A program made the translations under genes and the position numbers. A DNA stretch of 64,000 bases, from NCBI GenBank assembly GCA_004431415.1, contig QPMI01000494.1, forward strand, positions 372,001-436,000, written 5' to 3'. The stretch comes from Cyanophora paradoxa CCMP329. Taxonomy: Eukaryota > Plantae > Glaucophyta. Below are positions 1 to 64,000 of the stretch, piece by piece. Each line of letters begins with the position of its first letter. Within the stretch, counting starts at the first letter, position 1. Under the pieces are notes generated by a model. The model was not told the origin of the DNA. It did no database searches and saw nothing but the letters and a program-made list of their open reading frames with translations.

Positions 1-559
1 GGGGGGGGCGGGGCGGGGCGGCGCCGGTCAGACAGGGCCGGGGCGGCGGGGGGGGGCGGGAGGGCGAGGTGCTGCTGAGATAGATCCGTCAAGTTCTTAG
101 ATTCGTAGATTTGATTTGATTAGATTAGATTAGATAAGAAGGGCCAGAATCTCTTGTGCTCAGGGGCTCAAGGAGGGCTTCAAATGCTTAAGATGTTTAG
201 ACCTTGGCCCGCAAGCTAGAAACGCTAGAAACGCTTAGAGGCTTAAGAAGGGCTTAACGTTCTTAAGAAGAAGAAGGTTCTTAAGTTCTTAGACTACAGC
301 TAGGACGCTTTACAGCCTTGGCCCGGAAGCTGGGAATGCATAAGAAGGGCTTCAAAGTTCTTAAGAAGGGACCTTGCTGGGTGCTGCTAGGACCTTGCTA
401 AAAGGGCTTCAGAGCGGGTGCTGCGTTCCTTAGAGGCTTAAGATGCTTAGAATACAGGTAGGAAGCTTAGGGCCCTGTCCCATTAAGAAGGGAAAGCTAC
501 AGCTTAACTTAAGAAGGGCTCTGTCTAAACTAGAGCTAGGAGGCCTAGGGGGGAACCCT

Positions 560-3018
560 GGGCGGACCTTGACAGCGGAGCGGGTGCGGCGGGTCTGCTC
601 GGAGAGGCCCCCGCCGACCTCGCGCCGCAGCTCCTCCAGCTCCTCTCGCCACTCCTTCGCCCCGAAGTCTGAAGAGAAGAGAAGAAGCGTCAGCGAAGAG
701 GCGTGCGCGCGACGACTAGCTAGCTGACTAGCTAGAGCCTAGCTAGACCCAGCCTTAGTTGTTGTTGTTGTTGTTGCCCGTTCCAGGCCTAGGGGCGGGC
801 CGGGGCGGCTGCCAATCCCACCCGGGGCGGCGTGGCGGGGCCGCGGCCCGCTCGCACCCTCGGCGGCGGCGGCGAGGATGCTAAGACGGCTGAGGCCAGC
901 AGGAGGGGGCCGCTGCTCGCACCCTTGGCGGCGGCGTCTAGATGATGCGTCTAGGCAAGTCTTGGCTGTCTTAGCGGCTGCTGGTCCCACGGGACAGAAC
1001 ATGGCAGAGCGAGGGCCGCGGCTCTTGGCGGCGGCAGCGAGGATGCGTCTAGTCTAAGACACCGCTAAGACGCCGCTAAGAAGGCTAAGAGAGCGCACCC
1101 TTGGCGGCGGCAGCGAGGATGCGTCTAGTCTAAGAGACCGCTAAGAGAGCTAAGACGGCTGAGGCCAGCAGGAGGGGGCCGCGGCGCGCACCCTTTGCGG
1201 CGGCGGCGAGGATGCGGAGGAGGCGCGGGACGACCGTCTCGAGGGCGTGCACCAGCGCGTCCAGGAGCGCCAGCGCCTGCAAAGGGAAGGGGATCAGAGG
1301 CGGCCGATGAGAAAGAAAAGAGAAGAGCTTAGAGCGCTTAGAGGCCGTCCGTCAACCAAGGGGCAGGTTCCGAGGCGTGCGCACGCGCGTGCGCAAGCAA
1401 GCAAGCTGTTGAGGTCTCTAAGGCGTCCCCTCTAGCCGCTCCGACGCGCGCGGCGGGGGCCAGCGAGCGCTCCAAAGAGCACTAAGGAGGCTAAGAAAGG
1501 CAGTCGCTAAGAAAGCGGGCGCTAAAAATGCTTAGAAAGCATGCGCCGAGAAAGGGCGGACCTCGTCCCACCACGTCTGGTCCCGCTCGTACTCCCCCGC
1601 GCTCGCGAAGGCCTCGACGGTCTCCCCCGCGGCGCCGTCCTTGGCAAGCGAGGCGCCCTCCTGCCTCCGCGCCGGCAGGGACGACGACGACGAGGCCTGG
1701 GGCGAAGAAGTGGAGGAGGCGGAGGAAGAAGGGGGCAGGGCGGCCTTGTTCTCCCGCTCCTGCTCCTCCTCCTCGTCCTTGCCTCCGCCGAAGGCGCGGG
1801 ACCAGGTGCGGGCGAGGCCGGCTCGGATCTCCGCCCGCTGCCGCTTGCGCCCGCGCTTCAGGACCTCGGGCACCGCGAAGAGGTCCGTGATCGACTCCGG
1901 GTCCTGAAGTTTCTTAGGAAGGAGGTAGGAGGCGGGCAGGGCGGGGCACCTTGTCGGGCTTGCCGTCGGCCCGCTTGGCGGCGACGCGGGCGATGGCCCC
2001 CGGGCCCGGGCCGATCCGCACCAGCCCCGCCGCGCCCACGTCGCCCTTCTTCTCCTCCCCGTCCGATCCCCTGCGAGCGGAGGGGGGGCAGATCAGGGGG
2101 TGTACCGTGGAGAAGGCCGAAGGGCGGGGAAGAGGTACCAGTCCTCCTCCATCAGGTCGACTACAAGGTCAAGGAAGCGGCTCCGGATGATCGGCTCGTC
2201 GAAGTTCATCTGCGCACCCCCCGCCACCGCCACCGTCTTCCCGGGTACAGGCGCTTGGAGTGGGGGGTACGGCACCTTCTGGGCGGGCCGGAGGTCGACG
2301 GGGGGGGCGGGCGCCGCGGGGGCGATCGCATCCTCCCCGGGAGGGGGTATGACCTCCACCTGCGTTCGGACAGACAAGCAAGTTAGAAAGGAATCGGATC
2401 AGCACAGATTAGCTCAGCAAGTTAGAAAGGGTCTAGGAGTTAGAATCTATGACAAGCTCAGCAAGTTAGAAAGGATCTACGACTTCGAATCTAAAGCTCA
2501 GCTAGCCTCGCCCTCGCACCTCTGAGGCGAGGACGCGCCGTGCGTCGCGCTCGGCCGCCGCGTCTGCCTCTGCCTCCGCCGCCGAGGAGGAGGAGGCCCC
2601 AGAGGCCGAGCCCGAAGGGGAGGGCGGCTGCGGTTAGTTTGTTAGGAGAAAGAGAGGCGCCGTTCGGAGAGTCGTTCGGAGAGTAAAGTCACCTGGGCCG
2701 GGGTCGGGGGGCGGCTCGTCGTCGAGGGGAGGAGAATGTCCAGCACGCGCTGCGCGGGGCGGGGCGGGGCGCCAAAGAGTGAGGCGAGAGACCGCACAGT
2801 CGGCGCGGGCCCCGCCCCGCCCCGCACCTGCGCGACGCTCGGCCCGGGCTCCTTGTCTTCTTCCTCCTCCTCCTTCGCCGCCGCCGCCGCGGCCTCTTCC
2901 CTGCCCTCCGCCTTTTCCTCCTTGGCGGCCGCCGCGGGCGCCGCCGCCGCCGCTGCCGCGGGCGCCGCCTGCTCCTCCCTCCCCTCCTCTTCCTCCTCCT
3001 CCTCGCTGCTCTCCTCTT

Positions 3019-3049
<31 letters not shown>

Positions 3050-5377
3050 GGGCTGAGCCTCCGGCGCCGCCGAGGGTTGGGCCTCCGGCGCCGGCGCTTC
3101 CTCGACGACCTCAGCCGCCACGACCACGACCTCCTCCTCATCCTCCTCCTCCACCTTCCCGACCGCGGCGTCCGCCGCCGCCGGCGCCGCTTCCGGCGCC
3201 TCCGCCTCCGATGCCGGCGCCTCCTCCGGCGCCTCCGCCGCTGCTGCTGCCGCCTCGGGCGCCGGCGCCGCAGGCTCCGATTCCGGCTGGAGCTCAGGCC
3301 GGGGCTCGGGCTCAGATGGCTCAGGCTGGAGCTCCGGCTCCGGCTCTGCCGCTACGACCTCCGCCGCGGTGGTTGGTTCTGCCGCGGCCGCCTCCTCCGC
3401 CGCCTCTTCCTTCGCCGCTGCTGCAGAAGCCGGCTCGACCGCCGCCGCCGCCGCCGCCCCGACCTCCTCCGCCTTCGCCGCCGCTTCGACCGCCGCCGCC
3501 GCCGCCGCCGCTGCCTCCTGCTTCTTCCTCTTCTCCTCCGCCGCCGCCTCCTCCTTCTCGTCGTCGTCATCGTCGTCGGGCACCGGCGAGGCCGAGGCCT
3601 CCACTGTCACGGTGCCGTCCTCCGCCACGGCCACGCCCGCCTTCTCCTCCTCCTCCTTCTCCTTCTTTAGGCGCTCCTGCTCCTCCTCGGCCTTGGCCGC
3701 CTCCGCCCGCGCCTTGGCCGCCGCCACCGCCGCGCCCGCCGCCGCCGCCGCCGCCGCCGCGCCCTTCGCCGCGAGCGCCGCCGCGCCCTTCGCCGCCGCC
3801 GCCGCCGCCTTCGCCGCCGCCTCCCGCCGCGCCGCCGCCTCGTCCTTCTCCTCCGTCTCGGCCTCGGCCTTCGCCTCAGGCGCCTCCGGTTTCCTGTCCT
3901 TCGCCGCTGCCGCCGCCGCCGCCTGCTCCTCCTCATCCTCCTTGGCCGGCGCGAGCTCCGGCGGGGCCGGCGCCTGGGGCTTCGGGATCGCCGCCGCGAT
4001 CGCGGGAAGGGCAGCCACCGCCGCCGCGCCGATCCTCAGCACCGAACGGAGCCCGACGTCCAGCGCCCGGAGGACCGTTCGCGTGCCCCAGGCCACCTCC
4101 AGAACAATCTGCGGGGCGGGGTACGACGTCGGCGTCGGCGTCGGCGACCAGGCGGAAGAAAGGGGGACGGCGGGGATTCGAACCTGCGCCCCGAACATGA
4201 AGTCCTCGCGCATCTCGCGGAGGATTCGGGCGCCCTTGGTCGCCGCGTCGGCGCCGCGGACGCGGATCTTGCGCCCGGCCTTGTACGCCCGCCTGAAGAG
4301 CCGGCTCTTGAACTCGGGCTCGGGCGGGATGTACCCCTCCCCGCCGCCGGCGGCGGCCCCGCCCTGCGCCAGGCCGCCCCCCCGCTCCTCCTCCTCGCTC
4401 TCGTCGTCCGCGTCGTTCTCCTCGTCCTCAGACGACGGCCGCCGCGAGCGCGCGGCATCCTGCGGCGGCGCCGCCGTTGCCGATGCCGCCGCCGATGCCT
4501 CCGCTCGGCGCTCGGGCGCCGGCGTCGCCCTCGCCGTCTGCTGCTGCTGCTGCTGCCGCCGCTGCTGCTGCTGTTCAGCCGCGCTCTCCCGCCGCTCGGA
4601 GGGGCCCTGCCCGTCCTCCGACGGATCCGCGCCCCGCGCGGCGGCCTGCGCGGCCTCTGCCTCGCGCTGGGCGCGCTCCTTTGCTTCCCGTTCGGCCTCC
4701 TGCTTCGCGCGGGCTTCTCTCCTCGCCGCCGCCTGCTTCGCGCGCTCCTCCTGGTTCTTGGCCCAGCCGACGCGGAAGTCGTCCAGAACGGGAGCCAGCC
4801 GCTCCTGGAGGAAGGCCATATCCTGCATGAAGAGCTCCCGTCCCGACTTCGGCCGCTCGCCGCTCCCGCCCGCCTCGCCCGGCGGCGTTTCCTGCCGCGG
4901 CGGGGCGCGCGGGTGAGCGGGCGGCGGAGAAAAGGGATCGACGTGCACATAACAAAGGCGACTGGGGCTCGTAATCAGATGAGCAAGGGGGTTTGATGTG
5001 TGGGTCGGCAGTCGACCACGCCAGAGTGGCAGCCTCGACAGACGCTCACTCTCGCAGCGTTCGCTAGGTCCTGGGTGGACTGCATCCTCTAGAGCCCCAG
5101 ACGCTCTCGCCCGCTCCCGCGCCGCGCGAACCTTGCTGGCGTCGTCCTCGGCGCGAGGGATCAGCGAAGGGACGAATTGCGGCTGCTTGCGTCGTGGACG
5201 CTCCGCTCCATGCGACCGCAAGCGACCGCCAGATCCAGCGAACAGGCTGCTCGAGCTCGCCGCGACGTGTTGGAATCCGCGCCCCGCGCTCGGGCTCGGC
5301 GACGCGCGCCTATCGCCCGCAAACTGCAGCACGGGCGGCGTCGCGAACGCCTCGCGCTGCCTGCCGCGGCCGGGCAT
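560..5377 (-). CDS. Multi-exon low-complexity Ala/Glu/Pro-rich protein of unknown function (3' end uncertain, may extend to the window edge)
   Basis: 911-aa ORF 2642-5377 with charged helical A/E-rich content; further GT-AG-bounded coding segments at ~2510-2620, 2140-2360 (VEVIPPPGEDA...DLMEEDW), 1950-2070, 1560-1905 (DPESITDLFAVPEVLKRG...QTWWDE), 1190-1280 and ~570-660. Confidence 0.55.
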
Positions 5378-5459
5378 CTTGATTGCGGCACAATCTAGTC
5401 GCGGCGAACGTAGCTCTCAGTACCCCCTCGAGACCCGACCCAACAGCCAACGCAACATC

Positions 5460-8139
5460 ATGGAGCCGCCGGCGAAGAAACAGAAGCAAACGGTAGCGAA
5501 GGAGAGCATGTTCAAAAGGTGAGCCGGCACCCCTCTCGCGCCCGGGCGCGCGGGGCCCGCTGGCACTTTGTCGAGCCTGCTCGCGTTCGCATTCGAATGC
5601 ACTTCCATAGCTACGCTAGCCTTGGGATCGCCCTCGGGGGCTGGGCGCTCCAGCGGCAGCACGCCCCCGAACCATCAGCCTAACGCGGGAGGAAGCCCCC
5701 CCGGCCGGGCCCAGACACCGCGCGCACCGCCGCGCTCACGTGTATGACACGGCGAATCGCAGATTCGGATGGGCCGGCATGCCTGCGTCGCTCTGGAAGT
5801 CGATCCTCGACCTTCTCGACTACGAGGACTGCGTGAACTGCGTGATGGCCAGCAACTTCTTCCGCAAGCTCTTCGACCAGGTCCGAATGGCCGTTGTCCG
5901 CGCTGCACTCCTTGCGGGACCCCGCTGAACATTCTCGCTGCAGGCGCACGCGATCCCGCTGCAGCCGTCGCCGATGAACCAGCACTACGTGGACAAGCTC
6001 AGCACCGGCTGGTTCATGCGGTGCGAGCCTCGATCGGCCTCCCCGCGCGCCGGCCTCCGAATTCGATCCGCGCCGCAGTTCCTCGTGGGGCGTGTACGAG
6101 GTCACTTCCTTCGACGACCGCGCGCCGCTGCCGACGCCGGCGGCGACCGACTCGCACCTCGCGGCGGAGTATTTGAAGGATAACATCATGGAAGAGCTGA
6201 TGCGGCTCGGGAACTGTCTGAACCAGTGCGCTTCCGCGCCCGCGCGCGCGTCCGCCCGTCCCTCTCGGCTGACTCGCCCGCTCTCCGTTCCTTCCTCCGC
6301 CATCGTCGCAGCTTCGAGACGCGGGTGAGTGCCGCCTTTCAACTCTTCTCCATCCTCTTTCTGACTTCTTTCTTCTTGTTCTTCTCTTAGTGGCTCGACA
6401 TCCCAACGAGCACGGCGTACAAGGCGGAGGACCCGGCCAAGCGCCAGCCGAACCAGCCGGCGCCGGCCACACCATCTCCGCCCTTCCACTTCTCTTTCAT
6501 CGCCACCAGCGAAGGTCCGCCCGCCCGCCCGCCCGCCCGCCGGCTCAGCTTCAGCTTCCAAGATCAAATTCTCGCTTCGCCTCAGATTTCTCGACCGTGT
6601 GCTTCGCGTGCCCGCACCCGAACCCGCAGCACTACGGGACGTACGCGCTCGTGGCTCTGGACACGGGTACGGGCAAGAAGGCCCAGTGCATCTCCCACCG
6701 CGGGTGGCTCGCCTCGTACTTTAACCAGGTACCCCCCTTCTTTATCTGATGGAGGGTCGGCATTCCTGTACCCCCGCTTACCTTCTCCCCCCTCAGGAGG
6801 CGTCCTGGATCGCCCCCGACAACAACGCCGTCGCCATCGTACCCCGCCCGCAGGTCCGCCCCGCCCCGCCCCCGCCGCCCTCGTACCCGTCCCCGCCAAA
6901 GCCGACCGCGTCCCGTCCCGCAGAACTGGCAGACCCCCGTCAAAGAGGTCATGGTTGCCGTGGGGCTTCAGGTTCGAATCCGCGCGGAGGCAGTTCTCAA
7001 AAATCGCTGAAATCGCGCGATACCCCCCAGAACCTCATTCGCTCGGGGAAGAACCTTCTTTTCGAGTCTCACCGTCTCCCTGTACCCGACTCGGCCTCCG
7101 TCCAATCCCTTTCCTTCTGGGGCGACACCAAGGTACCCCCCGGTCTACTCTCCCCCCTTATTTCCTTTCCGATTCATTTCGCAGTACATGATCCGGCTGG
7201 CGACGTACTGCTCGGACTACTCGATGCGCGGCTGGCTCCTCCGCAAGGGCATGGCGCCCCTACCCCTCTTCGAGCTCCCCGTCTTCAGGTACCCCTTCCT
7301 TGAGCTGTACCCCTCCCCTCCTGTCTCTTACCTGCGGGTAGCCCGACTTTCAACACGTACCCCATCGAGCGCTGCCTCCAGTCGGAGGTGCTCGTGTGCA
7401 AGAACGGGGCGTTCATCCTCGTGGCCGTCGAGGCCCGTACCCCCCCTCCACCCCTCCACCCCACCCTACTTTCTTTCGCTTACCCCCCTCGCAGGCGATC
7501 ATCGCGGGCCAGTCCTTTATCCTCTGCAACGCTTTCCTGCGGGTCCGTACCCCCACCCCCGCTTCTCCTCCCTCCGCCTCTCCCCCTGACCCTCCCCTTG
7601 CGCAGGCGCGGGGGCTGCGGCTGGCGTGGATCGCGACGGACGTGCGCAAGAAGGACAGCTGCGACCGCTCCCACCTCGAGAAGGCCCGCCCCAGACGGCT
7701 CAGATCTGAGCGTCTGTCTGAGCGTGCCTGAGCTGATCTGATCTGAGCGCAGGCGGTCATCCGGGCCCTGGACGGGCTCCACCCCCAGCTCTGGCTCCCC
7801 TCCCTCGCCGAGGTCGTCCGCCCCCGCGTGGCCTACGAGGTACCCCCCCTCCTTTCCCCCCGAGAAATGTGTACCCTGGCTCAGACGGCTCAGGTCTTTT
7901 CGGAGTTCCCGGCGCGGGACGCGGACCGCCAGCGCGCCCTCCTCCTCACCATCCAGCACTGGGACATGGCGCGCCGTACCCCCCGACTCTCAAGCTTATT
8001 TCTTGACCCACGCCTCGCTGACCGCGCGCGTTTGCCGCGCACGCAGCGGTGCATGGCGAACCAGATCAAGACGTGCACTGTCTCGCGGGACGAGGAGAGC
8101 GGCCGCGTCGCCATCTCCTCCTCCCGCCAGTACATCTAG
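5460..8139 (+). CDS. Multi-exon F-box-like protein
   Basis: ATG 5460 (MEPPAKKQK, NLS-like); F-box-like segment WAGMPASLWKSILDLLDYEDCVNCVMASNFFRKLF near 5770-5880; chain of short exons flanked by C-rich introns ending ...GRVAISSSRQYI* at 8139. Head-to-head with the 5377 gene (82 bp apart). Confidence 0.55.
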
Positions 8140-8748
8140 CCGTAGCCACCCGGCGCTCATCTGCAAAACAATTGCAGGCTCGAGCTAGCAGCAGGCTTCC
8201 ACTAGTACTAGGGCACTCAGCAGGTACTTCCGGGGGGGGGGGGGGGACGAGTGGAGTGGGGTACGGACGAGTGGAGTGGGGTACGTGGGAATATTTATTT
8301 AATCATTTGCATTGCAACACGCCGTCGACGTCGACGTCCGTGAAAAAGACTCTTTGGAGATGAATATTACGTCTACGTTTACAGGGGGAGGGACGGCCGC
8401 GGGTCGGCGGAAAGTGGGGGTTGCAGTTGGTGCGCTGGCCATGGGCGAGGCCGCTGGGCTCAGATCTAGACAGGGGCTGGCCGCGGGGATCCGGAGTCCG
8501 GCCGGGCAAGCTTAGAATAAGGGCCGCGCGCGTGGCGTCCCGGTTACTAGTTCGGGAGCTTAAGGGCGTGATACCCTTAAGCTTCCTGCAGCTGCCTGCA
8601 GCTGCAGGGCCGGACCTATCCGAGCAAATTGCACTTGTTCTTGTGCTCGTGACTGTCTGCTATATCTTTGATCTGTGATTACGTACACTCTGTTACGTCC
8701 AGGAGGGGTGAGGCCTACTCTGTTATCTCTTAATATTACCACCTACGG

Positions 8749-8779
<31 letters not shown>

Positions 8780-9123
8780 TAACATAATACCATGGGGGGC
8801 CGCCTAACATAATACCATGGCCCGGGGCGGCGGGGCCGCCTAAATATAACTTGACACTCAGTGACTGTACTCTGGACTGAGTCTCTCGGCCCGGCGGAGG
8901 CTGTCAGAGCCTTACCGTTCGGACCGGTTCGGTCGGTGGCCCACCGTAGCCGACGACTACCGGTAGCCGTTAACGTTACTCGGATTGACCGATGGTTTTT
9001 TTGGTCGGTGACCGTTACTCGGAGTCTGTGCAGCGGAGGCTGCGGAGCTCGAGAGTCCGCCGGTACCGGTCCGGCGCCGGAGACTCGCCGGATCCGGAGA
9101 CTCGGCGGAGAGTCGCCGGAGAG

Positions 9124-10427
9124 CAGGGTTCGCCGCCCAAAAATTTTGGAAAAAGAATGCAAAACTTTTTAGAAAAGTTTTGGTCCCCGTTTCGGGCCTC
9201 AAAAATTAATTTTGGAAATTTTTGCACCCCACCCCCCCTCATCCTCCGAAATATATCGTTTGCGGCAGCTTAGGCGATGTTAAATGAAGATATAAACGAC
9301 AAGCGAGTCCCTGCGGAGCAGGAGTGGCCTTGGGTCTTGGGGTTTCATGGGGTGAGGGTGGCCGCTCTTTATTTTAAAACGGGGCCCGCAACCGCGCGCG
9401 GTTACTGTTGAGAGGACTACGCCGCCTAGTAGCTTCTAGCTTGGTCTAGCTAGCGCCAGCGACACGTATACGCGGCGTACGTATACGCCGCGGCGCCGGC
9501 CGATAGCTAGGCTTCGTCGTATAGCAACGCCGGCGGCGCCGGCGCATGCTGGCGCAACCGTGGCCGGGCGCGCGCCGGCGTACGTCGATATCGATCGCGA
9601 CGTCGACGTCGGCGCCCGGCGCCGGCGCTGCGCACTGCGGCAGTGCACGTGCGCATGCTAGCTACAGCGCTAGCGCTGGCGCTCGATCGTTAACGTTGAT
9701 CGCGATCGTTTGCGAAGCGATGCGCGGCGATTCCGCCGGCGAAGCGCCTAGTGACTCCAGCCTTCCAGCCGGGTACAGAGGCTCTTTGCAATTTCCATCA
9801 TCGAAGGGGAAGCAAGCTGGAACCAATGACAATCGCGCTTGTCCGTGAATGGGTGAATTGACTTTTTGTGCCAATGGCGATCGGGCTTGACGCGAACAAT
9901 TTCGTTCGTACGTGCTGTTAGTGCATGTTAGAGGTGTCACATTTGAAAAGTAGCGCCGCCATCGTGCTCCCTAGGGTCGAAAATGGGTACCTAGGTCCAA
10001 ACATTTTGACCTGAATCACATTTTGAATTTACGGACAGGATAGCAACAGACCTAAGGGCCTCTCCTTTCCCCAAGGCGGACATAGAAGGCAATCTGAGGC
10101 TATTCTGAGCGTGGAAGCTTAATTATAAGGCGAGTTCTTGAGCTTCTGGCTCCTGTTGGGTGGGGGGGTACTTAAGCTTGGCCTTGAAACACGGGCAGGC
10201 GGGTTTCATGTGCAGATAGCAGCTCTCGCAAGCCGGCGATCGATAAACATGAGTTAAACAATGTTTAAGACGTGTTTGAATGCGATTTGAAGCACTTTAG
10301 ACGATGGTTTCGATTCTTTCGGGGCAAAAATTTTCTAAAAATTTCGCAAAAATTTTACATACAAGGCAAAACTTTTTGCAAAACTTTTTGGACCCTCGGG
10401 GGACCCCCAAAAATTTTCTCATCCCTG
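9124..10427. mobile_element. Non-autonomous hAT-like DNA transposon (1304 bp)
   Basis: Exact 8-bp TSD CCGGAGAG at 9116-9123 and 10428-10435; imperfect TIRs CAGGGTTCG.../...CTCATCCCTG; AT-rich subterminal arms; the left ~45 bp recurs at ~25348-25391; no transposase ORF. Confidence 0.75.
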
Positions 10428-10464
10428 CCGGAGAGTCGGAGTCTACTCGGAGACTCGCCGGAGA

Positions 10465-11467
10465 GGCCGAAATTTCCGAAAGTTCCAATCGAAATTCGGT
10501 TTTTGGAGTTCGAGCCTCGGACTCGGGGTAGTCTCGGGCTCGGAGTCGCCTCGGACTCTTAGCCTCGGAGCGCCGAATTCAGATTTCGGCCCGCCGAAAT
10601 TCGCTGAATTTCGGTCGAAATTTCGGCCTGTCCCCACCCTCGATCGCGAGCTATAGCTAGCGCTCCGGAAATCGTAAATAACATGTCCTTTTTTGTGAAT
10701 TACCGGCCACGTGCGCAGAGTCTAGACATGTACACCAGCCGCTGAGCCTGCGCATGCACTAGTACTAGTACTGCGGGGGCTGCCCAGGGGGCACAACGTT
10801 AACTGCAGGGACGAAGAATCAAAATAACTAGTACTAAGACAAGCGCTGCAGGGACGAAGAATCAAAATAACTAAGACAAGCGCTAGCCGCGCTGAGCCTT
10901 GCAAAAATTGAAGAGCACGAATTCGAAGAACGACAACCGTCGGACAATTGTGCAAAGAGCGCTAGCCAAAATCGACAATAAAAAAGGAATTCGAAAGACA
11001 CAGAGACAGACCATGGCCAGGAAGAGACGATAAGCGAACGAGACCGAGAAGATCCAGTGACAGAGGATATCGATGACAGACCGTCGGACAGCCTGGCAGC
11101 TGCAGAGTGCATGCACGTACGCGTCATGATCAAGCACTAGTACTAGTATACGTACTAAAACTAATTATAACAAGCTAAGTACGGTAGACTAACAAGACTT
11201 GAAAACCGACTGCATACTAGTGCCTAGCATGCGCAGTGCCTTCGAATTCGTATATACGGACGAAGTTAGCCAGTCCCCGCCCCCCGGGCACCCCAACCCT
11301 CGGCCCCCGGGGCCCACTTTCACGGCCGAAATATCGATATTCCGAATATTTGATTGATTATTTTATTCTCTTTCGGCCGAAATTCGGATGGAGGGTGCCG
11401 AAATTCAGCCGAAATTCAGATCTTTCGTCGAATTTCGGCTGGCCGAAAATTTGGCCCGGTAACTCTA
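10465..11467. mobile_element. Degenerate, internally expanded copy of the hAT MITE seen at 59945-60335
   Basis: ~10560-10683 matches the left half and ~11264-11467 the right half (ending GGTAACTCTA) of the 59945 element; CCGAAATT repeats; ~550 bp of extra sequence in the middle with a duplicated CTGCAGGGACGAAGAATCAAAATAACTA motif. Confidence 0.6.
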
Positions 11468-11753
11468 CACCCGGCCCGTGTGACCGTTTCTCGCCGAGTC
11501 GGACAGCTGAAACTCCTGAGACTCTGAGAGTCGAGTCAGTCGGTCGACGTCCGATCGCGCGGCCGCCGCCGGCCCGCCGGGCCCCGGCCGCGGGCGACCG
11601 CCGGACGGTCGGAGTCAGATCTAGACTCCGACTCGGAGTCTCGGACTCAGTCACTCTGGGACCCGGCCGCGGGCCGCGGGCCGATCAGACTCATGCAGAG
11701 CCTCAGACTCGGCTCGAGCTCACTGAGTCAGATCTACTACCGTAGTACGTATA

Positions 11754-12004
11754 CCGTAATACACAATATTATGTCATGCAAATTTATGTCGTTTTAAAAC
11801 CCGAGCCTTCTCTACGCGAAATATGACGTCCCCAAATTATGTCGGCATGAACTTTTCAGGCTTGTATGGGGCGGTAAAAGTGGGGGGATACCTCATTGCG
11901 CGCCCCATTATGACGTCCCCAAATTATGTCGTTTTGTCAAGTTTTAGGCGACATAATTTCGGGACGACATAATAAAGTACAGACCTTAATATTCTGCATT
12001 ACGG
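11754..12004. mobile_element. TA-targeting (Tc1/mariner-pogo-like) MITE, 251 bp
   Basis: TIR CCGTAATACACAATATTA / TAATATTCTGCATTACGG; internal AAATTATGTCG repeats; same length and collinear homology with 26682-26932. Confidence 0.7.
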
Positions 12005-12411
12005 AATTTACGGTACTCAGTAGTAGAGGCGGCCGCGGCCCGCGGGCACGCAACAGCCTGGCAGCGCATGCCATGCCATGATCATCGGTGACATCGGATG
12101 ATCGCATGATGCACTAGTACTGCGGCAAGCTCGGCAGAGTCGGCACCTGAAGCCTGAACGGCACCTGCCAGGCTGACTCAGTGAACTTCGGACTCCCGGC
12201 CGCGTGAAGCCCCGGCCGCCGCGCGCAGGCTCGGGATTCCGACTCGGCGACTCGGCGACTCGGCGTCGTCGGCGAGCTCGAGTTCGCAGCTCATTACTTC
12301 CTCGACGTCGCACAGAGTGCCACAGACTCGCACTGCGCAGCACTCGGCGTCGCTGGAGCTTCGCTGGGCTCAACGCTCTCGCAAACTTGATAAAAGTTCA
12401 TACTACTCGCG

Positions 12412-15400
12412 ATGGGGTTCGTGCAGTCGAAGCCCGCGCCGTCAGCGCCGACCACCGTCAGCGTCGGCGGGGTCACGGTTGCGACGGGTCCGTGTGTGCC
12501 TGGAGCTGCAGCTCGTCGCGAGCCTGGTCCCCGCGGAAGCTTAAGACCCTAGGCCTGCGCATGCTCCGATACGGATGCGCCGGGCGCCGCGGCGCATAAA
12601 TAGCTGACGATGGTGCTCGGACCAAATCTCGGTGCCCGCAGGCAGCGCGAGCAAGGCCTGCTTCACGGTGGGTCGCTTCGGAACCCTTGAATCCCATCTG
12701 CCGCAGCTGCACTCAGTGACTGCGGCAGGCTTAAAGCTAGGGTTTCGGTCCAGCTATATACATGTATAGGCCCAGCTATGTATAGGCCTAACTATAGGCT
12801 TCTGCATAATGATTAAATATTCGTGGTTGTGTACATGTAGGCGGCCACACGCTCTAACACGCACATATTCGCAGGGTCCGGACTGCACTGGGAGCAAGGT
12901 TCTTGCGACGAGCGGAGTCAGCAGCGACTTCTGGAAAGCGTGAGCATTCTCTTATAATTATAATTACAACCTGGGATTCCAGAGCGCATCTTTTTTAATA
13001 ATTTCTTGCAAATACGTAAACGCATGCATATGTTCGCGTACACGACAAATAGCTTTAATTTCAATATATATCAAAATGCATCGCCGGCTCCTGCCAAGGC
13101 GCTGCCGAGGTTGTTTCAGCCGATTTGATATCGATATGTGCACGTGCAGTTGCTATATTGCAATGGCACGTTTTGTACATATGCATGTAGGTTCCTAAAT
13201 CAGGGTCCACTAGCTATATATATAGTACTTCTCGCTTCCACTCTTCATGCCAAGAACTGTGTCTCTCCCGAGCCCGCTGGCAGCCGCGATCTCCCCTTGT
13301 TCCTTTTAGTATCCGACTACCGCTTACGGCGACGCACGCGCAGATGCCAGAACAACAGTCACAAGTCCCTGGGAGTCCAGCAGACCGACGACAGCACGAA
13401 AGCCAAGTGCTTCAATGTGAGCAGCTCCGGCGAGGTCGACGCCATGAAGACGTGAGCACCGCAATCTCGCGATCGCCTCATAGAAATAAATCGTGTTTGA
13501 CAGCATTTGTTCTGCTCATATTCTTCATTATCTATGCTCCACCGCGAGACTGATGCTGGCACCCGCGCGCGCAGTGTGCCTTGGCAGTTGAAGGTCGGCG
13601 GGTTCGAGCCCGAGCGAGGTTCGCATTGCACAGTGCCCTCGATATCGATGCCAGCTGCAACTAATACGCTGCGATCGAACTCATTGTCTCCGTGTCTGCG
13701 CAATGCAGGCAACGATAACAAGGCTTGCTTCACGGTGGGTCCTTTTTGCCCCTAGGCCTTGATGTCCACACGCCTCGGGTCTTCAGCTTGGTCATATGTC
13801 AACTGTCCATCTGTCGCTGGTCCTTGCGCGAAGCTGCATTGTGATAGTACCTCGAATGCGCATACGCAGGGGCCGGACTGCACTGGGAGCAAGGTTCTCG
13901 CGACGGGCGGCGTCGGAGGCGACTTCTGGAAAGCGTGAGCATTCTCTTGTAATTATAATTACAACATGGGATCCCGGAGCGCAATTCTGTTAACTACTTC
14001 TGCCTATATGCATGCTTAAGCTTACGCATGCTCTGACTACGTAACTACACCACTTGCAATTGTGGCACCGGCTACGTATTTACTGGCATGGGCCACGCGT
14101 GCCATGTGCAGATGCCAGAACAACAGTCACAAGTCCCTGGGAGTCCAGCAGACCGACGACAGCACGAAAGCCAAATGCTTCAACGTGAGCAGCTCCGGCG
14201 AGGTCGACGCCATGAAGACGTGAGCACCGCAACCTCGCCTCATATATATAGAGATAATCTGCAGCTGCACGTTTCAAGTTTTGACAGCATGTGTCCTGCT
14301 CATTCTCTATAACTATAATCTAACTTATATAATTAGTAAGCTCGATCGCGAGACTGAAGCTTGCATCCGGCCGCGGATCCGCGCAGCGTGCCTTGGGACT
14401 TGAAGGCCGGCGGGTTCGAGGTCGAGCGGGGTACGTGTGATGCGCGCGTGTAAGCTACATACAATTTTAGTCTGCGTCTGTGCTATAAATAGCCACGGCT
14501 AATCCTGCACGATCACGAGCGCGCGCCCATGCCCACTGTGCTCCACCTAATATCGGGCCCCTGCAGGCGGTTTCTCCAAGGCCTGCTTCACGGTGTGTTC
14601 CACGCTCTTTTTAGTCTCACTTCGGTTCCTTCGAGCTCCTTCTCCCCTTCCCCTCCGGGTCCCCGCTCCGGCGAGGTCCCGGCCTCGCCCGGAATTAAGA
14701 TCGAATCTTATAATATTGATCAAGCTTGAGCTCCAGCGGCTTAGTCGTGTGCATCTTGCACGGTCGCTCGCGTGCTTATGATTATGATCATGACCGTCAG
14801 TTAACGTTCATGCTTCTCTGCAGGGATCGGACTGCACTGGAAGCAGGGTGCTCGCGACAGACGGAGTCGGGAGTGACTTCTGGAAAGCGTGCGTGACCAG
14901 GCCGGTGCCTGAATCGTCGCCCCTCGCTGGGCCATACAACTTTAAATTTGAAAGCAGACATGATGAGACCATGAGTTCATTGCAATTGCATGTCTTTAAT
15001 TGCTTTCCCAGAGATTGCAGTGGAAGTCTATAGTTCGTGATCAATGTCTTCTTGAGCGTCGAATTAACGTTGTTCCAGCCAATTTACGTATACTGCGCTA
15101 GTGATTTCGATGTATGATTATTTTGAATTCGCTAACGGCCGCGCAGATGCCAAGCCAACGGTCATAAATCACTGAGCGTTCAGCAAAGCGGCGACAAGGA
15201 GAAAGCTACCTGCTACAATGTCGGTACCTCGGGCGAGTCCAACACATTCAAGCTGTGAGCGCCCGCGACCGCGAATTATCATGAATTTAGTCGCGTCATC
15301 TGCTTAAAAAGCTTGTAATGAAGATCACCCGTACACGTAACCCCATGCACTGCGTATTAACGTTCGGGCAGTGTGCTCTGGGATCCCATTTCCGTCGGTG

Positions 15401-18400
15401 GGGTCGATGTCGCAAAGGGTGCGTATCATGATCATTATAATTATAAGTAGTCGCGATCACGTGTACTCGATCTGGGCAACGCAAACGTTCATAGTATGCG
15501 AATTTCGCACATATGTGATTCACGATCTCCCTGCCTGCAGGCGACTCCACCAGAGCCTGCTTCACGGTGTGTAATCTCGATTATGTGTGCGTTAACGTTC
15601 ACGCGATAGCGACATGATATTGCTACCGCAACGCAGGGATCCGACTGCACTGGGAGCAAGATTCTCGAGACAAACGGCGTCGGCGGCGACTTCTGGAAAG
15701 CGTGAGCAATTAATATTATTGCTCAGTGAGAGTTCATTTACTGTCTTCTTATTGCGAGGGGCCGCGCAGATGCCAAGCCAACGGTCACAAAGCCTTCGGA
15801 ATTCAGCAGAAGACTCAGAACGGCGGAGATATTACGATGGCCGACTGCTACAACTTCGACGTGTATGGCTGGGGATCGGGACCGAGTGACCTCGTGAAGA
15901 CGTGAGCATCGCTAGCTTCACCCAATAGGCATACAACGAAACAGCATCATTTATATCTGAAATTTCGACGACACATCCACTAACTTCGTATAATAGCCGA
16001 TAGCGCGGCTGAGGCTCGTGATCAGCGGCCGAGGCCCCAATTTCTAATCTTCGTATACGTAGCGTGCACTGGAACTCGACCGTCGGGGGGGTCGACATTC
16101 CGTGGGGTGCGTCTGGTGTGCAATCGATCGCTTCTGATCGGAGACTGAACTGTCAACGCGCATGCGCATTTTGCTCCTGCTCACGCAGGCCTCGATAACA
16201 AAGCCTGCTTCACGGTGTGTATCGTTTAAACTTTTTTAAACAATCAGCTTCGAACTCGTGCACGTGCATTCGGCTCGCGATTCTCGTAGACATCAGGCTG
16301 AGAAATTCGCATGCGCCGTATATATGCTGGAAACGTCGACCACGCATGTGAAATTAAAAGCCATAGATTCTAATTCGCACTTGCAGGGACCAGACTGCAC
16401 TGGAAGCAAGGTTCTCGCGACGATAGGCGTTGGCGTTGACTTCTGGAAAGCGTGAGTGCTACCTTTTATCCCGGGGGCTCATGGGCCGGATCATCTAGAT
16501 ATCTTATAAGTACCTGTTCATATGCACTGAGGCACATAATATATGCATTTTAATTTTATCATGGCTGTTCAAGCTAAACATTCCGACATAGCGAGATTCC
16601 GACATTCGATTTTTCAATTCATTCGATTTTCTTTTTCACAATTCACTGCAACTTTTCTTTTGCTTTTCAATTCACTGCCGCTTTCGCGCACGCAGATGCC
16701 AAACCAACGGCCACAAATCACTGGCTATTCAAAAGAGAGACATGTACAACGGCAAGTTTCTTACGAAAGCTGAATGCTTCAATGTGGATGGCTCCGGCGA
16801 GGTTTCAACGGATAAGATGTGAGCCCCTCGACTGCGCTGAATGATTAATATTGTGCATGCTGCGCGTCCTCATTGTAAGCTTTTGGGCTGCAGCGTGCCT
16901 TGGGACTTGAAGGTCGGAGGGCTCGAAGTCGAGCGGGGTACGCGTGTCGCGCGCGTGCAAGTGCCCCGGGCCCTGTCCCGTGAACTCTAGCTACATAAAC
17001 AATTCTAGTCTAGATCTGTGTCTGTGCAATAAATAGCAACGGCTTATCCACCACGTGCAGGCAACGACAGCAAAACCTGCTTCACGGTGAGTCGCTCGAA
17101 TTCAAACCCCATGCCCCCGCTGTCCACCGCCGCCCTCTTTTTCGCTTTCCCACTCCTCCTTTCTTGCCCTTTCCTTCCATTCGCACCCTCCCGAACCCCA
17201 TTTTTCCCCGGTCCCGCTTGCACCTGCCTTTTCCAACCCCCCAAACCCCCTAGACCCTTTTCCTATCCTCTTCCCCCACCCGCCCACTGGGCCACTCTCA
17301 TCGCTTCTCCACTATGGCATTCTTTAACCGCGTCCTCTTGAGTTTCTGGGTTCGAACTCAGGCCGGACGAATCAATCCCGCTTCGAATCCCAGTGTGCAC
17401 GTGATCGTTGGGGTGTTTTGATAATAACCCAACGCTGGGGGACCCCGGCACATAGTTATTATAGCTGCTCTCACTGTGCGTTCCCATAAGAACACGCGCA
17501 TAGGGAGAAGGCTCTGCGAGGAAGGGTAATTGCCCCAGCTACAGTCCGGCCCGGCCGGAGAACCCCTAAGGGGAGCAAATGGTTTTTCTGTTGGACTCTT
17601 TCATTCCCACCGGCGCCCCCTTCCATCACTGCTGGACTGTTCTGCTTAAATTAGAACTGTTCTGCTTAAATTGTAGGCCTCTGCGCCCCCCGAAGCATCC
17701 ACGATCCCAGAAGTGGATGCATGGCCGCGTATGACGCATCTCGCAGGAATCGGACTGCATTGGAAGCAGGGTGCTCGCCACAGACGGAGTCGGGAGTGAC
17801 TTTTGGAAAGCGTGCGTGGCAAAGCCGGTGTCTGAATCGTCGCCCCCCGCGGCCGCTAGGCCATACAACTTTGAAAGCAGACATGATATAAAAGATAGTT
17901 CGTTGCAATTGCATGTCTTTGATTGCTTCCCCAAGAACTTGCAATGTGAAGTCTATAATTCGTGACCAATTTCTTCTTATAATTAAGCGTCGAATTCTTA
18001 CAGCCAATCTACGTATACTGCGCTAGTGGTTTCAATCTACATATGTCACCATGATTATTTTGATTCGCTAACGGCCATGCAGATGCCAAGCCAACGGTCA
18101 TAAATCACTGAGCGTTCAGCAAAGCGGCGACAAGGAGAAAGCTACCTGCTACAATGTAGATACCTCGGGCGAGTCCAACACATTCAAGACGTGAGCGCTC
18201 GCGACCGCTAATATTGCATTCGCGATCGCAACGTCTGGGGTCGGCACTGCGTATTAACGTTCGCGCAGTGTGCTCTGGGATCGATATCCGAATGCCGTTG
18301 GCGGGATCGATGTCTCGAAGGGTGCGCGTAATTAATATTAGTCATGTGTAATCGCGATCGATCTGTGCAATGTACTTGCGGAATCATTGAATATATACTA

Positions 18401-21400
18401 AATATATATTATCCCTGCCTGCAGGCACCTCTAACAAAGCCTGCTTCACGGTATGTATATCTGTTTCGATGTCTTCATCTCATTTAAATGTTACCTATAT
18501 AGATATCGCTCAAGATTAAATTTCGAGATCTAGATCTCCAATCTTTCTCTTTCGTGGAAGGCTATATCATGTGACTCGTCAGAATATAATAATGTGCGTC
18601 CGCAGGGATCGGGATGCACAGGACACAAGATTCTTGCAACAGATGGTGTCGGCAGCGATTTTTGGAAAGCGTGAGCGGCCCAATATATTTTTAATGGCAA
18701 TAAAATTTCTATAAACCTATTCTCTTCTCTGTTAATATATGTTGATAACATTCCATAGCTGTACTTCGGCTCCAGTCGTTTGAGCAATTGATGTATATGA
18801 TTTCGCCGTACGCGTCGTACCGCAACAAGCGACTGTTTAACTTAATAATGAGCTTGTTCAGTGAATATCAGTAGTTCCTTACGCGTACACATGCGGCTAC
18901 GTATACGCAGATGTCAAAGCAATGGTCATCATTCTCTCGCCGTTCAAGCGAAACCACCGTACGACAGCAGGAAAGCCGAATGCTTCGAAGTGGACGAAAC
19001 CGGCGAGAAGAACTTGAACAAAACGTGGGCCCTGCTCTTCTCGCCTCGCGATCGAGCTTGTGCTTGGTCATGACCACGGTGATCGCTTGCAATTGATTAA
19101 CCCGCTATTTGCACAGCGTCCCATGGGATCCCGTTCATGTTGGGGGGGTCAACGTGTGGAAGGGTACATCTTTGCGTCATTTATCGCTGGAGTCGCCTCC
19201 ATATGTGCATGCATTTGACCGATTTCAACTTTGGCCTGCAGGCGACGATACGAAAGCCTGCTACACGGTGTGCTATTTTCTGCAGCTGATGGCCGTGTTT
19301 TAATTTCGTCGCTGCCGGATTCTAGCTTGGGCAATTCGACCCTGCTCTCATTATAGCAGTATATATCTGTGTGTACATACGCAGATTTTGAGCTCCCTAT
19401 ATAGCTACGCCTGCACCTAGAATTATATGTTCTCCAGGAGGGGAGAGGCCTCCGGCTCCCCCGTTTGAATTCGCTATTGGTTAGACAAGGGTCCCAGTCC
19501 CCCATCGCGCGAGGGAAAGTCGGGGGCCTGATCAGATCTGGCGCTTCGAATTATATGCTTTATATATATCAAAGAACTTCGACGTCAGCGTTGGCGTCGT
19601 GTATAGAGAAGAACTTCGACGTCGACGTTCGACAAGCCATATATCTAGATCTGATTGTAGCTGCTCGCAGGAGCCGGATTGCAACGGAGAAAAGGTTCTT
19701 GCGACAAGTGGTGTCGGTGGTGACTTCTGGAAAGCGTGCGTGATTTGGGACCGCATGCACGTGCAATATAATGTTTCTCACTGCACCTTATTTCTCCGTT
19801 TCTCTAAGATACCATTTCCGATCGCTCATGGATATGTGCACGTATATATGCGCAGATGCGTCGCCAACGGCCACAAATCCTCGGTTACTCAGCGGACCGA
19901 CGACAGCACGAAAGCCAAATGTTACAACGTGAGCAGCTCCGGCGAGGTCGACGCCAAGAAGACGTGAGCACCGTGAATTTGTCTCATATAAAGATTATCT
20001 GCATGTTTGCGCCGCGACTTTAAATTTGCATGTATCCGCTGGCATCTCTATGAATTATCTTGGCCAACCCTCGACGCTGATAGCAAAGCGTGATAATTGC
20101 ACTGACGAAGGACATCTCCCAGCGTGTTCTGGGAGCCCAAATACGTCGGGGGAGTCAACGTCGCGCTGGGTGCGTGTGTTGTATCCTCGCAAATATTAAT
20201 GCTTAGATTTCTGGTGTATATTGTGCATGTCACGCGTACGGCTAGGGATCGTGATAAGATCAGTGGCACTGTACATGTGCTGCAGCACTGCTGACCTCCT
20301 CAATTTAATCACTAGCCGCCTCGCTTACGGCGCGGCCCTTAACCCTACCAAGACCCCGTTGCCCCTTATGCCCCGACGACCTTTGAACATGTATTCCCGC
20401 GGCGAGGGACACGCCGCGACCTGTCTACTTGTATATGTAGTTCCAATCTCTTTTTTTTGAAGCAAGCGTGTGTTCTCGCATTACCTCGGCACTGTACTAC
20501 CTCGACTCCTATATGTAGTTCTAATCTCGAGCTTAAGCATTTTTGCTCGTCTTCGCGTACTGAACTCCGGCTGATCATGACCGTGCGTGGGAATTCGGCC
20601 TCTTAGGAGACTCCAACAAAGCTTGCTTCACGGTACTTTTTTTTCGATCTTCAAATTCCGTTCTCCGATTCTCCAATCTCAAATGAGGACAGTAACTTTA
20701 ATACGTATAGCTGTAGTCGTGGCAGCACAAAATATTGGTGTGACGTTGACACTTCTTTGCAGGAGCCGGACTGCAATGGACAGAAGGTTCTCGAGACAAA
20801 AGGCGTCGGCAGCGACTTTTGGAAAGCGTGAGTTAATCTCTATATCTTGGAAAATCATCCCTAGATTCTCTATCGTTCCTCTAAGAGAAAATCTGCAAAA
20901 GTCAAGATTCAATCGCATTGCTCTCCCAACGGTCTCCATGCCATGCGCCCAAGTTCTGATTCCAGTCACTTCACATTCTAGCAAATTATGGCATAAATTG
21001 ACATTAAGCATATGCATATTTGTGATTTCACGCCTTTATTCGCATAACTGCCGTGCTGAACTTGGGGTACGCAGATGTGTGGCTGCCGGTCACAAATCCA
21101 TGGTCGTCCAGGTAACGAACAACTACACGACTAATAATTGCTTCAATGTGAGCAGTTCCGGCGAAAAAGCCACTTATTCAGTGTAAGCCCCGACACTCTG
21201 CGTCATAGAGCGTGAACACCGCGCGCGCTTTATACGTGCTCGGGTCATTAATCGCTGCTCTACAATGCAACGCTGAGGCCGGAATCCGATCCGCGCAGCA
21301 AGCCGTGGGACCCCATAAGCGTCGGCGGGATCAACGTTTCGAAGGGTGCGTGTGACGCGCACGCGGGTTCCGTAGCGAGCGCTTTCCGGAGCTCCATATT

Positions 21401-22237
21401 TCTCTCCTAGTTTGATCTAGACTGAACGATCGCGATGTCTAACGGCATACTGGCAGGCATCCAATATTCGACGTGTTTCACGGTGTGTCGACGTCTCGCT
21501 TGAAAGTGAAATCGCGATCGGCCCTTGATTTCCACTTGCTCCTGCCCCTTCAAGGAGCCTCAAGTACGAAATTAAAAGCGACTCTCATCACCCGCATGCG
21601 CAGGGACCGGACTGCACCGGCGAGAAAGCTCTTGAGTCGAGCGGCGTTAATGACGATGTTTGGAAAGCGTGAGTGGCTCATTGACTACGCGAACCTATAG
21701 CTATTTGACTTGTAGATCACCTCCTGCAGCTGGCCATGCGCATGTATATCCTTCTCTGCCTAATGTAACGCAATTGTGGTCTCGTGCACGCAGATGCCAA
21801 GCAAACGGTTACAAGTCCTACGCTTTTGATTGGAGGCAGCCTGGGAGCGCAAATGGCATCACTGTCCGCTGCTACAACGTGAGTAGCTCCGGCACGATCA
21901 ACACTTGGAAGGAGTGCGTTCCGATTTCTTGATACTCGTGATATAAGTATACTGGATGGTGATTCCGAGCGCTTAAACTTGTGGTTGCAGTATTGCCTGG
22001 CAGCTGGACGAGACCGCCGCACTCGTAGACGAGGCTGCAGCCGATCATGACCTCGAGGCGAGCGTGAACGCACCCCGCTCAGCGGCTAGCGCCCGCCCCC
22101 CTCGCCTCCCCGTCATTCTGCGATCGCAGGGGCCGGTCCTGGAGCTCGATCACGAGGCGGCCGAGGAGCTGGACGTCGAGGGGGCACTGGCGGCTCTCGC
22201 GGCCGATGCCGAGGCTGCCGCCTTTGCTGACGCTTAG
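12412..22237 (+). CDS. ~44-exon gene encoding ten tandem ~81-aa Cys-containing repeats plus an acidic Ala-rich tail
   Basis: ATG 12412 (MGFVQSK...). Recurring GT-AG exons A (65 nt, GPDCTGSKVLATxGVGxDFWKA; starts 12875, 13870, 14824, 15637, 16387, 17747, 18606, 19671, 20763, 21604), B (~108 nt, CQxNGHKSLxVQ...KCFNVSSSGE...KT), C (~44 nt, VPWxxxVGGxxVxxG) and D (26 nt, xxxKACFT). Intron phases are constant and splice in frame; terminal exons end ...AAAFADA* at 22237. Confidence 0.85.
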
Positions 22238-23196
22238 ACAGGCGACTTGAATCCCCCCATTAATATTCATCGGCCGTTTTGAGAAACGTTTAGAAATCGG
22301 CCATTCGATTTTGTAAAGTAAACATATCACGGCTTGTGCGCGCCTCACCGCGGGAATGCCAGGGGGGTGTCCGTGTGTGTGATCTTGAGAGAATTTTAGA
22401 AATCGGCCATTCAATTTTGTATAGTAAACATATCACGGATTGTGCGGGAAGGGAGCGGGGGTGCGGAAAATATGCGGTAGCGCGACGATTACGGCGGCGC
22501 GGCGGGCCAGGCTTCCCACGGTGGATGCCTGATAACGTACCCGTGGGGGTCCACACGCGTGTCAAGCTGCTCGGAAAGTCGCGCACCAGCTCCACCCGAC
22601 CCCCGTAGCCAGAACGCGTTAGATAGGCCAGCCGAGCACGCGCCGACAGCCGACACGCGCACACCATCACCCAGCGCAACCTCCGGAGCCGACAGCCCGC
22701 CCCCGGAGGGACACGACGCCCTGCAGACCCCTTCGCGCCACTTTTTGAATTCCACGGACCCCACCCGGGCCCTGCGCGGAGCACACGGCTGGCGCACTGC
22801 CTTGCTCGATAGAAGATATGAGCTATAAAGCGTGTGAACTGCCGCCTAGCCCTCGCCCGGGTCCCTACCATCGCCCGCGCCCCGTGCCCCGACCCGAACA
22901 CTTTTACTCGTGGCTCTCCACGCAGCGGACATCCGACGCCCAACGCCAGACACCGTGGCCGGCTCTCTCGTGGACGACGCACCCGCCGCCGCACGCCGCC
23001 GCTGCCGCGCCTCGAACGCCGCCCTCTTGCCTCTTTCCCGAGTCCTGACAATGCTTGCCTTCTCGCAGACCGCCATGCACGAAGAACTCTCCATCGCCTC
23101 AGAGCGTCCGCCGGGCTACCTGCACCTCGAGGAGTCCGACCTCGCCGCGGCCGACGCCGCCCTCGGTTCCAGGCCCCAGCGGCCACTGCGCCTGCG

Positions 23197-23229
<33 letters not shown>

Positions 23230-23259
23230 AGGGCCCCCACCCCGTCCTCCAGCGCCTCG

Positions 23260-23745
23260 CCCCGCCCTCCAACGCACCGCCCCGCCCTCCCACGCCGCTC
23301 CCGTCGCCTTCCAGTGTCCCGCCGTCCTCTAGCGCCCTTCGCCCGTCCGCTCTCTCCGTCTTCCTCCCGTGCCCCGCCGCTCTCTCGCGCCCCGCCCCTG
23401 TCGCCCCTCAGCGCCCCGTCGCCCTCCAGCGCCCCGCCCCGCCGCCTCCCCAGTGCCCCGCCCCGAGTGCCCAGCCACTCCCCAGCGCCCCGCCCTCGCC
23501 CTTCAGCGCCCTCCAGCGCCCCGCCTCGCCCTCCAGCCCCCCATCCTGCCCCTCAACGCCCCGCTCCACCCTCCAGCGCCCCGCCCCGCCCTCCAGTGCC
23601 CCGCCCTCGCCGCGCCCCGCCCGCCCCCAGCTCCCCGACCCAGCGTCTCGCCCCCGCCACCCTCCAGCGCCTCGTGTACCCCGCTCCCTGCCCTTCTTCC
23701 CCTCTCTACGCCCCGCCCCCCGCCAACCTCCAGCGCCCCGTGCGC
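23260..23745. repeat. C-rich degenerate tandem repeat (CCCTCCAGCGCCCCGCCCCG-like unit) next to a poly-C tract
   Basis: Many imperfect copies of CCTCCAGCGCCCCGCC; poly-C runs at ~23196-23227 and ~23913-23937. Confidence 0.7.
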
Positions 23746-26681
23746 CCCGCCTTCCTTTTCCCCCGCCACAGGGCCAAGGACACCAACGCATCAGGCCCTC
23801 TTACGCTTCAGATTGATCGCTTGATTGATCCTCTTACGGGTAGAACGACAAGCTGATAGCTAGGTTGTGGTAGCAAGCTAAGGTAGCAGAGCATTAGAGC
23901 AAGATAAGGAGCCCCCCCCCCCCCCCCCCCCCCCCCCAGTCGACAAAGACGACGGGGCGGCTGTTGTTGTCCTTTAATACGAACATTGCCCGGTTGGGAT
24001 TTTTTTGCAAATACAAAAATCACGGCTTGTGCGCGCCTCGCCGTTTGAATACAAGGGGGGCGTCCGTGAGGTCGGAGGGTCTAGGAGATGGTGCCATGTC
24101 CATGGGGGCTACCGTAGTACCAGACCACACCACAGTGCAGCCGTCATGCCGGACATGGCCGGACATGGGGATGAGATAAACCGAACTCCGGCCTCGATCC
24201 ATGCAGCTGCGGCCACTGCACAGGAGTCCCTGCCATCAGACCTAGGCGAGGTCAGCTCGAAAACCGGCGTGAAGCGCCACTGGTGCTTCGAATTCGCCTG
24301 CAGAGCCAGCTCCGCTGGCTAGCCAAGGCGTGGCTACGGGCGGCTAGCCGGCCACTCCCCCTCGGCCCCCGCCCCTCTCGCCCTGCGCCGCCCCGTCCTA
24401 GCGCTGTTTTCGGCGCCCGGCGCCCGGCCGGAGCGCACCACAAGCAGGCGGAAGGTGGATTCGATGATCGTGATGTCTGCCTTGGCCATCTCGGCACGCG
24501 GCCGATCGCGAGGTGCACCAGATCTAGAAGCTCAATCGCTGCGGTGCCTCGCCGATCTTCGCGTTTGAATTCTGAAAATATTAATGCAGCTCGTCGCGAT
24601 CAATGCCTCTGTTGACCGAAGGCGGCCGCGATGCTCGGGGTACCAAATTAAAGATCGTGAATCCGATCCGACTCCCCAGCAGGCGAGGGACGTTGACAGG
24701 CTGCACCCGCAGCTCTGGCTCCACTAATAAAAGGGGGGTCGCCGCGGCGCCGGAGCCTGCTTCAGCCTGATTTTAAATCAGGCGCAGCTTATAAAAATAT
24801 AATTAAATCAGGCGGAGACAGGCTTGAATCAGCTGCAGGCCGACTCGTCAGCCTGACTCCAGCCTGATTCCTAAACAGGCTAGCATGATTTCTATACCTG
24901 ATTCTGATGGAAGGGCAATAAGTGCGACTACTCACACTGGGCTGACTATCGCAAGCACCCTCTCCCATCACGATGATTCCGTATCTGCGGTTCGGACCGG
25001 GAACCGTTGAACTAGTCAGGCTGAATCAGGCTTATTATGAGCGCGCGAGCACACATAGACGCATCGGAGCTCAGTGACTCGCATCCGCACAGAAGCACTG
25101 TACATGATCTACATCAAAACATGTAGACCGTGGACTGGCACTAGTCTAAACATGTCGACTTTAGCCTAGAAAGCCCTAGACTGCCCTTAGTAGCCTACTA
25201 GCCCTGGCCGCCTAGGCCGCCTAGGCCGGGTAGCAGGCCCTACTACCCTAGCTATAGCCGCCTAGGCCGGGTAGTAGGCCCTAGGGCCCAGGCTAGGGGC
25301 CCAGTACTAGGGCCAGACCCGGCCAGTAGCAGGGGACCACCCTGGTCCAGGGTTCGCCGCCCAAAACTTTTGGAAAAAGAATGCAAAAATTAGGGGCAGT
25401 AGGGTCCTGTAGGGAGCCTGAGTCCGAGCCTCGGCCGCCGGGCCCTTTTTTTGCAAAAGTGGACGTCGCATTGATACACCACGGCACATGTATCAATGTT
25501 CTACGTGACGTGCCCTTCCGACCGGTCATCTATCTAGCCGAAGACGCTAGCTAGGTGCCTGCCATGGGTCGCTCAGTATGGGAGGTTCGCCTGAGTGGGG
25601 GAGCCATGGTTTTCGGTGATAGCCGTCCTCGGCCGCCGGGCCCGCGGCTGGCCGCCTAGCCTGGCACTGGCTGGCGGTCACTGAGTGGCTGGCACAGGCT
25701 GCCAGAGGCTGGCCATGCCAGCTGCAGCCTGCAGCTGGCAGCTGCAGCCTGCAGCCTGGCTGACTTAGTGAGCGGCGAGCCTGAGGCCCTGAGCCTGGGC
25801 CTGAGGCCCTGAGCCTGCAGCCTGCAGGCTGCCGCCGCCTGCCGGCGCCGGCGTGCCACAGACTAGGCCCACAGTCACTGAGTCGGCCCACAGACTGGGC
25901 CCGGCCACAGTGCCCCACAGTGGGCCCACACTGGCCCCACAGACTCCCGGGCCCCGGCCGCACTCACTGAGTCTAGGCCATGAGTCAGTGACTGGCACAC
26001 TGACTGTGGCAGTGCAGCCTGTGCAGGCTGTAGACGCTGTACTGTCTGTACATATGCATGTGCAGCGGCACTGCCGCAGTGCAGCCCGCGGCCGGCGAGC
26101 CGCACTGCGAGTCTGCGACTCGCCGACTCGGCGAGTCGGCGCGCGAGACTGCGACACACTGATCATGACTCATGAGTCATGACAGACAGACTCTCAGACT
26201 CTGAGACTGCGGCCATCAGACTCTGAGACAGGCCCGCACTCAATGGATCACTGACTCAGTGACTGCGGCAGCCTGCCGCAGTGCTGCAAATTGCAATTGA
26301 AATTGGGCCCTGTTAGGGCCCTAATTTAGGGGCCCTTCATTCATGGCATTGGGCAGGGGTACTACGGTACGAGTGCCAGGGGTAGTCCCGCCGAAAATTT
26401 CGCATTCATGTTTGCATCAATTGCTTAATCTAGAATATTAATTACCTGATCGACAAAAACCTGCGTTTATTTAATTTATCAAATCATTACAATCACGGGC
26501 ATTTATTATCTAAATTCGAATTCATCTATCAAAACTAAGTTAAATTATCAAAGTTAATGTTAAATCAAAACTTGAAAGGTCGATTGCAAAACGTTAATTG
26601 CATAATCGAACTTGCAATTGCAACTTGCAAGTTGCAACCGTTCGCAAGGCTTCAAGTTCGCGACGAAGCTTTACCGTAGTA

Positions 26682-26932
26682 CCGTGTAACACAAAAATAT
26701 GGCTGACAGATTTATGTCGTTATAAAACTTGACCCTTCTCTTGGTGAAATATGACGGTACCAAATTATGTCGTCATGAACTTTTCAGGCTTGTATGGGGC
26801 GGTAAATTGTATGGGGTACCACTGAGAGTGTCCTACTATGACGGTCCCAAATTATGTCGTTATTTCACGTCCGAAGCGACATAATTTGGTACCGACATAG
26901 TAAAGTGCCCATCATATTATTGTGTTATACGG
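26682..26932. mobile_element. TA-targeting MITE, 251 bp (same family as 11754-12004)
   Basis: TA|CCGTGTAACACAAAAATATG ... CATATTATTGTGTTATACGG|TA; internal AAATTATGTCG repeats; core AGGCTTGTATGGGGCGGTAA at 26786-26805. Confidence 0.8.
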
Positions 26933-27470
26933 TAGTACGTTCGCGCGTTCACGCCGCATTCACGGACCTTATAACTTATAAAGTAATAAAAAGTTATAAT
27001 TATCATGATTATCATAGTATCAGGGTTGCGTCACAACTTGCGTGGCGCAAATTCCGCGCAATACGTGCACGTGCACGCGTACGTGCACTGACTCTGCAGT
27101 GACTCTGCACTGAGTCTGCAGGCCGCAGAGTCTGCAGTGACTCTGCACTGACTCATCAGTGACTCTGCCACTAGTACTGAGTCTGCACTGACTCTGCACT
27201 GAGTCTGCAGTTGCAGCCGCCGCCGGCGCGGCCTCTCACTGAGTCAGGCTCTCAGATCTAGACTCTAGTATACGTAGAGTCTGCAGCTCAGTCTGGCCCA
27301 GTGGCAGGCACTGGCAGCCCGGCACAGTGGCACTGCGGCAGCGCCGGGCCGCGGGCAGCCTGCCATGGCCAGCTGGCAGCTGCTGCAATGAGTTCGACGC
27401 AGTTCGTTAACGGATCGACCATAATAATACTAGTAGATCGCTCAGGGCGTTTTCCCCATGCGCGGCGACT

Positions 27471-27686
27471 TGGAATTAGGTAATTAGATAATTAGGGGTC
27501 TTTCGTCGACGAGGGGAGGGGTACGGCCTCCAAACTAGTTCGGGACAGGCCGAGCTAATTAGCCGGAACTCGAGGAGGTCCGGCCCGACCTCCTCGAATT
27601 CCAAGCTAATTCGATTTTTACCGGTTCGAGGATCGTCCGCAAAAAAAGGTGCGTGTTCGACCTAATTACCTAATTACCTAATTCCC
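27471..27686. repeat. Small inverted-repeat element with (TAATTAGG)n arms
   Basis: GGAATTAGGTAATTAGATAATTAGG ... CCTAATTACCTAATTACCTAATTCC inverted arms; TSD ambiguous. Confidence 0.45.
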
Positions 27687-28490
27687 GACTACGGCAAGTC
27701 CTACATGGGCCTGTCATGGGGAAAACGGCCTCAATTATTATGATGGCCGCCGGCCGGCCCGGCGCCGGGCAACGGCGGGTCCGACTCGTCCGACTCAGTA
27801 CTAGTCCGACCGTCCGACACGGTCCGAGGCTCCGAGCTCGAGTCGTCCGACCGGCCGCGCGCCGGCCCGGCGCCGCGCGCGCGCGGCCGCGCGCGGCCGA
27901 CCCCGGCGGCCAGCTTGCAATTGTTCATCCAGTCGGCAACTCGGCGCGCTTCAAGCTTCAAAGGCTTTGCGCGCGGCCGCGAGCGCTAACAGCGTATAAT
28001 AAGCACGAACAATCGCCCCAGGCCGACTTCGTCTCCATGGCCAGCTGCAGCCGCTGAGCGCACTATACTCAGCTTCCAAAGTTCGACAAGCTCGAACAGG
28101 ACAAGCCCGAGCAGCCTTCACCGAACGCGCAAACTTCACCGAATGCGAGCGAGACTAGGCAAGACGATGTATATGCCGATATCGATGGGCAGGTCGCGGC
28201 CGCGGCCGGCCGCGACCGCGGCCACGGTAGTCATGATCAGCTGCAGCAGCTGCGCTGGCCATGGGCGAGGCGAGGCGCCAAGTCAGCGCCGACTCCCGGG
28301 ACGAGGCGAGGCGCAATTGCAAAGCCAGCTCACGCAAAAACATGTGCGTGCATGATCACGATATGGCGCCCGGCTGATCATGCATACATATGTATATATT
28401 ATATATACGTTCGCATGTGCTCGTGTGCACGAGCTCGAGCTGCTTAAAGCTTCTTGTGTGCTTATCATATTCATCCGTACGCGTATGATT

Positions 28491-31400
28491 ATGCATGTGC
28501 AGTTGCCGCGCCCAAGAGTCGCTGGACATGCATATTCCATCCGTGCATATCTATGCTTTGCAATCGCCCTTTTCGTCGTCAGTGCGAGCATCTATACAGT
28601 CAAGGCCCAGTCAGAAGCAACCGGTGCGCGCGGATATCGATGTTTTTCAGATCATCGACTCCCTCTCACCAGCAGCACTGCGCATGCAGCTGGAGTTTCA
28701 CTTACTATCAGCGAGGTTCTCATTCCCGAGTCGACAAGAGCAGGCTTGAGCGGAGTGCAATCCGCCGGAGGCCAAACCGTCGCGCTCACTCCCGACGGAT
28801 CCGTTCTCGTTCATGGGGGCACCCCTTTCTCGACGGCAACGTGGGGCTCCTCGTCCCATTCCTGCAGTGGGTATCTGTCCGATCCCTCGTCTGGTACCTT
28901 ATGCGTTGCCTCGCAATCATCCGTCGTGGAGTTCATCCCTTCGAATTCGGCGAGCGGCCGTCTTCCGGCGCCAGCCCTCGCGGTCGCATGCACTAGTACT
29001 GCGACCGTGGACCAGTATGGCAACACCCTTCAGCCATATACGGTCTTCATCGGATTCATGGCCTGCTACTCGCTCAGTCCATATGTGATGCCTGGACCGC
29101 TCCCTGTTAACGTGGATGTGAGTTCCTGGTCGTCGGCGTCTTCGGATATAGTGACTGTGATGACCGCGTCCCGCGACGGTTATTTGCTGGCAGTCGGCTG
29201 GCAAAGCGGAGGCATCACGTGCGCTCGAGCTCATTGGCGAAATTTATCTGATCTGAGCAAGTTCGCAGCGTTTATAATTTGTCGCCCTCTGGCCCGATCG
29301 GCGCAGTCACCTATGGCTGGGTTCTGGTGGGATCAGCGACGGCTCCGGATCCACTCAACCCCGGCGCCGTAGTGGACCTGCAATTCATGATCACTGCTGA
29401 CGGAAGGCATTCTCTGGTGTCAGCTCACCAGCAAACCTCTTCCGAGTTCACCACAATAAGGTGCGATGGTTGATTAATATTCATGATCAAGTTACATATA
29501 TGCAAGTGCAAATTGGGACGAACTGCTCGCAGGGTCTGTACATTATCGGACGGAGCTGGGAATACTCCAACGCTCCAGCCGACTCTCACAATCACGACCG
29601 AGGGCACATCGCTGGCCTTCGCGCCTGACGGCTCCTTCCTCGTCTCTGGCGGGAGCTCGCTCCTGCGAGTCTGGAGCACGGCCGACTTGACCGAACGTAC
29701 AGCGCCGCTCGACGAGCAGTTTGCAGCGCGGGTCGTCGCCGTGTCGCCCGACGGCAAGATAGTCGCAGCAGGCGGGACCGGCGGGGCCATCACGTTGTGG
29801 GACCCCAAAGATATGAGCCGAATCGCGACGGTCAGCTTGACCGGAGGCGCAGCAGGAGCCGTTGTGAATGCCCTTGAGTTTGTGCCTGCCAGCAGCAGTG
29901 GAAGCTCGCAGCTGCAGCTCGTTGCTCTGACGTCCTGGGGACCAAATATCTGGAGGTTGTCGCCACGTCCTTCCGTCACCTGGCCAAGCACATCTTGCGA
30001 ATCCCCTGCAGATCCACTACCCACCTTCTGGATGCTCTCAAAGGCGCTCCCCGCTGCCGGAAAGTTCGCCGCAGTGAGCCCCGACGGTTCGAAGACAGCA
30101 ACCTGGAACAAAATTGTCAACACGGCGACTTGGACTTCAAAAGACCTGAGCTTCGTGTACGGGCAGCCTGTCGCTTCAACTGAGTTCACCTCTACCTCGA
30201 TGCCCAGCGACACAATGTACCCCATCGTGTTCTCGAATGACAGCTCCCGCATCTACTACCGGGAGGCGACGTCTTTTGATGGGAACGTGGTCCTCCGAGG
30301 CACCATACGCGCCATGAACGCAACGACCGGTGCTCAGACGGCGATCGGGTATTTGACCACGTATGGAGGCATGTATGAGAGGGTGTCGTCTGCGATGGCG
30401 ATATCGCACGACGGACTGGAGTTGGCGCTGGCCATGGATGAGAATTACGACGCAAAGAAGAATTACAAGGCCGTCTGGTGACTCCGCTTCCGATTGCAAT
30501 TGGTCAGGCTTGTAGAGAATTGGCTCGAATGCTGAATTCTGTTTCGCAGTATTTATAGCGCCCCTGGAACCGTTCCGCAAATGGAATTCCCCTGGCAAAC
30601 GTTTCGGCTCGACCACCTTCCAAGCTCGCCGTACGCTGTCATCACGGCTCTCGTGTTTGCACGAAGCAACGATCGAGTTATAGTAGCTGACAGCATTTCT
30701 TCATCTATCGGGTGCGGGCGAACGGCTCCTATAGTTTTTTGATTTTTTCGCCGTAGAGTAAGCTTAAGAGCTGACCGGCGGCGGGGATCCGGCAGGATTT
30801 GCGTGCGGTCCTGGAAGGTTGACGCCGAGAGCGTACTTAACACCACATCGAGCTGTGATAGGCAGGAACTCCTTACGCAAGGGCAGATCCCAGCGCATGC
30901 TAGCGTGTATGCGCTAGCCCTCTCACCTGACGGGACGCTGCTATTTTCCGGCGGTTCAGAATCGGATAGACTGGTCTGCGTCTGGAGAATGTCTGACTGG
31001 CAGCTTCAGCGGTGCATGCCGGGCCACGCCGGCAGAATCACTGCTCTGGCCTCGGTTTCCATCGGCTCCAGAATTCTACTCGCTAGTGCTTCAGCACAAG
31101 ACGCGGCCTCAACAAATCCGAGTTATGCAATCAAGATATGGGACGCATCTACGGGCTCGCTGCTCACGACGCTGTTCGACAACGCCCAGCCCATGATGTA
31201 CATCTCGTCTCTCTCCTTCGCTCCCGGCGGAAAGTTCCTCGTGTCCGCTGATCTGAGCAATCTCGTTCGGAAGTGGGACTCCGCTCTGGATCCGGTGACC
31301 TTGATCGAGGCGGCGGCAAGATGTGCGTCGCTCTAATTCGCGATCGTGTTTGCATTGCGGATGTGGTAATATATTCTCAGGCTCTGGAACAGCTTCGGAA

Positions 31401-34400
31401 TACGTACTCGGCTCTACCATCGCAACTTTGAAGGGGCACACAAGCGCAGTCGCCACCCTTGCCATTTCCAGCTCGATTTCGGCAGTAGGTTCGGGTACTT
31501 CTTTGACGGGTGGGATATCGATGTCGATGACATACGATATGAATATTACTTCCTTTGGAGCGGATCAGAAGGCTATCTTGTACTCGCTGTCTGCAAGAGT
31601 ATCGCCAGTCTCCTCCATCATCGAACCGGCGGTCATGGTCGCATGCGATTCTGGTCCCAGGCCTCTCTTTCCGAGTGCTTCAGCGGTCTCGGCGGTGTCC
31701 CCAGATGGCGCGCTCGTCGCGGTCGCTGGGGCGTGTCCCGAATATGTCATCCGAGTCGTAGACATTGCGACGTCCTTGTCTGTTGTAAGCCTAACGTCAA
31801 TATCAGTACCTATGATGGCACAGCCCAACAACGTCGCCTGGTCTGGGAGTGGGCGGAAATTGGCGGCTTCATACACCGGTAACGTAATGTAAGCCTAACC
31901 TTTTCGGACTTCGATTCCACCGAGATATTGTTTTTAACGACGACGGTTTCTGCGTTCACAGGGTCTGGTTTTTCGGAGACAGTCTCGCCTCAGGGGTCGG
32001 AGGGCCTTTGCCTTTGTACTGGCCTCCTAGTAATGGAGCTGAATACGACATGACGTATTCGAATGCACCTGGGGGGCGCGTTGCATTCTCTCCGGACGAG
32101 AATGCTCTGGCGGGATACAAAGGGAGCCAGCTCAGGTCAGCTGAAAACCTTGCGCGATATCCGCTGCCCAGATCTGTTGATATTTTGCATCCAGCGTCTG
32201 GGACATCTCTAATACATGGCCGAAAGCGGACGGCAATCTTCCGCTCAATGCCGCCATCAACGATTTAGCCTGGTTTTCGAGCTCGAGCGGCGCGGTCATC
32301 GTCGTGGCACTTGACAACGGGAACGTTGACTTGTATGCGTACAGTGTCCAGGCCACAGAGGCAGCGTTACCGAGTGTCGTCTTCCTACTGATTCGACAGC
32401 TGCAACCAGCGGCGGCTGGTCTAGTAATGCGGACCGCGCGCCTGGCCCTGTTCCCGAACTCCAGCTTGCTGGTTCTAGGAGGAGAGCTGAGCAATTTCAA
32501 CTGGACGGTTCAATTCTGGGACGCCGAATCGGGCGAGCTCTTGGCGATGAGCTCGGAGCGTGCTTCCAACATTACTGCACTGTCCGTCTCCTCGGACGGG
32601 AGCGCCGTGTTAGCCGGGGATTCCAGCGGGGGCATCCAAGTCTTGGCTGGTCCCACTTACGAGCCACCAATTGCCAACGATAAGGTGCTCATGATCATTC
32701 CCCTTGACTTCCTCTATGCGAGCAAGCAAGACCATCGACGTGCTCCGCTGCATGCGCAGATCAGAGTCGCGCTGTCGCCGATAAAAGTCGAAACAACATT
32801 CTCTCAAGCACGCGACCCTTCGTATCTCGCTAATCCTAGCGGAATGGCAGTCAGCCCCGACGGCAAATTACTTGCATTTAGTTCCTATCTTTGGAATACA
32901 TCTGACTTCCAACCTCGTTTCGACAATTACTTCTGCCCGCCCATGGGGACCAGCGCACACGCTTTCATACCCCCTTCGCCATTCAGCAACGGCATTTCCC
33001 TGCTGGCGGTCGTCTGCCTCTCCGAGACATTTTCAACAGATACGATTCGCTTATACTCGACCCAAGACGGGCAGGAAATCCAGAGCATCGCAATCAGCAA
33101 CAGCGCCGACGCTGGACGATTCGAAGTGATGACGACGTCTGCGGACGGCCTCCTCCTCGCCGCGGCCTCTCACAAAGGAGACATTCGGTGCGCTTGACAG
33201 CTCTTCATGGCTTCATCCTTACGCGAATTCCGCTAAGAAGTTTTCTGCAGCATTTGGCGGGCTTCCGCAACCGGCTGGACCTTTGCCTCGACGTTCGGCG
33301 TTCCAACCTTTTCGTTAACAGACATGAAGTTTTCTCCAAATGTGGCAGAGTACATCCTCGCTACTGCTCACCAGAATATTGTTTCCTCTAACAGCGGAAA
33401 CAACATACGGTTCGTTTGAGTTCAACTGTCCTGCGATCGTATTCCGCCTGCAGCTGATTTACATGTACATATGCTCGCAATCGACAGAATCTGGACATCG
33501 GTACTCACCAGTCCTCGTTCAACCGATCTTATTACCGACTATACAGCCTCGACTTTGGCGTTTTCACCCGACGGCTCATTCCTCGTCGCTGGCGCTTTAA
33601 AATCTATTTATCTATGGCGGATCCCTTCAGATGTTGCTCTTGCTGTAAACCCATTGCATTGGACCAAAGAAAGCTCGGCCGCTCCCACTCAGCCCTTCGC
33701 TCTGGCGGTTGCTCCCGGCGGACGGCTCATCGCGACTGGAGGCGGGTGCTGCTGCACTCCACACAGATGCGACAACACCCTTCGGATCTGGGACTCTACA
33801 AACCTCACTCATCTCGCAAGCACTGCCAGCGTCCCGGCAACGTCGCTCGCCTTCTACCAGACCACGGGCGGTGCCCTTCGAATCATTTCCGTAAGCAATA
33901 CGCATACGAGCGTCTGGGCCGCGAAGACCACCAACCTGCAGCTGCCGCCGCCTCCTCCCCCTTACGTGCTGCCTTCTCCGACGCCCACGCCCCTCCCAAC
34001 GCCATCGCCTTCCCCCCCTCCGACGCCGACGCCCATCCCCGTCTTCAAATTCTGCGACAAGCTGGATACGACCGGCAGCGAATCTGACGTGAACGAGGGG
34101 GACGCCTTGTGTGTAGAGGCGACGCAAGTGAAGAAGTACGACAGCCTGGTCGAGGGCGAGAATTTTGTCAACGCAATGTCCGACGTCGAGCGGGGCCCTG
34201 ACTTCAATATTGCTCTCTCTGTGGGCGTTCAGCAGTTCTCGTTCAGCAACGCGCGGACCGCTCTTCCGTACTTCTACGGCAGGCAATGCCACTTCAGTTT
34301 TTCTGATTCGAATAATAATTATTTCTCGTATTCGGGACCGGTCGCCTGGATCCCACCTACCACAAATATTATAATCAATAGGACGGACACCTATTATGCT

Positions 34401-36150
34401 CTTGCCTGCCAGAATTCAGCGACAACCTTCTACATCAGCTTCTTGAACCTCAAAACCCCCGACTATTCGGATGCGTTCGCGTGCTTTTTTGACATCACGG
34501 AGGGTGACTTCGTCGACCTGATCTCTCCTTCACGCGATGGATCGCTGCTTGCTGCAGCCTCCCGAAAGGGAACCATATGGTGCGAGACATCGATATCGCG
34601 CTTAACATGGATTTAACGATGCCCGCTAAGCCCACATTTGAGCTAAGCTATTAAACTATATGTGCATATGCTGAACCAGCTGCGTGCAGGCTGATCGATC
34701 TCTTCGCGCAATCGTGCGCCCTCCGGTCTGTCTTCGGCACGCCGGGGCCCGCGGACTCGACGGCGGACCTGCGGTTCTCGCCCGACGGGGCGCTGCTCGC
34801 CTCGGCGCACGTCGAGGGCGACACGCACACGATCCGGTGCCCGGCGCAATTGCGCCGTTAATGTTGAATTTGAAATGCAGGCTAATCAGAAAGCCCAACG
34901 GCAGGCTGTGGAATCTATCAATCGCTGCAACGTCCGGACCGGCGGCAGCAGAGCAAAGTCGCGTTCTGTCCGGCCACACCGACAATATCACTTCACTTGC
35001 CTTCGCTCCCAGCAATTCCTTCCTCGTCTCGGGCTGTGTCGACCGGCAACTGCGCATATGGAGCACAGCAGACTGGAGCTCGTTCAGTGTACTAGCGCCT
35101 GCGCCGATCACTGCCGTGACGGTCTCTCCCGGCAGCGACGTCATCGTGACGGGTGAAACCTGCGAAAAGTTTGATGGCAACTTTGCGACGCAGCCTTCGT
35201 CGGGCGGGCCCTGCGAACCCGTCGTTCGTCTGTGGAGCGCGCAGAGTCGTCGCCTGCTTGGGAATTTGACTGGATTCAGTTACTCAACTCCAGTGTCGAT
35301 TTCCCGAATAGCATTTTTCAACAGCACGATATCGATTAATCAAACTCTACACCTGATGTCGTTTGATCCGGTCGGTGCGATGATGTGGTCAGTAAGCATA
35401 ATTCCAGCAGCACATTCGCCCAGCCCTTCGCCCAGCCCGTCGCCTAGCCCGAGCCCTTCGCCCAGCCCCTCGCCGACGAGGACGCCGAGCCCGTCCCCAA
35501 GGCCGAGCCCGTCGCCCAGCCCCTCGCCCAGCCCAAGCCCGTCGCCCAGCCCGAGCCCTTCGCCAAGCCCCTCGCCCAGCCCGAGCCCCTCGCCCAGCCC
35601 GAGCCCCTCGCCCAGCCCCACGCCTCGCCCCGCGGTTCCGCTGCCTCCGTTCCTCTACCGTGGATGCTTCGAATTCGGAAAAGACCTGCAGACCATCGAA
35701 CTCGTCGACCTTGCATACATACCCGGAGATGCTTCTAGGCCGTACCTGTACGCATTCGAGAAGTGCGCTCTGAAGGCGTCGTCCATCGGAGTGCGGTTCT
35801 TCGCGCTGTCGGACTCGGGGGCGGCGTGCTACGCCGCGTACTCGATGGACGCCGCCTCGCGGCTCGGGCACTCTGCAGAGTGCTCCCCGTGCTCCGATGC
35901 CGCGTTGTTCACCTGCGGTGGCCCAGGGTGCGGCTTAACATTCGTCGATGGAACAAAATTCGAGATAACCGGCTCGCAGCTCGATTTCCCTGTTCGATTT
36001 CCAGCCCGAGCTCGCCGGACAGACCCCGGTGCCTCAGCCTGGCGTCGGCCAGACGTGCGCGGTCAAGATGTGCGTTGCAAGGCGCTCCGCCTCGTTCAAA
36101 GGGTGATGGGAGGGAGTAAAAAGCGACAAGCAATTGCAACACCAAATTAA
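28491..36150 (+). CDS. Large secreted/surface multi-WD40 beta-propeller protein with Pro/(SP)n linkers and a C-terminal WSC-like domain (multi-exon; 3' end approximate)
   Basis: N-terminal hydrophobic segment [20 protein letters not shown]; many WD40 blades ([16 protein letters not shown]...[14 protein letters not shown]...[18 protein letters not shown]...LRIWS); PSPTPTP and (SP)n linkers; YRGCF...C...FFAL...CY...C.PC...TCGG motif typical of WSC. Confidence 0.75.
35415..35622 (+). repeat. Coding (Ser-Pro)n repeat
   Basis: TCGCCC/AGCCC(N) hexamer tandem translating to about 30 SP dipeptides in ORF 34684-36150. Confidence 0.9.
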
Positions 36151-36843
36151 TTTATCGCTCTATTTGATTTATGTGCACGTGATCATGACATTCAATCGTG
36201 GATGACATGATCAACGGTTCGGCCGCGGGGGACTCTGCCCCGATGTCGATCATAATGTTCCATGATCACCATATTCTTCATTCTTATTTATGCACCACGG
36301 TATTGCAGCAAGTGCTTCTCACAGTCTATCGCTTTTTCACTTTTTTGTTTGAAGTCCTATAAGAGATGGTACAGAGCTAGCTATATATATAGTTAGCTAT
36401 ACATGCAAGCCAACGGTCGCTTGGTTTTTGAACACGTAAGCCAGCACGGGTTTTGTTGACCGCATCAGAGTTGCTAGCCAGTATCGCTTGGTTCTTATAT
36501 TAGCCACTGCCAGCCAGCAGGTGCAGCAGTGCACTGTCAGCATCTTTAACTGTCAGCTGCAAATGATCTTTTCGTAGCCAGCACTGTCGAACACCACAGA
36601 CGTGCCAGCATGGTCCTAGCCAACAGTAGTTCGTAGACGTGGATAGAGCGATATCGATAGACAATCAGTCACGTGAGTGATCATGACGATAGAGCGATAG
36701 AGTGATCATTCAGTTAGAGAATCCCATAAGAGGCTGGGTTCGTGAATTTATACATAAGAGACTCCATAAGAGGCTCGCGAGGCGCGGCGAGGCGAGGCCT
36801 AGGGCCGGGGGGGTCGTGAGAAGGCCGCTGGCCATGGCCAGGG

Positions 36844-39800
36844 TCACTGGCCCCGGGCGGGGGCGGCGCGGCGCTTCAGGAACGCGTCTACCGCCGCCCT
36901 GTACTTCTTCTCCCGCTTCTTGTTCTCCCACCTAAAAGAAGATTAATAAGAACATTAAGAAGACATGAGATCAATGATGATAGAGAGTACCTGGAGAAGT
37001 AGGCCCGCATGGTCTTGAAGTGGAAGATCTGGAGGAGTACGGCGTCAGACTAGAAAAAGGGCGTGGAAAAAAAGAGGGGAGGGGGTACGCGGGGCGCACC
37101 TGGTCGAGCTCGAATTCGCGGAAATAGTGGATCGACTCGCCGTCCGAGATCGGCTTCTTCAGCGTGACGCTCAGAGTGTTTGTCCCGTTCTGGGGGGGGG
37201 GGGGGGTAAGGGACCGGAGGCAAGGGGGGTAGGCGAGGGTTTGGAGGTAAGGCAAGGTAAGGAAGCGCCCGCATGTCCGGCGTCGAGAGCAGTGCCCCTC
37301 TAGCCTATCCCAACCTGACCTACGGGGTGTACGGGGATCCGGGGGGTACGGGTACGAGGACAGAGAAGGGGGTACGGGTGCGACATGCACGCGGAGGGCT
37401 TCCAGGGCGAGGGGCGGAAAGCCACGGTACGGTACGGGGTGAGGGAGGGGAGTTAGCCTAGCCTAGCCATCTGAAGGAGTGGGGGAGGGAGGCGAGGCGA
37501 GGGTGGTACGGGGTCGGGGCGCACGCGGAGGGCCTCCGGGGCGAATCGCTCGCGGGGTAGGATCGCCTCGACCAGCATCTGGGGCGAGGAAGGGGGGGGG
37601 GGGGGGGGGGGTGAGACATCGCGAGCGAGACAACGCAGGGGTCTGGAGGCGGGATCCAGAGGAGGATACGGAGCTGGGGCGAGAGGCGCGGCGGCGAGCG
37701 GCTTCTAAAGCATCCGTGCGCGGTGGGGGGAGGGTGGGGGGTAAGGGTGTGGAGAAAGTAGAGGGGGGTACCTCGCTGGAGAACTCGGCGAGGGCGTCGC
37801 CGTCGTAGAGGGCGGAGGCGTGGCACTCCTCCGGCCAGAAGCCCGGCACGTAGTCCGGAGCGTGCGCGCACCCGAACCGCGGCAGGATCACCTGCGCGGC
37901 GGGCGGGCGAATGAGGTGAGCCCGCAGGGAAGAAAGACGCTAAGAAAGAGGGGCGGAACCCTCCTATGCATCTTATCTTCGTCTCCCCGTATCTTATAGT
38001 CTTCAAGATCTAATCATCTTCTCGCCTATCCAAAAGCGCGCGCACCGCACGGTCGAGGGCAACGTTAAGAAAGAGAGAGGGAAATCTAATCTCCTTCTCG
38101 CACGATATTCTAGATCTAATCTCTTTCTCGCGCGCGCACGCACCGCGCGGTCGAGGGCGACTCCGATGGAGAGCGCCTCCCGCAGCGCCGCGTCCTCCCC
38201 CTCGGCACCCCACGACGCGTCCCGGTCGTAGGCCACCCACTTGCCCTCGTACCTGCGCGGGGCGGGGGGAGGAGGCAGAGGTTAGCGGGGGCGGAGGGAG
38301 GGGGAGGGGGCGCCGGAGACTTGGGGAGGGAGGCGGCGGCGCGCCGCTCGCCCCAGATGACCAACTCTAATTCTAGTTATAAGCCGCTAGCCCTCTTTCT
38401 CGCGAAACCAGGACCCAAGCCTCTAAAAGCCAAGCCCAGCCAAGCCCACCTAGAAGCCTCCAAGCTCTGCTTAGCTCACCGCTCGCCCTAGGGCGAGCTT
38501 AGCTTAGAAGAGGAACACTAACTCTAAGCTATCCTTGAGCTTCTAGCCCGTCTAACCCTTCAGCCCAGCCCGATCGGGGGCGCGCACCGCTCGCCCCAGA
38601 AGAGGAACCAGAGGCCGTGCTCGCGCAGGTCCATCACCCGCCCCAGCGCCGTCCGGTGCCCGCTCCGCACCTGGGGGGGAGGGTGAGAGAGGGGGGGGGG
38701 GGGGGTAGTTGCTGACGCTGAGGCTAGCGCTAGCTAGCTGTAAGCTCTAGCTAGGCTAGGCTAGGGGGGGGGGGGGGGGGGGTGCGGCCTAGTTGTGCTG
38801 AAGCTAGCGCTAACTAGCTGAAAGCTCGTATTTGGCTTTCTCGGATGGGCTAGGGAGGTGGGGAGGGATGGGAGGGGGGGGAGAGAGAGAGAGCGGGGGC
38901 AGGGGCCTAGCTGTAGCTGAAGCTCAGGCTATAGCTAAGGGAAGAGGGAGGAGGGGAGGAGGGAAAAGGCTGAGAGTTACAAGCTTAGGTTTTAGGCGGG
39001 GGGATAGGGGTACGGCTGAAGCTCAAAGCTGTGAGAGGGGGGTACGGCGCACGGCGTAGGCGGTGGAGACGAGGCCAACGTCGTCGTACGGGGGGAGGGC
39101 CGCGGGGAACTCCGAGCTGGGGGGAAGGAGGAGTTAGGGGGTACGATGGCATTCATTTGAATTCGATTTTTGGGGGGTACCGGCTGAAGGCGTGGAAGCG
39201 GTAGCTGGCGGAGAGGGACTGGTCTGCCTGCACGGCCTGTACCACGCTCGCCAGGTCTGGGGGTGGGGGGTACGCCGTCAGGGGCGGGAACGGGGTACGG
39301 TGCTGGGCGGCGAAGGGGGGTATGCTACGGACCGACATACTCGGGGGCGGCGGGGTCGGGCCCGCGCTCGTCCGCCTCCTGTTCCTCGGGTACGTTGCGG
39401 TACACCTGGGGGGGCGAGCTCGGGGGAAGAATCGGGGAGGGGTACGCGGTTCCCGCGCCTGCAGGAGGAGCTCGACGGTCTTGGGGTCGCTCTTGGCGAA
39501 GAAGACGCGGCTGGAGAGGTCCTCGGGCAGCCCCACGTTGTACTGTACCCCCGCGCGGCGTCGGCGTCGGGGAGGGGGGGGGCGCGAGGGGGGTTCGGGA
39601 TGCGGGGCGCACGTCGCGGGCGCGGAGGAGGGGGACTGGGTCCCGGGTCATGACGTGGTCCGACGCGATGAACAGCGCGTCGTGGCCTGCGTCGTCGTCG
39701 TTCGAATCGAATCGATCAGATTCGATCCGCGCAGCGCGAGGCCGGAGCGACCCGCACGCACCGCGGGCGACTACGTTCATGGCGTGGCGAAGGATGCGGC

Positions 39801-40313
39801 GGATCTTCGAGCCGCCGGGCGACGCGTCCAGGTACGAGCGGTAGCTCGCCTGGCCGACGTACGCGTGAAAGAGCTGCGTCCGCGAGAATATCACGTGGTT
39901 CTTGGAGCGGTTGATGGCGCGGATGGACTCGGCCAGGTTCAGGAGCAGGTCCACCGACGCCTGCGCAGCGCGGGTGCTCTCCAGGCGCAGCGAGTCGCTC
40001 TGCGCGGACGGTCGGAAGCCACGCGACGCGGCGGCCCGCGGTCGGGCAGCGGCTCGCGGGCCCCGCGGACCTGGAAGAGCACGAGGCCCTCGGGGCCCGC
40101 AGCCTCCGCCAGGAGCGCGTCCAGCGCCGGGTCCTTGATCCAGACATCGCCCAGCACGGGAATCTCCGCGTCGGAGATCCTGTATCGCGCGGCCGGCGCA
40201 GCGGACGCCAGTGCCAGAGCCAGGGCGAGCGCAAGGACCGCCAGCCAGCACGCCGCGTGCCCTCTTCGCCTCATTTGCCCGTGCCTCTGCCGAGGAGCTG
40301 CCGGGCTGGACAT
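36844..40313 (-). CDS. GT77 / nucleotide-diphospho-sugar transferase-like glycosyltransferase (multi-exon, N-terminal signal/anchor)
   Basis: N-terminal WLAVLALALALALASAA; exons give HDALFIASDHVMTRDPVPLL (cf. GYDVLFSDVDVVWLRDP), DLREHGLW, and ALREALSIGVALDRAVILPRFGC (XEG113-like C-terminal motif); stop at 36844 after ...RAAPARGQ. Start is 40313 or 40274. Confidence 0.55.
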
Positions 40314-40352
40314 TTCGCTGGTCCTGGGGGGGTATCGGCAGTTCGGTCGCGG

Positions 40353-42560
40353 ATGTGGGCGGACGACCTCCTCACGGCGGGCCTCGCCGTGTGGGCGTCC
40401 GCCCGCCTCGTAGAGCATCCCGGGCCGTCCCGTGTGGCCGAGGCAGCGGCGCTCGTGGCCCTTGCCTTTGCCGCGCTCTGGGCGTCCAGGCGGGCTTCGA
40501 GCGGCTGCGGAGCGTCTCAGAAGGCATGGTCGGCGACTGCGTACAGGTACGGAAGCCGCGCTGAGCTCCCTCCCGCCGCCCGGACGCGCTGAAGTCAGAG
40601 CAGGCCCCTTTCGGACGCCGGCGTGCCCGCCGGCGTGCTTGCGGCACCTCTGCTGTTCGCTTGCAAGCTCCTCAGCTCGAGCCCGTTCCACGGTGAGCGG
40701 CCCGTCGCCTTACTGCCTCGAAGCGCGCCGGTTCGAACTGACGGGGATCAGCGTGGTGGCTGCGGGCCTTCTGGAGCTCGTTGGCCTGCGGTGCGGCCGC
40801 CGCCACTTCGCTCATCGCCAGCGGCGCCCCTTTCCTGGACTCGCTCGTCGCCACGGCCGCTCGCGGCGGGGCGCTGGCCGCCCTCGCAGCGGCGCTCGCC
40901 TCCGGCCACGGGCGTGCGCGCCGCCCTCGCCTCGCGGCGCCCTCGTTCTCCGCCTGACTCGCGCCCTCCTAGTTTCGATCGCGGCGTCGGTCGGCGTGGC
41001 GCTGGTCGCGTTCGAGGGCGCCCAGCGAGTGGCCTTCGGGCCGGCCGCGCGCTGCTTCACCGCCGGCGAGGCGGCCTTCGTCTCCACTCTCTTCGCCCTC
41101 CTCTGCTCCGTCCTGTGGCCCCTCCTCCTCGGCCCCCTCTCCGCGCTTCTGGTGCGTACCCCCCGCTTCCCGGCCCGTCGCCTGTCTTCTTAGAGGCGCG
41201 CAAAGGGCCCCACCCCGCCCCAGGACTGGCCGGACGCCGCTATCTTCTCAGCGGCGCTCTGCCTTTCCGTCATTCTTCTCTGCGCCGGCCTGGCGCTGGC
41301 CTTGGGTACCCCCGCGGGCGCGGCTCCGGCTTCCCATAAGCAGGAGGCCGGCCGGCCCCGCCCCGCCGCCGGCCCCGCCCCGCGCCGCCGCCTCGCCTCC
41401 TCTCGAGACGCCGACGGCGAGGGTCCCGGCGCGCCGCGTGCGGTGCCATCGGGCGACGCGCCTCCCGAGCCGCTGCACTCGGCGGCGGCATCTGTACCCC
41501 AGCCGGCCTTCTGGCCCCTGACCGCCGGCGGCCTCCTCCTCCTCGTACTCCCCGCCACCGCCTTTGCTCTCCGCCAGAATCCCTTACCCTGGTGCGCCGC
41601 GGCTCCGGCTCGAATCCGGCGCGTTCCGCTTCCGTTTGACGCCCCTCCCGCAGGCTGCTCGAGGAGGTGCTGTCGTACCCCCGGCGGACGGCCCTCTGCG
41701 CCGTGTGGGCGGCCCTCGTCGCGCTTACCGTCGCCGCCCTCCGCCCGGGCGGCCCCCTCCGCTCGTGCGCGCGTACCCCCCTCCGCCTCTCCCCCCCCCC
41801 GACCTGAGCCCCCGGGGGCCAGGCGCGTGCCCCGGGTACTGGAGCGCAAGGCCTTCCACGCCCTGGCCCTCGCCCTCTTCCTCCCTGGGCTGGCCCTCGA
41901 CGTGAGCCCCCTCCTTTCTTTCTATCCCTGTACCCCCCCCATCTAATCACGTACCCCCAGGCCGCCTTCCTGTCGCTGGCGATGGCCGCAGCGCTCTCCG
42001 CCTTTTCTTTGGCGGAGGCGGCGCGGCTCGCCCTCGCGCCGCCCATTGGGCCGGCCCTCGCCGCCTTCTGCGAATCCTTCCGCGACGCCCGCGACGTGGT
42101 GCGTACCCCCCCGGACTTCTGGCTTGCGTACCCCCCTGAACTTCGTGCGCAGGGCCCCCTGATTCTGACGCACGCGTACCTCCTGCTCGGATGCGCGGTA
42201 CCCGTCTGGCTGGAGGCCCCCGGGGGGCCGGGCCGGCCGGCCCCGCTGGCGGCCTTCACGGGGGTACTGGCTCTCGGCGTCGCGGACAGCGCCGCCTCGT
42301 GGGCGGGGCGCCGCTGCGGGCGGGTACGCCTCTTCGGGGGCCCCAAGACCCTTGAGGGCGCCCTCGCCGGCGCCGCGTCCCTCTTCCTATCCCTCCTCCT
42401 CGCCGCCCGCTTCGCCGCGCCGGCGGCGCACCCCCCTTCCCTCCCCGGGCTGGCGCTGGCCTGCCTGGGGGCCGCTGTTCTGGAGGCGGCCACCTCGCAG
42501 ATCGACAACCTGATCGTGCCGCCCTACTTCTACGCCATGTTCCGCCTCGCGTGCGGGTAG
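40353..42560 (+). CDS. DOLK: Dolichol kinase (SEC59/DOLK family), multi-exon polytopic membrane protein
   Basis: Diagnostic motifs ERKAFHALA, FRDARDxGPLILTHAYLLLGCAVPVWL, GVLALGVADSAASWAGRRCG...KTLEG, LEAATSQIDNLIVP; many hydrophobic segments. Confidence 0.9.
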
Positions 42561-43493
42561 CTCGCTTCTGTAGCCGCGAATTCGAATCGAACCGCCTTGC
42601 GAGTGCCGCTGTGCGTTTGAGGGGGCGCACCGTGCACGTGGCCCGATGGCTCGCAGTGGCCATGGCCATGGCGCCGGCCATGGGCCGTCCAAAACCCTTC
42701 CGAAGGCGAGGCGGGGCCGGGCGCGCCGGCCGCAGCGCCGCAGCAGGGCCCGGGGGCGCCGCCTCCCAAGGCGCGAATTCGAAGTCCGACGTGGACTCGG
42801 ACTCTCGAGCTTCGAGCCAAGCTTAAGCAGAGTAAGCTCAGCTTGTCGCTCGGCGCGGCGCGTGCGGGGCTCTCCGCCGCTTCGAGTAGCCTGCTGCGAG
42901 GTGCCGCTGATCATGAGCTCGAGGCACAGCGGATCGAACGCTGAGCACGAGCGAGCGGATCCGAACATATGCATCCGCTCGCGAGCCGCGTTCAACGCCT
43001 CCGATCCGCTTGAGCGCAGTCGGCGCAGGTTCCTCTGACCTCCGCACTGCGACCAGTGGACCAGCTGCAGCGGCCGAGCGACCGGTACCCCCACCGCTAG
43101 CCCATGGCCACCCCCCTCCTTTACTCCCCTCTTCTACCCCACGCCCCACCCGGCCCCCGTCGTACCCTGCATCAATTACGCGTACGACGCTTGGAATCGG
43201 TTGTGCACCGATCCCGGATGCACGCGTACGCCCCGCGTCGAAGCCCCCGCATCGGCCAGCTGTTCAGCTTTCCCATGCTCTTCCTGACAGTCTTACATTT
43301 TCGGTATTTGTTCGCATTATTTAATGTGATTTAATGTGATTCACATTCTCGTGATCACATTCTCACACGCATTAAAGCTAGTAGTGATGGAAAAGAAATG
43401 AATGAGAACAGTATAGAAAGGTATCTTCCATCTGTATTCGGAATTCTGTGCTTGAGAAAAGGGTCCAACCTACGTATACGGCCGATTCCTGAA

Positions 43494-45284
43494 CTATTCC
43501 GGTGCCTGCAAAAGAGCGTTTTTTAACGACAGAAGCGCCTCACATCTGCAGCCTGATTCCGTGCACTGAAGCCCGCAGCTGTCGCCAGTTCCTTCGTGCC
43601 TACGAGCCCATGCGGCATCGTAGCCTGTCTGACCGGGCCGGGTCTCCATCCATTCGTAGGGAACCAGAAGGCGGATTTGGAGCATCCTGCCATTGAGCGT
43701 TAACGTTAACGTTTTGAAAAGCGGCGCGATCGTCATATGTAATTGATATTGGCGCGTGCGCACAACTTGATGCCACTCGTGACGGGCTCTTCGCGATGAA
43801 TGGCGTACGGGTCGCAGCGGAGGGTGCCGTTCTGCAGATTGTTGAATTTGATGACCGAGCCCGCTCCAGCCTTCAGGTTAAGGCCCAAGTTCTGGTGCGT
43901 GTACCGGTAAATCACATGACCTTTATCAAGAACTCGAATGTCCAGAGTAATATAAAGAAACACCTCGAAAGCGGTGTGGCCACCCTCGTACTCCGAGCCG
44001 GAGTTGAGCCAAACATGCAAAGTTGTGCGCCGCTGCCTTCCGCTGCCGTACCTACTTGCGCTTGGTCAGATTGACATCGATGTCGTTGTGCATATGGCTG
44101 ATTATTTATTCCGTGCACATTTTCAGCCAATTCGTACAATCCTCTCTGCAGCAGGCGTCGTGGTGATCCGTCTGGGAGGGATAATCTATTTTCGACCGCT
44201 CCTCGTTCCTCGGCCGGTACCTGCCGCAGTGTGCGCCATGCATACGTATGAGCGCGCTTGCGTACGTCCGAATTCGAACGGGAATTGCGGGATCCGGAAT
44301 ATTAATGCGCACGAGGAGAAGCGAAAATCATAGACGTCCGAGAAAGAGTAGTCTGGCCCAAGGCGAGCAATGAGTCGCAGCACAGCAGCCATTACCAACG
44401 AGCTGTTCCCGCGGGAAGCAACCTCTGAGAGCGCCCGTCAGCTCGTGAAATTCCCGCGGGAAATAACCTCTTGCTCGCGGACCCAACGGAGGGACGACGA
44501 AGCCTATGTCCTCGGCCATTAGCTTCTCCTTTGATTTCTTGGGGAGAAGCGAGATCAGCGCTTCCACCTCGTCTTCCGATAAGGCATCCAACCAAAGCTG
44601 GGGGCCGGAGTCGTCAGCGCAGCCCAAGAGCGCCCGTCGAAGATTTGATTTTCTAGATGCAGGAACCTCTGGCTGCACGGACTCGCCCCCTGCCTCGACC
44701 GTGCCCGCCTCCCGATCCGTTTCCACGATCGGCGTCGGGGGCGGGGCGCGGCTCCGCGTCGCTTGGTACTGGCGGGCCAGCTCCTGTGCCAGCCCGCGGT
44801 TGTAGCCGAGGGGCTTCGGCATCTTCGCGTCGTCCATCCAAGCCAGCGGGACCTTGATGAAGAGTGCCAGGACTCTGACATGAAATGGGATTCCGAAATA
44901 TTAATGGGATTCGCACGCATGAGCAGGCTTTCGATACTAATCGCAATCCCAGGCTTGCCCGTGCACGCGTTCACAACTCACCGCTTGACCCCTTGCAGAA
45001 CCGGGGCGGATCGGTGTACAGCATAATCGTGGCTGAGGTTGAGGAGAATTGGAATCGGCGAGGCGCTATTGTAAGCGATTCGTCGGTGAACGTTCCGGCG
45101 AACGGGTGCGGACCACAGGAGCGTGCCGGGGGTGAGAAGGTTGAGCTTCAGCCCCCATCCCGCCGGCCCCTTCACCCTCAGACCTAAATTCTGCATTCAT
45201 TATCGCGCGCTTCTTGAGCCTCGGAAAAGGGATTAGGAGGGGAGAGGGCGGCTTCCTCAGACGCTTACCGGGAATTCGGTGTGC
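43494..45284 (-). CDS. 3' part of a host gene with tandem P4H-like 2OG-Fe(II) oxygenase domains (end of domain 1 and all of domain 2)
   Basis: Domain-1 tail TEFP|NLGLRVKGPAG...AVHRSAPVLQGVKR|VLALFIKVPLAW; domain 2: DALSEDEVEALI, TDHHDACC (HxD), QRRTTLHVWLNSGSEYEGGHTAFE, NLGLNLKAGAGSVIKFNNL...DPYAIHREEPVTSGIK; stop at 43494. Confidence 0.8.
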
Positions 45285-45350
45285 AAAAAAATGTAAATTG
45301 GGCATACTGCCCCACGAAATTATATATGGTAATAAAATCGAATAAACTTT
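45285..45350 (+). repeat. Left terminal inverted repeat (perfect 66 bp; imperfect extension to ~45540)
   Basis: AAAAAAATGTAAATTGGGCATACTGCCCCACGAAATTATATATGGTAATAAAATCGAATAAACTTT is the exact reverse complement of 56245-56310. Confidence 0.95.
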
Positions 45351-45536
45351 AAACTTTTCGATATTCCACAAACGTTTCGACAAAACCAAATCAAAAACAA
45401 ACCATTCACAGTAACCACACAAAACAAAACGTAAAATCTCAGTAAGCCTCAGTAACAACAATCGATGTTATATCATAATCTCGGTTATTCCTCATTGATT
45501 GTTTCATATAAAAATAATCTGATAATCTGAATAAAA

Positions 45537-45899
45537 ATGGAAACCAAGCCACAACAACGCTTTTACATTTTCTCTCGATATGATGATCGCGAATCCGTGA
45601 AATCAAAAGGAGCAAAATGGGATTTTGAAAAGAAGCTATGGTTTGTTGAAGATGAAAACAGTGAGATCTTCAAAGAATTCCGAAAACTAACAGAAGACGA
45701 AATCAAATACATTAATGTTAAAATGTTTTGTCAAGTTGCTTTCAAAGACATCCAATTAGCGAAATCTTATGGTCTCAGATGGGACCCAATTCATAAGGGT
45801 TGGTATGTTAAAGGAATCCATTATAAAGAAATTTTCAAAGTGTTCAGACCTATCACGAAAATTGTTGAATCGAAAGATGGTTCATACCTCACAGCCTAA
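45537..45899 (+). CDS. Small viral protein with two DUF5710-like repeats
   Basis: Two copies of the YxD/E...K..GAxWD...K.W motif: YDDRESVKSKGAKWDFEKKLWF and FKDIQLAKSYGLRWDPIHKGWY. Confidence 0.7.
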   Translation: METKPQQRFYIFSRYDDRESVKSKGAKWDFEKKLWFVEDENSEIFKEFRKLTEDEIKYINVKMFCQVAFKDIQLAKSYGLRWDPIHKGWYVKGIHYKEIFKVFRPITKIVESKDGSYLTA

Positions 45900-46954
45900 C
45901 GTCTAGTCAACCCGCTTCGTAAATTATACCTCTTCCTAACTACTTTGCTCCTATTGGGCTTGATACCCTCTTTTGCTACTAATCTATTTACCTTCGTTGT
46001 TTTTTTCACTCGCTCCACACGCTTCTGTGTGGGAATCTTAACAATTGCTGCCTTATCTACTTTTTGCAACTCGTTCAGTTTAAAGTTTCGTTTTACTTCC
46101 TTTGGACTCTCTCCCTCATTCTCTTCCAATAAACTAAATCGATTACCTACCTTGCCTGCTACTTTATACACTTGTTTGCTGTATCTTGCTCCTTCTTTAT
46201 CGAAAGTCTTCTTTTCAGTTACAGCTCGAACATAATCTCCCTCCTTTACTGTTGGGCTACCTTCTTTAATACGTTTGTTATGCAATGCATCACGCAAATA
46301 TATGAACGATTCTTTCTCGTTATTCCCATACACTGCATTGGGTGAATCATTCTTTAGGGAAGTGTGTGGACTGTTGTTGTAAGTTGCCAGAACCTGTTTG
46401 TAATAATCAGTCCATTTTGGGTTCCCACTCGAAACTATTGCTTTTCTCAAATATTGTTTAAAAGTTCTGGTGAACCTATCGATAATACCAAGTTTATCAC
46501 CTACTGTGATGTGGTCATTCTTAGCTACATCAGTGTAGAGTGTAACATTGTTTTCCTCACACCATTTCCTATAAATCTCAGCAGAGAACTCATTGTCTCC
46601 TGAGATAGCACTAACCTTGCCTGCCTCAACTTTGAACCTGTTGAAAATATCGATTTTCGAATCCTTTGGCTTGAAAGGGTATACAAATGCTTTCCGACTC
46701 AATATATCGACAAATCCCAGCATCCTATCCACTCCATGTGTTGCTGTCTTGTAGCTTTTGAAATAAATCACATCAACCTGAAAGGAATTGGGTGGAGCAA
46801 TGATCCGCAAGAAAGACTTTTGCTTTTTGGGCTTCTTAAAGATCTGCTCAAGCTCTTGATTTTTAAAACGCTTTCTTAGTTCTTCCTCATCAAATGTGAT
46901 ACCTTCTTTAATCAATTTCTGTCGATACTTGGTATAACTCAGAACCTGGTCCAT
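45896..46954 (-). CDS. Retroviral-like (rve) integrase, Polinton type
   Basis: SFQVDVIYF (D1), FVDILSRKAFVYP, ISGDNEF (D2), GIIDRFTRTFK (third acidic residue), YNNSPHTSLKNDSP, C-terminal KEGDYVR...FDKEG...YSKQVYKV. Likely start MDQVL at 46954. Confidence 0.9.
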   Translation of the reverse strand: MDQVLSYTKYRQKLIKEGITFDEEELRKRFKNQELEQIFKKPKKQKSFLRIIAPPNSFQVDVIYFKSYKTATHGVDRMLGFVDILSRKAFVYPFKPKDSKIDIFNRFKVEAGKVSAISGDNEFSAEIYRKWCEENNVTLYTDVAKNDHITVGDKLGIIDRFTRTFKQYLRKAIVSSGNPKWTDYYKQVLATYNNSPHTSLKNDSPNAVYGNNEKESFIYLRDALHNKRIKEGSPTVKEGDYVRAVTEKKTFDKEGARYSKQVYKVAGKVGNRFSLLEENEGESPKEVKRNFKLNELQKVDKAAIVKIPTQKRVERVKKTTKVNRLVAKEGIKPNRSKVVRKRYNLRSGLTRR

Positions 46955-49900
46955 CCTTATTATAGTGTTGTTTTGTTTTATAGTGTCCAATCGCAAGAGT
47001 AGTATAGAGGTCCTCACAAAGATACCTCTTAGTATCGAGCGCATTGAATGCCCTTTTCTTCATTTCCTGCGTTGTTACCTCGTGGTTCTTTGATCGGAAA
47101 CCTCGAACTGTTACTTTCTCCCGCTCCTTCATTGGATACATGACAGTGTTGTAGAATTGTAGGAACTCTAACCTATTCTGCACTACTGACCGCTGAACTC
47201 CCTTCAACTTCTTAACCTTACTATCAATAACATCAGCTTCCGTAGCATTCGACTTCACTCTTAACAAATCCTTCAACTTGTCAGCAATCACCTGTTTTAC
47301 ATTTTCTTCTGATCCCAGAGCCTTAACATTCAACTCCTTCTCGTAGGAGTATGCTTTTGGTTTGTAACCAGCAAACCTTGTAACGAGATAATCACCACAA
47401 TCATCCTTGAACAAACGGGAACCTTTTTATTTTTAGGGTTGTAACAGATGTGGGATTTGCTGTAATCAGACTGATCAAACCAATGAGAATCCTCAATCAT
47501 GTCTTTGTAGATATCGTCAGTCTCAATCAGATAATACAGGAATCTGTATCAGTCATGAGCAGCTTGGCTGATCCAGGTCCATACTTCACCATGATGTAAT
47601 CGTAATGGAAACGATACATGATTAGTTTGGACAGATCCAAGATAGCCTGACCAACATAAATGGGTTTATCCAACATAATAGAACCCTTATAGAACTCTAA
47701 AGCAGTAAGATTCTCATTGATAATCTTCACTGTCTTCAACAATGGATTGCCGTTGTGTTTGAGCTGCACCCTGGGATCGTTGCAAAGCTTTATGTTACTT
47801 CGCTTGCGAACGTTCTCCATGGTCTTTCCGAAAACTGAGTTATTCATGAGTTTGTAGAAATCTTTCTCGAAATCATTACGAGCTTGCGTCCGCAGTCCGG
47901 TATTGAAATCGATGTATGGTCTCAGCCACTCAGATTGATCATACATAATCCCACGATGAACCTTTGTTACCTTCAATCCTTTTGAGATGTAGTACTGCAA
48001 GTTTTTGATGTGTAGGATGTAATTGGTCTTGTTCATCAGATTGGGAACCAACTTACGAGTCTGGGTAGTTTTTCATCACCAATCATTTCAAGCTGTGTTG
48101 GTGAAATCATTGACTTGGTGATTATTAGAGATTCGGGAGCAAGAGGTAAATCACTGTGAAGATCATGTAGGTGTTCTGGATATTCCAAGTCAACCTCCAA
48201 AGTTGCACCTCTATCACCTTCCACATCAAAGCCCATATAATCGAAATTCTCGATGTCATCAATCCACTCAAATCCACCTCTGGGTAGCTTGAAACTCATC
48301 GCTTTCCCATACAGATTGTTGGCATCCCAAGTGGTGATATACTTTGTTGACTTTGATGGATCATAAGACTTCATGTAGGGGTTATTAGCCTCTGCATAAC
48401 GATTGGGAACCATGCAAACACCTCCACGAATTCCAAGTTCAAAGAATCTATACATTTCAGGGTCACTCAATTGCTCCAACTCCACACCTGTATATTTCAA
48501 CATCGCGAACCATGACAGGTGAGGAGCTGAAATGAAATGGATAGGATCGATCTTATAATTACTGTAGCAAACATTGCGGAATGTATTGAAAACGTCAGCA
48601 AGCAGAGCAACATCAGTAGAAAGATAGATATCGTGATAATCTCCGAGAGTTTTGCAGTTGAAAGCGTCCCATACCCTCTGGCAATGCTTGTAGTCGGAGT
48701 CACTTAATTCAGTATCATTGAGTTTCGAGTAGAAAGCTTCTTTGGGAGGTAATTGGGTCTCACTGAGTTTCTCGAAGCTATCCAGGTAGTCGTAAGGGAA
48801 GTGTCCCTTTTGCATCAGTAGCTCTCGCTGTTCCTGTGAGTAATTTACAGAATCACACCACTCATTGGTGAATTTGAAATTATTCTTACTGAGATTCTTT
48901 ACCAGACCATCAAGGCTCGAAGCCATGAAATTCAAAGAGTCCATGAACTTGTATGGTCCCATATCGAATGCTATGAACTTCTCAAAATTCTGGGCAATGC
49001 AACGAATTTCCTTACCAGGTTCATTGAAATTCAAAGCCTTCAGAATATAGTGTCCATCATAACCTTTTAGATTGTGGAACACAACTGGGATCTTTGGATT
49101 GATCTTTCGTTTCAGATTGCAAGTATTGCAAGCTGCTCCAAGGTAATCTCCTGTAATGTGATCGTGGTCTCTAACCTTTTTAACTTGACATGTGTTACCA
49201 TTGTCATCAGTTATAGTAGCTCCAAACTCATCTCCGCAGATGTAGCAAGCAACAGAATCTCTGTAATCCTCTTTGTGCCATTGTTCCATAACCATTGGTG
49301 CAACATGTCTAAGCTTCTCAAGTAAATCGGATTCAATCGTTTTCAGTGTCTCCATAAAGTGCTGTGTAACCTCATCATCATTTTCTGGGTTCTCCTTCCG
49401 ATACAATACCTGTTTTATAATCTCTTCGTTGTGGATAACCATGATTTTGTATCCACTGGGAATGTGTTTCTGGTAGACTGCAGTATTTTCACCTCGTGTC
49501 TCATCCACCTTTTGCAATATACATTCGAAGTCAGCAACAACAAACATTGGATGCCATACAGTCTTGTCAACATGTCTCTTTGGGTCCCACTTGGTCTTAG
49601 ATCCGCTTGGTGGCATTGTGTCAACTGTTGCATTTGGTCGATCGTAACACTTGTTGTGTTTAATGTGGGTCTCCAATACCGTTTCACTGGTGAACCCTCT
49701 CAAACAAGCTTTACAGAAATGGCGAGTTCCATGGTGCGAATTGGATATTAACCTTGACATGCTAGAAATGTAACCATAGTGGGTTTTTCGTTGACAGTCC
49801 ACAGAAGAATGTCAATTGTAAGATGTTGTTTAGATGGATCCTTACAGATATGGACTGGAACGATATGTGATCGATCGACCATATACACATTGATTGGTCG

Positions 49901-50869
49901 ACCAATCATTTTTGATGCTCGTTCGTACTGACGAGGATCATTCTTGAATGGGAACTCAAACTTATTCCAATTGAACTCATTCTCATACTTCTTGTATCGC
50001 TTTACATCGTATCGGTGTTTATGAGATAGCTCATGTTGATGTAGTCCAATAGTTACCGCCCATGCGAAACATTTATTATCTTTGTTCTGTGGATTAATCA
50101 CAGCTTTACGCTTTTTTATTCCTGGTGGGAGGTCAATATAGGAGCTACCTGCGAGTGGCTGATAAGTAAGAATCTGCAAGCGAACTGTTAAGATGTTTTC
50201 TAGCTTCCAACTATCAGGTGAAGTGAGAACCTCCTGCAATGCATCAATTGATTCATCAACAGTATCAACAATCTCTTGATCATTGACAAGAAGGTAGAAT
50301 GGGGTGGTCCATTGCATGGTTCTTATTTCTCCAGTTGCCACTTTCACATATCTCGCCATGCTGTAGAGGTTATACTTAATACCTCGTCTGTTACGAAGAG
50401 CATCTCGAAAACGATTGTAGAAGGGATCCCAACGAACAACCCTATCGATAAACTCATGGGCAGAAGCGATGTTATCTCTGGTCTGGTTCCTCAAAGTGAC
50501 TTCACTCACGAGATTATTCATAGCCTGCATTACCTCCGCCTCCTCACGTTGTTTCTTCTCATCCTCTCTCTGTTTCTTTGCCTCTTTTGCTATTCTTTCT
50601 CTAACCTTCTGCTTCTCAACATTCTTTGCAGTCCTCTCCGCTCTGGCTTCCTTCTTCTCCTGCTTGCGATACAAACGAGGCTCTACGATACCTCTCAGTG
50701 TATCTCTGATATCAATCAACTTTGGAATTCTAATTGCTTTGAAAGTAAATTCTCTCAAGAAATAGATATCCTGCTCTCGGGTCAATTTGTCTTCTACTTT
50801 TGCTTGCATGTAGTAACCAAGAATCTCATCCTGCAAATTCTTCGAAATTCGATTACTTGGTCGAGGCAT
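46908..50869 (-). CDS. Protein-primed family B DNA polymerase (pPolB), split by four 1-nt frameshifts; ~1321 aa when repaired
   Basis: INPQNKDNKCFAWAV, ExoI ADFEC, EndoVII-like CYIC...VRDHDH...CNTCN, ExoII FHNLKGYDGH, KGHFPYDY, ExoIII YLSTDV, DANNLYGKAM (motif A), KLMNNSVFGK (B), TDTDS (C), KLKGV, C-terminal DTKRY...TLAIGHY. Confidence 0.93.
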
Positions 50870-51101
50870 TTTCACTTTTATATATACTCTATATTTTATT
50901 TCCTTAAGTCATTTTATACTCGCGTCAAATTTTACCGGCAAAACCAAAAGTCTCCAACAAAATTAATTCAGTCGAGGGCATTCATAAAAATAACAAAGGG
51001 TTGGCTCGATCATCGAACTCTAAAAATAACAGAAAGATTTATAGTTTTGCTTCCAGCGCGGTTTCCGCGGGTTCTCAGAGCAATCGCGCTGAGAAAAACG
51101 A

Positions 51102-51365
51102 TTAACAAGCATTAACATACTTTGATGGACGTCCACGGTTGGTATGAGGAACGTCAAATAGATACTTTACATAGAGAATGGTGTTATTTACATATTGAGC
51201 CTTGCATGAAGTCATTATGTGAGCTTGTCTGAATTCTTCATCATTGTTATAGAGTTCGCTCCATTTTGCATTGCGTTTCTCATTAATCCTAGCAAGCGCT
51301 AACATACCCTTTTCTGTTTTACGGTAGCGGTAAGTTGCTTTCTTTTGGGCTTCTGTGATCGTCAT
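51102..51365 (-). CDS. Small basic viral protein (87 aa), unknown function
   Basis: Clean ATG-stop ORF MTITEAQKKATYRYRK... preceded by an ACTTAAAGA...TATATTAA motif like that before pPolB. Confidence 0.6.
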   Translation of the reverse strand: MTITEAQKKATYRYRKTEKGMLALARINEKRNAKWSELYNNDEEFRQAHIMTSCKAQYVNNTILYVKYLFDVPHTNRGRPSKYVNAC

Positions 51366-51717
51366 TCTTGTCCTTTCTACTCTCTTAATATAAGTTAAGA
51401 AATCTTTAAGTAGTTTTTATGTCGTGTATATATTCTTTGTGAGAACCCAATCAATTTTTGGTCCCAATCGCATTGCATCCAGTTCGAAAGAAGATGCTGG
51501 AAAAATGATAAAGCCACCGATACCCAAAAAGGTTCACTTGTCGGATGCAAGTTTCTACCACTGAACCCGGTAGAACGGGTGATTAAAGTGATATCTGTGG
51601 ATAATTCACTTCGCTCTACAACGCCTCCATAAAAATGAAGAAGTTTTGAGCCTACGGGATAAGATTGGTTACGTAGCGCTAACAATGTTCAAGATTTTTT
51701 TAATTCGGAAATGATCC

Positions 51718-52467
51718 TTAACGGCGATAACCAGGTTTAATACCGAGCTTGGCAAACCCTGAGACCATTGGGGCAGCATTTGGAATCGAGTTGACTGGAT
51801 CAGCCTGTGAAGTGGCAACCCGGAGGATTGATTTATTGAGGACCGGCAAATCCGTTTTGTTGGACTCTTGATAATCGATGGTCTTTGCAATCAATTCGGC
51901 TGGTGATTCTTTCACGACATGAACAGGTTCAGGGATGACTTCATGGGTTACTTCTGGTTTCTTCTCCACCTTTTCCTTTGTGATTGGCTGTTCCTTGATC
52001 CTGTTTTCGTTTTTGGTCTCTGCTGCAATGCCATCAACAAGACTCCTAGCATACTGGTATGTCACAGATTTCAGTCCACCAGTGGTTGAACGAATAAAGT
52101 AGCGGTTGCGATGGTCTTTCTCGGAATAGGTTGAGTAGAGTCGCTCACCACCATCAAGCAGTTTCAGCAGTGTTGATGATGAGGCAACCTTGTCCTTTGT
52201 CGATGATTTGAACTGTCCTTTCTTGATTCCTCGTTTGGCTCCAGGCATGCGGTTCAGTGGGACTTGGTCAACCAGGGCATTATCATCATTTGAGTTTGAA
52301 GTAAGCGCAATTGTGTGAGCATTCATGGTCTGGTGAACATTTTTATCGAGATCACCAGTTCCGTATGCTGCGGTTCCTTTCGATTTCTTAAACTGTTTCC
52401 GTTCTGGTTCTGCTTGCTCAACTGGTTTGGCTAAGAAATTCTTTGGCTGGGTCTTTCGAGTTGCCAT
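51718..52467 (-). CDS. Lys-rich viral protein (249 aa), unknown function
   Basis: Uninterrupted ORF directly downstream of mCP in a gene-dense virus; basic composition. Confidence 0.7.
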   Translation of the reverse strand: MATRKTQPKNFLAKPVEQAEPERKQFKKSKGTAAYGTGDLDKNVHQTMNAHTIALTSNSNDDNALVDQVPLNRMPGAKRGIKKGQFKSSTKDKVASSSTLLKLLDGGERLYSTYSEKDHRNRYFIRSTTGGLKSVTYQYARSLVDGIAAETKNENRIKEQPITKEKVEKKPEVTHEVIPEPVHVVKESPAELIAKTIDYQESNKTDLPVLNKSILRVATSQADPVNSIPNAAPMVSGFAKLGIKPGYRR

Positions 52468-52503
52468 TTGTAATATCGAGACAAATTTATTCTACAGTAT
52501 TTC

Positions 52504-53402
52504 CTATGACCGTGAGAACGGCAAGTAGAGTCCCTCCAACTCTTTTATGACATTCTTCAATGCTTTCTTTGTCAGATCTTTATCATCTTCAGTAATCAGT
52601 TCGAGAGTCATCGACCAGTCAGTGGTAATATCCGTTTCAGCACCATTCCAGTATGTGAGACGAACTTTTAGCGTTTCAACTTCCACCAAACCGTTTTGCT
52701 CATGCAGGATCATGGAATTATTCGATGAATCATATTTTAAGAGACTGCCTACCGTTTGATCAATCTCGATTTTTGCGAGGGCTTTATCATCGCTTGTGTT
52801 CTTGCTTACATAGTTGCCTTTGAGTGGGTCAACGTGGAGAAGGATGTAAGAGTTGAACAGAAGATCGAGCGGTATAACACTGTCAATGTAGTAATTATAA
52901 GTATAAGCTCCAACTGTTACAGGTGAATCGAGCAGGGCAGAAGCGTATCCATTTTCAGAACTGTCAGGTCTGCGATCTGGGAAACCAAGGAAGTTCGCTA
53001 AGATCCGACTTCCAAAGGTGAGGGTAAATGTTGCATCGCACATGAACCGTAGAAACATGGTAACAGGATCATATGTAACGTAGAAATGGCGAGTATAGGT
53101 AGTTCCCGCTGCTCCGTACACTTGTGAAGCTAGTTTGGCATTTAGAAGATTCACCAAACTATCCGAAGTATATGTCCCTTTCGAAATAGTGTTACTCTTG
53201 GTCTTAATTACATCCCCAACATCATAGGTTCCTGTAATCAAACTTCCATTCTCGCTAAGATTGTAAATGTTATTGAACATCTCAAAGTTAGTCACTCTGC
53301 AGGCTCTCACATTTTGGATTGCATGGGGAATTTTGTAAGTAAAGTTCGTTGGGTTCCATCATCTCGGTCCCTGGAATCAATATTAAGGTAATGACGCGTC
53401 AT
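52504..53402 (-). CDS. Minor capsid (penton, single jelly-roll) protein with one 1-nt frameshift at ~53352
   Basis: MTRHYLNIDSRDR...; adding one C gives PTNFTYKIPHAIQNVRACRV...NNIYN, FLGF, YILL, and C-terminal LKVRLTYWNG...DWSMTLE, a pattern typical of PLV/NCLDV pentons; 299 aa when repaired. Confidence 0.75.
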
Positions 53403-53454
53403 TCTGTTTAATAAAGCATTTTAAAAATTTCTTTTGGTATTTTAAACATAAGAG

Positions 53455-54681
53455 ATGGCACTCACTGGAACTACCCTTAAGGAACTCCTCGTAACTCCCG
53501 GTTCCGATCAAATTTATCTATCCCCTGGTCTCCAAATCGGAACCAACCCCAAGTACAAACCATTCCTCGAGCAAGTTCGTCCCCGAGGCAATACTTTTGG
53601 CTTTAAGAATACCGCTTACTTTGATCTACCTCGCAAGCAACTCCTTGCTGGTGTTTCGCTCTATTTCAAGATTGCCACTGGTGGTGGTGTAGCCTGCACC
53701 CTCCCCAATGGTGGTTCTTCCTTTATTAATGAGGTCCGCTTTGTTCATGGTGGTTTCAAGTATATCATCCCTGGTGACTGGATAACTGTTAACGCTCTGA
53801 TTGATAATGATCATGCTACCATGAGCAGCATGTATGCTTCTCTTGGTTACTTCAAAGAACTTGATCGTGAAAGCACAGATGAGGCTATGGAATACATTGT
53901 GAAAATTCCCGCTGCTTTCTGGGATGATGCTTACTTCCCACTATGCACACTGGCGGATATGCCAACAATTGAGGTTGATTTCCGTGATGCTGGGATAGTC
54001 AAAGTTCCTGCTGGTGGATCTGTTACATTTGCGGATTGCTCCCTGATCTGTCAATTTGTAAACATCGCTTCGGCTGAGGCTGAGACACTTTTGAAAATGG
54101 CAAATGAACAAGGTGGCATTCGTATTCCGATCACAGAGGTCATCCACAAGAAGACACGAGCGCTCAAAACAGCTGATGCTGGTGAATCGGTTGAGGTGAC
54201 ACTCGCTAATGTTTCTGGTCTGGTTCATTCGATTCTCATGACTGTTCGAGAGGTGAACAAACTCAACACCTACACTCATTCTGATTTCTGTGGTCATGTT
54301 TCGGATGTTAAAATCGATCAGTTCCAGATCTTCCACAACAATCGCTCCCTTGATATCTCTAACAAACCCATTTCCGGTTTCCTCTCCGCTGTCAATCACA
54401 TTCCCTCTCATTACAAGGGTGTTACTGTTGGCAATACCACCTACGGATTCGAGTCTGGAAATGTTTATGGAATTGTTCTTTCCAAGTCCGGAAAAGATTC
54501 GCTTCGGAACTCGGTTATGGGTTACCAGGATTTCTTCAACAGCAGCTCGAGTTACATGGATCTCACTGTTTCGGGATGCACTGATGCTGCTCCTGTTCAG
54601 GTTGATATCTTTTGCTTACGACATAATGTTATGGTCATCAATATCTACACCATCTCTACCCTAAAAGTCTCGAACTTTTAA
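53455..54681 (+). CDS. Major capsid protein (double jelly-roll), 408 aa
   Basis: Size, beta-rich pattern, FG...YFDLPRKQLLAGVSLYF, FINEVRF, VKIPAAFW...FPLCTL...IEVDFR, C-terminal VDIFCLRHNVMVI; lies between mCP and ATPase. Confidence 0.85.
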   Translation: MALTGTTLKELLVTPGSDQIYLSPGLQIGTNPKYKPFLEQVRPRGNTFGFKNTAYFDLPRKQLLAGVSLYFKIATGGGVACTLPNGGSSFINEVRFVHGGFKYIIPGDWITVNALIDNDHATMSSMYASLGYFKELDRESTDEAMEYIVKIPAAFWDDAYFPLCTLADMPTIEVDFRDAGIVKVPAGGSVTFADCSLICQFVNIASAEAETLLKMANEQGGIRIPITEVIHKKTRALKTADAGESVEVTLANVSGLVHSILMTVREVNKLNTYTHSDFCGHVSDVKIDQFQIFHNNRSLDISNKPISGFLSAVNHIPSHYKGVTVGNTTYGFESGNVYGIVLSKSGKDSLRNSVMGYQDFFNSSSSYMDLTVSGCTDAAPVQVDIFCLRHNVMVINIYTISTLKVSNF

Positions 54682-54760
54682 AGTTCTTTTCTTTCGTTAG
54701 AGTAGGAAGCGCAAAATTAGTAGGGTTGGGGTTTATTTTGTTTTTTATCTTATTACTGTA

Positions 54761-55528
54761 ATGGATAACACAGGAATGGATATTGATTTGAATGACATCT
54801 CAGAGTTTGAGCCTGCAAGAACAGTTAAATTAAGCACGCGTTTTTTATTATGTGGACGCAGCAATTCTGGTAAGACAACTTACTGCAAATATCTACTTTA
54901 TGAACTGAGGGATAAGATCGATCAGATTGTAGTCTTTAGTTCTACTGCGTTTACTGGTCAATTCAGAGATATAACGCATCCTGATAATATCTATGAGGAA
55001 TGGGACGATAATGTAGTAGTGAAACTCATTAGCATGCAAAAGAAACGAATCGAAAATAATGCAAAACGCAACAATCTTGTTATTATACTTGATGATATGA
55101 TCGGTTCTTCTTTGGATATGCATAATTCGGCTGTGTTATCTAAATTGATCACTACAGCCCGTCATTATTCGATTACAGTAATTATTAATACTCAACGTTT
55201 ATGTTCAATTTCTACTACGATTCGTCGAAATGTTGAGTTCGTAGTATTTTTCAATATTCTCGGGAATGAGAAGGAGTTTAACTGCGCTTATGATGAGTAT
55301 AATGGTGGTCTTGATAAAAAGACCTACAAGGAATTGCATAGACTGTGGGGTTATAACTACCAAACAGTCATAACTGGATTGCAAGGGTATGATATAAAAG
55401 TATACACAGACCGGGCAATATTAACAGATGATGATATGAAGGGCTTTAAGAAGTTTGTTAAGAGACGAGCGATAAAAAAGAGAGAATCAATAAGAATTAG
55501 TAATGAACCTACGACTATTACGGTTTAG
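54761..55528 (+). CDS. A32/FtsK-HerA-like DNA packaging ATPase
   Basis: Walker A GRSNSGKT, Walker B LVIILDD, and ARHYSITVIINTQ...STTIRRN motif. Confidence 0.93.
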   Translation: MDNTGMDIDLNDISEFEPARTVKLSTRFLLCGRSNSGKTTYCKYLLYELRDKIDQIVVFSSTAFTGQFRDITHPDNIYEEWDDNVVVKLISMQKKRIENNAKRNNLVIILDDMIGSSLDMHNSAVLSKLITTARHYSITVIINTQRLCSISTTIRRNVEFVVFFNILGNEKEFNCAYDEYNGGLDKKTYKELHRLWGYNYQTVITGLQGYDIKVYTDRAILTDDDMKGFKKFVKRRAIKKRESIRISNEPTTITV

Positions 55529-55665
55529 ATAACAAGGAATGTTTGAAACTCATTTCGTGTCCATAGTTTCATTTCATAATCCCATTTTGCTTTTTTCTCT
55601 TTTGCGATTTTTCGATCATTGTAATCACAATCAAAGTAAAACTTCTTAATTGTATTTGTCTCCAT
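55525..55665 (-). CDS. 46-aa single DUF5710-like ORF, paralog of 45537-45899
   Basis: METNTIKKFYFDCDYNDRKIAKEKKAKWDYEMKLWTRNEFQTFLVI*; its upstream ~50 bp is an inverted copy of the 45537 ORF's upstream region. Too short for the supplied ORF track. Confidence 0.65.
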   Translation of the reverse strand: METNTIKKFYFDCDYNDRKIAKEKKAKWDYEMKLWTRNEFQTFLVI

Positions 55666-55717
55666 TTTATTCAGATTATCATATTATTTTTATATGAAAC
55701 AATCAATGAGGAATAAC

Positions 55718-56310
55718 ATCGATAAATAAGATTTAAGATATAACTTCGATTAATTAATTTAAGATATAACTTCGATAAATAAGATTTAAGATATAACTTC
55801 GATTAAATAAAATAGATTGTGACTGAGGCTTACTGAGATTTACTGAGATTGGGGATTGGGTTACTGGGAATCATGCGGATATTGCTTGAAGGGGCAAATT
55901 ATATTGGGGTAATTTTTGGGTGTAATGCATATAACTTCGATTGATTAGATTTTAGATATAACTTCGATTAAATAAAATAGATTGTGACTGAGGCTTACTG
56001 AGATTTAACGTTTTGTTTTGTGTAGTTACTGTGAATGGTTTGTTTTTGTCGAAACGTTTGTGGAATATCGAAAAGTTTAAAGTTTATTCGATTTTATTAC
56101 CATATATAATCTCGTGGGGCAGTATGCCAATGATATAACATCGAATTTTGTTTATGATGCTTACTGAGATTTACTGAGATTGGTGATTGGGTTACTGAGA
56201 ATGGTCTGTTTTGTTGAAATGTTTGTTGAAAACATGAAAAAATGAAAGTTTATTCGATTTTATTACCATATATAATTTCGTGGGGCAGTATGCCCAATTT
56301 ACATTTTTTT
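55718..56310 (-). repeat. Right terminal region: 26-27-bp tandem repeats, internal TIR copy and outer perfect TIR
   Basis: (A/G)ATATAACTTCGAT x5; ~55981-56128 is an inverted copy of ~45302-45460; 56245-56310 is the perfect TIR. Confidence 0.85.
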
Positions 56311-57267
56311 GTGTGCCCTCCCTCGTAATCCGCCCCTGAATTCAACCAAACGAGAACGCCGGATCTTCTCTGCCGGCCATCTGCGTATCTGCGAAAGTGC
56401 AATCAAGGATTTATAATTAACATACTGCGGCGCTAGCTGATCATTCGTGAAAAAGCCGACGAAATCATGTAATAGAACGCTGATCGATGCGCACTTCATG
56501 TACCACTCGCCGCAGTCCTGCAATTTCGCAAACAGATTTCGTGAGCTGTGAGTAAACTGTACATGTGTCTGGGAATGAGAGACGAACTGGGAGGCAGCAA
56601 GCGTCGTTGTGGAAACCGGTCGCAGGGATCGCTGGATGCTCTTCACTTCCAGGGGGCGGCGGCTCGTACCTGGGTCGATATAATTTGTAAGATATCTTGT
56701 GCGGAGATACGCGAGATTTCGCAATCTGCGCGTTAGCGCACTCGAAGAACTGTACCCCGCCGAGGTAAAGGTCGTCCATCGAATACGTAGGTCCCAGGCG
56801 AGCGAGGATTTTATCAAGAATGGCGTGGAGCCCGCTGTCCAGATCAGACGCTGCAGATATCCGATAGATCCCCGGAACTCGCTCAGTTAAACAACATAGC
56901 ACAGAAGGCCATAGGCTCGCCGGGCTGCACACCGTGGGGGTTGAAGGCGGTGCGGTGCTTGTCTCTGAAGAACCTCGTGGTATTCAGGTATTCGACTTCT
57001 TGCGGCGAGAGCAGGTCCCGAAGCAGCTGCGCGCATTCCAATCATTGAATGCACGCGCCACTTGCAATCGGATCGCGAAATTCGACACCCTCGCTTAATT
57101 GCGCCTCACGATGGCAGGTTCGACATACCTCCGGGTAATCAAAGTTGCCCCCATGCGGCTCTGCGGGTGTGTGGACGCCTGCATACTGGCCCTCTGGATC
57201 TGCGATCGCGAGTGTGTGAATTTCACGCGTGTTAAATTAAAGTTGAATTCGAAATGTGTTTGGTGTG

Positions 57268-57305
<38 letters not shown>

Positions 57306-57589
57306 TGGGAGGAAGCTTATAGATTATAAAATGGGTTTGCGTAAATACCGAAAGCTCCAGATTCTGGATCCTTCGCCATTGACAACTGAGTGTATGCGTA
57401 CGCATCGGCCGCGGTGAGGGAAGCGGCGCCGGCTTTGATTTCCGAAGCACATGCGTTTGCTCCAGCGGGCAGCTCCAGCACGTGATTAAGAAGCCCGATG
57501 CAGATGATTGCGAAGATGATTGATATTGACGTTTGTATATTCGAGCATTTGCAATTGACATCTTCAGCGCTCGAGTTCGTGCCCGTCAT
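56311..57589 (-). CDS. 5' part of the interrupted P4H-like 2OG-Fe(II) oxygenase gene (type II membrane anchor plus most of domain 1)
   Basis: ISIIFAIICIGLL TM segment; LLRDLLSPQEVEYL; ILARLGPTYSMDDLY; TGFHNDACC (HxD); exon YADGRQRRSGVLVWLNSGADYEGGH running into the TSD. Start codon approximate. Confidence 0.8.
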
Positions 57590-58058
57590 GTATGTATGTA
57601 AAACTTTCGTTCCACTGTCGCGTGTGTGAATCTTGCTATAGCTATAGCTATGACCAGGAATGCGCATCTATACTACATATGATATATGCTGGCGCCCGTC
57701 GTGAGAACGTTAGCCCTTGAGGGGCCGATCGCGAACTGCGGCGGGGCGCGCGCGGCGCTGTGACCTGGGGGCTGGGGCCCGTGGCGCACAGCTGCAGATC
57801 TATATCTATTCGATGACAATACTATGATAGAACTACGCACTGCGGCAATGACGCCGCCGGGACTCTACGGCCCGGGAGGCCGGAAGACCGTCGACGTCGG
57901 ACTGGGCGGGCCGGCGCTGGCGCCGGTACGGCCCGGGACTCGGGCCGGGAGGCGCGGCCGGCGCCGGCGACTCGGCGGCGAGACTGGGGTACCGGTAGCC
58001 TAGTAGTATCGCCAGTACGCAGCACTGCGGCACGAAGCCTACTACCGTAGTACTACTA

Positions 58059-58291
58059 CTGTAGGAATGCTTAAATTGTTAAATTGCCGCGTAGTTAAAT
58101 TGCCGAATTCGACCAAAACCGGAATTGCCGTGGCGATAAATTGCCGATACTCTGGATTTTTTCTATGGCGTCATACAAAAGCGGCCGTTTAGCCCTACCC
58201 CCTGAGAATTGCCGTGGCTTAAAATTGCCGAATTCGGCCTCTCGGCAATATACGGCAATTTGAAACATTGGCTAAAAAAGCATTCCTACAG
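58059..58291. mobile_element. TA-targeting MITE, 233 bp
   Basis: TA|CTGTAGGAATGCTT ... AAGCATTCCTACAG|TA perfect 14-bp TIR; internal AATTGCCG repeats. Confidence 0.75.
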
Positions 58292-59944
58292 TAGTAGTAG
58301 TAGTGGAAAGCCAGTAATGGACGGGTACGCAAAGTACCAAGACACTACGAGCTCGGAGCAAGCTTAAGCGGCACCGAGGCGGCACTTGCATCATCATGGC
58401 ATCATACTTTTTTCCCCGCTGTTAATTTTCACTACGTAGTTGGCGACATGGCAGACATTGGCAGTACCGACCCAGCCGCCACCTAGCAATTTAGGAGGAA
58501 CGTCGTGGGGGGTACTTAGCGTCGGAGCTGCCGCAGGCCGCGGCGCGAAGGGTGTGCAGCGTCGAGAAGCACTGCAATTCTGACAATGCCTGCGTTGCAA
58601 ATGACCTCTAAACATTTCGAAAGCCCGTGAAAACAGTTCAGGCACGTAGTGCCTTAAAGCTCAGCGAGATTTAGGTCGTTTTCGGTCGTTTTTTAGTGTA
58701 AACGACTGCCCGGTACCCAGCCCTAGTGGCCAGTGGGACCCCGGCCCGCCACATGCACTGGCAGTGGACTGACTCAGTGGGCATTCTCGCCACTACATAC
58801 AACATGCCAGTGGCATACAAACGACGGAAAATCGCCGGGGTGGGGGTAGGCTCACGTCGTCAGATCGATCTGACCCGAGCTCATTGTGCGGATTTTCGCT
58901 TTTTTGAGCCGATCTTTTCCACATTCGGTGCGCGCGATTATCGCATCGCCGGGAATCGAAAGCCTTAGCTAAAGAAGGGTCGGACTTGCACCTTCAAATT
59001 CCTCGACGCATGTTCCAATCGTTGCCGAACTCGCTGTAAAAATCGAAGGCGCCAAGCGCCTGAAAGCTCGGTGCTTTTTTGCTTAGTTTAAGTCGATTTT
59101 CGCTCCAGAGTCCAAGGTACCCCCCCTCACACTGGCGCCACTGAGTGGGGTGCCAGTGGGCCCTGAGTGGGGCGACTGTGGGGGCACTGGGGGCCCTGCT
59201 GGGGGGCCGGGGGCCCGGGGCCCGGGGGTCACTGACTCAGTGGGCTCGGACTCTCCGGGACCGCCAGGGTACCGGTCAGCCTGCGCGCGGCGCCCCCGGC
59301 CCGGCGCGCGGCGGTACTACGGTAATCCATAAATTTTGAAAATTAAAAGACCCGGTATTATAGTATATGTGTAGACTTACAGGCCGGACTCCGAGCCAGA
59401 GTCCGACTCGGCGAGCCTCGGAGGCTCTTCAAGGCTTATGTATATACTATGATAATTAGAAGAAGAAAAGTTCAATTTTTGCAACACTGAAAGTTCTGAA
59501 CCAACGAACTTCGGAAACGAGACCATGACTCATGCCAAACAATTAAATTACAAAAAAACGACTGCACAGCCTGCCACTGGGCCAGCTGGCAGGTTCTGGA
59601 ACTTTGTACTTACTTGTGGAAGGACTGCACATGTACAGAAGACGTAGGAATTCTCGCCAACGTTAACAGAGCGGCGTCAGAGCCTTTATTTCGTCGATAC
59701 ACTTAAATTTCCGAATATTTGATACACTTGAAATGAGCTCGAGCCTTTTTATATTGTACGGAGAGAGGGATACCAGCGGCTGATTTGTCTAAGGCGAAGC
59801 CGCGGGTACGACGAAAATATGATGATTGCGAACCATATTTCGTCCGACGGTCACGATTTTCGCGTTTTGTCGAAATTAACTCTCGACGAAAGTTCCTTTT
59901 TTCTGCACTGCCGCAGTGTGGGGCCTGCGGGCCTGTGCGGCAGC

Positions 59945-60335
59945 TAGGGTTGCCGAATTTCGGAAATTCGGATTTTGGAGCGCCGAAATTCGGAATCGGC
60001 CCGCCGAAATTTCCGAAATGTCGGCCGAAATTTCGGCGAGCCCCCGCCCTCCGGAAATCGTAAACAACAGGTTGAGTCCACTTTAACCTAAAACAGACTG
60101 CCTAGCAATGCCTACTCGTGTGTTTAGCAGTGCCTACGGGCGCAGTTAGCCAGTCCCCGCCCCCCGGGCACCCCAACCCCCCACTTCCACGGCCGAAATA
60201 TGGATATTCCGAATATTTTATTGATTATTCTATTCTCTTTCGGCGAAATTCGGATCGGAGGGTGCCGAAATTTCGCCGAAATTTCGGAATCTTTCGGAAA
60301 TTTCGGCCGGCCGAAATTTCGGCTCGGTAACCCTA
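59945..60335. mobile_element. hAT-like MITE, 391 bp
   Basis: TIR TAGGGTTGCCG / CGGTAACCCTA; exact 8-bp TSD GCGGCAGC (59937-59944, 60336-60343); CCGAAATT subterminal repeats. Confidence 0.85.
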
Positions 60336-61023
60336 GCGGCAGCCGCCGGCATGCGCAGGCGCCTAAACTTTTGAAAGGCTAAAGCTAGCTAGGCATTGGC
60401 AGTCACTGAGTGTCGATTAAAATTGGCACAATTGCAAATTGCACGGCCCAGTGCACGTGACGCACGGTGACGGGCCGGCGCCACGGCGGAGACGTCGCGA
60501 TCGACGCCGACTCGACGGTGACGACCGTGACGTGCCACGGTGGCCCCGGCCGGCTGGCCCGGGGGCGGCCCACCGCCGGGCCACCGGAGATCGAGTCGGC
60601 GGAGCTCGCGATCGAGACTCCCGCAGTTTTTAAAAAAACAAACTTCGGAACTTCGGAAGAATCGGAAGTTTCGGAACCACTACCGGTAGCTATACGGTCT
60701 ATACCGGTGTAGCTTACTAGCCTAGTAGCATGCGGCAAATCACTGAGTCGCCGGTAATGCACATGATCTGTACAGTGTAATTATAACTTAGTAATTAACC
60801 GTGTTCTTTAACTTACAGCACTAGCTAGTGCCGATTCACTACCGAATCTATTAAAAATTACCGATATACGACATCATATCATAGTATACCAGTACATGTA
60901 CAAATTAATTTAATTTACCACTACTAGGCTACTAGTAGTAGTCTCAGTAGCTATAGCTACAGGTATGCAGGCAGCAGGCTCAGCCTGGCAGCCTTTAAGG
61001 CAGCTGCCTGCAGCAGTGGAGCC

Positions 61024-61495
61024 TAGAGCTTCGGCTCGAGCACAAAGCTCCCGGCTCGAGCCAGCTCGAGCCAGCCCCCTCCAGCCTCGAGCCAGCTCGA
61101 GCCGGCTCGAGCCGGCGAAGGGGGGGGGGGTACCCCAGCCCCAGACTTGGGCGCGCGGAGGAACCTTGGCCTCTAGCTCATGCGGATACATGCAGAATGC
61201 ATCTACTCTAAGAGAATAGAGGCTAGCTAGCCTGAATTTGATGAGTCAGGCCCTCGACACGCGCTGGAAATGAGCTGTCGACGTCAGAGGCCGCCTCTTC
61301 CCCCCCCGGCCCCGGCTCGAGCCCCGGCTTGCCGGCTCGTGCTAGCTCGCCCCCCCTGGCTCGAGCCAGCCCTCCCCTCTCGGCTCGAGCCGCCGGCTCG
61401 AGCGAGCCGCCCCTCGCCACGAGCCGGCTCGAGCCGGAAAAAGGCCGGCTCGAGCCCGGCTCGCTCGAGCCGGCTCGGCTCGAGCCGAAGCTCTA
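61024..61495. mobile_element. hAT-like MITE, 472 bp
   Basis: Perfect 18-bp TIR TAGAGCTTCGGCTCGAGC; exact 8-bp TSD GTGGAGCC (61016-61023, 61496-61503); many GCTCGAGCC subterminal repeats. Confidence 0.88.
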
Positions 61496-61558
61496 GTGGA
61501 GCCGCGGATTCGAAGCGGACAACGCCGGACTCGGGGACATCCCGGGTCCGATGATCTT

Positions 61559-61869
61559 CCGTCGGGCACTAAATTACTGCGGCATAAATTAAATAAACGC
61601 GGTGTCAAACCTGGCGCTCCGTTAAGCGAAATAACGCGGTACCAAATTAACGCGGTGAAAAAGTTTAGGCTTGTATGGGGCGGTAATTTTTGGAGGGTAT
61701 TGTTTGGGGCGACTGTGCAGGAGGGATTCCGGAATTGACGTGGTGCGTATTATGCAGCGTATATATATACTATGATACACCGAATTAACGTGGTGCGTGA
61801 GACCGGATTTCGGCGCGTTAATTTGGTACCGCGTTAATTAAGTGACTGCGATAATTTAGTGCCCTACGC
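61559..61869. mobile_element. MITE related to the 251-bp family, with a different TIR and internal repeat
   Basis: GGGCACTAAATTA ... TAATTTAGTGCCC inverted repeat with decayed CCGT ends; TAACGCGGT repeats; shared core AGGCTTGTATGGGGCGGTAA at 61667-61686. Confidence 0.65.
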
Positions 61870-62142
61870 CGTGACGGTCCGGTAGAGAGCTCGGCGATAG
61901 ATATCGCGACTCGGCGAGTCGCATTGCGGCAGCAATTCTAGTATAGCAAGAGTTCGCACTGCGGCATACTACTAGGCTAGTACTATGATAGTGCAATTGC
62001 AAGCCGTCGACGGTCCGGTCACCGGGTGTGCGAGCGCTCGGCGAGCCGCGAGTCCCGCGACCCGCGGAACTCGAGCGCACGACTCGCGGCAAGAGACAGT
62101 GGACTGAGCGCGCCGCGGCGATCTGAACTTAGCCCAGTCGTC

Positions 62143-64000
62143 ATGGGCCGCCGCCGATCTGGATCCGTATCCGCGCTAGCTGCGGCGTCGGCCGCAGCCG
62201 TGATTGTCGTGCTGACGCTTGCGATTGCAAACGTGCCGACGTGCTCCGGAGCCTCTGCGGGCGTAGGCGCCAATTTCGATGTGCCCACAGCTGAGTATGC
62301 AGCCGGCGGCTGCAGCGTCGAGGAACGCCTCATCCGCTGGTACACGTTCTTCGAGGCCGCCGGCCACATAGACATGCATGCGGAGTCATCCGCCGTTACC
62401 TGCGCATCGCAATCCCGCGCTGAAACCGACGATCGCGATCATTATATGGTGGGTTGCGTTCGCTGAATGCATGAGACTAATTTGTGTCTATATTACGGTT
62501 TTGCAGCTGCGGGGTGCCCACATCACGGCCGCGGATAACTCGGTGGGTTCCCCATCTCCGGATTTCGATTAAAATACTGTATACGTAGCTATAGCTGGCG
62601 TCTCGGTTCGCCGTAGCGGCTTGCAATTGATGGCTTTCTGTTCTGCAGGTGGCGCCGGCTGTGCACATCTCTTCGGATTTGGACAGCAGCAATGGCTTCC
62701 TCGCCTCACCTTTAACTTCGAAGGCCAACGTTGCACATGATCGTGAGCAAGCTGGAGCCCGCAAGTTTAAGCGCCCGCTTCGTATCTCGGCCGAGTCGAT
62801 CATGCACAAGGCGCCGACGGGTTCAACGTGCAGTAATCGTCAAAAGAAGTACGGTACGACGAGCGAGCCGGGGTGGGAGTGCGACTACTGCAACCTTCCC
62901 TACCAAGCTTCATACGGGGACTGGGTCGGAACGTTCTGTCTCAGCACTCTTTGCACGCACGACCAGGTCATCGTGACGGGCTACAACGGCAACGCCACGG
63001 ACCTGAGGCCCGAATGCTACTGCAACACGACGGCGTTCAACGAGGTCGGCGGCCGCTGCATGGACCCCTCCATCACACCGTCACCTTCCCCGAGCCCAAG
63101 CCCGAGCGCGAGCGCGAGCCCGTGCGTGCCTGCCTCATTTGTGATAACAGTAATTACGGTTTACGGGGTCTTGATGACTGATGCAACTGTACCACAAGGT
63201 CACCTTCCCCGTCGTCCTTGGCCAGCCCCTCGCCGTCCCCTAGCACCGCTTCTGAGCCCACGGCCGCGCCTTCTCCCGCGGGCCCTTCGCCGAGCCCGTC
63301 CGCGCTCGCACCGTTGACGGCGACGGCAACCGCGTCTCCCAGCCCCTCCCCGATCGGAAGCCCAGCGCCTACATCCCCACCCCAGGTATTTTACCGAAGA
63401 ACTCTACATATATATGCAGAACCTAATAGCCCACAGCCTTCAGGACCCACACCTTCAGGACCCACACCTTCGCCGATCCCAGCTCCGGTGCGTTCGCGAT
63501 GACACTGTTTCGAGTCGGTGTACATGTCTCCGTTCCGTCTGAAAGTAAATTTCGGTCGATTAATATCGCCGACAGAAATTCATTACGATCAACAAAAATA
63601 ATCTCACGGCGGAGGTTACTGTCGGCAAGACACAGGCAAGTCTTTATTTTATCTCGAGATTTGGTGGTCAACGATTTGCTGATGAAGCTATTCCCATGAT
63701 CAGTTCAAGTTGTCCGAGTTCAAGATCGAGACAGTGTGCACTGCAGTAATTGAAATCGAAATTACCGCGGCCGGATCTGAATACCCCTTTTTCAGGATTC
63801 AGACAACATCGTTGTCTACGCTGTGACGCTCCCGGCCGCTTTTGTTACTGTTCCTCAGGTCCGCGGACGCCAGTGCAAGCGTCTGCAATTGATTTCATCC
63901 GATTTGCATTTTCCTCACTGCGCATGCATATTTTAGGCAGGCTCCGGCTCCTCGGATTCCATCACTGTACCAGTGACTGGAGTTGTGAACGTGCGCCTAG
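62143..64000 (+). CDS. Secreted/surface Cys-domain plus (SP)/Thr-rich (HRGP/mucin-like) protein, multi-exon, runs off the window
   Basis: ATG 62143 with hydrophobic AAAVIVVLTLAIA; Cys-rich exon (CSNR...WECDYC...FCLSTLC...CYC...C) followed by PSPSPSPSP and SPAGPSPSPS tracts. Confidence 0.6.

Follow-up and report, generated by a model that had tools for sequence, protein, structure and literature searches.

An element within an oxygenase gene

The window analysed here, 64,000 nucleotides of contig QPMI01000494.1 from Cyanophora paradoxa CCMP329, contains an 11,026-bp Polinton-like element (positions 45285–56310) that splits exon 7 of a host gene encoded on the minus strand. The GC content is 0.39 for the element versus 0.59 for the host coding sequence. 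The element is bounded by an exact 6-bp target-site duplication, GTGTGC, at 45279–45284 on the left and 56311–56316 on the right, which bears out the preliminary description of a virus inserted within a host exon. Its ends are 66-bp perfect terminal inverted repeats (45285–45350, plus strand; 56245–56310, minus strand). On the left, a looser inverted match continues to about 45641; on the right, the subterminal region (55561–56244, minus strand) is expanded and repeats the left end in inverted, diverged form, together with tandem duplications of ∼165 bp. The boundaries may also be read as a 4-bp duplication with a 67-bp repeat, for which the empty site is identical. This reading is disfavoured because an insertion flank elsewhere, seen in runs X21 and X22, is without the extra terminal C, although an insertion flank in runs X15 and X17 does carry it.

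The interrupted host gene

Removal of the element and one copy of the duplication yields a gene model of 14 exons and 562 amino acids with no internal stop; all 13 introns are GT-AG and measure 58–149 nt. Exons 1–6, within 56389–57589 on the minus strand, are modelled at 57589–57349, 57199–57129, 57026–56933, 56850–56742, 56669–56588 and 56517–56495, and encode a hydrophobic N-terminal stretch and the HxD of domain 1. Exon 7, also on the minus strand, is divided into a 5′ part of 78 nt including one duplication copy (56311–56388) and a 3′ part of 10 nt past the duplication (45269–45278). Exons 8–14 (43733–45190, minus strand; modelled at 45190–45114, 45032–44982, 44874–44483, 44424–44313, 44220–44119, 44051–43964 and 43891–43733) encode the distal His and Lys of domain 1, a linker and the entire domain 2, for which the Atlas gives PF13640 at 0.94.

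The exon 7 peptide proposed earlier was reproduced, with the duplication overlapping its G-H-T codons. When ten join offsets were compared as a control (0–9 flank bases dropped), only the 6-base join yielded the motif; offsets 0, 3, 6 and 9 stay in frame and the other six run into early stops. Any duplication-type insertion into an unbroken reading frame will, by definition, restore that frame on removal. What carries information is the intactness of the remaining gene, and the modelled gene indeed has no second lesion, in line with the earlier remark that the host exons show no decay. The parallel between the exon 7 motif and the gene's own second domain extends over the domains as a whole: 79 of 201 columns align, with a score of 318 against at most 15 in 500 shuffles, and the intron positions are parallel.

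Both modelled domains contain an HxD...H iron triad and a distal basic residue (H192/D194/H268/K278 and H466/D468/H542/K552), and all 30 Atlas matches of the host sequence are to PF13640. The motifs and the Atlas matches support a host protein of the 2OG-Fe(II) oxygenase type, the assignment made at the outset. With prolyl 4-hydroxylase-like 2OG-Fe(II) oxygenases (PF13640) the protein shares the LN...EGG.T strand motif and a hydrophobic N-terminal stretch, in addition to the triad and the distal Lys. Two tandem domains, a DACC motif after the HxD and the lack of a close homolog among the sequences searched set the host protein apart from known members. Neither intron-containing nor single-exon host pieces, used as queries, gave a Pfam match at the gathering score. 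Word-based protein searches with the linker exon and the domain-2 frame, in which a blank carries little weight, recovered no close ortholog or homolog; the intact ancestral allele is therefore a model and not an observed sequence. Contigs from runs X21 and X23 match the domain-2 exon and then, judged by eye, continue in frame into GHTE-x-x-N-x-GL. The codons used are different, and this suggests paralogs of the oxygenase in spliced form. Run X14 contains an extra contig of depth 70 with short matches to the host gene.

Gene content of the element

The left end of the element encodes a 120-aa protein with two DUF5710 stretches (45537–45899, plus strand; Pfam E 4e-14). A likely rve-type integrase follows on the minus strand (45896–46954; 352 aa from the second ATG), identified by its motifs and a Pfam rve match below the cut-off (E 0.033). 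Its candidate catalytic residues are D61, D120 and D159; the third is an Asp where retroviral integrases carry Glu. Nothing further on this frame came from NCBIfam, PHROGs, the PDB sequences or plasmids. The protein-primed family B DNA polymerase (pPolB; 46908–50875, minus strand) lies in five frames in the window, with one-base breaks near 49783, 48062, 47538, 47415 and 46970. Its polymerase motifs are in order, and the largest piece scores above the cut-off of Pfam PF03175 (DNA_pol_B_2 E 5e-14 and 2e-5). Next on the minus strand are two small open frames of ∼100 aa each, given no family, in a region that differs among copies (51102–51688), and a 249-aa charged protein without a match in family searches (51718–52467). 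A putative minor capsid (penton) protein (52504–53402, minus strand), with a one-base break near 53350, is assigned only by its position and by an N-terminal motif typical of such proteins; Pfam, NCBIfam, PHROGs, PDB sequence and plasmid searches gave no match.

On the plus strand, a 408-aa double jelly-roll major capsid protein (53455–54681; Atlas 0.98) is followed by a 255-aa A32-like DNA packaging ATPase (54761–55528; Pfam Pox_A32 E 2e-14). A short second DUF5710 frame of 46 aa lies in the right subterminal repeat (55525–55665, minus strand; Pfam E 5e-4). No cysteine maturation protease was matched by Pfam among 13 element frames, and the protease motif Q-x(2,6)-CG is absent from every stop-free stretch of at least 80 aa in the element. 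Scans of viral contigs with the ATPase, pPolB, the capsid alignment and the integrase returned no relative. Four metagenome loci with 33–34 matched residues were rejected as relatives; L004, the one inspected, is a bacterial-type transposase gene.

The capsid has only three credible relatives among 1.84 billion representatives, at 24–28% identity, and one of them is labelled Cyanophora paradoxa. A spurious fourth match, the jacalin-repeat protein P0004, was removed ahead of alignment, and a word-based protein search with the capsid found nothing, itself a weak blank. The structure was predicted from the four-sequence alignment (pLDDT 58), a single-sequence model (pLDDT 30) being discarded as unusable. 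The predicted structure matched capsids at Foldseek E 3e-16 against the PDB and E 5e-19 against BFVD, with the Sputnik and mavirus capsids at ranks 48 and 50, below giant-virus capsids. The element therefore carries, on the evidence of the model, the double jelly-roll capsid of the Polinton-like/Maverick-Polinton supergroup. With this capsid fold, the A32 ATPase and pPolB, the virus-like nature originally ascribed to the element is upheld.

Junctions, copy number and age

At the left junction, a single contig continues from the host gene into the first 28 nt of the element without a difference in all three DNA runs covered (X1, X7 and X14). The host contig at the right junction extends 29 nt into the element in both X1 and X7 (2/2 runs). 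The empty-site joint from 45284 to 56317 was not seen among the 15 of 23 joints listed. The DNA runs covered are 3 of 14 and may derive from the window's own source strain, so that they test the assembly rather than the population.

In single long contigs, depth over the element versus the flank was 503–511 versus 48–55 in X1, 985–1084 versus 82–112 in X7 and 524–557 versus 56 in X14. The ratio, which is no strict copy number, suggests about ten near-identical copies. At least two further flanks adjoin the same element terminus among the loose ends listed, one in X15/X17 and one in X21/X22. Over 3,141 bp, the window shows no substitution relative to the dominant-copy contigs. The element family is young, given the near-identical copies and this 3.1-kb stretch. 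The insertion is bounded at less than about 1–2.5% neutral divergence by the intact host gene and at about 0.1% by the absence of substitutions in 3,141 bp; the 'very recent' of the preliminary description is thus supported in evolutionary terms. X15 and X17, whose status as RNA is a guess, contain sequence of related copies from the integrase end and from parts of the capsid and ATPase genes. In the runs guessed to be RNA, there is no long cover of the interrupted gene (both halves in X15 and X17, the 3′ half in X21–X23), which says nothing about its expression.

Between 48706 and 50636, at least 42 sites differ from the dominant contig among the rows listed, and the window's own alleles at 48.8–50.6 kb are missing from the short-read contigs. 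In the N-terminal half of pPolB, 30 of the 42 listed substitutions leave the amino acid unchanged, the pattern of a gene under selection. Six one-base differences at full or nearly full depth were listed in coding genes. In each, the window is one base shorter beside a like base, and four fall within the stretch of no substitutions. These breaks, in pPolB and the putative penton gene, look like long-read errors.

A probable recent knockout

The reading we favour, and hold to be probable, is that an 11-kb Polinton-like element entered exon 7, likely recently and by means of its family's retroviral-type integrase, that it would truncate the host protein, and that it is likely carried by essentially all cells of the sequenced strain. 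It is anchored in the structure of the insertion, both junctions, the capsid fold, the other flanks of the terminus and the paralogous oxygenase sequences, and has precedents in the available parts of PMC8547959, PMC12220804 and PMC10120064. The integrase would have joined the ends of the linear element to host DNA cut with a 6-bp stagger, and repair would then have produced the duplication. In silico, the read-through product has 252 residues, 232 from the host and 20 encoded by the element; it would keep H192/D194 and lose H268, K278 and all of domain 2, presumably making the allele null. Because paralogs exist, the loss would be tolerated and may be harmless. The element would belong to a family that was active recently and is present in about ten near-identical copies; the family's pPolB would make new linear genomes, possibly packaged in its own capsid, and the one-base breaks in this copy would mostly be long-read assembly errors.

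The likeliest departures from this reading concern the state of the copy and the allele. It is rather unlikely that the copy is truly broken, its polymerase and penton frameshifted, and either owes its insertion to sister copies acting in trans or has started to decay; the insertion might then be older than it looks. The five frames of pPolB, ends rearranged beyond 66 bp and the ≥42 listed differences from the dominant contig would fit, and the loss of minority variants in contigs could hide real frameshifts of this copy. Against it stand the uniform direction and setting of the six one-base differences, the mostly synonymous substitutions and the host gene free of a second lesion; artefactual frameshifts of this kind are described for such elements in the consulted part of PMC10120064. 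The preliminary description had raised a polymorphic or subclonal insertion, in which an empty allele would persist in some cells, on the second homologue or in sister lines. The youth and multiplicity of the family would suit it, as would EMALE insertions in Cafeteria described as putatively heterozygous in an excerpt of PMC8547959. Short-read contigs also lose minority variants, so an empty allele that is rare or belongs to another strain could be hidden in the 3 of 14 runs covered. An empty allele of similar depth should, however, break the host contigs at the junctions, and they are unbroken (3/3 left, 2/2 right) with no empty-site joint among those listed; we consider such polymorphism improbable.

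Much less credit is due to an incomplete knockout, in which the element would be removed by splicing from a GT donor 9 nt inside its end to an alternative acceptor in the host sequence at 45183, leaving an in-frame protein of 559 aa that is slightly altered at one place. The frame is kept in silico and the inverted repeat places a GT donor at both ends, but the intron would be 11 kb, against 58–149 nt elsewhere in the gene, and 266 YAG acceptors within the element would have to be bypassed. Contigs from X21 and X22, of unfixed strand, cross the donor position unspliced at another locus, and the local change would fall in a conserved core strand. That the assembly wrongly joined a repeat to the host gene, a chimera named in the preliminary description as a refuting outcome, has a negligible probability: the element is multi-copy and the window carries signs of unpolished long-read errors, but the 6-bp duplication is exact and both junctions recur letter for letter in short-read contigs, which already contradicts it and indicates that the junctions are real.

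Significance and relation to known systems

The favoured reading, a probable recent insertion by a Polinton-like element, makes the locus a clean, base-exact knockout by an endogenous DNA virus. Earlier reports of such events exist, but few of them combine a full model of the gene with short-read evidence for both junctions. Given the paralogs, losing the gene probably matters little to the host. Exon insertion by such viruses is already published, and insertions of this kind are known from unicellular eukaryotes; the unusual features here are the small size and a capsid for which only three relatives, all distant, are known, which widen the known range of Polinton-like viruses. A limited literature search found no description of the element in glaucophytes, which does not show its absence from print. 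We tentatively raise, as a possibility with the balance somewhat against it, that the element represents an undescribed lineage of integrating Polinton-like viruses, minimal in that it spans 11 kb and lacks a protease, and equipped with a giant-virus-like capsid. The lineage would still be moving and transcribed in a laboratory protist strain that has been widely sequenced, and would act there as a natural insertional mutagen. If true, this would offer a culture-ready system in which to test whether such elements spread by transposition or through virions. At least 14 public DNA runs exist for the strain, and the family appears to be young, multi-copy and possibly expressed, so a comparison of insertion sites between runs could gauge how mobile it is today.

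By its predicted gene content, the element is a Polinton-like virus. It has the A32-like ATPase, terminal inverted repeats and a duplication within the 5–6 bp of the Polinton-like/Maverick-Polinton supergroup. Among strict features of Maverick-Polintons (Polintoviricetes), pPolB is present, the rve integrase is represented by a sub-threshold Pfam match with D-D-D candidates and a compatible 6-bp duplication, and the cysteine maturation protease of group 1 (Gosseviruses) was not detected. Nor was the virophage-like cysteine protease required of virophages (Maveriviricetes; PMC9952930).

Several known systems come close. As far as the available text of PMC8547959 goes, the endogenous mavirus-like elements (EMALEs) of Cafeteria burkhardae are likewise DNA viruses that encode an integrase, end in terminal inverted repeats, are flanked by target-site duplications and enter host coding sequence, with 13 of 22 analysed insertion sites in exons and 2 in introns; their duplications are mostly 3–5 bp, as opposed to 6 bp here. 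EMALEs are virophage-type, whereas the present element has no detected protease motif and a capsid that ranks nearer to giant-virus than to mavirus or Sputnik capsids. Maverick-Polintons, in the portions consulted of 10.64898/2026.06.19.733378 and 10.64898/2026.07.28.741278, share pPolB, an rve integrase (likely here), the A32 ATPase, the double jelly-roll capsid, terminal inverted repeats and the 6-bp duplication. They differ in their length of ∼20 kb against 11 kb, in the cysteine protease and in animal-like gene context, and the perfect repeat here is only 66 bp. The endogenous Polinton-like viruses of protists share low GC, multi-copy insertion into a genome of protist type, 6-bp duplications with an rve integrase (again likely here), apparent assembly frameshifts and a variable replication module, according to parts of PMC10120064, PMC12220804 and 10.64898/2026.06.19.733378 (the last for NCLDV-like groups). 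At 11,026 bp, the Cyanophora element is smaller than the descriptive 14–40 kb range stated for these viruses in the part of PMC10120064 consulted.

Insertion of a Polinton-like element into an oxygenase exon

GC-rich host DNA gives way to an AT-rich block at ∼45.3–56.3 kb of the window. A search over all nearby boundaries returned one solution in which a 6-bp direct repeat, GTGTGC (45279–45284 and 56311–56316), flanks an element of 11,026 bp (45285–56310) whose ends are perfect inverted repeats over 66 bp. An alternative boundary, with a 4-bp duplication and a 67-bp repeat, yields an identical empty site; the extra C is present where the same terminus meets another flank in runs X15 and X17 and absent from a further flank in X21 and X22, and the 6-bp reading is preferred. 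Past the 66 bp the two ends are still related, yet rearranged: tandem duplications of ∼165 bp lie at the right end, as does a second, short DUF5710 frame. The left (45537–45899, 120 aa) and right (55525–55665, 46 aa) DUF5710 frames read inward and have the same upstream sequence, and are the remnant of a longer inverted repeat.

The host gene, modelled from three-frame translations and splice-site lists, runs in 14 exons from 57589 to 43733 on the minus strand. Once the element and a single duplication copy are taken out, it encodes 562 residues with zero internal stops, and all 13 introns are GT-AG (58–149 nt). This confirms the preliminary description, which placed the element inside a host exon and held that excision restores the reading frame; among 10 join offsets tried, only the 6-base join restored the motif. 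The modelled protein has a hydrophobic N-terminal stretch followed by two domains that align at 79 of 201 columns (score 318 versus 15 for the best of 500 shuffles), with parallel intron positions and with the HxD, distal His and distal Lys present in both. For the frame that is naturally open across the final two exons, 30 of 30 Atlas hits were to PF13640 (best score 0.94); a Pfam scan of unspliced gene pieces gave no hit, and word-based protein searches with the linker exon and the domain-2 frame found no close homolog. Assignment as a 2OG-Fe(II) oxygenase is supported; the label prolyl 4-hydroxylase is a tentative reading of its motifs.

The interrupted allele is predicted to stop after 252 residues, giving a product that lacks domain 1's distal His and Lys as well as the whole of domain 2. 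A donor lying 9 nt into the element, spliced to an acceptor at 45183, would remove the element in frame in silico; such rescue is unlikely. A 6-bp duplication also means that an excision retaining both copies would preserve the frame with two extra residues, and reversion would be easily selected if the host gene mattered.

Tail to tail with the oxygenase gene lies a multi-exon gene (40400–42560, plus strand) whose motifs resemble those of dolichol kinase; Pfam on one of its exons gave no hit. A long multi-exon gene at 28380–36150 (plus strand) appears by eye to combine numerous WD40-like repeats with linkers of SP repeats and a WSC-like end. A 255-bp element at 58048–58302, some 460 bp upstream of the oxygenase start, has internal repeats and inverted ends of 25 nt (96%); its very high depth in DNA runs makes it a likely high-copy MITE.

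Junctions, copy number and paralogs

The stretch was matched in 20 sequencing runs, 14 of them DNA-like at 0.98–0.99 and all flagged as possibly the window's own source. Short-read contigs of three of these 14 (X1, X7 and X14) were compared; the runs are probably one strain. Contigs in these three total 93–123 Mb, a size that together with the gene structure would suit a unicellular eukaryote of high GC content and dense introns. At the left junction a single host contig extends 28 nt into the element with 0 differences in all three, and at the right another extends 29 nt in X1 and X7. Host contigs thus run into the element at both junctions, which excludes the misassembly that chimeric junctions would have implied and speaks against an empty allele being common. 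No joint between 45284 and 56317 appeared among the 15 of 23 joints listed, in contigs that lose minority variants and runs probably of one strain.

Single long contigs cover the element at ∼10 times flank depth in X1, X7 and X14, a rough sign of about ten near-identical copies. Two further flanks adjoin the same terminus (X15/X17 and X21/X22). The X21 and X22 contigs (2,168 and 1,758 nt; 2019 and 2020 runs) end in the terminus at 45285–45359 with 0 mismatches, both preceded by the same long foreign flank, and may represent a further insertion, into host DNA that is transcribed. Depth is severalfold higher over the capsid and ATPase half (51000–55900) than over the half encoding the protein-primed family B DNA polymerase (pPolB), and many pieces there match at 90–95% identity, which suggests that some subfamilies are more diverged or that some derivatives lack pPolB.

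The domain-2 exon is matched over 40 nt by a 1,299-nt contig of X21 and over 36 nt by a 206-nt contig of X23; judged by eye at their loose ends, both contigs carry on in frame as GHTE-x-x-N-x-GL, in codons unlike those of either host domain. They join where the host model removes an intron, and by sequence appear to be paralogs, not an empty allele. An additional X14 contig shows short matches to the host gene. We infer that the host survives through paralog redundancy.

Age and state of the copy

Because the host gene carries no second lesion, neutral divergence since the knockout is bounded below ∼1.3–2.5% (95% bound, varying with the assumed indel rate). Against the dominant contigs, 0 substitutions in 3,141 bp place divergence of that part below ∼0.1%. 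The earlier proposal of a recent knockout stands on these grounds; the subclonal or polymorphic state proposed with it was not seen.

pPolB is spread over five frames in the window. Each of the frame changes, at 46970, 47415, 47538, 48062 and 49783, corresponds to a single-base difference whose depth is full or nearly so, and a sixth such difference lies at 53350 inside a putative penton. At every one of these six positions the window lacks one base next to an identical base, which suggests long-read error; the contigs also dropped this copy's own substitutions, so that genuine breaks are a less likely reading but could be hidden in the same way. Frameshift artefacts of this type are described for such elements in PMC10120064. 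Among the indels listed, the variable 51.0–51.7 kb region contains both kinds of difference. The N-terminal half of pPolB differs by ∼2% from the dominant contig, with 30 of the 42 substitutions listed being synonymous, a pattern that points to a mosaic of functional subfamilies and not to decay.

Element genes and a divergent capsid

Pfam identified the DUF5710 protein, an A32 ATPase (E 2e-14) and pPolB (E 5e-14); a likely retroviral-type (rve) integrase scored E 0.033, below the cut-off. The frame at 52504–53402 is a putative penton, judged from where it lies and from an N-terminal motif. A 408-aa protein had four matches among 1.84 billion representatives, three of them credible at about 24–28% identity. 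One, P0002 (456 aa), carries the label Cyanophora paradoxa in EukProt; as a distant capsid relative it suggests that endogenous viruses of this capsid lineage may occur in glaucophytes. Folded together with its three credible relatives (pLDDT 58, pTM 0.61), the 408-aa protein gave a predicted fold matching double jelly-roll capsids, with EhV-201, iridovirus and PBCV-1 at the top (E 3e-16) and Sputnik and mavirus ranking below; comparison with BFVD structures gave the same picture. Atlas also calls it a capsid (0.98), though with a low recognition value. On the modelled fold the protein is taken to be a double jelly-roll capsid.

Comparison with known elements

The element works like a Polinton and is classed as a Polinton-like virus. 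Virophages require a protease (PMC9952930), whereas none was detected here by Pfam on the element frames or by a motif search of stop-free stretches of at least 80 aa. In Cafeteria, 13 of 22 analysed sites of endogenous mavirus-like elements are in exons (PMC8547959), and PMC12220804 states that such viruses disrupt genes and that rve-type insertion gives 6-bp duplications; the insertion therefore adds one more case to a kind already known. Protist Polinton-like elements span 14–40 kb according to PMC10120064. A 2026 framework includes groups that bear rve and have capsids like those of giant viruses, besides outliers left unplaced, and its supplementary HMMs may already cover this capsid (10.64898/2026.06.19.733378). 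With its small, protease-less genome and its divergent capsid, the element may represent an undescribed lineage.
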